From positions 124,001-188,000 of the forward strand of contig CAXHJY010000304.1 of NCBI GenBank assembly GCA_964016885.1: a DNA stretch of 64,000 nt, read 5' to 3'. The stretch's first letter is position 1; every line of letters begins with the position of its first letter. Shown one piece after another: positions 1 through 64,000 of the stretch. The DNA is from Eledone cirrhosa (Eukaryota). The notes beneath the pieces are model-generated. The model saw nothing but the letters and a program-made list of their open reading frames with translations. It was not told the DNA's origin and did not search any database. Both the position numbers and the translations under genes were made by a program.

Positions 1-1216
1 TGACAATATATTGCCAAGTTCGTTATAAGCATCAGAATCAAAAGCAAACAAAACCAAAAATTATTTACCAAATCCTGTCTAGCAGAAAACATTCCAAAAG
101 TTTAGGATACCCATTTGATCTACAGATGGTCTTATATTTAATATAGAAGTTTATCTAGTGTAAAATTTATTCGATATATTTGGAGCATCAGCTTTTAGGG
201 TAGTTTAATTATTCATGAAGAATGTTTAAAATAAAAAGGAATCGAAAGATTTATCGGCGAGTTCCATAAATAATTATAAATCAAATTAAATATACTACAT
301 TTTAAATTTATATTTATATTTAAAAGTTGAGTTCAATCTATGTCTGCAGCAACTGAATAAATTTGTCCGTAAATTAAGGGAATTTTTAGATTTTAGTATA
401 AAGAATATCTCCTCCGCGCAGAGGTCACATGTCTCAGAGGATGAATTAAAAGGAATCCCTCTTGAGACTATATTCCAAGCCGTTGAATATCCAACGTTAT
501 CATACCTAAGCCTGATAGTGATGTTGAGGATTTTTTGCTTGGATCTGTGAAAGAATTCTTGTGGTTATTATAGCGAAGTTTAAATTCTGTCGAGGTGGAA
601 CCAACATAGTTAAAAGAATTTAAGTCCGTTTTAACATTACAGTTGTATATTATATTTTTAACTAAGCAATTGTTATTTAACGGACATTTAGATCTATCTC
701 TACAGTTACATTTGTTAACTTGGATATTATTTATGCTATTATCGGTATTTTGGCTAGGTTTTAAATTCCTATTATTTATTCTATTAATATTTTGTGCTAA
801 ATTTTTGGTGGATGAGTAGGTTAATTTTATAGTATGTCTATTGAAAATTGAGTGATACCTATGTGTTCTAGGGAAGCGATTATCAAGAGCATTAAAAAAT
901 AGTTTAGCGATGTGGGTTTTAATGTTTAGTGAGAAAGGGGGGGCAAACCATATTATATTCCTAGTTCTATTTCTTTTTTGGCTTTTGGAATTATTGTAAT
1001 GCTTTCTATTATAGTTGTTAAAGTTGTTGCCGTAATTAAAATTGTTGTTATTTTGGTTAGTTTGTCTATTATTATCTATGTACATAATTGTATCACTATA
1101 TCCTGCTCTAGCTAACGCTTCATTGTAATACTGGGCTTTTTCGTCGAAAATCTTTTTATTAGATGAGATTCTAGAGATACGATTTTGAACAGAGTTTACT
1201 ATAGTATTTTTAACAG
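1..1216 (-). mobile_element. Penelope-like element (RT thumb/linker + GIY-YIG endonuclease), left arm of a fold-back; runs off the window start
   Basis: The minus-strand reading gives VQNRISRISSNKKIFDE...IIWFAPPFS...CNCRDRSKCPLNNNC...IIYNC..YVGSTSTEFKLRYNNHKNSF. Positions 1-1164 are the reverse complement of 1217-2380. Confidence 0.9.
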
Positions 1217-2870
1217 ATCTAATAAAAAGATTTTCGACGAAAAGGCCCAGTATTACAATGAAGCGTTAGCTAGAGCAGGATATAGTGATACAATTATGTA
1301 CATAGATAATAATAGACAAACTAACCAAAATAACAACAATTTTAATTACGGCAACAACTTTAACAACTATAATAGAAAGCATTACAATAATTCCAAAAGC
1401 CAAAAAAGAAATAGAACTAGGAATATAATATGGTTTGCCCCCCCTTTCTCACTAAACATTAAAACCCACATCGCTAAACTATTTTTTAATGCTCTTGATA
1501 ATCGCTTCCCTAGAACACATAGGTATCACTCAATTTTCAATAGACATACTATAAAATTAACCTACTCATCCACCAAAAATTTAGCACAAAATATTAATAG
1601 AATAAATAATAGGAATTTAAAACCTAGCCAAAATACCGATAATAGCATAAATAATATCCAAGTTAACAAATGTAACTGTAGAGATAGATCTAAATGTCCG
1701 TTAAATAACAATTGCTTAGTTAAAAATATAATATACAACTGTAATGTTAAAACGGACTTAAATTCTTTTAACTATGTTGGTTCCACCTCGACAGAATTTA
1801 AACTTCGCTATAATAACCACAAGAATTCTTTCACAGATCCAAGCAAAAAATCCTCAACATCACTATCAGGCTTAGGCATGATAACGTTGGATATTCAACG
1901 GCTTGGAATATAGTCTCAAGAGGGATTCCTTTTAATTCATCCTCTGAGACATGTGACCTCTGCGCGGAGGAGATATTCTTTATACTAAAATCTAAAAATT
2001 CCCTTAATTTACGGACAAATTTATTCAGTTGCTGCAGACATAGATTGAACTCAACTTTTAAATATAAATATAAATTTAAAATGTAGTATATTTAATTTGA
2101 TTTATAATTATTTATGGAACTCGCCGATAAATCTTTCGATTCCTTTTTATTTTAAACATTCTTCATGAATAATTAAACTACCCTAAAAGCTGATGCTCCA
2201 AATATATCGAATAAATTTTACACTAGATAAACTTCTATATTAAATATAAGACCATCTGTAGATCAAATGGGTATCCTAAACTTTTGGAATGTTTTCTGCT
2301 AGACAGGATTTGGTAAATAATTTTTGGTTTTGTTTGCTTTTGATTCTGATGCTTATAACGAACTTGGCAATATATTGTCAATTAACTTTGAAGGGTTGAT
2401 CTCTGTGGTTGATTTGCGTGGCATACTATGTTTTATTTTTATTTTAATATTTTTAATATTTTTAATATTTTTATTTTTAATATTTTTTGATTTTTTTTTT
2501 GTTTTTTATTTATTTTTTGTTTCTGATATTTTTATTTTTATTTTTATTGATATATTGATATCTGTTCTCTATTTATGCTTGAACGATAATCATGTAGAGT
2601 AAAGACATGAATAGTATTGTTAAAATTAATGTAGACTCTATATATATTTGTGTGTATGTACACATATATCTATACTAGAATTTTTATAGCACAACGAGAA
2701 TGTTTTCGTGTGAAACAGGAATTTGCAGAGCTGATCACGTAAATTCACATGGATGTATATAGTATAAAATCTGGGATAACCTTCTATTTTATCTCAACTC
2801 TAATATAAACCTAGGAATTTTAAACTAGACATATGATCATTATTTTTCACACATTATTGATACGTGTCTC

Positions 2871-3057
2871 GGCGGTGGATTGGCAGTATCGGTAGAGGGT
2901 CGCACGGCATGCTTTGCAGCAAAGAGTTACGCCCCTTTATGGTCTGAGTTCAAATCCCGCCGAGGTTAACTTTGCCTTTCATCCTTCCGGGGTCGATAAA
3001 ATAAAGTACCAGTAATGCACTGGGATAATTGCTGGCCGTGTGCCAAAAGTAGAAACA
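2871..3057 (+). mobile_element. tRNA-derived SINE (family A) with 18-bp target-site duplication
   Basis: A-box-like TGGCAGTATCGG, B-box-like GAGTTCAAATCC and core GCCTTTCATCCTTCCGGGGTCGATAAAAT. TSD ATTATTGATACGTGTCTC at 2853-2870 and 3058-3075. Other copies at about 5717-5930, 16320-16535(-), 16870-17010, 33315-33500(-), 37610-37820, 52610-52795(-) and 54965-55143. Confidence 0.9.
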
Positions 3058-3309
3058 ATTATTGATACGTGTCTCATTCATGAATACTGATATAATGCCT
3101 GTTTTATACGAATTGATATTTTTTACATTGATGAAACATAGTGTTTTAATTCTGCCTCGGTTATGTCTGGATATTTTTCTTTTCTCTCTATGTAACGGCT
3201 GTTTTCTCTCTTAACCACATATATCTCTCTCTACATTAATACTAGAGCTAAATAAATAAATAAATAAATAAATATATCATTGATACGTCATTCAACTGGT
3301 GCCCAACTA

Positions 3310-3354
3310 CCTATTTTCTTTCTCTCTATCTCTATCTATATCTATCTCTCTATA

Positions 3355-3413
<59 letters not shown>

Positions 3414-3540
3414 CTTCTCTCTATCTATCTCTATCTATCTCCCTCTGTGTTTTTTTCCTCTCTCTATATATCTCTCTCTGTTTCTTTACATGAATTTCTT
3501 CTCTCTATCTATCTCTCTATATCTCTCTCTCTCTATTTAG
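3310..3540. repeat. (CT)n / (CTAT)n microsatellite
   Basis: Direct inspection. Confidence 0.95.
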
Positions 3541-3688
3541 TTGCATGCATTTCTTCTTTTTCTTCGTTTTTCTTTCTTTCTTTTTATAACTGTCCCTAAT
3601 ATTTTTTCACTACCAAATCAACTTTTCAAATAGAAGTCGAAGTTGAAAGGTATGTCGAATCTATCTATTTATAAGACTGTTTATATTG

Positions 3689-3754
3689 TATTTTGTCTGA
3701 AGAAGGCATAACATATTTTTAATATGATATCCCTGAAATATATATAATGAAATA
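3689..3754 (+). ncRNA. Minimal type I hammerhead ribozyme motif (PLE-associated)
   Basis: TATTTTGT-CTGAAGA-stem II (AGG..CATATT/AATATG..CCT)-GAAA-TATATA-TA-ATGAAATA, located at the 3' end of the PLE. Confidence 0.65.
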
Positions 3755-5347
3755 AATATGGTTTTATATATATAGTTTCCATTTATTTAATATCGTATAT
3801 ATATATATATATATATTTACCTATCTATCTATGTGTATGATTCTCTGTCTGTCTGTTTGTATGTATGTATCAATATGTATGAGTGAGTCAGTGTCTCTGC
3901 CTCTGTGTCTGTGTGTCTGAGCTGTCACATAACCAATCTCCATGGGTTTGTGGGTGGTAGAAATCAACTGTTTTTTAACTTTTCTTTTTTTATTCTTCAA
4001 CAGGGGGTTGGGGAACAAGTAAACAATTCACAAAACAGGACTTTGACCTGAACAGTTTTCCTTCTTCACATGTTACTTTTCCTCTTTATTTCCTTCTTTA
4101 TATCCCTTCTCCACAGTCTCTCCTTATTTCTATCCCTTGTCCTTCTTCTCCCTTCTCTTTCCATCTTTCTCCATCTCTCTCTTTCTCTCCTACCCTCTCT
4201 CTCCCCTTTAACTCTCCATTTCTCTCTTCTCCCTCCACTCTAATACCCCTTTGAGTCACAACCCCAGTCAGTTCTTATTTGCAGTTACTCCCTGCCTAGC
4301 TGGGTCAAAGGATCAAACTTTACAGAATCTACTGGGTGTGTTTTATCATCGCCCCAACACTAGAGAAATTGTTGTGTTTTCAGCAGAACTAAAATGTCCC
4401 TTACACAATACATTCTCTTTATTTGTTCCCCAACCACTTTTCAGAATATATTGGGTGTGTTTTATTGTATCACCTGAAGTTATATCATCAAGACTAAAGA
4501 ATCCTCTCTACCCTACATTGTCTCTATTTGTTTGCTCACCACTTTACAGAGTGTACTGGGTGTGTCTATCAATTTATCAGTCTTGGTGAAGTTATCATTT
4601 CAGCAGGACTAAAGAATCATCTCTACTCCATGTTGTCTCTATTTGTTCATCAACCTCGGAGAGTATTATGTGTTTTTTTTTTGTTAATTGTTTTTTATTG
4701 TAGTACCAGTACTATCACATTAGAGTGTACCGAGTGCTTTATCATGGCACCTACACTAGAGGAGTTCTCATGTCTTCTATACCCTACATAGTCTCTGGTC
4801 ATTCACTACCAAACACTTGACTGCAGTGCTGAGTTTAGTTTCACTGGCAGCAGGAGAAGTTATCGACAATAGGCTGGTGTCCTTTCCAGAGAGAGATTTG
4901 TCTTTTTCATTCACTTAGCACCATAAAAAAAACACAAATAAACAAATAAAAAATATGCCTCCGTTCCCCCCAAGATAATAACAACAGCCCTTCTTCACAG
5001 ATGAGATCTGTGAAAAGAATTAATGAACAACATTAGTATAGTAGGTTGATTTAATTGACTCTACGCTGCCCTCCCCGCTACTTGACTCAGCAGCCGCCTG
5101 ACATGAATAAAGAAAGCAATATTTAACTTATATAAAGAAACTATGAAAAGATGGCAGGCGATGATGCTAAAATAAAATATAAAAAATAAACACCAACAAA
5201 ATAACTTCATTAAGTTGAGTGTTTCTCATAAACAAGCCTCACCACCCTACCTACACTCTGTTTCTGTTTTCCTTTTAAATCTTTAAATAACTCTAAAAAT
5301 CATATAAAGGTCCACCTCATTACACCAAGATTATCATGGGTTTTTAT

Positions 5348-5410
5348 CTAAACAAAAACGATTTCTTCATCAGAGTTGATGTCAAAGTTTCCTGCTTCAA
5401 ATAATTTTAA
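5348..5410 (-). CDS. Possible terminal coding exon of an unidentified minus-strand gene (LKLFEAGNFDINSDEEIVFV*)
   Basis: Acceptor-like GTTTTTTCAG directly precedes a non-repetitive 20-codon frame ending in TAG. No upstream exons were found. Confidence 0.25.
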   Translation of the reverse strand, partial: LKLFEAGNFDINSDEEIVFV

Positions 5411-6677
5411 CTGAAAAAACATGAATGGAGCAGTGTAGTGGACAAAACAAGGGTGTGTTTCACATGCATGTATGTGTGTGTGTGTGTGTGTAGTTGATGG
5501 AATAGGGTGTGTTTCATGTGTGTATGTGAGTGTGTGAGTATGCATGTGTATGTGTGTGTGTGCGCGCAGCGTGTGTTTGTGTGTGTGTGTGAGTGTGCTA
5601 ATATTGTGTGTCTATATGTTTATATAAACTGGAATTGTTCTTGAATAAAAATGGTAGAAAAAAATTGCAGAAATTCTGGAAAAACTTAGCAGAAAGATTA
5701 GCATAAATTATAGTAGGTGTTGGATTGGTAGAATCGGTAGAGCGTCTGCCATGCTTTACAGCATATAGTTTTGTCCCTTTACGTTCTGAGTTCATATCCT
5801 GCTGAAGTTAGCTTTGACTTTCATCTTTATGGGGTAAATAAAATAAAGTACCACTCACACACTGGAGTTGATCTAATCAATATTTCCCTCCCCCAAAATT
5901 GTTGACCTTGTGTCTAAATCAAAATCTATAAATTACAATAGGTGTTTTTTTTTTATTTTTAGCTACCTTTGAGCAAGTTTGTATATTATCATATTTATTT
6001 GTGTATAATACATACTTTCATTTTATTTTTTTCTGGGATTTCTTTGGCAATATTAAAATATGGAATTACAAGTAAAACCTCTATGACTCTTAATGCATGG
6101 TCCCGTAACTGTTGAGAGTGTCATAGGAGTGCCATATTAACAAATGGTGTTTTTAGGGCATTTTTAAACCTGGCAGAGCCCAATCCTCTCCAGGCCTGAA
6201 TACAGTAGAATTTTTTCCAGAGATGGCTAGAGAGATTGAGAGAATGGAAGTGAGAAAGATGCATAGAAGAAGAATCGACCCCTGTACTAGATTTGTACTT
6301 TTTTTATCGACCGTGAATGGATAAAAGGCAAAGTTGACCATGAAAGGATTTGAACTGAGAGAGCAGATTTGAACTCTAGATAGATATTTAAATCTTTTTC
6401 TGTTATTATTCATTGACAAAGATTGTAAATGATTCCATAAAACATCTATTCTATGATACTTTACATCACAATCCTTCATACTTGATGTTACATCTACATG
6501 TTCAGAAACTAAAGCTTCATTCCAAACATTGTGGGGCATTATGTTATCTGGCAGTATCTGATAGTCAAGAAATTCATTGTGAAGTTTTTCAACTTCACTT
6601 GCTGAACTGATATATTTTTTTTAAATCGACTGTAAAGGATGCTTTCCTTAGGAACTTACTCTTGGGTAATGTTTTAA

Positions 6678-6898
6678 CCCTTTAGCATTTAAACTGGGCA
6701 TATCTAGCCAGAATTCTCTCACCTCTTCCAATTCAAACCAGCTGTAACTGACCCCTCATACTCATGTTAAGATATTGTTCTCAAAATAAATAACATCAAA
6801 ATCTCATAGATTTGATATTATGTGAGATAATTATGTAAGGTAAAGCCTTTACAACAAAAATACAATAGTAAATATAGAGTAATGTAAATGTTAAAGGA
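6678..6898. mobile_element. piggyBac-like MITE (about 220 bp)
   Basis: TTAA|CCCTTTAGCATTTA...TAAATGTTAAAGGA|TTAA. An inverted second copy lies at 19596-19817. Confidence 0.75.
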
Positions 6899-7142
6899 TT
6901 AAGAGACTGTTACTACAGTTATGTAACATGCATAAACAACTTTGAAAATCTTACATTTATTCAAATATGAAAAATGTCATTCATTGAATAATCTGTTCAT
7001 TATGGATTTAGTTCTAATTCCAATAAAGTTTCTTTGTTATTTACATCATCTTTCAGACAAGACATTTTATTTTAAATGGCATCTAATTTTATAAACTTAC
7101 CCAGAGGTTTCCTAAGAAAAGAATGCAACTAACTGTCTAGCA

Positions 7143-7601
7143 CAGGGGTTGGCAACTTCTTTGCCACCACAGGCCGGATCGAGTATTAATGATGGCCGGA
7201 TGAAGCCCATAAAAGAATAATTATGGAAAATTACACAAGTTAAATTTAATCAGTGTTGACTATACTTGAAAATAATTTGTATTAACCACAGATGAATGTA
7301 GTAGTGGAAAAACATCATTTATTCAATTTAAGACATCGTTGGAATCATTTGTTTAAAAAATCTTAAAAATACAAAACACAATTTTTAATTGTGTTTTTGT
7401 TGTCAAAGAGTTCACATCCGGTTGGTGGTGGACATTAAGTGGAGTGAATCAGAAGATTTGTGGAAGAATGTAACAGCAGGCCGTTTATTGTATTCGAATG
7501 TCTCGTCTCTCATATTACAATACATTTTAAATAAATAACTCATTGGGCATCAGTTCTCGCGGGTGGGATACAGCCTGCAGGCCATAGGTTGCCGACCCCT
7601 G
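7143..7601. mobile_element. hAT (Charlie/Buster-type) MITE
   Basis: TIRs CAGGGGTTGGCAAC / GTTGCCGACCCCTG with a perfect 8-bp TSD GTCTAGCA (7135-7142, 7602-7609). Confidence 0.9.
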
Positions 7602-8031
7602 GTCTAGCAGATGAATGAAAGAGTTTGGGAAAACAAGTCAAAATTGATGAAAGATGGCAGACTAGCTTGATAAAATAGGAAATATATTTTGAACATAGGG
7701 TTTGATGGAGCTAATTCATAGGAATAAACCTAAGATACTTATGGCAGGACATGAAGAAACTTTGCAGTGCAGAAACAAGTAGAAGAGCCCCATTAATTGC
7801 TATTTCTAAGCTTAACCACCTTGTTGACACATTCCTCAAGATGTCTCTATATCCTGTCCATATCACAAAAGTAACAAAGCCAACTACCCCTTTCATTTTA
7901 TACTCTTATAAAAAAAAAAAGAAAACTAAATCAATGCAAAAATCTTTTAGGTAGAAACCACATGAATTTACACATGTTAGGAACCCAATACCAACCATGC
8001 AAGTGTATGTAAATATCTATCCTATCTATCT

Positions 8032-10285
8032 ATCGAATGTGCTCAGGCGCTCACAGTCCTCTGGCAAACGGACCCGGCGATCAGTGGAGACTCCACTTCA
8101 ACATTCTATAGAGGGTTGATCCACAGCAAGTGCGACGACACGCTCAGAGAAACTCTAGGCGTAGAGGAGGATGAACTGGCCAGTCTGTTCGGTAGGACCT
8201 TCCACCCGGGACCAATGGACAACTTCCAAAAGTCCCTGGCCTGGCAGTGCTACCAAGGAGCTCTACCAGTTCGAGACAAGCTCTACAGACATGCGCAATC
8301 CTGACCAGGTCCATACACAACAACCTCCACCTCATGCGATACATCATAGAGAGAGTAGGGTGTAAACCCGGCTTCGGTGGGGCCTTGATCAACTTGGATC
8401 AGTCTAAGGCTTTCGTTAGGGTTGACCATTGTTACCTGAATGTGGTGCTTGAGGCGGCAGGCTTTGGACCCGTGTTCAGGGGCTGGATTGCTGCAATGCA
8501 CAGCAGCAACATCTGCTCAAGGGTCAAGGTGAACGGCTACCTCTCGGAGCCATTCCATATCACACGATCCATCCGACAGGGATGCCCTCTCTCCCCCCTT
8601 CTGTACGTACTGACTCTCGAGCCACTACTGCGGAAATTGGAGATATTGCAGGGCATCCCTCTGGAACCGGGACTGTGGAAAGCGGCGTTGGCCTACGCCG
8701 ACGACGTGACAGTAATGGTGTCGAGCACCTCGCAAATCGGGGAGGTCGGCACCTTACTGGAGGAATACAAAAGGTTCACAGGAGCGAAGCTGAATCAGGA
8801 CAAATCCGTCGGTTTGCAACTTGGAACGTGGAGAGGCAAACCGATGCCTTCTAATGGCATCGTCGGATGCTGGACGGTAGGACCGGTAAAGCTGCTCGGG
8901 GTCTGGTTTGGTCCGGACCTCCAGGTGGAGAAGAACTGGAACGAGGTGACGGCCAAGGTGTTTCTGCTCACCCAGAAGTGGGCTGAGTGCAAACTATCCT
9001 TGAAAGGTCGAGCGGAGGTGGCGAACACTTTTATAGCATCCGTCATCTACTACCGCTTGACCGTCGTGCCTTGTCCAGCCAAAACACTCACCAAAATGGA
9101 GTGCGCGCTCTTCCAATTCCCTTGGAAGAAACGGGCCCCTTTGGTGAGAAGATCCATCTGCTGCCAATACCCTTCAAACGGAGGGTTGGGGATGCCATGG
9201 CTGACGATGCGCAAACACGCGCTCAGGTTGCGGCACCTCCACGTATTCCTCATCGGACAACCGGTGTGGGCCCCGTTCGTGAGGCGAGCCTTCCCACAAC
9301 TCGTCTCGCTGACCGAGCTGCAGTCCTGAGTCAAGCAAAGACCGAGGAAAATGGGCGACTGGCACATCGAATGTGCTCAGGCGCTCAGTCCTCTGGCAAA
9401 TGGACCCGGCGATCAGTGGAGACTCCACTTCGACATTCTATAGAGGGTTGGTCCGCAGCAAGTGCGACGACGCGCTCGGAGAAACTCTGGGCGTAGAGTA
9501 GGATAAACTGGCCAGTCTGTTCGGTAGGACCTTCCGCTCAGGACCAATGGACAACTTCCAAAAGTCTCTGGCCTGGCAGTGCTACCGAGGAGCTCTACCA
9601 GTTCGAGACAAGCTCTACAGACACGGGTGCCCGGGTAGGGACCCTTCGAAAAAGATATGTCCGAGATGCGTGCGCGACAAGGAAACCATCGCGCACGCAT
9701 TTGTACACTGCCCGGGTGTTACCGACCTGTGGGGCTATGTAGAATGACTATTGTCGCGGGTGGGACCAATCCAGTTGACCACCGAGTCCTTTGTCATGAT
9801 CAAACCACCACCCTCCTTCAAAAACGAGGGAGAGGCGGTTTTCGTATGTGTTATGGCTATGGTGTAAGAGGTTATATGGTAGACGAGGTTAAAAGGGTTG
9901 AGGTCAGACACCTTTCTCTCCGGCGAGCAACTGATTCGTTTTTTCAAGTATCATTTTGGAAGAAGAATCAGGATGGAGAGAGAGGTGCTGTACCCCAGCA
10001 AATTTTATAAAAGGTGGGTGAATGTGGCAAAGATGGCCCGAGTGGTTGGGCCTTCTCTCTATATAAGCCTGTAGGTTGAGGAAAAAGAGGAAGAGCGGAA
10101 GGGAGTACTCACTCTTGGTGCTCCTGGAGATGAGGGTTGTACATTTTTTCGGGGTGTGTACAACCCCGGTGTAACGCCTCCCCCCTATTGGGGATTTCAA
10201 TTGTTATTTATTATTGTATTAATAGTTTTATTTTCATATACCTATATGTAAACTCCCCATTTGTATTTGTCCCCTTCTTTTGTGC
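8032..10285 (+). mobile_element. L1/Tx1-clade LINE, 5'-truncated, with RT and C-terminal CCHC zinc knuckle
   Basis: RT motifs LDQSKAFVRVDH, IRQGCPLSPLLY and AYADDVT; CPRCVRDKETIAHAFVHC; premature TGA at 9327; AATAAA near 10276; (ATCT)n on both flanks. Confidence 0.92.
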
Positions 10286-10754
10286 CCTTGTGGCTAATAA
10301 AGAAATTTATCTAGCTATCTATCTATCTATATATCTATCTATATCATCATCATCATTTAATATCTATTTTCCATGCTTGCATATGTTCGATAGATTGTCA
10401 TGTTATGAGACAAGTCAGTTCAGATGACTATGTCTTGCTCATACAGATCTGTATTTGGGGTTGTTTTCTACAGTTGGATGACCTTTCTAGCACCAACCAC
10501 ATTACAGTATGGACTGAGAAATTTTTGTTGAGTCACCAGCACAACCACTTTAAAAGGTTGACTGGGTGCTTTTTGTCATGTAACCAACATGACCATCCTA
10601 CAGGGTAGACTGAGTGCATTTTCTTGTCATCAACACAATATATGTGTGCGTGTGTGGCTGTGTGTCTGTGTATGTATTTGCGTCTGTGAGTGTGTGTGAG
10701 CATGTGTGGGTGAATACATGTATATCCAATGTTATCTATATATATGTATGCATG

Positions 10755-10785
<31 letters not shown>

Positions 10786-10794
10786 GTGTGTGTG

Positions 10795-10990
10795 TAGGTA
10801 ACATGGTAAAAACCTCCCAGTCCACACTGTAAACGTGGTTGGTGTTAGGAAGGGCATCCAGCCATAGAAAATCTGCCAGACAGTACCATACGAGCAAGAC
10901 AACCAATCTTGCCTTACATGGGACAATTCCCGTCTAAACCCATGCTAGCGTGGAAGATAGACGTTAAACGACGATGATGATGATGATGAT
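10795..10990 (+). mobile_element. RTE/SINE 3' tail fragment ending in (GAT)n
   Basis: GGTGTTAGGAAGGGCATCCAGC...CCGTCTAAACCCATGCTAGCGTGGAAGATAGACGTTAAACG(ATG)n. The same tail occurs at 11640-11840, 21645-21700, 32090-32265, 38960-39050, 44760-44895 and 52931-52986. Confidence 0.8.
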
Positions 10991-11013
10991 ATATATATGT
11001 GTATATATATATC

Positions 11014-11208
11014 TTAAAGATTGTTTGTTTATCATCTAATAACAGTATATGATGGTATAACATTGACATCACTGCTACTGACCAGATACCAGAGAAAGAA
11101 ATATTAGAAAGTCAAGGTCATTGTACAGTAATCCGGGCCCTGTCTTTCAGTTTGGATAATTCTGCTATCCTTTCTGCTAGTGCTGATTCTGTCAAAGTCT
11201 GGGATCGG
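11014..11208 (+). pseudogene. WDR3: Isolated WDR3/Utp12 (Dip2)-like exon with an in-frame TGA
   Basis: Translates as LKIVCLSSNNSI*WYNIDITATDQIPEKEILESQGHCTVIRALSFSLDNSAILSASADSVKVWDR, matching the WDR3 segment GHRSDVRTLSFSSDNIAVLSAAADSIKIWNR (recalled). TGA at 11050-11052. No neighbouring WDR3 exons seen. Confidence 0.75.
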
Positions 11209-12135
11209 TTATAAAAATAAGTTACTTATTATTATAATGCAGATATAAACCATAGGTTAAAACCATGTTACAAACATTACCATCTATTTGTAGATATGGA
11301 GTAATTTATTAAGCTGTTTTATCTATGAAATTTAGTCACCTTAGCTATGGTTACTGTATGTTAGTATAAAATTATAAAATGTTTTGTGTATAAAGTGACA
11401 TCACTTAATTTAAAAACAGGAGTTCAGTGATGATTAAATTTTAATTAATTCCCATATACAATGGAACCTTGGTTCATGAACTTAATTTGTTCCTGAAGGC
11501 CGTTTGTCACTTGAAATGTTTGTAAACTGAAAGTATTTTTCTCATACGAAAATGCCGAGAGAGACTGTGTGTGAAAGTAACTAACTATAATAATAATAAT
11601 AATAAAAATACAGTCCACACTGTAATGTGGTCATGTATGTAACACGGTAAAAAGCTCCCAGTCCACACTGTAAATGTGGTTGGTGTTAGGAAGGGCATCC
11701 AGCTGTAGAAAACCTGCCAGATAGTCCTATACGAGCGAGACACGGTCACCCGACCAATCTTGCCCCAAATAGGACAATTCCCGTCTAACCCATGCTAGCG
11801 TGGAAGATAGACGTTAAACGATGATGATGATGAGGATGATACAGTAATAATCAGGAGCTGATTAAACAGAGCGATTGCTGATCCAGCAAAAATTAGGTAT
11901 TAGTATTACTGGAATTCTAAAAGAATTCAGCTTCTATAATTTTCGGTGAAGGCAGGGGAGTGTGGTTTTGATAAACGACAACAAGCGAGAAACAGACTGT
12001 CAATCACTCTCCCTTTCTTTTCGCCGAAAATAAGTAAGTGACATAGTCACTACTTTAAAACTCATAGCGAATGGTCTTCTAAATGTTTTTAATTAAACAT
12101 ACAGTATATTGCCAAATATACTATACATACATTCA

Positions 12136-12196
<61 letters not shown>

Positions 12197-12455
12197 ATGT
12201 ATATATATCATGATCATCACCTTACCATTTTATGCCTACTTTCAATGTTTGCAAGGGTTGTCAGTTTCTAGGACTAGACAGGTTAGATGGCTGTGTCTTG
12301 CTCATACATTCCATTTTGGCATGGTTTCTATAGCTGAACACCTTTCCTAATGCCAACCACTTTGGGTTTGTTTCCTAGTGGCACTGTCACCAACACTTGA
12401 CAGAGTGAACTAGATGCTCCTTCATGATAACAACGCTTCCACTTTGTATATATGC

Positions 12456-12492
<37 letters not shown>

Positions 12493-12744
12493 CGTTAAAC
12501 GATGATGATGATGATGATGATGATATATATATATATATATATATATATATCATCATCATCATCATCATCTACATCATCATATATATATATATATATATAA
12601 CCAAAGATTAATATGGTTCATTGATTACTCAATGAATACAATTTTACAATAGATTAAAAGCACTCAACAAAAAGTTTTCCTGGAGTTTTTAATATTATTC
12701 AAAATATTAACAAATGAAAGATAATCACATAATCAAAATATATG

Positions 12745-12809
12745 CTTTCTTATATATATTTCAAAGGTACTGTGTTTTTTTTTTTTCAGTACGTCTTCAT
12801 CAGATAAAA
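12745..12809 (-). ncRNA. Minimal hammerhead ribozyme motif (mirror copy)
   Basis: Near reverse complement of the motif at 15600-15663. Confidence 0.6.
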
Positions 12810-15599
12810 TATATGATTTGATATATGACATACCGCTACAGTTTTGATTATACAATTCCAGTATTGGCAGTGATTTATTTCATCAAATCTCAATGTTTAT
12901 ATACCACAAAGTATGATAAACTTAAGTATGATAAACTTAAAGAAAAAAAGGACGTAGAGCAAATTAGAGATATGAGAGAGGGTGTAAATAGGAGGAAAGG
13001 CAAGAAAAAATAAATAAATACATATATAAATACATACATAAATAGATAAAAGAATGAATGAGTAAAAAAAATATATAAAAAAGAAGAGAGGAATAACGAC
13101 AAAAGATGGAAAGTGCAAGGAAAGTAAAAGGAACAGAGGGGGTAAAGTGAAATAAAGAAAAATAAAGGAAGCATCAAATAGAGGGGGCTAGAGAAAAAAA
13201 CCGTTGTTTTCAAATGCTCAATCAAATAGGACATCCAATCAATTCAACTAAACAATTGAATATCTTTAGTATTTGATTATGCATTAGCTAATTATACTTA
13301 TATATTATATCAAAATTAATTATTTCAAAATTAATTATTTCAAAATTAATTATTTCAAAATTAATTATTTTCTATAGCAATCACATATATCGTTTAATTA
13401 AAAATTTATATAATTTAATTTAACTCATTATAAATAATTATTTTTAATTTTAAGGTAAGATATTCTATAAATATTTAGTTACAACTTTAAAAGAATTAAT
13501 TTTTAAAGCGTATTTAAATAATTATTACATATGCATTAAAATCTAATACCATACATAAATCAGCATCAATACATATAATATATTTAGATCCTATATTACT
13601 CAAATTATTTAATTATGATATTCTCTTTATAAAATCTTCACTATTCTTCAATTTTCATTTAATTTCTAGGATTAAACTGCAGTTACATTTACTCTCAAAA
13701 GTTTAATTTCATTAATTTAATGAAAGGTTATTTTTACTTCTGTATTTACTTATTTTGATATATAGTTTCATTTTAATGATAGTCTGTATATTATTACTCT
13801 ACACATTTCAAAACTAATATAATTCAACAAGCTAGTCAAAAAGAAAGGAAATTTTGAAAACCATAAATCATCTATTGCAAATATCATAAAAGATGTCTAG
13901 TAAAATATTGAACTATCCTAATCAAAACAAAGGATAACGAGACTCTTAATGAAATAATTCTAATACATATAAATAACTTATTACCACAATAAGGCAAAAA
14001 CATATATATATTAAATTATTAATTGACAATATTTTTTCGAAACTTATACAATGCTTGGAAAGTTTTACCAATTTTATGGTGACAACTACTGAATAATTCG
14101 TTTTTTTTTTAATTAAATTCTCATAATTTGTAATTACCTGTAGAGTCTCGAAGTTACAAAGATTGCAATCTTGCAAAACAGTTGCGTTCTGATAGGAATT
14201 GGTTTTCTTTAACTTGGTCCAAAAGATGAAGTATTTAGTATTATTGTCCTTTAAAGACCATATTAATTGTGAAAGTGAAGTTGAAAATTTCTTATCCGGT
14301 TTAGTAAAAGACTGTCTGTGATTATACCAACGTTCCTTAACTTTAGATGAAGTGGCACCAATATACTTATATATATTATTATTTGTCTTAATGGTACATT
14401 TATATACTATATTCTTGTCAAGGACATTCGGACTTCTTTCTACAATTACATTTCTTGCCTCAAGTGTCCTTTAGATGATTTATGGTTTTCAAAATATTGC
14501 GGAATGTGTGAGTAGAGATATGTTATAAATGTTTATATGGTGAATGAGTTATCCTCCTTTTGTTTACATTGTCCATAAAAATGTCCTTTCTTTTTAACTA
14601 ACTTGCTGAATTATATTAGTTTTGAAATATGTAGACTAATAATATACAGACTATCATTAAAATGAAACTATATATCAAAATAAGTAAATACAGAAGTAAA
14701 AATAACCTTTCATTAAATTAATGAAATTAAACTTTTGAGAGTAAATGTAACTGCAGTTTAATCCTAGAAATTAAATGAAAATTAAAGAATAGTGAAGATT
14801 TTATAAAGAGAATATCATAATTAAATAATTTGAGTAATATAGGATCTAAATATATTATATGTATTGATGCTGATTTATGTATGGTATTAGATTTTAATAC
14901 ATATGTAATAATTGGTTAAATACGCTTTAAAAATTAATTCTTTTAAAGTTGTAACTAAATATTTATAGAATATCTTACCTTAAAATTAAAAATAATTATT
15001 TATAATGAGTTAAATTAAATTATATAAATTTTTAATTAAACGATATATGTGATTGCTATAGAAAATAATCTATACTGATTAATTTTGATATAATATATAA
15101 GTATAATTAGCTAATGCATAATCAAATACTAAAGATATTCAATTGTTTAGTTGAATTGATTGGATGTCCTATTTGATTGAGCATTTGAAAACAACGGTTT
15201 TTTTCTCTATCCCCCTCTATTTGATGCTTCCTTTATTTTTCTTTATTTCACTTTACCCCCCCCCCCCCCTCTGTTCCTTTTACTTTCCTTGCACTTTCCA
15301 TCTTTTGTCGTTATTCCTCTCTTCTTTTTTATATATTTTTTTTACTCATTCATTCTTTTATCTATTTATGTATGTATTTATATATGTATTTATTTTTTTT
15401 TTCTTGCCGTTCCTCCTATTTACACCCTCTCTCATATCTCTAATTTGCTCTACGTCCTTTTCTTCTTTAAGTTTATCATACTTAAGTTTATCATATTATT
15501 TGTGGTATATAAACATTGAGATTTGATGAAATAAATCACTGCCAATACTGGAATTGTATAATCAAAACTGTAGCGGTATGTCATATATCAAATCATATA

Positions 15600-15663
15600 T
15601 TTTATCTGATGAAGACGTACTGAAAAAAAAAAACACAGTACCTTTGAAATATATATAATAAAG
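15600..15663 (+). ncRNA. Minimal type I hammerhead ribozyme motif
   Basis: TTTTAT-CTGATGA-stem II (AG..GTACTG/CAGTAC..CT)-GAAA-TATATA-TA-ATAAAG. Confidence 0.65.
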
Positions 15664-15725
15664 CATATATTTTGATTATGTGATTATCTTTCATTTGTTA
15701 ATATTTTGAATAATATATATATTAT

Positions 15726-16062
15726 GGAGGCATATGGCTTAGTGGTTAGAGCATTGGCCTTGCAATTGAAAGGTTGTGAGTTCAATTCTCAGCCCGGGTG
15801 ATGTGTTGTTTCCTTGAGCAAGACACTTTATTTCACATTGCTCCAGTTTACTCAGCTGTAGAAATGAGATGATAGGGACTGAGGTCCATATCATTCCACT
15901 GTAAAGTGGTCGTGGAGGTGCCATGGCAAAAAAGTACCCAGCACTCACTGTAAATGAGGTTGGTGTTAGGAAGGGCATCCAGCTGTAGAAATCAAGCCAG
16001 AATCAGTTCCCGTCCCACCCTTGCAAGCAGGGAAAAGCGGACGTAAAATGATGATGATGATG

Positions 16063-16063
<1 letters not shown>
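15726..16063 (+). mobile_element. tRNA-derived SINE (family B) with RTE-type tail
   Basis: TGGCTTAGTGG A-box, GAGTTCAATTC B-box, central TCCTTGAGCAAGACACTT, tail shared with RTE 3' ends, and (ATG)n. Minus-strand copy at 54338-54673. Confidence 0.85.
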
Positions 16064-16098
<35 letters not shown>

Positions 16099-17114
16099 AT
16101 ACATATGTGTATGTGTGTATATATGTATTTTGTTATATATGTGTGTGTATGAGTGTGTGTCTGTGTGTATAACAAGGGTAAGTGATCGGAAGATAAAGTT
16201 GGTAAAGTTACAGAAATTTTCAAGCTTAATGCAGTTCAACAATCAGCAAAAAGATTGAATAAATTCGTCCAAATATCATCCATATGGAGTCAACATTGAG
16301 TAAACATATCCAGGTTATTTCTGATTTAGGCACGAGGCCAACAATTTGGTGGCGAAAGGAAAATCGATTAAATTCACTCCAGTGCATTACTGGAGCTTTA
16401 TTTTATCGAACATGTAAGGATGAAAGGCAAAGCTAACCTCATTGGGATTTGAAACCAGAACATAAAGGGACGTAACTCTATGCCGCAAAGCATGTTGTTC
16501 GATGCTCTACCAATTCTGCCAAACCACTGGCCAAGCAATTAAATAAGGAATTTTAAAGGAATTTAAGATATTTTTATTTGTCTTACATACGTTTCATCAA
16601 ATGAAATATGATGAATATTGTTAATGGAAGATTTTCATTAAGCTGCATTCCAAGATCCGAGCTTAACATATTTTCGACATCTCATTTGTATCTTCAAAGA
16701 CATTTAAAAATATATATAAATCATAAAAGCAAGTCTTCTTGGGAAAAATATCTGAGCATCAGAATATCATTATGATTACCGAAATAGATTATATTACTAA
16801 GGCTTTAAATTAAGGGGTGCAAAATTTGAATAAAAATAATGGTGTTTTTTTTTGTTTTTTTTTTAAGCATAGAGTTACTTCCCTTTATGATCTGAGTTCA
16901 AATCCCGCCGAGGTTAACTTTGCCTTTCATCCTTGCGAGGTCGATAAAATAAAGTATCAGGAATGCACTGGGATAATTGCTAGCCTTGTGCCAAAAGTAG
17001 AAACAATTATAATTATAATATTACATGTACATCCATGCATATGTGAATGTGTGTGTATGTGTGTGTGTGTGCCTTTGTGCTAAATGGGAGTCAGTAGAGC
17101 TAAGGAAACTGTCT

Positions 17115-17415
17115 CTTTTACTGGTTTCAATCATTAGACTGTGACCATGCTGGGACACCACCTTCAAGTCGATTACATCAACCACAGTACTTATTTTATT
17201 GATCTTTTTTGTCAAACCATTAAATTACAGGATATAAACACAGACATATACGAAGGGGCTTCAGCAATTTCTGTCTACCATATTTCACTCACAGGGCATA
17301 GGCCAATCCAAGCCTATAGTAAAAGACACTTGCCTAAGGTGTCCACGCAGTATGATTAAACCCAAAACCACATGGTTTTAAAGAGGACTCCTTAACCCCA
17401 GTCATACCTGTGCCT
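17115..17415 (-). mobile_element. Degenerate SINE (family C)
   Basis: A TTACTGGTTTC..TCATTAGACTG.G.CCATGCTGGG.CACC block recurs at 39170-39460, 50545-50595 and 52363-52520. The tRNA-like head is on the minus strand. Confidence 0.6.
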
Positions 17416-18379
17416 ACATATATCGACACTTACTCAAGTTGCTACACATTGAGACTAAACCCAAAACCACATGGTTGCAAAATGAACTGCTTCGTCACAC
17501 AGCTATGCCTGTGCCTATGTACCATGGGGCATATTGTAGAAAATGGAGGTAGTTAGGTTGAAGTTCTTCCTGAGAGTGGTATACAGTATACAATATGCTC
17601 CTATCCCAAACCAATATTCAATGGTGGGACTGGAATAACATTGCTGCTTGTCGCCTATGGAGATTATAAACCATTCAAGCATGTTCTGGCAGCATGAAAG
17701 TCATACTTTGTAGAATTTTCTTGGTGACACAACAAAGTCTTGGATATATCATGTTCTGGTAGCATATAAGTCATCGTTCACTGATGCACTAAAACAGCAA
17801 TGCAGCTGTGTTAATGCAATGAACATCAATACTGGCTGCACTCTGTTACCTTCCACAAGGAAGATGAGAAAGAACAATGTAGGAGGATAAATGAAGGAAA
17901 GCCGATACACAGTCTTCTGCATGGGGTTAAGGATTAGGTGGTGCAGGTGAATTTGAAGGAAGTGCTCTTATTTCCAAAACCATATTGCAATAACAGAACG
18001 ATGCCCAGGCAATTATGGCATGGTTGACTTTTACAAAAAACATCCTGATGAAGATTGAGAAGGCAATATAGAATTATTACTTGAAAGAAACTCTCTGTGC
18101 TCTGGGTTCAAAATTTGCTAGGGTCAACTTTGCCTTTTATTCTTTTGGCATCAATAAAAAAGTAATAGTTCAGTATTGGAGGTGATTCTTCAACCAGACT
18201 TTTCCCCTGGTAGCATCAATGCTACTTGATACTACTGGACGGAGTCATACTGTCAGAAAGTACCAAAATCATTGAGATCGCAGGTCAATAACTAACAAAG
18301 AGTGTGTCCCACAGTGCAATGTTGTATGTATAATATAATATAATATTATATAATATAATATAATACAATATAATATAGG

Positions 18380-18466
<87 letters not shown>

Positions 18467-18819
18467 TATATTCAGTACAAGTCATATATGTATAATTACA
18501 CCTGTATACATAAATGAGCATATATACACATACACAGGAATACATTCAAGCAAATATAAATAATTCTTTGTGTAGAGAGTAATACATAGACCCATTGTGT
18601 AACAATAAAAGATACATAGACTTACTCACATATATAGACACACCGACATAGACAATTCAAGACAAGCAAGCATACCCCCACACATGTATGCAACACAAAA
18701 CATACATACATAGATTCATTCATACATACATACATACATACATACACACATACATACATACATATATATATGTGTGTGTGGATGTGTATGTGCTTATACG
18801 CATGTGTGTGTGTTTGTGC

Positions 18820-19280
18820 TCATGTGTAGTATAGTGATGGTAATTATGAGGATTATGAAGATGAGGTTGGTGATGATGGTGGTGGAGGTGGTGGTGGTGG
18901 TGTGGCAGCAGCATTGGTGGTTTTAGTAGTGGTGACGGTGCTGCTGGTGTTAGCAGTGGTAATGAGGACGATAATAGAGATGAGGATGATGATGAGGATG
19001 AAGATGAAGATGGTGATGATAATGTTATCATCATCCTACGCAAAACACCACTGATGAAGACAATGGTTGTAAAGAGGGCATGTCTTATGTGGTGGTCGTA
19101 GTGGTGGTGGTTGTGATAGTGCTTGTGGTAGTGATGGTGGGGATGATGGTGATGATGATGATGATGATAACAGTGGTGGTGGTGATAGGGGTGAATAAGA
19201 AGAGGAGAAGGATGTGATGGCATAATTATCACAAACCACACAACATCACCACACCACCACACTATACCACACCACACCAG
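18820..19280. repeat. Degenerate (GGT)/(GAT) trinucleotide tract; similar (CAT)n tract at 20030-20340
   Basis: Low-complexity sequence that gives poly-H/S/M/D ORFs in several frames. Confidence 0.85.
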
Positions 19281-19457
19281 ACCAGAAAGACAGACAGACA
19301 GATATGGACACAGAGAGCTCCATTGATTTGCCCAGTTTCAGTCATGTGACTCACACATCCCACTATCTTCAGAAGAACTATCTTACCATTCAAGAGCATT
19401 ACACCCCAAAGTAGTTGAGTGGAGCACATCCTCTGTATTATTGTGGACAACACTGAC

Positions 19458-19521
19458 ATGATGGTTTCTAGGTGCCAACAACTTTCCTCATTCTTTTTGT
19501 TGGTTGTACTAGCTTCCAGCT
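19458..19521 (+). CDS. Coding exon 1 (signal peptide) of an uncharacterised secreted/GPI-anchored protein
   Basis: ATGATG start, MMVSRCQQLSSFFLLVVLASS plus 1 nt, then a consensus GTAAGT donor at 19522. Phase 1 matches the acceptor at 25595. Confidence 0.72.
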
Positions 19522-19595
19522 GTAAGTAGACTTGACTTTTTTGGGGGGTTTTCCTTGTAGTTGTATATTTGACTTTATTTTCTTTTGCTAGTTAA

Positions 19596-19817
19596 CCCTT
19601 TAGTATTTACATTACTCTATTCTTTTCTATTATATTTTCACGGTAAAGTGTTTACCTCACATAATTATCTCACATAATATCAAATCTGCAAGATTTTGAT
19701 ATTATTTATTTTGAGAATCATACCTTAACATCAGTATGAGAGGCTGGTTATAACCAGTTTGAACAGAAAGAGGTGAGAGAATTCTGGCCAGATATGGCCA
19801 GTTTAAATGATAAAGGG
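19596..19817. mobile_element. piggyBac-like MITE, second copy
   Basis: TTAA|CCCTTTAG...TAAAGGG|TTAA; reverse-complement homologue of 6678-6898. Confidence 0.78.
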
Positions 19818-20053
19818 TTAAGGTGTTAGATTCAAGATCATATCATGAGTTCAATTCTTGGACTGGGCAGTGTATTGTGTTATTGAGAAAAATACTTTAC
19901 TTCACATAGCTCCCTCTGCCAGTAATTGGGACTGGCAGATAGTATCAGCAATGGAAAGAGCAATGGAAATATTATTCCTTTACTCTGATCTGACAATCAG
20001 CTCCTTTCCCCTCCTTTACTATAGTAATCATAATCATTATCCCTTTCATCACT

Positions 20054-20096
<43 letters not shown>

Positions 20097-23000
20097 CTGT
20101 CATCCTCAACATCATCATTATTACAGTCCCAAATTTTCCATCAACTTCTTTTTTATCACCTTCATCTTTGTTATCATCGTTATCATAATTGCTGTCTTCA
20201 TCATTTTTGTTATCATTGTCACTGCTATCTTCATCATCATCATTTTCATTAACATCACTATCATCATCATCATCATTTTTATTGCTTGTATTCATCATCA
20301 TCATTACCACAATCATGATCAGCATATCTACTTTATCTTTCATGCTGACTGGATGCTGGTTGGATAGGTCTAAAATGTGTGTTAAATATTTCTTGTTATG
20401 TTATTTACAAGGCCCAACATATCATTTGCAGGGCCTCACTTTGATAATTAAAACACAAAGGCTATATAATTTTGTTAGAAATATCGTAATGACGTAATGA
20501 AAAGTTTAAGCAGCAGAACATAAAAACATCCTCTTGCTCATGAGGTCATAAGTTTAATTTCCAGCAACACATTATGCCCTTGAGCAAAACACTTTATTTC
20601 ACATTGACCTGTCAATTCAGCTCAAAAATGAGATGAACTTGTAATTCAAAAGCTAGCCATGCCATACAGAATCTCCTTGAGACTTACATTAAGGTTACAT
20701 ATATTTGTGAAATATTCAGCTACTTGCATGTGAGCAGGCTGTTCCGTTGATCATATTAACTGGAACACTCAATGGTGAAACAAATGGAGGTTCAACAACA
20801 TCTGTTTGTTTCATTGTAATCTTTTTTGTTTTGTTTTTTTCTTTTATCTTATTTTGAATTCTGCTTATCATTTACAAGTTTTTAATTATTATCGGGGATG
20901 GGTGGTAATCTGCGCTTCTTCCTATATTGTTATTGCTGTATTGAACCTTTAGGATTGAAACTATTCTTCCAAATTGGGGTCTTTCTCTGTGAATATTTAA
21001 TAAATTCTGTTAAATTCAAGTGGTTTTCTTTAGATAAACATAGGAACATAAGCATTTTAATGCCGTTTTCCTAAAAAAAAGTAGAGATTAGCCTTGTGGG
21101 CCCCATAACAAATTTCATATTCCTCATCATGAGTGCATTTCTCAGGCAAAATTTTACAGCCAGATGTCCTTCCTGGTGCCAACATCTTTAGTCACCTATT
21201 AAGGCAGATAGAGATTCAGTGTATGTTCAATGGAACAGCCTGATCATGAAGTTAACATGTAAGTGGTTGAGCATTCTACCAACACCCATACCCTTAACGA
21301 AGTTCTCAGGGAGATTCAGCATGACAGAGAATGTGTCAAGGCTGACCCTTTGAATTACTGGTACAATTCCTTTTTGCCAGCTCAGACCACTAGAGCAACA
21401 TGATATAAAGTATCTTACTGAAAGACAGAATGTGCTGCCAGGAATCAAACTCGTGACCTGAAGAACATGAGTATGTATGTATATATACATACACATATAC
21501 ACACAGATACGTTTGGGCAAGTGTATAGGTAGTAGTATGAATATAGTTCATATTCATTTTCAGAATATCTTAAAATAACTTTTTTTCTAAATTGTTAGTT
21601 CAATCTACTTTACATTTACCACATCTATTATATTTGCAATAAACCCATGCTAGCATGGAAGATAGACATTAAACGACGATGATGATGATGATGATGGTGA
21701 TACTGTCATGTAAAATTATTTTCAGTAGTCTGGACTGCAGGAATTTCCAAAACTCAGAGTAGCAACAAATTATAATCTCAGTAAGTTGATTTAGATGGGT
21801 GTTTGGGTGCTATTTCTAGCCTGTCATATTGTCTTGATATATAGAGATATATGTTAATTAGTAGTTCAATGATGCAAGCTTTTGGACACCAAGCAGTTTT
21901 GACAACGATATGATCTGTATGCTATCTATTCAATATTTTCTCTACTTCCAAAGAATTTCCTCCTGAAGACAGAATAATTTTTCTAATACTGGTTGTTTTA
22001 ATTTATTCAGATAATTAATTGTTTCTTAATTCCAGAAACTGCACTTGGGGTTAGTAGGTTAATATATGAGTAAAACTGACTTATTTTAGTTTGTCTAACT
22101 TATATCGCCCCCTCCCTGTTGAGATTTTGGCTAACGTTTAATATATGTATGTGTGTAGGTGTATAATTTTATATATATATGTGTGTGTGTGTTTCAAAAT
22201 AGAAAATTCAATCAAATTTAACCCTTTTGCTACTATACAGCCTGAAACTGCCTTGATTCCATGATACAAAGCTGTTTGTTTTAAAGTCTTTATATTTATC
22301 TAAAAATCTCCCATCACAATTTTATGTAAGAAGCTTTGTTAAGTTATGTATCACACACCAGCTTAATAATGAGAAAATTAGTTATAATACTAAATTCTTC
22401 AAAATTCTTGCTTATTTTCAAAATGAATTGAAAATCATATATAGTGTCTTTCATTTGCAATATATATATGAAAAAGTTGATAAAAAGATTTACAAGAAGT
22501 CTTGAAAAGAGATTTCAGTTTTTTAATCTTTGATATAAGAAGGAAATCTGGTTCTAAAAAGACATTGAAAGTTTGTCCTAAAGCAGAACGTAGGGAAATT
22601 TGAGAGAAAAAAAAGCAACCTAAAAAAACTACAGCAATTGTCTGCATAACCAACAAGCTAAGTAAACAAATTACAATAAGACATGAAATGTCATGTGTTA
22701 TCTGTTCCAACTGTTTTTTCTGAGTTTAAATCCTAGGACCTACTCCTGTTGTAGACTTAATTTATCACTTTATTTAACAATACATCCTGTTCTCTGGTTT
22801 GAGGATACCTACATCACTTTCTCTCTACAAATGGTTTTGGAGGAACTGAAAAAGGTCATTGGCACTGCCTTTCACATGCTGACTAAATAATTTTAAATTA
22901 AAATAACAATAAAAAGATATTAAACAGAATTATTGTCATTTTTATGTCTTTCCATATTTGCATGGGTTTAGTCAAATCATCTCCAGAACAGCATCTCTCC

Positions 23001-24169
23001 ACTTGTTTCTTTCTTTTGTCATTTCCTCTGTAGTTTCTCGTGGTCAACTTTCACCTCCTCTGCCCATGCATTTCTTGGTCTTCCTCTTCCACTTCAAACT
23101 TCTAGCATTTCTTCAACCAGCAATTATCATCCATATGCATTACATTCATGTACCAGTGCAATCTTCTTTCTTACATGCAACATTTGATAACTCTTATGCC
23201 CAGCTTTTCTTTCAACTCATCTGAATCATAGAAAGTGACTCATATATAGATCCACAGAGATCTTCTTTTGAGAAAATCAAGGACCAATTTCTACTGTAGT
23301 ATATCCGAAGGTCTATGTCTCACACACTTCTTTTTATCTGCATTAACTCTTATCTTCTTGAAATGATTTAGCAGGAAATATCTAAAAATGGTTTCTTAAT
23401 TCACATGTTTATAGTATCTTTACGAGTGGACAGATTGTTGAGATAATTTTAATATTGGTGTAAGGACCTTGTTTTTTTTATTATTAACATCTTGCAATGA
23501 TTCAGCAGAAAATATCTAAAATTTAATTCACGTTTATAATTGTAAAATTTGAACTTTTCAAGAATATCTTGCTAATGGGATTCATTAATTCAAATGTTTA
23601 CATTATCTTTACTAGTAAACAGATGATTGTGAGAATTTCCAATATTAGAGTAAATACTTTAATTTTTAATGTTATGTAGTCATAATATGTCATAAGAATG
23701 TCTTACTAATGTAGTTTTATGTGGTATAGGATGTTAAGAATTAATAACACAACACACACACTTCTATACTCTTTTTAGATAATTTCTACTAAATCATTGC
23801 TAGGTGTTAAGATTAAAAAAAAACAAAGTCCTTACACCAATATTGCAATTTTCTACAAATAATAGCTTCCCTACGCTCTTTCCTCTGTACACTTCTGTAT
23901 ACAAATGTTTTGTTGTATGCAATCTAGACACTCACAGCAAACTTGCTCCACTTCCATTAACAGAGACCTCAACAACATCTTTTAACCCTTTCGACACTAA
24001 CCTGAAACCACTTCTGGTTTTATAATATAAAGCCTCTAATTTTAAATTGTTCATATTAAAATTCAAACCTGCCATTACAATTTTAAGTAAGAGACCTTTA
24101 AATTATGTTCCAATGTCTCATTAAAGCCCCTAAAACATGGAGGGACAAAACTTTTCAAGGCACTGACAG

Positions 24170-25310
24170 TTATCTGTCAGGAGATATGGGAAACAAAGCA
24201 GTGGCCAAAGGAATGGACCCAATCATTGATAATATCCATTCCCAAGACAGGCAACTTAAGACTCTGCCAGAATTACAGAACAGTCAGTCTAATTAACTAA
24301 TAAAATACTGCTAAGAGTTTGTCTAAATAGGTTTAAAGGGAAGGTAGAAGATATCCTTGTTGAAGAATAGGTAGGATTCAGGCCAAATATTAGTGCAATG
24401 GAGCAGATATTTAACATCAGATTGCTAACCAAGAAACTTCAGCAACACCAATCTGACCTCTATCATAATTTCATCGACTTCAAAAGAAACTTGTGGTTTG
24501 TGACAGGTGATGAAGGAATACAACTATGATAGCAACCTCATCCAAATAATCCAAGCACTGAACACAAATTCAAACAGTGTAGTTCTCATGAATAACAAAC
24601 ATCAGAGACTTCTTCAAGAGAACAGTTGGACTTCAACAAGGATGTCTCCTCTTTCTGGTGCTTATCAACATCTTCTTGGAGAACATAATGCAAGAAACAC
24701 TCCAAACTTCCACACTTCTGCTTCTATTGAAGGATGGTCTCTTTCCAATCTATACTTTACTGATGATATTAACTTGTTATGAAGCAGTGAAGTAGAACTG
24801 CTGAAGCTTACCACCAGACTGGAAAGAGAGTCAGGATCATACAGAATCAGTTCAAAAAAGAGCAATGTTCTGGTTAATAGTCATAACCAAAATATAACAA
24901 ACAACATCATGTTGAACAATGAAAAACTTGAAGAAATGGATACCTTCAAGTACCTAGGATTTACTTTGACTAAAGATGGCAGATCACTAAAGGAGATAAC
25001 AAGACTCAGCTTGGCATCTTCCACCACGATGAAGCTGAACATCATAAGGAAAAGCAACTCTATTAGTTTTCAAACAAGGCTCAAATTGTTCAAAACCCTG
25101 GGGATTTAGATCCTTTTCATACAGCTTATATGGAATGTAGAATCCAGCTTTCAAGTACAAGTGTTTCAGAAGGCATCCCATATATAGAACACTAGACAAA
25201 TAACTATACTGGTCAAAAGGAGCCACTCTTTGCAATGGTGAAAAAAGAAAGCTCACTAGGTATGGTTATATATCCAGCTACAATACCATGTCTAAAGCCA
25301 TCCACAGGAC
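24170..25310 (+). mobile_element. Decayed RTE-clade LINE (RT region)
   Basis: Broken RT motifs (QNYRTVSLI, NFIDFK, QGCLL, LYFTDDINLL, TFKYLGFTLTKDG) with many stops and frameshifts. Confidence 0.8.
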
Positions 25311-25594
25311 TCCTACAGTTCTAGAAGTGTTTCATTCATATGAAATCATCAGGAAAGTGAATATATATATATGTAGTTCAGAATAACAGAAAACAAAAAA
25401 CAAACACAGGAGTAAATGTTACAAATATATATATATATGTTTTATTTATTTTCGTTATTTTTATGTATAAGTTACATTTAAAATTTAAAATGTCATGTTT
25501 GAGACACACACACACAAATTTGTGGCCTTATGCCTATATTAAGTATCAGTATATATATTTGTGTCATAACCTTAATTCTCTTTTTCTGTTTCAG

Positions 25595-26040
25595 TGATCT
25601 CCCTTGTCACAGCTGAGAAAAGACAATATGATAAAAATCCATCATGGTATGACCGTGACGGCTCAGCAGGCAACCGCAGGATGGGGAGCAACCCACGCGA
25701 TGACGGAGATCGAAGAGGCAACAACGGACGAGGTGACCGAAATGACCGAGGTGACCGAGATGAACATGGGGAGCAAGGCTCCCGTGAAGACCATATGGTT
25801 CATGTTGGCCGTGACGATCATAATGACCATGATGATCATGATAGCCATGACTATGAGTTAGAGCACTCTGACAATGATGGTCACAACCACAAGGGTCCTC
25901 ATTACCAAAGCACTGACAAAACCAGGACCCACACTGGAACCAGCAAAAACAGGAATGGTAGTGCTTCCATTGGTTCCCACATCACCTGGTTCCAAAGGAT
26001 TGTGTTGGCTGGATCTTCAATACTGATGGTCCTTATGTAA
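25595..26040 (+). CDS. Coding exon 2 (terminal) of an uncharacterised RGD- and His/Asp-rich protein with a GPI-type C-terminus
   Basis: Strong acceptor TTCTCTTTTTCTGTTTCAG; GC-richer open frame not resembling a transposon; completes the signal peptide (LISLVTA); ends NGSASIGSHITWFQRIVLAGSSILMVLM*. Confidence 0.78.
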
Positions 26041-26541
26041 ATGGGAGTGATTGCCCCTCCACACATGTCACCATCACCACTATCCCTCCAACCAAGCACA
26101 CACCTAGTGGACAGTGGTGGGTGCGGTGAGGTGGGGTGGGGTGGAGTGCATGCAATTACCCCCTCCTTCCACCACCACTACCTCCGTTGTTTAACACTAA
26201 ACATGAGACAGACCCTTTGTTGGATCCAAATAATACCAGGTGAAGCCACTTGTTGAAGTCCAGACCCTTCGTTAGTTGTTCCTTTATTAGCGATCCATTA
26301 GTAGGATAAATTAGAATTGTAATATTGACTATTGATTATTTTTTTGTAGGACATTGTTTCTGCCCCTTCCCTTTTGTGGTCCTCTGTGCAGGTCACTCAC
26401 CTACAAATGAATTCAATCTTTAATATATAAGAGTTAATGTGTGTAATGATGCTTTATAATGTGTAATGTATACCTTGTAAGAGTATTAGCTCTATACTAT
26501 ATTAAACAGTATATAATATAATATGATATTATATTTTATAT

Positions 26542-26575
<34 letters not shown>

Positions 26576-26926
26576 GCATATATATTTATTTATAAATTTA
26601 TAAATTAGGTTCTGATCTAGTGAACTTAGTAGTCCACAAAGAAGGAAGAACTCAATATTTATAATAATAGAGTAAATATATAGGTTTTCTTACTACATAG
26701 CTACGTTTCAACAAATTTAGTGTTTTCTGTTTAGTGAACACTAGCTTTGCTGAAACAGTGTAGCTATGTTGTAAGAAAATGAATCAATCAACTAATATAT
26801 ATATATGAATTTTCATAAAATTGTAGGAATCTCAAATGCGAGAGTAGCTGTAAACAACTGATTGGTATGTGCATAGCAACATTTTATGAAAATTCATATA
26901 CACTCATCACTTCAATCCTTTTCAAT

Positions 26927-27005
<79 letters not shown>

Positions 27006-27254
27006 GTGTTAAAGACATGACTAGGTGTTTCAGCTATTCACTATTATATCAGGGGTTATTTTGTCACATGTTTCTTATGAGTTCTTTGCAGCTCATCTGG
27101 AAGACCAAAGTTCATAAACCCAATATCAACGTTTCTTCTAGACTTTTCACAGTCTCATCATCAGGAAGTAGTGTTGTTGGGTTCTGTACTGCCTATTTTA
27201 GTAAATGTAAAAAGAAATAAACTTAAACTAAAAATAAAACTGAAACAGTCATCT

Positions 27255-27320
<66 letters not shown>

Positions 27321-27840
27321 TATATATATATATATACATATACATCTACATATATATATACGTATATATACACACACACATATATATATACATACATACA
27401 CACATACATATATATACAATACACACACAAACACACACACATATATGTGTGTGTGTGTGTATTAATATGTATTGTAACATGAGAGTGTCAATATGGACCA
27501 ATAATAATAATAGTAATAATAATAATAATTCACAGCTGTAACTGTATAAAGATAATTTGTAGTTCTAATATTATTGCTGTTTATCTTTTGTAATCAATTA
27601 ATGTGTACACATACAGATTATTAAAATACCCATCAAATTTGATACAATGACCATTGTGTTTCGTTGTGTTCTTTCTTTCTTCCTTATATTCTGTTCTTTG
27701 TTGTCATCATTGTTACCAAGATCACCACCAGCAACAACACCACAAACAATTACAACAATTTTAGTCACAACAAAGTGGCACCAATGTTTGTTATAGCAAT
27801 TTTAATCACACCAATGCTATACCAATGTCAGTTACAACAA

Positions 27841-28700
27841 TTTTAGTCACACCAGTGCCTGTTACATCACTGTTATAGGTACAATAATTTTAGTTACACC
27901 AGTGCCTGTTACATCACTGTTATAGGTACAATAATTTTAGTTACACCAGTGTCTGTTACATCACTGTTATAGGTACAATAATTTTAGTTACACCAGTGTC
28001 TGTTACATCACTGTTATAGGTACAATAATTTTAGTTACACCAGTGCCTGTTACATCACTGTTATAGGTACAATAATTTTAGTTACACCAGTGTCTGTTAC
28101 ATCACTGTTATAGGTACAATAATTTTAGTTACACCAGTGTCTGTTACATCACTGTTATAGGTACAATAATTTTAGTCACACCAGTGCCTGTTACATCACT
28201 GTTATAGGTACAATAATTTTAGTTACACCAGTGTCTGTTACATCACTGTTATAGGTACAATAATTTTAGTTACAACAGTGCCTGTTACATCACTGTTATA
28301 GGTACAATAATTTTAGTTACACCAGTGCCTGTTACATCACTGTTATAGGTACAATAATTTTAGTTACAACAGTGCCTGTTACATCACTGTTATAGGTACA
28401 ATAATTTAAGTTACACCAGTGCCTGTTACATCAATGTCAGTTACAACAATTTTAGTTACACCAGTGCCTGTTACATCACTGTTATAGGTACAATAATTTA
28501 AGTTACACCAGTGCCTGTTACATCAATGTCAGTTACAACAATTTTAGTTATACCCGTGCCTGTTACATTAATGTCAGTTACAACAATTTTAGTCACATCA
28601 GTGCCTGTTACATCAATATTAGTTACAATATTTTTATTCACACCAGTGCCTGTTACATCAATATTATTTACAATAATTTTAGTCACAGTAATGTTGATTA
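27841..28700. repeat. 47-bp minisatellite (about 14 copies) grading into 45-bp variants
   Basis: Unit CACCAGTGCCTGTTACATCACTGTTATAGGTACAATAATTTTAGTTA with period 47 (27850, 27897, ...). Degenerate related repeats extend to about 29210. Confidence 0.95.
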
Positions 28701-29681
28701 CAGTATTTGTAGTCACACTAATGTTACATCAATGTTACACCAAATTATGCCGATGTTAGTTGTCCCAATTTTAGTCCCATCAATGTCAGTCACAACAGCA
28801 TTACACCAATATTTGTTACAACAATGTTAGTCACAATAACATAACACCCATATTAGTTACAACAATGCTAGTCACAACAATGTCACTCCAATGTTTGTTA
28901 CACCAATGTTAGTCACAACACTGTTCCACAAATGTTAGCTGCATCAATGTTATATCAGTGATACATCAATGTTACACCAATGTTAGTCACATCAGTGTTA
29001 CACCAATGTTAGTCACATTAGTGTTACACCAACATTAGTTAATGTTAATTACACCAATGTCACACAAATGTTAGTTACAGCAATGTCACATCAGTGTTAA
29101 TTACACCAATGTCACATGACTGTTAGTTACAATGTTACACAAATGTTATGCCAATGTTACACTGATGTCACACCAATGTTAGACCTATGTTAACCACACC
29201 AATGTAACACCATCATTGATACAGAAAACCTATGATCAAAGCAATCCTATTATCATCTTGCCATCTTTTTCCTCTGTGCAGAAAACATAAGACCATATTC
29301 TCTATACACAACCATCTGGTATTTGGGGAAGGAGCAGTTCTTTACAGATTCATCCTTTTTTGTTTTAAATAGTATGTGGTGTGATTTCAATGAGATTTGA
29401 CTACTACATCTAACAGTATGGGTAATCATATAGAGGCTCTCTCGTTTGCTCATTTTTGTTGATCAAAGGTATTCCAGCTGCGACTATCATAATTGTTTTT
29501 TTCACACTCATCCTTCATTTTTAAGACAGAAGGGTATGATTTTTCTAGCAGCTCAAGCAAACATGTAGAGGCTTCCTGATTGGTGTATTATCAAGATTGA
29601 TGTGAGAATTAATCTTTCACCCAGATTAACCCACTTGTGACTGTATTTCTGATGAAATACCTTCTATTTCAATTAATTAAT

Positions 29682-29863
29682 TGTTTCTTCTTTTGGCACA
29701 AGGCCAGCAATTATCCAGTGCATTACTGGTACTTTATTTTATCGACCCCGTAAGGATGAAAGGCAAAGTCAACCTCGGCGGGATTTGAACTCAGACCGTA
29801 AAGGGACGTAACTATGCTGGAAAGCATGGCGTCCGACCCTCTACCGATACTGCCAATCCACCG
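29682..29863 (-). mobile_element. Family A SINE with about 19-bp TSD
   Basis: TCTATTTCAATTAATTAAT at 29663-29681 and 29864-29882. Confidence 0.88.
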
Positions 29864-30739
29864 TCTATTTCAATTAATTAATGAAGAATTTTAAGGGATT
29901 TATTAAAATTATCTATTTTTTATTACTTAACTTACAGTTCTTATATACAATTATGATGGAAGATTATAATTCAACAAATTTGTGACTGTATTTCTAATGA
30001 AATATACTTTATTTCAATGAATTAACTAGAAAAATTTGAGGGTTTTACTAAAATTATTAATCATTTCATTATTTTGATAGTAACTGAGCATATGGTTTTA
30101 TATAAAATCATGTTGGAAGAATTTAAAATAAGTAAAAACTCTTTAAAATGAGTGGTTTTGTTTCATAGAACCAAAGATGGGGTTTTAGCTGGGTTGGTAT
30201 CCAAAGGGCTAACACTGCCGCCTTGCCCTTGGGTACCTTAGCAGGGTCCACTCTCTTGCAAACTTTCCAGTGGGTTGTGGAGATCTTTAATTTGAGGATA
30301 ACTTTCTCTCTTCTACCAGTCTCAAAGACCCTGAAAAGAGTCATGGACATTGAGTAACGAGTGGTGGTTGTGTTGGTGGTGGTGATAATGATGGTTATGA
30401 TGACAATGATAATGATTACAGTGATGGTGATGGTAGTTAGAAAATATATACATAAATTTAAAGGAAATGAAGAGGAAAGCAAGAGGATGTCATTGTATAT
30501 GAGGTGGTGCAGGGGAGAGAGCTTGCATATGTAGTTAAAAGAGGGGAATTTATTATAGACAGATAGAGATAGAGGGGGAGAGGATGACTGAGAAAGTAAA
30601 GTACAGGAAGGGCCAGTGCTACCATTAAAGATAGTTAGGCACTTGCCTTGGGCACAGAACTCAGAAAATTGTATTACTGAACCTTAAAGGGTCCCAATTT
30701 TATTGAAAATTGTATAATTGAATTAAATATATAACAAAT

Positions 30740-32830
30740 TTCATGTGATCAATAAATAAGTCATTAAACATCTTTGCCATGTAGAAGCATTGTGGAAATA
30801 ACCAAAGTAGTAGAGAGGATCATATGGTGTTATAGCCTGTAAAATGATTTGACATGTATGAGTGTGGACTGTGTAGTAAAAGAGGTAGGTGTAGAAATGT
30901 TCTTAGTGTGGATAGAGTAAGATGTGTTAAAAACTTAATTTGTTGCCATTCAAAATTGATGTAGAGAGTTGAGGATTGTTAAAGATTCTGGCTTTGCACT
31001 AATGGAATTAGTACAGGATGTGTTTGAGAGTCTAGAAGTCACTGAGGATAATACTTGAGAGAGGGATGAAGTAAGATAGATGTCCCTTGAGAAAGAGATG
31101 GCATTAGATAGATGTCCCCTGAGAGAGGTGAAGTAAGATAGATGTCTCCTAAGAGAGATGTGAAATGAGATAGATGTCCTCTGCAAGAAAGGTAAAGTGA
31201 AATAGATGTCCTCCAAGAGAGAAAGAGTTAGACAGATGTCCCTTGTGATAGATGCTCCCTAACAGAGAGGTGAAATGTGATAGTTATCCCACAAGAGAGG
31301 AGTGAAGTAGAGAGAAGGGAGATGTCCCTCAAAAAGGAGGTGAAGTTAGGTATATGTCACCTGAGAGAGGGGTGAAGTCAGATTTCCCTTGAGAGAGAGA
31401 TGGAGTTAGGAAGTAAAAGAGATGTACCACAAGACAGGTGAAATAAGATAGATATCCACAGGGAGCTACTGCCACTGCTAGCTGCAAAAGGTTTCTCCCT
31501 CAGAATGAAAGGCAGACTGTATGATGCGTGTATCGGAACAGCGATGTTGCATGGTAGTGAGACCTGGGCGCTGAAGGTGGAAGACTTTCGTAGATTAGAA
31601 AGAAACGAAGCCTGCATGCTCCGATGGATGTGTAATAGTAATATACGCGAACGACAAAGCATAAATGAATTGAGAGAGAGGCTGAGCATAAGAGGAATCA
31701 AATGCTGTGTGCAGGAGAGGCGGTTGCGTTGGTATGGACATGTGATGCGTATGAAGGATGACAGCTGCATAAAAAGGTGCAGAGCACTAGAAGTTGATGG
31801 AAACCACAGAGTGGGGAGACCCAATAAGACCTGGGATGAGGTGATAAAAGCCGACCTTACCCAATTACACCTCTCAAAGGCGATGACACACGACCGTGAC
31901 CTCTGGCGTCACGCAGTAATACAGAGTACCTGACCTACCATGGGTACAAGCTGAAGCATATAGACAATATGCCCCCACACCCTCCCACTGCAAGGTGGTC
32001 GTGGAGGTGCCACGGCAAAAAAGCACCCAGCCCACACTGTAAAGTGGACGTGTAGGTACCACAGAAAAAACACCCAGCACTCACTGTAAATGAGGTTGGT
32101 GTTAGGAAGGGCATCCAGCTGTAGAAATCAAGCCGAAATCAGTTCCTGTATGAGCAAAGCATGGTCAGCCGACCAGACACTGCCCACAACAGGACAACCC
32201 GTCTAACCCATGCTAGCATGGAAGAACGAACATAAAACGGTGATGATGATGATGATGATGATGATAGAGGTGCAAATGTCTCCCAAGACAGGTGAAGTGT
32301 GATAGAGGTCCCTCAAGAGAGAAGTGAAATGAAATAGATGTCCTTGATAGTCTGGTGAAGTTAGATTTATGTTCATGACAGAGTGGGATGAAGTGAGATA
32401 GATGTCCTTGGTGCAGGAAGGAATATTGTCAAAGAGTTAGTTGTGATTTGAGGAGTTCAGAGAGTAGTATTGAAAGCAGGTGTATTTTACAGTAGTGAGA
32501 AAGAGGGAGATTTACATCCTGAGTAACTCAAACTCGTTGTTGCTGATATCCAGATAAGAGAGATGGATAGCAAAAAGAGTGGACTCTTACATATGTGCTG
32601 CACAGACACCATATTTCAGAGTAAAGTTTGATTATTATAGAGTATAGCCCGAGCAACAGAGATTATTTATAGACAAGGAGTGAGAGATTTGTGTCTCAGG
32701 GAGGAATAGAATGTGTGATGTGTATGATAGTAAGAGATGGTGTGTAAGGTTCAAGTTGGATTGGCGTTCATGCATATTAGAGAAGAGAAAAAAGAATTGT
32801 CCAGTGGATTTAGTATTATTTTTCAGCATC
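30740..32830 (-). mobile_element. Old LINE relic with APE endonuclease start, interrupted by a degenerate ~32-bp tandem repeat and an RTE
   Basis: FSNMHERQSNLNLTHHLLLSYTSHILFLPETQI resembles the APE N-terminal N...ETQ motifs. GAGAGAGGTGAAGTAAGATAGATGTCCC repeats at 31060-31460 and 32270-32410. Confidence 0.5.
31463..32265 (+). mobile_element. RTE LINE 3' fragment (ORF C-terminus + 3' UTR + (GAT)n)
   Basis: MLHGSETWAL, RRLRWYGHVMRM and RVGRPNKTWDEVIKAD. A related minus-strand relic lies at 44150-44760. Confidence 0.9.
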
Positions 32831-33879
32831 TAGAGAAGTGAAGAGGGTGTTGGTAAAGTCATGATAACTGCCATGTTGGGAGCCAGGTCCAAATGCTTAC
32901 AAAATAGCAAACTCCACTAAATACACACCCAGACCAGAAAGTGGCATTAAAGCAAGAGGCATGATATCTTTACTCACCTCAAAAAATAAATAAGAGGTGG
33001 GACCCTCAATGGCATATGCAACAGGACTACATAAGATTATCATAATTACATCAACAAAAAGTATAATTTCTAATATGTATATAAATTAAAAAAAGAAAAC
33101 AATCTAAAAACAAGACAGGTAAAGGGCCAATCCCCTCCAATCTGCATTGACTATATTATTCAAAATTTTGATCAACTATACAGCATCCTGTCAGATAGAT
33201 TGTATCTGAAATTTTCAAAGGTCCAGCTTTGTTTTACATTGTGTCATATTGACTCTGCCTGGGAATTATATCAATGGTACAGATGTATGGAATACTCAGC
33301 CATTTACACTATAATTGTTTCTACTTTTGGCACAAAGCCAGCAATTACCCCAGTGCATTACTGGTATTTTATTTTATCGACCCAGTAAGGATGAAAGGCA
33401 AAGTTAACCATGGCGGGATTTGAATTCAGACGGTAAAGAGCCATAATTCTCTGCTGCAAAGCATGGCATCCGACCCTCTACCAATAGTGCCAATCCACCA
33501 CAAGATAGACTGTTCTCAAAATTCAAAGTTCTAGCCTTGTAATACACTGTATCAAACTGATTCTCCTTGAGATTTACATTAAGGTTACACGTTTGTGGAA
33601 TACTCAACCACTTATACGATAATTCAATGGATATTTGATTGAACAAGTGAATACTCTTTGTCAATACTGATGGAGGTCCATCTACTTTATATGTGGATAA
33701 CATACGTGGGCACAACTGGCGAACAGTAATCCCACTAAACTGACATTTATGTATCATAAGTATGGAATAATATGTGAGACATAATCAGGATAGTAAATAG
33801 TTTTATTGTGGAAATACTAATAAAAAAGAAAGAATACTCCCATTCTTTCAATACTTTCATTATTAATTTTCTGTTGTTT

Positions 33880-36535
33880 TAATGTTCACGGCCAGGGGTT
33901 GTCCTGAAAGCAAGGCTGCTTGCTGAACGACCTTAGGTCACTAGATATGGATGTGATTGCTGTCAGCAAGACCAGGATTTCCGACATGCACACACTAGTC
34001 CCCATTTTCGATGACTATCAGATCTTTGTATTTCTTAGTTGGTTGGGAATGGGATGTGGGGTGGCAGTGCTGTTTAGGAAAGGCCTTGATCCTGAGGTAC
34101 GAATGGCCTTCTTGGACCCAGATGGTAAGTTGGTGGTCCTAGACGTGAGCAATAACAAAAGTGGTGCCTTTAGACTAGTGGACATCTATGCTCCAACTGA
34201 GGCCAGATTTCTTTAGGCCCCTGGAAGCCTTTCTAGGAATGTCTCACCCTTAACTGTTAGTAGGAGACTGCAACAGCATCTTAGACATACACTAGGATTG
34301 TGTGGGAGTAGCTGATAGAAGTGGGGAGTGCAAAAGCCTCAAGTACCTGATCCGCCAGTTCCAACTGTCTGACAGTTACTGACTAGATTTCCTGAATGCA
34401 CTAGTGTGGGCATGGACAAACTACATTGGGTCATCTAGATCATATACAGATAGGTTTTTTGTTAGGTCAGCAGATAGGGATAACATAGGTTGTCCACAGT
34501 TCTGAATGGTAACAAATTTGTGATCTGCATGGTTAACCTAGATAGAACATGTAGGCAAGGACCTGGTTACTGGAAGCTTAACAATCATTTCCGGTGCTTA
34601 AAGCTTACAGCGACTGGTCACTAATTTAGTTAAGCGTAAGTTGACAAGGATGTCGTCAACAACATGTGGTGTGGTTCTCTCAAGAGAGATTAGAGTAGTG
34701 TCCATAGTCTTTAGCAAAGAAATAGTGATAGAAAAAATAAAAAGGAGGGGGGGGGGGGGCTGGTAGCTAAATTAGAAAAGGCGATTAGTAGTGGCATTGC
34801 AACTGATGTACTAGCAGCAAGAATTGCATTAGACCAATTCTTCAATGTGAAACACGAAGGTTGCATTGTCAGAGCTAAAGCACATGCTCTAAGAAACAAG
34901 GGAATGAAAGCTGTTTGATGGGCTTGAGTGGCAGAGGTGCAGCATGGCAACAAAACCATGATTCGATCTTTGACGGACCAAGACGAAATGCCCTGGTCAG
35001 CAGCACAAGGTGCAAGTCACCTAGTTTTACGTAAATATGCCAGACTTGTTCTCCAATCTCCATGAAGCCATCTACTGCAACTGGCAGCAGAACGGGAGTA
35101 TTCCCAATTCTGTGAGCCAGGGCATAGTAATGCTGATGTAGAAAGACAAAAACAAGAAGGACGTGCTAGATAATTTCAGGCCCATAACTCTGCTAAAAAC
35201 AGAGTTTAAGATTTTGGCCAAGGTGTTAGCAGTTCTGGAAGGGGAGGCACAAACTTTCACATGGCCAGGTCCATACATGACAACCTCCACCTCATGCAAT
35301 ACATCATATAGTGGATAGGGAGTAAACTTGGCTTCGGTGGGGCTATGATCAATTTAGATCAATAGAAAGCTTTTGATAGGGTTGACCATCGATACCTTGA
35401 GGATATCCTCTTGGCAGCTGGCTTTGATCACATCTTTAGAGGCTGGATCACTGAAATGCACAACAGCATCTGCTCGATGGTCAATGTAAATGGCCACCTT
35501 CAGAACCATTTCTAAACACGGCACCTGGAGAAGCAAATCCATGCTGTTCAACAATGTCATCAGATGCTGGACGGATGGACCATGGAAGTTGCTTGGAACC
35601 TGGTTCAGACCAGACCTCCAAGTGGATAAGAAGTGGAATGAGGTAAAGAGCAGGGTGGCCATTCTTACCCAAGAATAGACTGAGAAGAAGCTATCCCTGA
35701 AAGGTCCAGCAGAGGTGACAAACACGTAATTCGCATCCATCATCTATTACTGCCTGACCATCATGCCTTGCCCCTACTAACACATCACCAAATTGGAACA
35801 CCTGTTCTTTAACTTCTTGTAGAAGGTACAGGTTCCATTGGTGAGGTGGTCCATCTTCAGATATTCCTAAACGGTGAACAGGTGTAGTTGCCGTTTGTGA
35901 GACGAGTTTTTCTGCAGCTTATCTCTCTGACTGAGCTACAGTCCTGAAAAGGCAAGAGACCGAGACTGGATGCCTGGCATCTGAAATGTTGCCAGGCGTT
36001 CACTGCCCTCTACCAATCAAGCAATGCGGTCAGCAAAAATTCCACTTTAGAGTTCTATAGAGGATTAATAGTGAGGCGCTGGGCATTGACAAAATTGAAC
36101 TGACCCGTCTGTTCTGGAGGACTTTCACGTTGGAGACTATGGATAACTTCCAGAAATTCCTCACTTGGCAATGCTACCAGGGGTTACTGCCAGATTGAGA
36201 TAAACTCTACAAGCACAGTCAGACGGACCTGTCTGAGATGTGCACAGAGTGATGAAACCATTATGCATGCACATGTCCATGCATTACTGACTTGTGGAGT
36301 AATGTCGAACGTCTGTTATCACATGTAGGATAGGTCTGACTATCAAACCAGTCCCTCGTGCGGATCGCTCCACCACCTTCTTTTGGTTGGGAAGGATAAG
36401 CAATTTTCCTCTGCTTGGTGTCTGTAGTGAAAGAGATTGTGTGGTGGACGAGGCTGAAAGGACTGAAGACACGTTCCCCTTCAACCAATCCCTCATTAAC
36501 TTTTTCAAGTTTCACTTGGAAAAGAAGGTGAAGGT
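33880..36535 (+). mobile_element. Decayed, longer copy of the L1/Tx1 family (APE + RT fragments)
   Basis: LDMDVIAVSKTRI, DIYAP, GPGYWKLN and NFRPITLL. 35265-36530 is homologous to 8305-9985, with internal deletions. Confidence 0.88.
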
Positions 36536-36772
36536 GGTATGGCTATGTAACCAAATAGGACGGACTCTCCAAGACAATTCTCCAGGAAACAGTGCAGGGA
36601 AGGAGAACTCGAAGCAGACAGAGGAAGCAGTGGACAGACAACATAGCTGAGTGGACTGGATAGAACTTAGCCACAAATCAAGCATTCGCCCATGACCACC
36701 AGTTGGTGCAGCGTTCAACACTGCAGTGTCCTAACGATCACGAAAGGGTTAAGTGACCATGATGATGATGAT
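36536..36772 (+). mobile_element. RTE 3' end fragment with (GAT)n tail
   Basis: WLCNQI..ILQET..GRRTRSRQRKQWTDNIAEWTG, then a (GAT)n tail. Confidence 0.7.
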
Positions 36773-37094
36773 AAATATGTGTGTGAGAGAGAGGCAGAGA
36801 TTATCTTTATTTAATACATGTATGACTTAGACACAAGCTAACCATTAGTATAGTTACCAGATCACAGAAAAAATGTTTAATATAGAGGAACATCAAGACA
36901 GTATACAAAATAAAAAACCGTCCATCTAATATTTTGATTATGTCTCATATACCATACCGTACTTATAATTCCTGAACATCAGTTTAAGGGAAATGTGTTT
37001 ACCAATTGTGCCCATATGTTGAGCGGTGAGGTAATTCAAGGGAAGTAAGTAAGTTTCACCTTCACAAATCACTCCGGTCGTTAGTCGGTGTGCA

Positions 37095-37111
37095 ATGGCG
37101 CTTTTATTGCG
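37095..37111 (+). CDS. MRPL55: Mitochondrial ribosomal protein L55, coding exon 1
   Basis: ATG GCG CTT TTA TTG CG|GTAAGT; phase 2 fits the exon 2 frame. Confidence 0.7.
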
Positions 37112-38706
37112 GTAAGTTCGTAATGTTTTGTCAGTATAAGGATTAATTCTAAGTTCACTTATATATTTTGTTGATTGGAGTCCAATAGAAATCTAAGTTA
37201 CTATTAGTACCGGATTTACATATGGGCTCAGCGGACTGCTTCCCAGGACTTCATAGTCAAGAGTGCCGCATATATAGCTATGAAACAACGATTTTTTGTA
37301 AAAAATATAGAATAAGATGTAATAAAAGAAATTGTTATTGAATACATTTTTTTTTCGCTGATATGGAGGTCGGCATAGATCGAGGCTGGAATCTCAGCAT
37401 CATTCTTTAAATTCTACATTCGTGTACTTTTTATTTCCATTTTTTTATAAACATCATTATTATACGTAACACCTATTGTTTTTATTTGTTTGATTTTTTA
37501 GTTTTTATTACAACCTTTATTTTTACACACAAAACCCACACTGTATCGTTCTGTGCTGTCTCTGTTGTTTGCTCAATGTCAGCCCTGTGTCCAATAAATA
37601 AACTATTATTGGTTTGGCAGTATCGGTAGCGCGTCAGACACCATGCTTTGCAGACAGGGCTATGGCCCTTTGCGTTCTGAGTTCAAATTCCGCTGAGGTT
37701 AACTTTACCTTTCATCCTTACATGGTCGATAAAATAAAGCACCAGTAATGTACTGCGGTCGACTTAATTAACTTTCTTCTCCCCCAAAGTTGCTGGCCGT
37801 GTGCCTATAGTAGAAACGATTATTATTATTATCAATGGTTTGGTCTGGAGTGAGGCCTCTGACACCAGCGGCGAAAGGGTACTAGTATAAACCTAAAACC
37901 GTATGTATGCTTAGCTACACAGTTATGCCTGTACCTACTATCCCACATAATTTCATGTTATAATCATTCATATGAATTACAATCATTTTCTTTAGTATTT
38001 CACTAATAAATCATTTGGTCTTTGCATTAATAGATAAATCAAGTACTATTCAGTTCCATTTTATTGCCAATTATTGTCTGGAGATTCTTGTTATACTTAA
38101 AAAATACTTACCTCTTTTGATAGCAACCCACCCAAAACTGGCTTTTGTTCTCTGAAATAAAACCACCCATTTCAAAAAGTTCCTATTTAAATTAAAATCC
38201 TCCAACATAATTTTAAATAAGACCCATATGTTGTGTTATAAATGCCATCTTAATCATGAAATAATTAGTTATTTTAGTAAATCCTTCAAAATTCATTAAT
38301 TAATTGAAATAAAAGCTACAGCCATCATATTTCCACTAAGGGTTTTAGGTGCCCATGCAGTCATAAATAGCCACAGGCTCCTTTTGACCCCACCCCTCTA
38401 TTGATTCAACAGAACATGACAGCTGGAAGGAAAGAGGGCTGCACCAGCACTGGACTGGTACTTCTTTTATCAACTCTGAAAGTATGAGAAGCAAAGTGAA
38501 TTTGAATGTGATTTAAACTCAGAAACCTATAACCAATATCCAAAGCTTTAACAACTCTGACAAATTGATGGCCTTAATTAATGTAGTATATTTTATTAGA
38601 AACATGGTCTCAAAAGGGTTAAATAAAAAATTACTCAGATATTTTCTTGTTTTATTCTATATTTAATGTTCATTTAGTGTTGTTGTTTTTTTCTCTTTCT
38701 CTGCAG

Positions 38707-38884
38707 CCCCAGTCTGATGGGCAACCTCTGTGGCAGAGCTGCTTGTGTACGGTGGAACTCCAACAGAACCTCAATCTGTAAAATTAATCGACCCATCTAT
38801 AAAAGATTGTACCCTGTTACACTTGTCCACCCTGATGGCTCCACTATTGTGATCCGCTACAGGGAACCACGGCAAATTATCACG
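38707..38884 (+). CDS. MRPL55: Mitochondrial ribosomal protein L55, coding exon 2
   Basis: Polypyrimidine tract plus CAG acceptor; NSNRTSICKINRPIYKRLYPVTLVHPDGSTIVIRYREPRQIIT is the L55 signature; GTAAGA donor. Confidence 0.93.
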
Positions 38885-39509
38885 GTAAGAAATGACCTTT
38901 GATTCTAGGCCATGCTCCCAGGTTTGGAATTTCTTCTCTATCAGTTCCAGTATGAGCAAGACAAGGTCAGCCAACCGGACACTGCCCACAACAGCACAAC
39001 CCATCTAACCCATGCTAGCGTGGAAGAATGGATGTAAAACGGTGATGATGAATTCTGCCATAGGTTCAGCTACAAGGGTTAAATCGTCTGCTTACAGAAA
39101 TTCTCGGGAGCAGTCATTCATAAACTCTTCTGGCCAATGAAACACAGTTTCTTGTCATTTATTACACTTTTACTGGTTTCAGTCATTAGACTTTAGCCAT
39201 GCTGGGGCACCACTTTAAAGTCAATCTTATCGACCTCAGGATTATCTTTTTTTAAGTTTGACACTTATTTTATTGATCTCTAGTTGTCAAACTCTTGAGT
39301 TACATGACATAAATACAGATGCAGACACAAACATTAACACAGAAACGGAGACCCCATACACATTGAAGCTGAAATAGAAGTCACTTAACCAACGGACTGT
39401 ACAATGGGACTGAACCCCCAAACCATGTGATTGTGAAGCAAACTTCCCAACCACACATTCTTTTTCTATTTTCAGGCCTGACTTAGCCAGTTTTCTTTCT
39501 TTCTTTCAG

Positions 39510-39653
39510 CTTCCCATAGATATTGAAATTATGTCAGCTGAGGAGAAGAAATTACATCTACGCAAGCGGAAACCTAAAAGGGTCATTCAAGTAGTGGAAG
39601 ATTTTGAAGATGATTTTGATATTGACCGATACAGCCACCTCTGGAAGAAGTGA
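39510..39653 (+). CDS. MRPL55: Mitochondrial ribosomal protein L55, coding exon 3
   Basis: TTTCTTTCAG acceptor; LPIDIEIMSAEEKKLHLRKRKPK...EDDFDIDRYSHLWKK*; ATTAAA at 39697. The spliced product is 112 aa. Confidence 0.93.
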   Translation, partial: LPIDIEIMSAEEKKLHLRKRKPKRVIQVVEDFEDDFDIDRYSHLWKK

Positions 39654-39839
39654 CCTCTTCCTCCTCACCCATTTTACACCATTTCACCACATTTCAATTA
39701 AAACTAAAAATAGACATTTCCAGGTTTTCTAATTTTCTTTCTTTATTTTGTTATATTTAGACATAACTGTGGAGTTAAGGAATTTGCTTTGCAACTAGTT
39801 GGTTCCGGGTTCAATTACTATAGTTAAGCAATGAAGAAA

Positions 39840-41000
39840 CTCCATCAACAATGCTTCACTTTTTCATGAGATATTGTAGAATACCGTTAGCCTCAATGAC
39901 TGCTTCAACATGTGGTCTGAAATGTTGACATGCCCGAATCTTTATTTATTTTGGACATTGTGCTAGTTATGGCAGACTTCAGAGATTTTATAGAGGGAAT
40001 TCATTGACTTCCCTCACAACTATGCCCTTTACATAGCAATCGAATGGATTCAGGTCTGGAGAACTAGAAGGATATATGTTTGGAGTGACATGTGGTGATT
40101 GTAACTCATTGTTGGTACAGTCTTCCTTTGTGAAGGTGGGTAGCTTAGTGGTTAGAGAAATGGATTCGCAATTGTGAGGTTGCAAGTTCAATTCCCAGAC
40201 CAGGCGATACGCTGCTCCTGCCAGGGGTTGTGACTGGTAGAAAATATCAGCAATGGAAACATTGTTTCCTTGGTCCGATTTAATGAGCTCTCCCTCATTC
40301 GGTAAGTGAATGAGATCTGGGATAGTCGATCGTCCTTTGTTCATTCTAGCCAAGGCCTCACAACACCTCCTTATAGCCAGCAGGATTTACCTTTAAACCA
40401 TGAGGAAGCATGACATCTCCCTTGTTGCTCATGATTCCCTGAACCATCATCATTGCCAGAAACTGCATGACCATTGGAACATCTTTAGGGTCTCTGCATA
40501 ACCATCTGTCATTCCTTTAGCTGACATTTTGATCCTGATCAAAGTTTTTCTCATTAAAGAAAAACCAAAACATTCCAAGCTCTTGATATTTCAACTTACC
40601 CAACAAGCACTTTTCACGGGTCAGATAGTTATCTTTTGTCTTTGTAGACATGAATTGACCTCTCCACATCACATATGACTTGTATTGAAGGTCCTCAAAC
40701 ATAACATTTTCTGAATGGTGGTGTTTGAATTTCTGGGATTCTTATCGATAATTTTCTGCACCTTTCATACACACTTGTGCTCTGATGGTATTAGGACCCT
40801 TAAAAGGCATTTTACGTTTCGATACTGCTGTAGAATTCCTGTCAGCAGCTTCCAGCTCTTTGCAAACTTTGACAATAAATGACTGTGAAATTTTCAGGAA
40901 GCGAGCCATCTCTAAATTACTATGCCCTGCCTTTAAGACAATGATTACAGATTGCCTTTTCATTTGCTGAGTTACCTTGATGTCTGTCATCATTTATCTG
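39840..41000 (-). mobile_element. Decayed Tc1/mariner (maT/DD37D-like) transposase with a nested SINE fragment
   Basis: N-terminal HTH-like KRQSVIIVLKAGHSNLEMARFLKIS and the PSSSPDLNPFDCY motif around the third catalytic residue. Confidence 0.78.
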
Positions 41001-42229
41001 AGAAGAAATGATAATCAGAACAAGTTAGAGCTATTAAAAGGCATGTCCTCAAAGAACTAACTAACCCTATATTTTAGTATTTTTGAATTGTTATAGAAGA
41101 ATTGGAGAAGTCTATGGTTCAATTCCATCCTACCATATTTGTAGATCTCCATGGGAATTCTATCAACAACAAAAGCCTTTCCCAATTTTGTCCCAGTTCT
41201 AGCTCATTTATACTCAGCGGTAGATCGAAATTGGCATCTTCTGGAAGTTATTGGATATGATCCCGAGTCTTGTGAGAAATTGTTGAGGTCTAATATCGTC
41301 TGTATAAAGATGTGAGCCATCTTAACTCTTTATTGGTGCACTATCACCTTTCTTGCAGCTGCAAACCTCTCTGAAACTGACATAGGAGGCTTTCACATTA
41401 TGGGAATCAATAAGTGCTTGGATTTCATTCACCTTCAGGTCCTACTATCAATCTTTCAACAGCTATAGTTCCTTTTGTAGTAAGGCACTCGTCTTTGAGT
41501 TGTCTGGCAATTTGCTGTATATCCTGTCCATTTAGAACAACTTAATGGTTTTTTACATATAACAGCTGCTATATCTTCACACTATTTTCATTAAACTACT
41601 TATATGTGTGTGTGTGTCAGCAGCACTTTGCTAAAGGCCAATCAAGACAGAAAAAGCTATCTATTACTTCTGGTCAACAAGTTCACTACTGTACATCTGA
41701 CACACATGAAATCTACCGTCATATTTTTAGACACAGTGTATCTAGGATTAGATTATCTTATGTGTCCTTTCTTGTTTTTAAGATTGTGAATTTACAGAAA
41801 TTTGGTTACAGATTGAGAAACCAGACAGGTTTTTCTCATAGGGCACCCAGACTTTGTGTTGATTAACAGAATGTCTCTAAGGTAAATAACTCTTCTAATG
41901 AGTTACCCCCTTTGAGTAGCTAAATATTAATACAGAATGTTTAATAGAATTTAGAATGATGTATGATAGAATCAGTAGAGGAATTAACACGATACCTTGC
42001 AGTATTTAATACGTCACAGATTCAACTTAATCTGTCATCCCTCAAATAGGTTTTCATATTTCACCTGCTCTCAGCATGTTTAATACAATGGAATGCCACC
42101 CCATTCATTCTTGGGCTGTTATCATATTCACTGCATATACATACATTCATATATATATATATATATATCTCACAGGTGGTACTGGAGACTTTTTCCATTG
42201 AGGTCGTTAACTCTAAGTTAACTTCTTCG

Positions 42230-44037
42230 CCCTCTTATTCCTAGCAAGGTCATGGGAGCAGAGTCCTCAAACACACCTTCCAGCAAGTCCTGTCAGAAGC
42301 AACCATCTCTAATTGATCCTGCTGAATCCCCAACCAAGACCAGCTGAGCCCATGGATGTTTTCCAAACATCTTTCTCAGGGTCCATCTTGAAGTTTCCTG
42401 CCAGCTGGTTTGTCTGTAAAATCTGTCCAGCAATTCTTTCCTGAGATACTTGAACTTCACCATCTGCTTCAATGGAACTCCATTCAGATGTAGAGTGCAC
42501 TGAACAGGCTTCCTTGAGAGGATGAGTGTCTCAGTTTTCACAGCACTGACTTTTATTCCTGCTTTGCGGAACTCTGCATCAAACCTACCAAGTGCATGTC
42601 AGAGATCATTTTCTGACAAATTAATTAATAGCAAGTCATCTGCAAATTCCACCCGTTTAATCCTACTCCCAACAGTTGTAATGCCACTTCTAACTTGGCT
42701 GCACATGTCAATCCTGTTCAAGGAGATTATGAACTTGAGAAGTGAGAGTACACACACTTGGCAGAGTCCAACTCCCACATTGATTAGTTTCAATTTAGTA
42801 CCAATTATCCAAACAAATAAATACCTAGGGCATTCATATAGAAACATCAGGGCAAGAAGAAAGTATCCATCAATCTCATACTGCAGATACTTCCACAGCA
42901 GGTTTCGTGGAATGCACTCATGCCTTTTCCAGGTTTACAAAGCAAGCATAGACCTCTTGGCAGTACTCCCACGATTTCTCAAAGACCTGCTGCAGTGTGA
43001 ATATTTGGTTGGCTCTGCTGCATCTGGAGTGAAAACTACACTGTTCATTAGCTAGCTTCAACTCGACAATCTCCCTAAATCACTTTGCATAGACTTTACC
43101 AGGGAGGCTTAACAAAGGTCTCCCTCTATAATTGGAGCAAATTCTTTTGTCTCTTTTTTTGAAAATTGGGATTATCACTCCCAATTGCCATTGCTATTTG
43201 CCTTTCGAGAGATCCAGATTATCCAGCACTCATGAGTCAGCCAGAGAATACCTTCTCTATTTAAAGCTTTTAACTTTTCAGGCTGAATTTCATCTTCTCC
43301 AACGGCCTTGTCACATTTAAGATCTTTAATTGCTTTTGTTACCTCAGCCTCAGAGAGACTAGTCATTGCTCCCAAATGTACCTTGTGTACATCAGAAGAT
43401 GCTGTTGTGTCCAAGTTTAGGAGATCAGCAAAGTATTCTCTCCACTTTGCGAGGATGCATATCTCTGAAGAGAAGGGAACCCTAATCATGTTCCTGATAG
43501 GTGTGGAGGACAGATTATTACGAAGGTGGCAGATGATCTGCTAGAACACTTTATTTGCTGATCTGGTTGGATTCTAGCTTAACCCCCAAATTTTCTCATA
43601 TCTTAATTTTGGACGCCTTTACTGTCTCTGCTACATCTTTTCATACATGCTTGTACTGCAAGTGCTAGAAAGAAGAGCTATTTCCAAGTCAAGCATTGTG
43701 GGTCTCCTTCTTTGCTTGGACAGCATCATTGGCCTTTTGATTGAATTAGGGGTCCTCTTGCCACACCAAGCTGTTTTCATTCACAGCATTGAACTGCTGA
43801 GCTAAACAGTCTCCACTCTGTTTCAACATCCTCAGTTTGCTCAGGGAGTGCTCTGAATTTGGATGCAATAGTATCTGATCCTAACTTCCTTATCCGCCAA
43901 AGCTTCCCACTTTATCCAGTAGGCCAACCTGGACCTGCCAGTTATGTGGGCTTCCTTGGCTTTAGTTAGTCTCAAGATACAGTTTACTAGATGGTGATCA
44001 GTTGACAGTTCAGACACACTCTTAATACTAGGGTGCA
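42230..44037 (-). mobile_element. Decayed RTE LINE (APE end + RT)
   Basis: LSTDHHLV, KAVGEDEIQPEKLK, GLCQVCVLS, EFADDLLL and KFKYL. Confidence 0.85.
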
Positions 44038-44929
44038 AAAGTGAGGGTATCTAAGGGCTTTGAGGTGGGGAGTGGTACTGGAAGGGGCATGGGTGGCAGT
44101 GTGCAGTGATGGTTAAGATAGCTGCTGGGGTATGCTAGTGAAGGGTAGGAGGCACATGAATGGGTGAGGTCATATTGTATGCTTGTGGCCGGGTCTTCAT
44201 CATCATAGCATAGTGCCCACCCTCATAGTCCTTTGTCATTTCTGTTGTGAGGCTTAACTTCTTGAAGTCAGCCCTCCCCACATCATTCCAAGTCTTCTTG
44301 AGTCTGCCTCTTCCACTGGGATTTCTCTACATTTCTTTATGCAGCTGCTATCTTCTATATGACTCACATGTCCATACCAATGCAGTATTCTCTCCTGCAC
44401 ACTATATCCAATTCCTCTTATGCTGAGTTTTTCTCTTTGTTCACTTATTCTACATCATTCATGCATACTAACATTAAACATATAAGTATATTTGCTTCAT
44501 CTCTTTCCAGCCTTTGCAGGTCTTCTGCAGTCAAAGCCCGTGTTTTACTACCATGTAGCATTGCAGTTCACATGAAGGCATCACACAGTCTACTCTTCAC
44601 TCTGAAAGAGAAGCCCTTTGTTGTCAACAGAGGTGTCAGCTCTCTAAACCTCTTCCACCCTGTTCTGATCTTGGCTATCCCACTTTCAGTGCATGCTCCC
44701 CCGCTGCTAATTAGATCACCTATGTAACAAAAGCTGTCAACAAATTCTACGGAGCTTCCCTGCTAGCGTGGAAAATGGACGTTAAACGATGATGATATAT
44801 ATGAGCGAGACACGGTCACCCGACCAACCTTGCCTCAAGTGGGACAACTTCCGTCTAACCCATGCTAGCGTGGAAGATGGACGTTAAACGATGATATGTA
44901 TATATGTGTGTGAGTCTTGGATTCAATCG

Positions 44930-46830
44930 GGGGTAACCACAATTAGTAAGGTACTCAATACATTAGTAGAGTGTAAACATCAAGTTTAATATAGAAACAC
45001 TTCTAGTTCTGTAGATGCCATTTCTATATTAAAATTGATAGGGCGTTAGTCCCGGTGTTTTGGTACGCCTTTCTAGATGTTTACCTGTAAACATACCGTA
45101 GAAATACGAAATTCTAATACATATCTGTATACATCTATGCATAAAGCTAAATCCTAATTCTATTGTCTCTCAATATATATATGAATATGTAGCAATATCC
45201 GTAGGTGTGAAAAGGAAAAAGGAAATCATTGCTCCATCAGGAAGAGAGCAGAAATATTTTATTATTTATTTATGTTCATAAAATGGAACAAAAGCGCTGC
45301 CGAAGGTTTCAAGGCCCAAATTTTACCATACCTCAGGAATAGAAGAGGCATCAAATTTGTGACTTTTCTTCAGGTGCTTATATGAGTTTATAAGATACTG
45401 TTAAAAGTAAAGCCCGGTAAAAATGTATGTTTATGTAAAAAACGTATAACAAAGGGAAATAACTCCAAGATATAAATTTGAAATGTGAAATCATTCACGT
45501 GTTAGTGTCTGTATGCTATAGAGATGGTAATATATATTAAAGTATGGAGTAGAGTAGTATAGAAAGTGTATTGCATTATGTAATTGTGGGAAAAGAAAGA
45601 GAAAGGAAATATAGAATGGAAGCATATAAATGAAATTAAGATGGTTGAAAATCAATCAAATTTGTTGAGTATTTCCACTTAGCAAACAGATGGGTTTTGA
45701 GATCGAGGCATCCTCTAAAAATCTCGCTCTGAGTGCAGTTCAAATAAATATTGTTCAGAGATGACAAACCTTGTAATATTCTAAATTTCTCATTCAGACA
45801 GAGACATCATTTCTAGATACCATTGGTGCAAGGACTGAGTCTTTCAAGTATTTTCCAAGTGATCTTATGTAGGACTCGTTTTTCCTTTAATTGCCCGACT
45901 TTTTTCACCAGAGTTGTATTGGTTCTCATATCAGGATTCCTGAAGGAGTCGAGATGCGTGTAAAAACATTTAAAACGATCTTTCACCATACTGACGTATC
46001 TTTCCCTAACTTCAGAATTTTCTGTGTTGTGTGCAATTTCTGCTTCATAGACAATGGATTTGATATTGCATTTCTGTTGAAGAGGGCAGTTCTCTTTAAT
46101 CTTACAAGAGTAGCTTGGATTCAACTATATTCTTTGCAGTAATTTTTTATTTCATAGATGTTCCACATGAATAGGATATCTTAACGGAATTACAATTTAA
46201 TATTTTACTATATCCATGTGGTGGAAAATGTTTATCTATTAAATTTTAAAATTTCTTACTTACTTTAAGGGAAAAACTGTGTGTAAAACAATTTTTATTT
46301 TTCTGTTAGTATGGTTGAGTTGGGAATGATTGGGTGTGTGTTTAATTTTGTCCTTAAAACCACTATCTAGGAAGGCTTGATTGTAGTAAGGCGCAGCCTT
46401 ATCAAAAATATCCCTGGTTGCTGATAGATTTGGGATCCTACGACTAATATTAGAAACTAAGTTTTTAAAAACAGCAGGATGGTAGGACATGAGGTTTTAT
46501 TAATATATTTCAATTTTTCACTAGGCTTATGGTATATGATTTTTTTATACAAAGCTTAGGTTTACATGAAGAAAATTTGCATTAGTAAGATTTGTACCAA
46601 CCGTAACTTTATGTACTAGTGAACTAAATGTGTCAATTAAATTTCTATGGACTCTATCCAGAGTGTGTCCGTTACAATCTTGTGAAAATGAAAGACCATC
46701 GTCACAGTATAGACCAAAGAAGTGAGGGGAATTTAGACTTTAGCGTATGAAGAATGTATCAACCAATAAGATTACAAACATCAGCATTGTCATATGACCC
46801 CAAGGAGACATCAAAAGACACAACAGGGTC
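44930..46830 (-). mobile_element. Decayed Penelope-like element (RT + GIY-YIG + 3' tail)
   Basis: FDVSLGSYDNADVCNLIG, GLYCDDGL, ISRRIPNLSATRDIFDKAAPYYNQA, CKIKENCPLQQKC..IVYEAEI and CLCLNEK. Confidence 0.85.
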
Positions 46831-47728
46831 AAATTCTTCTACCGAAGTAGAACCGTTACTAAATAGGAATATACGGTCATATTCCATGTCACTGATATAT
46901 ATAAAAGAGCAAGGAAAGTCTAAAGCGTACACACATACATATCAACCTCATCATCATGAGGTATGTCTACTTTCATCAAATTCAATACCATGAATCTTTC
47001 GTTCCTATACTGTCCTTATACGTTCAATGTATTTTAAATATGTCTAGCTCTTGATGTTATTCATCCATATAAGTTTTGGTTTTCTACTTCCTCTCTTAAT
47101 ATTTGTGGATGCAGTATGGTCAAATGGTCAAGAAGATTGCTTCGTAATCATTAGATCCTAGGTTTGATCCCACTACATACAGTCTTGTGGGTAAAATTGG
47201 GTAGATGGAGACTGTTTGAAAGCTCACCGGATAGATTGTACTTGTAAAACATAGATGAATAGAAAAATATAATGCTGTGGAGGAGAAAATGAGAAGAAAC
47301 AATAATAAAATTTGTTAAGCCACAAGTGAGTCCTGAACAAGCAAACATATGATCAAAGGTATTCAAACTACAGCAATCACATCTTTTTTCTCTACATTGC
47401 TCAAAGTATCCTTCATTTTTAAGATGCTACAGTGTCATTTAAGGGAGATTTAGCTAATATTTCTAGCAGTTTGAGTAAGAAATATTAGAAGCCTTGCTGT
47501 TGCTCGTATAATGTAATTAAATTTATATCATATGATATTGAACTATGATTTAGAAAGTCGTGGTGTTACTGACCCTAAGATTAAGCTTACATCCATCAAG
47601 TGAGCAGCATTATCGCTTATATTCACTATATCACTATCCTGTAGGACAAATAGATGATTGGAAATTATGAGGCCTAACCCTTTCAATTCCATTTTGCTTG
47701 AAACAACCATTAAGCTGAAACGTTCTAT

Positions 47729-48105
47729 ACGTTTGGGAGAATCGGGCCGTTGACTGCGAGGTTCTCATCATCACTAGCGGCTTGCCTAACTGAGGTAACT
47801 GGTAATGATCGTGAGGGCGCTTGGTTGTTCCAGTTCATCAGCCTCTCCATCACCCGAGGTAACGCTGAGCATGTTGGCTTGCCTAAAAAATTATTAGAGG
47901 TTTCAGTGCTCCTCGCAATATTGTTATCTTTTGTTCTGGTAGCGGTTTGTTTGTCCGCCCCTTTCATTTGCCTTTTAATGTATGTGATCCAAGAAATGTG
48001 TATTACCTGCTTGTGTTTTTTATTTTTCCTTTTCCTCTTTTTTGTAATATTATTTATACAATTGAGAATAAAATTTGTTTAAAGCTGTATATTATCTAAA
48101 AAAAA
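47729..48105 (+). mobile_element. CRE-clade non-LTR retrotransposon 3' end (restriction-like endonuclease C-terminus)
   Basis: TFGRIGPLTARF..LAACLTEVTGNDREGAWLFQFISLSITRGNA, then a T-rich UTR, AATAAA and an A-run. Confidence 0.7.
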
Positions 48106-48879
48106 ATTTGCATCATAATTTTATGTAAGAACCCTTGTTAAATTATGATCCAAAGACCAGCTTAATAATCAGAAAGTTAGTTATATTACTTAATATCTCC
48201 AAATTCTTGATTATTTTCAGAAGTATTTTAAAATCACAAGCAGCATCCTTCATTAGAAATCGGGTAACTAACGAGTTAAACCTTAATTATTTTCATGATC
48301 TTAGGGTTAATGTTCTTTCATTCTTAAAAGACTTCCATATGGTTTTTATATCTGTTAGGCCTACAGAGGAGGTTGTCAGAGACTAGCATATGCACTGAGT
48401 CTTTCAATAGTTTTATCTTCCAATGTTGTCCCCTGCGCACAAACTAGAATTTGTTCCACAAGAAGGGAGGGGTTGATTAAGCATAGTGTTGTAGTTTATA
48501 TGATGGTTGAAAGTTAAATCCCCGAGTCAGCTGATCTATATAAACTACGAAGAACAAGTAAACAACATCACCACTAATACAAAGATACCTCTAGCATGTA
48601 CAACAGAATGAAAACAATTTATCTAACCCTAAGGTTTAAATAGATAATCTAGTTTTTTTGTAAGAGGGGAAAGTCAATTAAATTGGCAACAGTACTTAAC
48701 GTTTATCAACCCCAGAAGGTTGAACTCGGCAGCATTGGCAGATAGATAGATATACACGTGTGTATATATCAGCAAAGCATTTAAATAAGATAGCGATCAC
48801 TATAGGGAAAATAATATTCACATTAATACAGTATTGTTAAATATTGCAATATTAAACTTAAATAAATAAAATATCACAT

Positions 48880-48992
48880 AAATATCCAACAGCAGTTATT
48901 TCCCTTGTTGCGACGATCCGCTTCGTGGCGCTATCGCATTGGGCGAGATTTAATGTGAAGTCACGCGAGAGGATAAATGACAGAGTGACAAT
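48880..48992 (+). promoter_or_regulatory. Likely HM13 promoter/5' UTR
   Basis: CpG-enriched patch directly upstream of the ATG, with an inverted CCAAT (ATTGG) at 48938-48942. Confidence 0.4.
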
Positions 48993-49187
48993 ATGGCAGA
49001 TACGACTTCTGAGACAGCATCTGCGTTAAATGCAACAAGTGCAGAGAATGCAACCACAAATGCCACCATGCGTGTACCTGCAACACCTGAGGGAATGGTG
49101 GTTGCTTACAGTAGTCTTGTTATCATGGCGTTACTACCAATCTTCATTGGTTCTTTCCGTTCCGTGAAGCACCATAAGGAACAGAAG
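48993..49187 (+). CDS. HM13: Signal peptide peptidase (minor histocompatibility antigen H13), coding exon 1
   Basis: PATPEGMVVAYSSLVIMALLPIFIGSFRSVKHHKEQK, N-terminal N-glycosylation sequons, and a GTATGT donor at 49188. Exon 2 was not found in the window. Confidence 0.93.
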
Positions 49188-49829
49188 GTATGTTCTGTTT
49201 AATGTCCCATTTTAATCCATTTCGTAGTGTTTTTTTTTTTTTTGTCATTGTTTTTTAATTCATTTTCTATCTACTCCTGTTTCTTTGTTGTTTATCAGTA
49301 AAAATATAATAATTAAAATCTTAACGTATGTAATCGTTGGTGTTTTTACTTGAAATTATACCGTCAGTTTTCCCAACAATCTACCGGCTGTTTGTCCAGA
49401 TGGCAACTACCACCACGTCTTGATCCCCCCCCCCCTTTTTCCATTCTTTGTAAACAGGATTTCTTAGCCACATCACATTACACATCCTCACATGTTTATT
49501 TAGAGAAAGGGTGCTTCGTTCTACGTATATAAAAATTCTAGACAATATAAAATAAAAGATACCTGCTGTTTAATGGATAAACTGAAAGATGTATTTGTGA
49601 AAATATTTTTTCTTTTTCCGAATGATTTATTTGCGAAAATGTTTGTTTCGATATCTACCTGTTTATACTCAATTGGCAATCTCCAATAAATTAGCTCATG
49701 GCGAGACAATGAGTCCCAGAAAACAAAGAATCTTGCTCAAGGCTGCGCTAAGACTTACACGTTTCATCGTTTTATCTGCTACTTTATATAAGTGAAACAT
49801 TCCTGCTCATATAAGTATTTAAAGTAGCA

Positions 49830-49868
<39 letters not shown>

Positions 49869-50085
49869 GGAAATCGAAATTGCGTAAGGGTCATGATTTT
49901 TTTCTCAAATATTTTATTATTGGTCGCGTTCTATCTGGAATACAATTGTGGAATTAACAGAATATCTTTAGCAGAAATCCTTCCTAAATTCTAGCTAGAT
50001 TTATTTCCTCCTCATTCAATGGTTGTTGTATGGAATCCTCGCTATTACTGCTATTATACACATACACACACGCATATATATATAT

Positions 50086-50348
50086 AACGAAGGAAATGTG
50101 GTAAGGAACCAGATGGACCATAACGCACCAAAGTACTCAATACTTAGGGTAGTAGAGTGGGTAATAGGAACAAGTATGACCCCGACGGCATAGCTCAAGC
50201 CGTGTTTCGAGTCCAGAATTAGCCGTCGAAACGGCTTGAGCTCTGCCGTCGGGGTCATACTTGTTCCTATTACCCACTCTACTACCCTAAGTATTGAGTA
50301 CTTTGGTGCGTTATGGTCCATCTGGTTCCTTACCACATTTCCTTCGTT
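50086..50348. repeat. Near-perfect ~124-bp-arm palindrome in (TA)n, probably a PLE tail fold-back
   Basis: Arms 50086-50210 and 50226-50348 with a 15-nt loop. The motif CACTCTACTA..GTATTGAGTAC is shared with the PLE tail at about 44950. Confidence 0.9.
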
Positions 50349-51476
50349 ATATATATATATATATATATATATATTTGAAATGACGTCACAACGTAAGTGA
50401 CTATAATAATGGTCGATCATTATTAAATTGTGTGAAGCACCCCTGAAGGCTGATAAAGTGAACAGACGCCTGCAAGGAAACGAACCGTGCATCGTATATA
50501 TATATATAGTGGAGTTTCAGAATAAGTACCTCACTTTAATACTCTTTTACCTGTTCCAGCCATCTGGCTGAGGCCATGCTGGGGCACCGCCTTTGGAAAT
50601 GGCTTTTTTTTTCCTTCTTGGAATTATGCGTTTTAAACAGGTAGCTTTGCGATTCTGCAAAATAATGATTTCAGCCTTCCCCTCCCAGAACATGTAAACT
50701 AAAAATTTAGGTAAAAAAAACGAAAAGATAGGTTGTTCCTTCCAGTGATTCGCCCATCCAACCTATTTAAGGATATCCGGCACAATATCCAACATGTCCT
50801 TCTTTGGTTAAAACGATGGGGTTGTGAGGAAGATTTGGCTTCTATTTCTAGTGTGTCGAGAGATCACCTAGAAGCTTCCTGGTTAGTTCATGGGAAATAG
50901 AAGGGAGAGCTGGGGTGTATTGTGAGGAAGATTTGGTTATTTCTAGTATGTCTAGTGATCATGTAGAGGCTTCCTTGTTCGTGAGAAATAGCAGAAGTGA
51001 AGGTTGGAGTGTGGTGCGAGGAAGATTTAGTTGCTATTTCTAATATGTCGAATGACTAGTTTCCCCGAGGACAATTTGCAAGGGGGAATGTTCTGGTTAC
51101 CTGCCCAAAACAAGGTTCCTATAAACTCTGTCAAATGCGAAATAATAATTTTTTTCATTAAAGAGTTCGTATTTAAAACATTTTGTCAAATTAGGTTTCA
51201 AATAGTATCTTATTGTTTCTACTTTTGGCACGTTGAGTTGAAGGAGAGTTTGGAATTTATTGAGGTGTCATGGGGTGGGTTAGTGGTGCTGGTGAAGAAT
51301 GGAATAATAAAAGTAAGAACTACTGTTCTGTATAGTAGTCTATTGCGGATATTAAAACCGGTTACACACACATACAGATCCTGATGAACGTGATAATATC
51401 GATTTATAAAATTAAATAAATAATCGATATATATATATATATATATATATTCATTTTATTAAGACTAAATGGTGAG

Positions 51477-51526
51477 TCTTGTTACTCTGGAGTTTCGCCT
51501 GTTCATCATAGGGTCATCAGACAAGA
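51477..51526 (-). ncRNA. Type I hammerhead ribozyme motif
   Basis: Minus strand: TCTTGT-CTGATGA-CCCT(ATGATGAAC)AGGC-GAAA-CTCCAGAG-TA-ACAAGA. Perfect 6-bp stem I, with a C-C mismatch at the base of stem II. Confidence 0.65.
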
Positions 51527-52570
51527 ATTAACGTTTCGTTAGCAGACACAGTATAAATAAAGGAAGATTCGAAGTGGGGGAGGGCAATTTAATTGAGAAG
51601 GGGTAATTAAGATAGGGTGGGCGGATAAATATATATTTAATGATAAAAATATGAAATATATATATATTTGTTTATTCAATATGTGCTATTTTAAAGCATT
51701 GAAGAATATCCGTATCCTTCCTTATTTAAAGCAATAGTGTGAATGCTTTATAGTAGCACATCTTCAACATACACGCTTGTGTGCTTATATTACATCAGCA
51801 GTTTGGCAATTTCCTAATCCAAACGAAAAGAAATACATTCAACTTATTTTTGTACAACCGTGGAGAAGTCTGTAGAGTGTTATAGGTAATCGATCGCTTG
51901 TATGATATATCTTATTGAACTATCGTTTTGCCCCCGCCCTCCTCTTCATTCAAAACTATGAATGGATTTATCTATGGAACGCCATTGGTTCGTTCTGGTT
52001 AAATGTTTAGAACTCGCTACCACCTGTGTTGGCTTAGCTGGTCTCCTATATTTCTCAGGTGTTGTTACAGCTCACACTTATGCAGCTTTAGCTGACCTGC
52101 TCCGAGGTGCTGTTTTTAATATTAGGAGACCCAATCTTATAATAAAAAGCAACGTAAAATGAAACATTAAAACCACAGAAATCTTACTCACGACTGTATT
52201 CAACACTTGAGTTCAACACTTTAACTACTAGATCACGCGCCTTCTGTCACCTGTATCTTATTTTAACCTACAAACGGCATGTCGTACACTCGCCCCACGT
52301 TTTGCCATTGCATTGCCTTTTCTTCTGCAGTATTGTTTGTACAACAGAGCAGTGGGGTTCCGTTTTACTTGTTTCCGGCATTAGACTGCGGCTATGCTTG
52401 GCACCGCCTTGGATTTTAGTCATTCATATCGCCCTCAGTACTTTATTTTCAGGTCTGGTGCTTATTTTATCGATCCGGTTTATTTAAGAGTATAAACAAA
52501 CTAAACATAAACACTGGGAAACACACACGCACTTATATATATATTTCAGAGGTACTGAGCTATCTTCAAG

Positions 52571-52613
<43 letters not shown>

Positions 52614-52799
52614 TCTACTTTAGGCACAAGGCCAGCAATTACCCAGTGCATTACTGGTACTTTATTTTATCGACCCCGTAAGGATGAAAGGCAAAGTCAA
52701 CCTCGGCGGGATTTGAACTCAGATCGTAAAGGGACGTAACTATGCTGGAAAGCATGGCGTCCGACCCTCTACCGATACTGCCAATCTACCGCCCACAAT

Positions 52800-53396
52800 A
52801 TATTAATAAATGGAAACTATTTATAAAACCATAATTATTTTATTATATATATTTCAAGGGCAACCAAGGCAAATTATGGTCCGCTTTCATCAGATAAAAT
52901 ACAAATTTGTTTTATAAATAAATATTGACACTCCCGTCTAACCCATGCTAGCGTGGAAAATGGACGTTAAACGAAGATGATGATGATACCACATAAAGAC
53001 AACCTTAACGGTTGAAGTTAAGGTTGTCTTTATGCGGATATGTCAATATTTATAAAACAAATTTGTATTTTATCTGATGAAAGCGCACCATAATTTGCCT
53101 TGGTTGACCTTGAAATATATATAATAAAATAATTATGGTTTTATAAATATAGTTTCCATTTATTAATATTGAATATTTACTCCACTTTTTGTTGACTGCT
53201 TTATATCAGTTATAACATTTTTTAAGCTTGTTGAATCCCAACAAATTAAATATAACCTCTGCATATATATAAGCAAAAGGGATATTTAATTTGTTGGTAA
53301 TTCAACAAATATATATATATTTATAACTGATTCGAAGCACTCGACAGGTTTTCTGGAGTATAATATCAATGATATTAATAAATGGAAACTATATTT
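52800..53396. mobile_element. Short non-coding PLE-tail fold-back with three alternating arms
   Basis: 52800-53009 pairs with 53017-53169 (7-nt loop; 56-bp RTE tail inserted at 52931-52986). A second inversion is centred at about 53268. Homologous to the PLE end at 3670-3797. Confidence 0.85.
53066..53131 (+). ncRNA. Minimal type I hammerhead ribozyme motif (mirror copy at 52836-52901, minus strand)
   Basis: TATTTTAT-CTGATGA-AAG..ACCA/TGGT..CTT-GAAA-TATATA-TA-ATAAAATA, with a perfect 8-bp stem I. Confidence 0.72.
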
Positions 53397-53405
53397 ATTA
53401 ATATC

Positions 53406-53503
<98 letters not shown>

Positions 53504-54740
53504 TATATATATATGTGTGTGTGCTTCCACAGTTTCACTCCAAAAGCATTAGTCAACGTTTGTGTTAGTTCGATGCCCCACCACACTATAAACAAATCAA
53601 ATGTTTGGCGATAAATGTGTAAAATTTATATTGACCCTTATGTTCAGCAAGAGTGTTGTACAATGTATCCCCCCCCTCTCTCTCTATATATATATATATT
53701 AAAAAGAGAGATGGTTATAAGTATACATCCTCTGTTTATTATATAATACTGTTATACGTATTTCGAAGACATTGCAGTGATTGCATTGACGTGTTTTCAC
53801 TAGACAGGTGTTAAGTTGTAATGTTTTTGTTTTTGATGTGCCACCGTAGTTAAGAACACGATGGTAGAAGCCCCACTTCTTGTGTGCATATATATGTGTG
53901 TTTGTGTGTGTGTGCTTGTGTGTATGTATATCTATATACTACTAAAAATTGTGTGCTTGTCTGTAATTTAATATAGCCAAAACGGTGCATAATGGGGAAA
54001 ATGCTTTGAAAGGGAGTTGCTCCTGAAATGGGAATACAAATGGAATAAAGCAAGTTTCACGTAAATTGGAGCACAGGTTTCCGAGATATGGGGTTTTCTG
54101 GGTACCATCATATATATAGAGAGAGAGGAGACAAGGAAAATGGAAGAGAGAGAGAGATAGTGGTGTTGTTGAATGAAATAACAACAGGTGGCTTCAAAGT
54201 ATCTAGCTCGAATTTGGTGACTGAATTCGAGTCATATGTATCATAACTTGTGTTAGGACAGGGTGTGTGTAGCGAATATTTCCTGCTAAATAGGGTTTCT
54301 AAGTATGTGTCTGTGACCAGTGTAAATAGTTCAGACACATCATCATCATTTCATTTTACGCCCGCTTTTTCCCTGCTTGCAAGGGTGGGACGGGAACTGA
54401 TTCTGGCTTGATTTCTACAGCTGGATGCCCTTCCTAACACCAACCTCATTTACAGTGAGTGCTCGGTGCTTTTTTGTCGTGGCACCTCCACGACAAATTT
54501 GCACTGGAATGATAGGGACCCCCAGTCCCTATCATCTCATTTCTACAGCTGAGTAAACTGGAGCAATGTGAAATAAAGTGTCTTGCTCAAGGAAACAACA
54601 CATCACCCGGTCTGAGAATTGAACTCACAACCTTTTGATTACAAAGCTCTAACCATTAAGCCATGTGCCTCCATGTATAATTTAATTATTTTAAAATAAT
54701 TTTTAAGTGAACATGGCCTAACGGGTCATGGGTGGTCTAG

Positions 54741-54772
<32 letters not shown>

Positions 54773-55385
54773 AATAGGTATCTGTATATGTAGTAGTGTG
54801 TACAATATTGAGCTGATTAATTTAAAACCCATGTGGAATGGTGTGTATGTTGAAAGTAAACTGTTAATTCTGTTATCTGGCTATGTCAGATAATGTAAGT
54901 ATTGGGAAGGGACTTGAGAGAGGGGAGAGAAGGTTCGTTATATCGAGTTTAAAACCTGTTTATTTGGCAGTATTGGTAGAGGGTCGGACACCATGCTTTG
55001 TAGCATAGAGTTACCTCCCTTTATGATCTGAGTTCAAATCCCCCCGAGGTTAACTTTACCTTTCATCCTTACGGGGTCGATAAAATAAAGTACCAGTAAT
55101 GCACTGGGTTATTTATGGCCTTGTGCCAAAAGTAGAAACAATTATATATTTTTATTGAACAGGGTTGAGAGAGACATCAGCTGGTCTCTGTTCTGACTCT
55201 CACTACAGTTTCTATTTCTTTATTAATTCACATTAAATTACAAAGTGCTGCTTGACATTGACATATATTTGTTTATATATATGTTTGTATATGAATGTAT
55301 ATATATATATATATGTATATATATATTTATGTATATGTATATATATATTTATATATGTGTATATGTATGTATGTATGTATATATG

Positions 55386-55417
<32 letters not shown>

Positions 55418-55575
55418 TGTATGTATGTATGTATGTATGTATGTATATATATGTATATGTATGTATATATATGTATATGTATGTATGTATATATGTATGT
55501 ATGTATATATGTATATGTATGTATATATGTATATGTATGTATGTGTATATGTATGTATGTATATATGTATGTATG

Positions 55576-55609
<34 letters not shown>

Positions 55610-55649
55610 TATATGTATGTATGTATATATATATGTATGTATGTATGTA

Positions 55650-55718
<69 letters not shown>

Positions 55719-55795
55719 ATATATATGTATGTATATATATATGTATGTATATATATATGTATGTATATATGTATGTATGTATATATATATGTTAT

Positions 55796-56433
55796 GTCAG
55801 GTCACCAGTTGGTGCTACTGGTAACATGTATCCCAGTACAACCTGTCTCATGGTCGGGTCGTTGGCGACTAAACTGGCAACCCCACCAAGGTTTCTTGGT
55901 GAGGAGGGTGACTTTGGACATCCTGCAGGACTAAAAACAAAACCTGTCAAAGGGCAAAGGAGCTCTTAAGAGTCAATGGCCATCCAAAATCACCGGGAGA
56001 GATGACCCCTTTAGCCTTAGTCAAGGCAGAATTCTAGGAGAAGGAAAACTCTGATATAACACCTGCAACCCTGATGGTATCCAATGATGTTGACTTGTTC
56101 TTCTTTTTGGTAAATAGCATCTTGGTTAAGAGAGTGGGACTGGCTTTGTGCAGTGCCTTTGCTCACTATAAAAGCTTCACGGCACAGGCATTGCTTTATA
56201 TCTGGAGATCTCTCTGCACTTGTCCTCACATGGGCCCAGCACTATGTGTCAATAATTGTCCTACCATGGGCCTAGCACTATGTGTCAATAATTGTCATAG
56301 GTGTAGTGTTTGTACCAGAGGTTTCAGGTCGCTGGCTGGACTAAAAAGTCACACTCGTTCGGCGCTTCGGTAGGGGTTATCCTACATGGATGTAAAGTAG
56401 TGGCCGTACTCGAAAACGAGTTGGCAGCCACCA
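55796..56433 (+). mobile_element. Short non-autonomous RTE-like unit, copy 1
   Basis: Direct repeat of 59028-59636. The 3' part encodes a C2H2-like finger ([17 protein letters not shown]) and runs into a microsatellite tail. Confidence 0.65.
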
Positions 56434-56657
56434 TATATATATGTATGTATATATATATGTATGTATATATATATGTATGTATATATATATGTATGTATAT
56501 ATATATGTATGTGTATATATATATGTATGTGTATATATATATGTATGTATATATGTATGTATGTATATATATATGTATGTATATATATATATGTATGTAT
56601 ATATATATATGTGTATATATATATATGTATGTATATATATATATGTATGTATATATG

Positions 56658-56688
<31 letters not shown>

Positions 56689-56707
56689 GTATGTATATAT
56701 GTATATA

Positions 56708-56740
<33 letters not shown>

Positions 56741-57742
56741 ATATATATGTATGTATATATATATGTATGTATATATGTATGTATGTATATATATATGTAT
56801 GTATATATATATGTATGTATATATATATATGTATGTATATATATATATATGTATGTATATATATATATATATGTATGTATATATATATGTATGTATATAT
56901 ATATGTATGTATATATATATGTATGTATATGTATATGTATGTATATATATATGTGTATGTATATATATATGTATATGTATATATATGTGTATGTATATAT
57001 ATATGTGTATGTATATATATATGTGTATGTATATATATATGTGTATGTATATATATATGTGTATGTATATATATATGTGTATGTATATATATATGTGTAT
57101 GTATATATATATGTGTATGTATATATATATGTGTATGTATATATATATGTGTATGTATATATATGTGTATGTATATATATGTGTATGTATATATATGTGT
57201 ATGTATATATATGTGTATGTATATATATGTGTATGTATATATATATGTATATATATATGTGTATGTATATATATGTGTATGTATATATATATGTGTATGT
57301 ATATGTATGTATATGTATGTATGTGTATGTATATATATATGTATATGTATGTATATGTATGTATGTATATGTATGTATATGTATGTATGTATATGTATGT
57401 ATGTATATGTATGTGTATATGTATGTATATATGTATGTATATGTATGTATATATATGTATATATGTATGTATATATATGTATATATGTATGTATATGTAT
57501 GTATATATGTATGTATATATGTATGTATGTATATATGTATGTATGTATATGTATGTATGTATATGTATGTATATGTATATGTATGTATATGTATGTATAT
57601 GTATATGTATGTATATATATATATGTATATGTATGTATATATATGTATATGTATGTATATATATATATGTATATGTATGTATATATATATATGTATATGT
57701 ATGTATATATATATATGTATGTATATATATATATGTATGTAT

Positions 57743-57773
<31 letters not shown>

Positions 57774-57864
57774 TGTATATATGTGTGTGTATGTATATAT
57801 GTGTGTGTATGTATATATGTGTGTGTATGTATATATGTGTGTGTATGTATATATATATGTATGT

Positions 57865-57905
<41 letters not shown>

Positions 57906-57975
57906 TGTATGTATATATATATGTATATATATATGTATGTATATGTATGTATGTATGTATATATATATGTATGTA

Positions 57976-58008
<33 letters not shown>

Positions 58009-58364
58009 ATATATATGTATGTATATATATATGTATGTATATATATATGTATGTATATATATATGTATGTATATATATATGTATGTATATATATATGTAT
58101 GTATATATATATGTATGTATATATATATATGTATGTATATATATATGTATGTATATGTATGTATGTATATATATATGTATGTATATATGTATGTATATAT
58201 ATATGTATGTATATATATATGTATGTATATATATATGTATGTATATATATATGTATGTATATATATATGTATGTATATATATATGTATGTATATATATAT
58301 GTATGTATATATATATGTATGTATATATGTATGTATATATATATGTATGTATATATATATATAT

Positions 58365-58522
58365 GGCACTGTGTCAATAATGGTCACAAGTGTAGTGTCT
58401 GTACCAGAGTTTTCAAGTCGCTGGCTGGACTAAAAAGTCACATTCGTTCAGCGCATCGGTAGGGGTTCTCCTACATGGATATAAAGTAGTGGCCGTACTC
58501 GAAAACGAGTTGGCAGCCACCA
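58365..58522 (+). mobile_element. 5'-truncated copy of the same unit
   Basis: [23 protein letters not shown], with the identical 3' end GAGTTGGCAGCCACCA. Confidence 0.65.
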
Positions 58523-58956
58523 TGTATATATATATGTATGTATATATGTATGTATGTATATATATATGTATGTATATATATATGTATGTATATATATATG
58601 TATGTATATATATATGTATGTATATATATATATGTATGTATATATATATGTATATATGTATGTATATATATATGTATGTATATATATATGTATGTATGTA
58701 TATATATATGTATGTATATATATATGTATGTATGTATATATATATGTATATATGTATGTATATATATATGTATGTATATATATATGTATGTATGTATATA
58801 TATATGTATGTATATATATATGTATGTATGTATATATATATGTATATATGTATGTATATATATATGTATGTATATATATATGTATGTATATATATATGTA
58901 TATATATATGTATGTATATATATATGTATGTATATATGTATGTATGTATATATGTA

Positions 58957-58989
<33 letters not shown>

Positions 58990-59027
58990 ATATGTATGTA
59001 TATATGTATGTATGTATGTATATATAT

Positions 59028-59636
59028 GTCAGGTCACCAGTTGGTGCTACTGGTAACATGTATCCCAGTACAACCTGCCTCATGGTCGGGTCGTTGGCGA
59101 CTAAACTGGCAACCCCACCAAGGTTTCTTGGTGAGGAGGGTGACTTTGGACATCCTGCAGGACTAAAAACAAAACCTGTCAAAGGGCAAGGGAGCTCTTA
59201 AGACTCAATAGCCATCCAAAATCACCGGGAGAGATGACCCCTTAGCCTTTGTCAAGGCAGAATTCTAGGAGAAGGAAAACTCTGATATAACACCTGCAAC
59301 CCTGATGGTATCCAATGATGTTGACTTGTTCTTCTTTTTGGTAAATATCATCTTGGTTAAGAGAGTGGGACTGGCTTTGTGCAGTGCCTTTGCTCACTAT
59401 AAAAGCTTCACGGCACAGGCATTGCTTTATATCTGGAGATCTCTCTGCACTTGTCATCACATGGTATCATGGGCCCTGCACTATGTGTCAATAATGGTCA
59501 CAAGTGTAGTCTTTGTACCAGAGTTTTCAAGTCGCTGGCTGGACTAAAAAGTCACATTCGTTCAGCGCATCGGTAGGGGTTCTCCTACATGGATATAAAG
59601 TAGTGGCCGTACTCGAAAACGAGTTGGCAGCCACCA
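59028..59636 (+). mobile_element. Short non-autonomous RTE-like unit, copy 2
   Basis: Highly similar to 55796-56433, with the same 5' and 3' boundaries. Confidence 0.65.
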
Positions 59637-60032
59637 TGTATATATATATGTATGTATATATATATGTATGTATATATATATGTATGTATATATATATGTA
59701 TGTATATATGTATGTATGTATATATGTATGTATATATATATGTATGTATATATATATGTATGTATATATATATGTATGTATATATATATGTATGTATATA
59801 TATATGTATGTATATATATATGTATGTATATATATATGTATGTATATATATATGTATGTATATATATATGTATGTATGTATATATATATATGTATGTATA
59901 TATATATGTATGTATATATATATGTATGTATATATATATGTATGTATATATATATGTATGTATATATATATGTATGTATATATATATGTATGTATGTATG
60001 TATGTATATATGTATGTATGTATGTATATATG

Positions 60033-60075
<43 letters not shown>

Positions 60076-60965
60076 GTATGTATATATGTATGTATGTATA
60101 TATGTATGTATGTATATATATGTATGTATATATGTATGTATGTATATATATGTATGTATATATGTATGTATGTATGTATATATGTATGTATGTTTATATA
60201 TTGACCACGTCTTGACCAAACAAAATATAATATTTTCACCAAAAACTGCCCTTTAAACACGTCAGATGGATTACAATATTCATTATCACAATTACTTTCA
60301 CTGTTCCCTGACAACTAGTACCAGTTTCAAGATAGAATTATCTTAACGAAGTATATATAATTTCACTTGATTTTCGCCAACGAACCACGTGTGGACATGG
60401 ACGGGGAAAAAAAACAAAACAAATCACTACGTCCCTTAAGGATCGCAGTAAGTACTCCACAAAACATATAAACAACAATATACACACAGATTTATATACA
60501 GATACATACCATATGCATATACACACACGTGAAAAGAAACCACACTATTGCGTGTGAGACACTATACCGGCCAATTTTACCAATTTACATTGGTAAAATA
60601 TTTCTTAACATTGACCTCGCTTCTAACCCACATACACCTTTTAATTATATATATATACTAGCAGCTGAAAGTTAATAATTTGAAAAAAAAATATTATTGA
60701 AAGTTTACTATAAAGAAGCAGTATCAGGGAATAAAAAAAAAAAAAAAAAAAAAAACGTTATTCGCTGTTAATAAACAACTGCCTTCTACAGTACGTTTCA
60801 TTTAACTTTCGCAGCATATTTATTTGTTTACATGCACAGACTCTTCTACACACACACAACATTTAGGAAAACGGAAACAAAATACACAAAAAAAACAGAC
60901 ATTTTATTTCTATCGTAATCAAGTGCGCTAAACCTATATTGTTTACATTCTGTGTTTTTCTACGG

Positions 60966-62195
60966 ATGGGTAGAAATAACAAAATTGCCATGGTGATGTC
61001 CATCGATGAAATTTGCGACAAAACTGGTCGATGTCCAAAAATAGAACATTGCCCGGAAGATCACACCTGCCATATCTGTACGGAACCCGAAAACTCGTTC
61101 CGTAATCGCTGGGTCGAATGTGGAACCTGTCGCATCTCTGTCTGCCTTCAATGCGCCACAGGCTTCCGGAAGATCCCAGGCCAAAATAAGAAACATCACA
61201 TTGCTACGATGGATAGACTCTGGGAGATGGTCCAGCTAACAAACTGGTCCTTTCAGTGCCTGGGCTGTATGCCTGCTTCTCCCATTACTGCGGAACAACA
61301 ACAAAGACCGAAGATCGTGTCTTCTACCATTGTTCCTGAACAACAACAACAAAAACCGAGGATCGTGTCTTCCTCTACCATTGTCGCTGAACAACAGCAA
61401 AAACCAACGACCGTAGCTTCTGCTACTACCCCCGTTGAAGGACTTCATCAACAACAGCAACCCATGTCTTCCTCACCCGTTACTTTTCAACAACAACAAC
61501 CGACGACTGTGTCTTCTACCATTCCTGTTGAAGGAGAAGAACAACAACAAAAACCGACCGTCAATACGGAGTTTGAGGAAATACGGCAAATGATTTCCGC
61601 TTTAAGTCAAGAAATAGCGGAAATAAAATCAAGCGTTCGTGTAGAACCCCACAATGAGGGATCTTACCGGAGTGTCTTGTTAAAAAATCTCCGCGTACCT
61701 CATGTTGAACCTAGACGCATTGAGAATGCCACTGAAACTGCAAACCACGAAGTGATTGCCATCGGTGTGCCGGAAGACATAGTTGATCTTCAGGCATTTG
61801 CTACCAGTTCATCCAAAGACCTGGGCTGTGCTCCCGCAAAGGGTGCTCTACGCCTTGGCCGACCAGGCCCGAAACCCAGGTTAATTAGACTGTCGTTTTC
61901 AAACTCGGCTGAGGCACGTTCATACCTTGTAGCCTCTGATAAAGCTAGGCGTGAAAGTCGGATTGCTTTCCGAACACGTCCTGGTCTTCCACCTGATGTC
62001 CGCCCAAAGTTGCGTGCTGCAGCTTCCCTAAACCGCAGCTCGGCAGAACATGAAAGCTTCAGCCTACGAGATGATGGGCAGATATGGAGGTTTGTTAAGG
62101 CTGGCGAATCATGGAAAAGAGACACCAGCTGGTCTGAAAACAGTGTACCCACAACAACTGACAATAAAGAAACTGAAAAAACTCTGGGAAACTAA
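60966..62195 (+). CDS. ORF1 of a CR1-like LINE (Cys-rich PHD-like finger, Q-rich repeats, coiled coil)
   Basis: First ATG at 60966; CHIC..WVECGTC...CLQC...FQCLGC; repeats QQQ(K/R)P..VSST; heptad region FEEIRQMISALSQEIAEIKS. Lies directly upstream of an APE-RT ORF. Confidence 0.88.
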   Translation: MGRNNKIAMVMSIDEICDKTGRCPKIEHCPEDHTCHICTEPENSFRNRWVECGTCRISVCLQCATGFRKIPGQNKKHHIATMDRLWEMVQLTNWSFQCLGCMPASPITAEQQQRPKIVSSTIVPEQQQQKPRIVSSSTIVAEQQQKPTTVASATTPVEGLHQQQQPMSSSPVTFQQQQPTTVSSTIPVEGEEQQQKPTVNTEFEEIRQMISALSQEIAEIKSSVRVEPHNEGSYRSVLLKNLRVPHVEPRRIENATETANHEVIAIGVPEDIVDLQAFATSSSKDLGCAPAKGALRLGRPGPKPRLIRLSFSNSAEARSYLVASDKARRESRIAFRTRPGLPPDVRPKLRAAASLNRSSAEHESFSLRDDGQIWRFVKAGESWKRDTSWSENSVPTTTDNKETEKTLGN

Positions 62196-64000
62196 ATCAG
62201 AACAACCTGCCATCCCCTGCACATAATCATAGACTGGAATCAAAGTACAAACTGTTGTCCTTGAATGCACGTAGTCTATGCAATAAGATTCATCTTTTTG
62301 ACTCCTACGTCAAAAGTATCAACCCGGACTTCATTACAGTCACGGAAACTTGGGCACATCCCTTACTCTGTGATGGGGTTTTCAGCATGACTGGCTACAA
62401 CCTGTTTCGTAAAGACCGTATTAATCGTCGTGGTGGTGGTGTAATGGTCTACGTTCGGTCAAATCTGTCGGCAATTCCTTGTGCTGATTTGAACCAATCA
62501 CAGCAGGAAGTTTTTTTCTGCGATATACGTATGACCATGTCAACACTGCTACTTGGAGTCGTTTACCGTCCCCCAAATTACCATCAGGACACTCAACTTT
62601 GTGATATCCTCAGAGCTGCTGCCAGGAAGACAGCCACTTATGTTTTCATTGCAGGTGACTTCAATCACCCTGAGATTGACTGGGAGACCTTTCGTTGGCC
62701 GCCAAGTGCAAATGACTTCCTTGAGCTGGTGCTGGACTCGAGTTGGTCCCAGGTGGTCACCTCCCCAACGAGAGGTGACAACACTTTGGACCTACTCTTC
62801 ACCACTACTCCTGAAACGGTCATTAGTGTTACTGCTGAGGAACCTTTAGGTGACTCTGATCATGCTATGATCATTGCCAATCTATCCCTCATGGGCAGTA
62901 ACAAGAACCACAACCATCTCCAAACTGCTCACTTTGACTGGAATAGAGCAGACTGGAACTGTTACTGCACCGAGTTGCAACGGCCAAACTGGCTTGAGTT
63001 CTATGACTCTGGAGATGTCAACACTGTACTCCAGAACATCCTGAGCTCAATATGGACAGCATGTGCAGCATCGGTGCCACGTAAGCGGAAAAAACATCCT
63101 AAAAGCGCAATTTGGGAGACTGCAGCAGTCCGTCTTGCCAGAAAAGAACGGCGCAATGCTGAACGTGAGTACAAACTTCACAAATCAGACATTAATAGGA
63201 AGAGGCGAAATAGATCGTCCAACCACCTCAAACAGGTGACAAAAAAGGCAGTGCTTCAATTTGAGCAGCGCATAGCAACCAGCCCTGACAGTAAGGTGTT
63301 CTGGAAGTATGTTCACTCAAAGCAGAGGCCTCACTCTCCAGTTGGTCCTCTTCGCAATCCCCACACAAGCCAGGTTACTGACGACCCCAAGGAATGCGCA
63401 GAGCTCATTGCTGAATGCTATGCAGGCATTTTCACCATTGAAGACCAGAGTGTACCATCTCCACCACCTATGACACCGGACTCTATTACAACCATGGAAT
63501 TTACACCTGCAATGCTGCGACGTCACCTAAAAAATAAACGCAACCATGCCTCTCCTGGTCTTGATGGTGTTACATACCTGCTTCTTAAACGTGGTGGGTA
63601 CTTCCTTCTACGCCAGTTATCACGCTTCTTCCAATTCTGTCTGAACAACAGTGCTACTCCAGAACAGTGGAAAACTGCCAGTGTAATTCCTCTGTTCAAA
63701 AAGGGTGACCGCACATCACCTGTGAACTATCGTCCAGTCAGTCTTACTAGTTGCATCGCCAAACTGATGGAATCCTGTGTCAGAGAAACACTTTGGAACT
63801 TCTGGAGCTCTCACAGTCTTATCCGGCCTTCGCAATTTGGATTTATCCCCAACTCCAGCTGCTGTGATCAACTTATAGAGTTTCTTGAGGACATCACCCG
63901 GATCACTGATGGCGGCTCATGGGTGGATGTTGTTTACCTTGACTTTGCGAAGGCCTTCAATTCTGTGCCGCACAAAAGGCTTATGGCAAAACTCTCTGCA
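62177..64000 (+). CDS. ORF2 of a CR1-like LINE (APE endonuclease + RT), open to the window end
   Basis: LNARSLCNK, VTETW, YRPP, GDFNHPEIDW, LDLLF, SDH, SPGLDG, NYRPVSLTS, QFGF and VYLDFAKAF all in one frame. No stop seen. Confidence 0.93.

What the first reader, a model, noticed from the sequence alone, without database searches (positions are those of the whole stretch)
19458..26040. Unrecognised two-exon gene: secreted, GPI-type protein with tandem RGD motifs and a His/Asp tract
Seen: a signal-peptide exon (19458-19521, GTAAGT donor, phase 1) splices in frame across a 6-kb intron to 25595-26040. The 169-aa product is MMVSRCQQLSSFFLLVVLASSLISLVTA/EKR-QYDKNPSWYDRDGSAGN-RR-MGSNPRDDGD-RR-GNNG-RGD-RND-RGD-RDEHG...HVGRDDHNDHDDHDSHDYELEHSDNDGHNHKGPH...KNR-NGS-ASIGSHITWFQRIVLAGSSILMVLM. 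The mature part has no Cys and no recognisable folded domain. Established: small residues + spacer + terminal hydrophobic run is the GPI signal pattern; RGD is the integrin ligand motif; His/Asp clusters often bind Cu/Zn/Ca; KR followed by Gln is typical of convertase-released pyroglutamyl peptides. Inference: a lineage-specific, disordered cell-surface adhesion or metal-binding protein (prion/Shadoo-like in layout, with no homology claimed), possibly shedding peptides. The ORF track misses exon 1.
Basis: partly seen in the sequence, partly recalled or inferred. Interest (0 to 1): 0.8.

Follow-up and report, generated by a model that had tools for sequence, protein, structure and literature searches.

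The report
Probable lipid-anchored disordered octopus surface protein
This is a real two-exon gene, found so far only in octopuses and mislabelled as a splicing factor in two database records, that probably makes a small floppy protein tethered to the outside of cells; its cell-adhesion and hormone-like motifs look incidental and its job is untested.

Summary
The gene is real. The exons join in frame to 169 aa, and three Octopus orthologues start with the same exon-1 peptide. Two are named 'U1 snRNP 70 kDa', wrongly: there is no RRM, and the likeness is Arg/Asp low complexity. No non-octopus relative was found. The signal peptide and last 28 residues are far more conserved than the mature chain (43 of 56 vs 37 of 129 columns invariant). 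A rule-conforming GPI omega site lies at N142/G143/S144 in 4 of 4. The middle is predicted disordered. What persists is an Arg-only, net-neutral Arg/Asp block, a D-R-R-G-N site and four His. Best reading: a probably GPI-tethered disordered polyampholyte acting through composition, CD24/Shadoo-like in layout but no member of either family. It resembles the published immature-neuron marker obimac0019980, but identity is untested and the E-value disagrees. No splice-junction read, GPI predictor or expression data could be obtained.

The parts
19341..19350 (+). GTCATGTGAC E-box of the MiT-TFE/USF type (consensus recalled), about 110 nt upstream of the ATG; possible promoter element
   Evidence: 2 matches in the window vs 0.16 expected, 3 of 100 shuffles reach 2. 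The motif was picked by eye first, and the other match lies in a satellite. Function untested.
19458..19521 (+). Coding exon 1 (aa 1-21 plus one base): n- and h-region of the signal peptide
   Evidence: 17 of 21 residues identical to each of 3 orthologues; upstream in-frame stop at 19416-19418
19522..25594 (+). Phase-1 GT-AG intron, 6073 nt, rich in repeats
   Evidence: GTAAGT donor and pyrimidine tract with CAG acceptor; the orthologue proteins are colinear across the join; no junction read seen
25595..26040 (+). Coding exon 2: end of the signal peptide (cleavage after Ala28 inferred), mature chain, GPI-type signal, stop
   Evidence: orthologues
25654..25794 (+). Arg/Asp mixed-charge block (aa 42-88): every basic residue is Arg, net charge about 0
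   Evidence: fraction charged 0.49 here and 0.67-0.70 in the orthologues; net charge per residue -0.02 to +0.02; Arg/(Arg+Lys) = 1.0 in 4 of 4
25708..25722 (+). Invariant D-R-R-G-N (aa 60-64), candidate convertase site
   Evidence: Invariant in 4 of 4; preceded by Arg to give R-x-R-R in 3 of 4, not in the window protein
25729..25763 (+). 18-bp tandem duplication that encodes both RGD motifs (aa 67-69 and 73-75)
   Evidence: period 18, 1.9 copies, 94% matches; RGD columns not invariant
25765..25902 (+). His/Asp-rich acidic tract (aa 79-124); conserved core H-x3-D-G-H-x-H at aa 112-120 (25864-25890)
   Evidence: His91, 112, 118 and 120 invariant (4 of 13 His in the protein)
25954..26037 (+). GPI-type attachment signal: omega candidates N142/G143/S144, spacer, hydrophobic tail ending at the C-terminus
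   Evidence: rule from passages of 10.1101/838680; 20 of 28 columns invariant
26041..27238 (+). Putative 3' UTR with ATTAAA at 26501 and AATAAA at 27216 and 27233 (extent inferred)
   Evidence: Signals found; the 3' end was not shown

Best explanation
A conserved octopus gene for a small, probably GPI-anchored, intrinsically disordered cell-surface protein. SHOWN: exon structure, orthologues in three Octopus species, strongly conserved termini around a fast-changing middle. INFERRED FROM RULES: the signal peptide is cut after Ala28; the transamidase cuts at N142/G143/S144 and adds a GPI lipid; an unfolded chain of about 114 residues projects from the outer leaflet. INFERRED MECHANISM: the chain works by composition, not by a fold or one motif. 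Its distal Arg/Asp block is a net-neutral polyampholyte making many weak Arg-mediated contacts with itself or with polyanions such as sulfated glycans, so it tunes cell-cell or cell-matrix contact. The proximal acidic His cluster can bind Zn/Cu and change the chain's stickiness. The invariant D-R-R-G-N may be a convertase clip that sheds the first 30 or so residues. Odds: real gene about 0.95, GPI anchor about 0.7, this mode of action about 0.4.
For: Orthologues in 3 species with the same start and end. Signal peptide 23 of 28 and last 28 residues 20 of 28 columns invariant, against 37 of 129 in the mature part (Fisher P = 2e-9; columns are not independent). Three adjacent omega candidates with a polar linker (mean hydropathy -2.2 to -3.1), Gly/Ala/Ser at omega+2 and a 16-18-residue tail in 4 of 4. 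Only 13 uncharged residues at the end and no cytosolic tail; a crude insertion score of +3.7 to +4.0 on a recalled scale argues against a stable TM helix. AlphaFold of the O. bimaculoides orthologue gives two helices (3-30, 156-177), with 122 of 178 residues under pLDDT 50. Arg-only, net-neutral block in 4 of 4 despite indels; basic-acidic dipeptides enriched over shuffles in the three Octopus proteins (P <= 0.004). Arg, unlike Lys, drives cohesion of mixed-charge domains (passages of 10.1101/771592).
Against: SignalP, NetGPI and PredGPI were not available; the omega rule is permissive and had no null control. The tail holds Gln-Arg 14-15 residues from the end. In the window protein itself charge alternation is not above shuffles (8 vs 5.6 dipeptides, P = 0.16). 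All 4 proteins miss the published mixed-charge criterion (over 60 aa at 0.7 charged): 0.51 here, 0.64-0.67 in the others. In that paper net-neutral domains condensed only modestly and high salt kept them soluble, which matters in the body fluid of a marine animal. Low pLDDT from a 4-sequence alignment is weak evidence of disorder. Conserved termini with a drifting middle also fit a mature chain under little constraint. No tissue or junction data.
Confidence: 0.45

Rival explanations
1. Same GPI-anchored protein, but its main job is binding or buffering Zn/Cu at the cell surface through the His/Asp tract; the Arg/Asp block is a spacer.
For: His91, 112, 118 and 120 are invariant in 4 of 4, three of them within H-x3-D-G-H-x-H. 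The His/Asp block is 14-19% His and net acidic. His-rich disordered N-termini occur in PrP and ZIP ectodomains (passages of PMC2745754).
Against: 9 of 13 His are not invariant, and several are Arg in the orthologues. The tract is only 15-19 of 46 identical. The Pfam ZIP match is noise (E = 2.5).
Confidence: 0.15
2. Not GPI-anchored: the C-terminal segment stays on as a short membrane anchor or a hydrophobic assembly tail of a secreted matrix or mucus protein.
For: The tail is unusually conserved for a piece that is cut off (20 of 28 invariant, including W-F-Q-R) and is modelled as one 22-residue helix.
Against: Invariant small residues sit where the omega rule puts them. There is no cytosolic tail, the hydrophobic run is 13 residues, and the insertion score is unfavourable. 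The signal peptide, also cut off, is equally conserved (23 of 28).
Confidence: 0.15
3. Cell-surface RGD ligand for an integrin.
For: Two RGDs in each of 4 proteins, in a flexible region; shuffle P = 0.042 for the window's mature chain.
Against: P = 0.07-0.11 in the orthologues. Both RGDs here lie in one 18-bp duplication, so they are not independent. No RGD column is invariant; aligned triplets read RGN, RDD, RND or RVD. RGD is one form of a degenerate R-x-D repeat with 6-8 copies per protein.
Confidence: 0.12
4. Precursor whose product is a convertase-released signalling peptide.
For: KR follows the signal peptide in 3 of 4 and D-R-R-G-N is invariant; Pro and Tyr in the first peptide are invariant.
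Against: Gln follows KR in 1 of 4; O. vulgaris lacks the KR and has only one dibasic site. The peptide region is 8-11 of 22 identical, with indels. By inspection of the alignment there is no Gly-dibasic amidation signal.
Confidence: 0.08
5. Annotation artefact, pseudogene, or the last exon of a larger gene.
For: No junction read was obtained; all four sequences are gene predictions.
Against: The frame is intact in 4 species through several in-frame indels. There is an in-frame stop upstream of the ATG. All three orthologue models start at the same Met. No longer form was found among 8000 scored candidates (weak by the tool's own note).
Confidence: 0.03

Closest known systems
XP_014786561.1 (O. 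bimaculoides), XP_029638843.1 (O. sinensis), CAI9725478.1 (O. vulgaris)
   Same: Orthologues by end-to-end likeness: same start, same end, 45-48% identity over exon 2 by tblastn, 23 of 28 in the signal peptide. Synteny not tested.
   Different: The window protein is shorter (169 vs 178-183 aa), poorer in Arg/Asp and richer in His. Two records are named 'U1 snRNP 70 kDa', the third 'hypothetical'.
CD24/CD52-type small GPI-anchored proteins
   Same: Signal peptide + short unfolded chain + GPI signal. That their termini are better conserved than the mature peptide is recalled. CD24 is the best or second-best named cluster in both Atlas searches (0.77; 0.76), below the tool's 0.9 bar, so a lead only.
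   Different: The mature chain is about 113 aa and Arg/Asp/His-rich with only 11% Ser+Thr, not a roughly 30-aa Ser/Thr glycopeptide (recalled). No Pfam CD24 match.
Prion family (PrP, Doppel, Shadoo)
   Same: GPI-type surface protein with a basic low-complexity region and His clusters; Shadoo is of similar size (147 aa, table in PMC2745754).
   Different: No Cys in the mature chain, so no cysteine-flanked core. No central hydrophobic segment (best 11-residue hydropathy -0.84). No sequence match.
U1-70K and Arg-rich mixed-charge (basic-acidic dipeptide) domains
   Same: Arg/Asp-rich, net-neutral low-complexity block; the likely cause of the database name.
   Different: No RRM. It has a signal peptide, so it is predicted extracellular. 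The block is shorter and less charged than the published criterion.
obimac0019980 (O. bimaculoides immature-neuron marker; PMC9815951 Methods S1)
   Same: Described as having an O. sinensis orthologue and no distant homologue, a signal peptide plus an HHpred TM-like segment, DeepTMHMM 'globular + signal peptide', and a disordered model with two helices. Our model of the orthologue shows the same two-helix picture.
   Different: Identity untested: no sequence in the text I could read. The reported E of about 3e-88 was not reproduced; default BLASTP gives 9e-66, and 0 of 48 settings gave 1e-87 to 1e-89 (nearest 1e-92). Many orphan secreted proteins fit that description.

Membership tests
GPI-anchored proteins | N-terminal signal peptide | tested here: met
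   Best 19-residue hydropathy 2.1-2.2 at aa 9-27; Val at -3 and Ala at -1 of the inferred cut; 23 of 28 invariant. SignalP not available.
GPI-anchored proteins | Polar linker, small omega residue, Gly/Ala/Ser at omega+2 | tested here: met
   Three adjacent candidates in 4 of 4 proteins (rule)
GPI-anchored proteins | Hydrophobic tail from about omega+10 to the C-terminus, no cytosolic tail | tested here: met
   Tail of 16-18 aa, mean hydropathy 1.4-1.7, last 13 uncharged; contains one Gln-Arg
GPI-anchored proteins | GPI actually attached (PI-PLC release, ethanolamine at omega) | not testable with these tools
   Needs a bench test
U1 snRNP 70 kDa | RRM / U1-70K N-terminal domain | tested here: not met
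   No RRM among Pfam matches up to E = 10 or E = 1 (4 of 4 members scanned); 0 PDB matches
Prion family (PrP/Doppel/Shadoo) | Cysteine-flanked folded core (PrP, Doppel) | tested here: not met
   0% Cys in the mature chain of 4 of 4
Prion family (PrP/Doppel/Shadoo) | Central hydrophobic segment (PrP, Shadoo) | tested here: not met
   Best 11-residue hydropathy -0.03 to -1.09 in 4 of 4
CD24/CD52-type GPI mucin peptides | Very short Ser/Thr-rich mature peptide (definition recalled) | tested here: not met
   113-127 aa, Ser+Thr 11%
CD24/CD52-type GPI mucin peptides | Sequence homology to the family | tested here: not met
   No Pfam match; Atlas scores 0.76-0.77 are under the bar
Arg-rich mixed-charge domains (10.1101/771592) | Over 60 aa with fraction charged of at least 0.7 | tested here: not met
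   Best 61-residue window: 0.51 here, 0.64-0.67 in the orthologues
Arg-rich mixed-charge domains (10.1101/771592) | Balanced charge, Arg rather than Lys | tested here: met
   In the block bounded by conserved motifs: net charge -0.02 to +0.02, Arg-only in 4 of 4. The window's most charged 61-mer is not balanced (9 basic, 22 acidic).
RGD integrin ligands | RGD conserved at a fixed position and above compositional chance | tested here: not met
   No invariant RGD column; P = 0.04-0.11; one duplication
RGD integrin ligands | RGD-dependent integrin binding | not testable with these tools
   Needs an adhesion assay
Neuropeptide precursors | Conserved peptide between conserved basic sites, pGlu or amidation signal | tested here: not met
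   KR-Gln in 1 of 4, one dibasic site in 4 of 4, peptide 8-11 of 22 identical

The most novel reading that the evidence does not exclude
An octopod-invented GPI protein puts a nuclear-speckle-type Arg/Asp mixed-charge domain on the outside of cells. There it self-associates in cis and trans as a metal-tunable surface condensate that acts as homophilic glue or lubricant. In the boldest form it is the unidentified pan-immature-neuron marker obimac0019980, an independently evolved counterpart of vertebrate CD24 on newly migrated neurons.
Probability: 0.08. Interest if true: 0.8.

Novelty: new variant of a known kind. Interest (0 to 1): 0.4.

Why it matters
It corrects a database label: two records called U1 snRNP 70 kDa are probably secretory-pathway surface proteins. 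It also defines a small, apparently octopus-restricted family with a testable anatomy. The layout (disordered chain on a GPI anchor) is known; the cargo, an Arg-only mixed-charge block plus a His cluster, is unusual outside the nucleus as far as I recall, which I did not survey. If the gene is obimac0019980, it gives a surface handle on the roughly 31% of optic-lobe neurons classed as immature (PMC9815951) for sorting and tracing. One sequence look-up decides that.

Tried and rejected
Genome: none held, so paralogues were sought only in the window (none beyond low-complexity noise). No orthologue DNA, so no dN/dS or synteny.

Expression: no RNA holder listed (4 runs of unrecorded kind, one study). 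In one search, contigs of X1-X3 cover exon 1 with flanks (19187-19618) and run from the intron into exon 2 (from 25454/25472 to 26503) with 0 differences; these may be the window's own source. X4's listed pieces at 25669-26503, 26603-26742 and 27016-27207 have depth 218-407, and its listed intron pieces 2-3. That looks transcript-like, but the run kind is not on record and contig depth cannot rank parts, so I do not count it. The 19521-25595 joint was not among the 15 of 1045 joints shown.

Homologue searches: 1 hit of 17 candidates; 2 of 2363; none in longer proteins; 1 representative among 1.84 billion; 0 of 181 pattern matches in metagenomes. Pfam: only sub-cut-off PFF1_TM and Zip. PDB: 0. 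Atlas: best 0.80, structure TM up to 0.39. Absence from squid and cuttlefish may reflect sparse databases and low complexity.

Literature: the orthologue accessions occur in no held paper; octopus with U1-70K name gave 0; topic searches named nothing like it except obimac0019980; one search gave 0. Supplement searches were empty in 6 of 6 papers; one scanned file and MMC1 of PMC9815951 could not be read, and the latter may map the gene ids. One search found nothing relevant. The obimac0019980 E-value was not reproduced. Earlier scan findings: none.

Other: the Fisher line was ill-formed and was redone. An in-frame acceptor at 25613 was rejected because it would remove residues present in all orthologues. 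No fold search or complex prediction was run, as the model is low-confidence (pTM 0.17).
Full report
OBSERVATION. The coordinates are right. Exon 1 (19458-19521, 64 nt) ends at a GTAAGT donor; exon 2 (25595-26040, 446 nt) follows a pyrimidine tract and CAG. Together they give 169 residues and a stop. An in-frame stop lies 13 codons upstream of the ATG. The flanks are microsatellites and retroelement debris; my list of frames of 80 codons or more showed no other obvious host gene (by inspection; Pfam on 9 selected frames gave only LINE domains in 2 of 9).

THE GENE IS REAL AND ALREADY PREDICTED ELSEWHERE. Exon 2 alone found one protein among 17 candidates, O. bimaculoides XP_014786561.1 (E = 1e-17). 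Its N-terminus matches exon 1 at 17 of 21 residues and continues into exon 2 at the same acceptor. O. vulgaris CAI9725478.1 and O. sinensis XP_029638843.1 are further orthologues. All start at the same Met and end at the same residue, which answers the 'last exon of a larger protein' objection. They are predictions; I obtained no junction read. A profile of three sequences against 1.84 billion representatives returned only this cluster, so the family looks octopus-restricted within these collections, with the caveat of sparse squid data and low complexity. Two records carry the name 'U1 snRNP 70 kDa', but no RRM or PDB match exists. The name most likely comes from Arg/Asp low complexity (inference).

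WHAT IS CONSERVED. Across four sequences, 23 of 28 signal-peptide columns and 20 of 28 C-terminal columns are invariant, against 37 of 129 in the mature part, 22 of them gapped (Fisher P = 2e-9, columns not independent). By the rule in the introduction of 10.1101/838680 (passages), N142, G143 and S144 are omega candidates, and the aligned residues qualify in 4 of 4: polar linker, Gly/Ala/Ser at omega+2, 16-18-residue hydrophobic tail, nothing after it. The tail has only 13 uncharged residues and scores +3.7 to +4.0 on a recalled, position-independent insertion scale, poor for a TM helix. The rule is permissive and I ran no null control or dedicated predictor. AlphaFold of the O. bimaculoides protein shows helices only at 3-30 and 156-177 (pTM 0.17). 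Inside the mature chain three things persist. First, a block (aa 42-88) in which every basic residue is Arg and net charge is about zero in 4 of 4; basic-acidic dipeptides are enriched in the three Octopus proteins (P <= 0.004) but not in the window protein (P = 0.16). Second, an invariant D-R-R-G-N, reading R-x-R-R in 3 of 4 (furin consensus recalled). Third, four of 13 His, three of them in H-x3-D-G-H-x-H.

WHAT IS NOT. But shuffles of the same residues reach two RGDs with P = 0.04-0.05 here and 0.07-0.11 in the orthologues. The two in the window lie in one 18-bp duplication, no RGD column is invariant, and RGD is one form of an R-x-D repeat with 6-8 copies. KR-Gln occurs in 1 of 4; O. vulgaris lacks the KR. 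The N-G-S sequon is window-only and sits at the omega site.

MECHANISM. Most likely the protein enters the ER, loses both terminal signals, receives a GPI anchor (about 0.7) and stands on the cell surface as an unfolded chain of about 114 residues. I commit, at about 0.45 overall, to action by composition: multivalent Arg-mediated contacts of the distal polyampholyte with itself or with surface polyanions, modulated by Zn/Cu at the His core and possibly by a clip at D-R-R. Support is an analogy: Arg, not Lys, drives cohesion of mixed-charge domains (10.1101/771592, passages). Against it: all four miss that paper's criterion (0.51 here and 0.64-0.67 elsewhere, vs 0.7 over more than 60 aa), net-neutral variants condensed only modestly and were salt-sensitive, and a drifting middle also fits a weakly constrained spacer. 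Rivals: metal buffer 0.15, non-GPI tail 0.15, integrin ligand 0.12, peptide precursor 0.08, artefact 0.03.

COMPARISON. It is laid out like CD24/CD52 and Shadoo but fails membership of both: the mature chain is long and poor in Ser/Thr, with no Cys core or central hydrophobic segment (prion features from passages of PMC2745754; CD24 features recalled). CD24 appeared in both Atlas searches at 0.76-0.77, below the bar. A lead: the octopus optic-lobe atlas describes obimac0019980, a marker of all nine immature-neuron clusters, as octopus-restricted apart from a weak cuttlefish hit, with a signal peptide, a TM-like segment, disorder and two helices (PMC9815951, passages, Methods S1 read whole; preprint passages). 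That fits qualitatively, but the stated E of about 3e-88 to O. sinensis was not reproduced (default 9e-66; 0 of 48 settings within a factor of ten) and no sequence was readable. I put identity at roughly 0.1-0.15. Genes shared across octopods are reported as highest in male reproductive tissue (PMC7656900, passages), so a sperm-surface role is also open. The accessions were found in no held paper and in none of 6 papers' supplements (only those searches were seen for these six). Unreadable supplements, above all MMC1 of PMC9815951, could change this.

VERDICT. Observation confirmed; interpretation partly supported. A real, uncharacterised, mislabelled octopus family with a known layout and an unusual cargo. 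Interest 0.4; the most novel reading has probability 0.08 and would deserve 0.8.

Noticed in passing
window 19341-19350 (+): GTCATGTGAC E-box (MiT-TFE/USF-type consensus, recalled) about 110 nt upstream of the ATG; 2 in the window vs 0.16 expected, the second in a satellite at 29111-29120.
   Followed up: partly
window 1-2380: The first 2380 bases form one inverted repeat (98.8%) with mirrored open frames; either an assembly fold-back or an inverted retroelement pair. Pfam gave no match for the 248-aa frame.
   Followed up: partly
window 12692-13855 and 14578-15716; 50074-50360: A 1.2-kb inverted repeat pair (94%) around a 174-aa minus-strand frame (13949-14470, no Pfam match), and a 290-bp palindrome.
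   Followed up: no
window 60867-64000 (+): LINE-type element: a 442-aa upstream frame followed by an endonuclease plus reverse transcriptase frame, open to the window's end. A further RT fragment lies at 8196-9326.
   Followed up: partly
window 27833-28687: 47-bp satellite, 18 copies, 92% matches, with related 41-, 26- and 11-bp arrays to 29196, about 600 nt downstream of the last AATAAA.
   Followed up: no
window 55237-60314: About 5 kb of (TA/TG)-type microsatellite broken by three copies of a short unique-looking unit near 56038-56400, 58370-58500 and 59269-59600.
   Followed up: no
window 25669-27207, run X4: One run of unrecorded kind has high-depth contigs over exon 2 and the downstream kilobase and low-depth intron pieces; worth re-laying on the junction alone. 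Not counted as evidence.
   Followed up: partly
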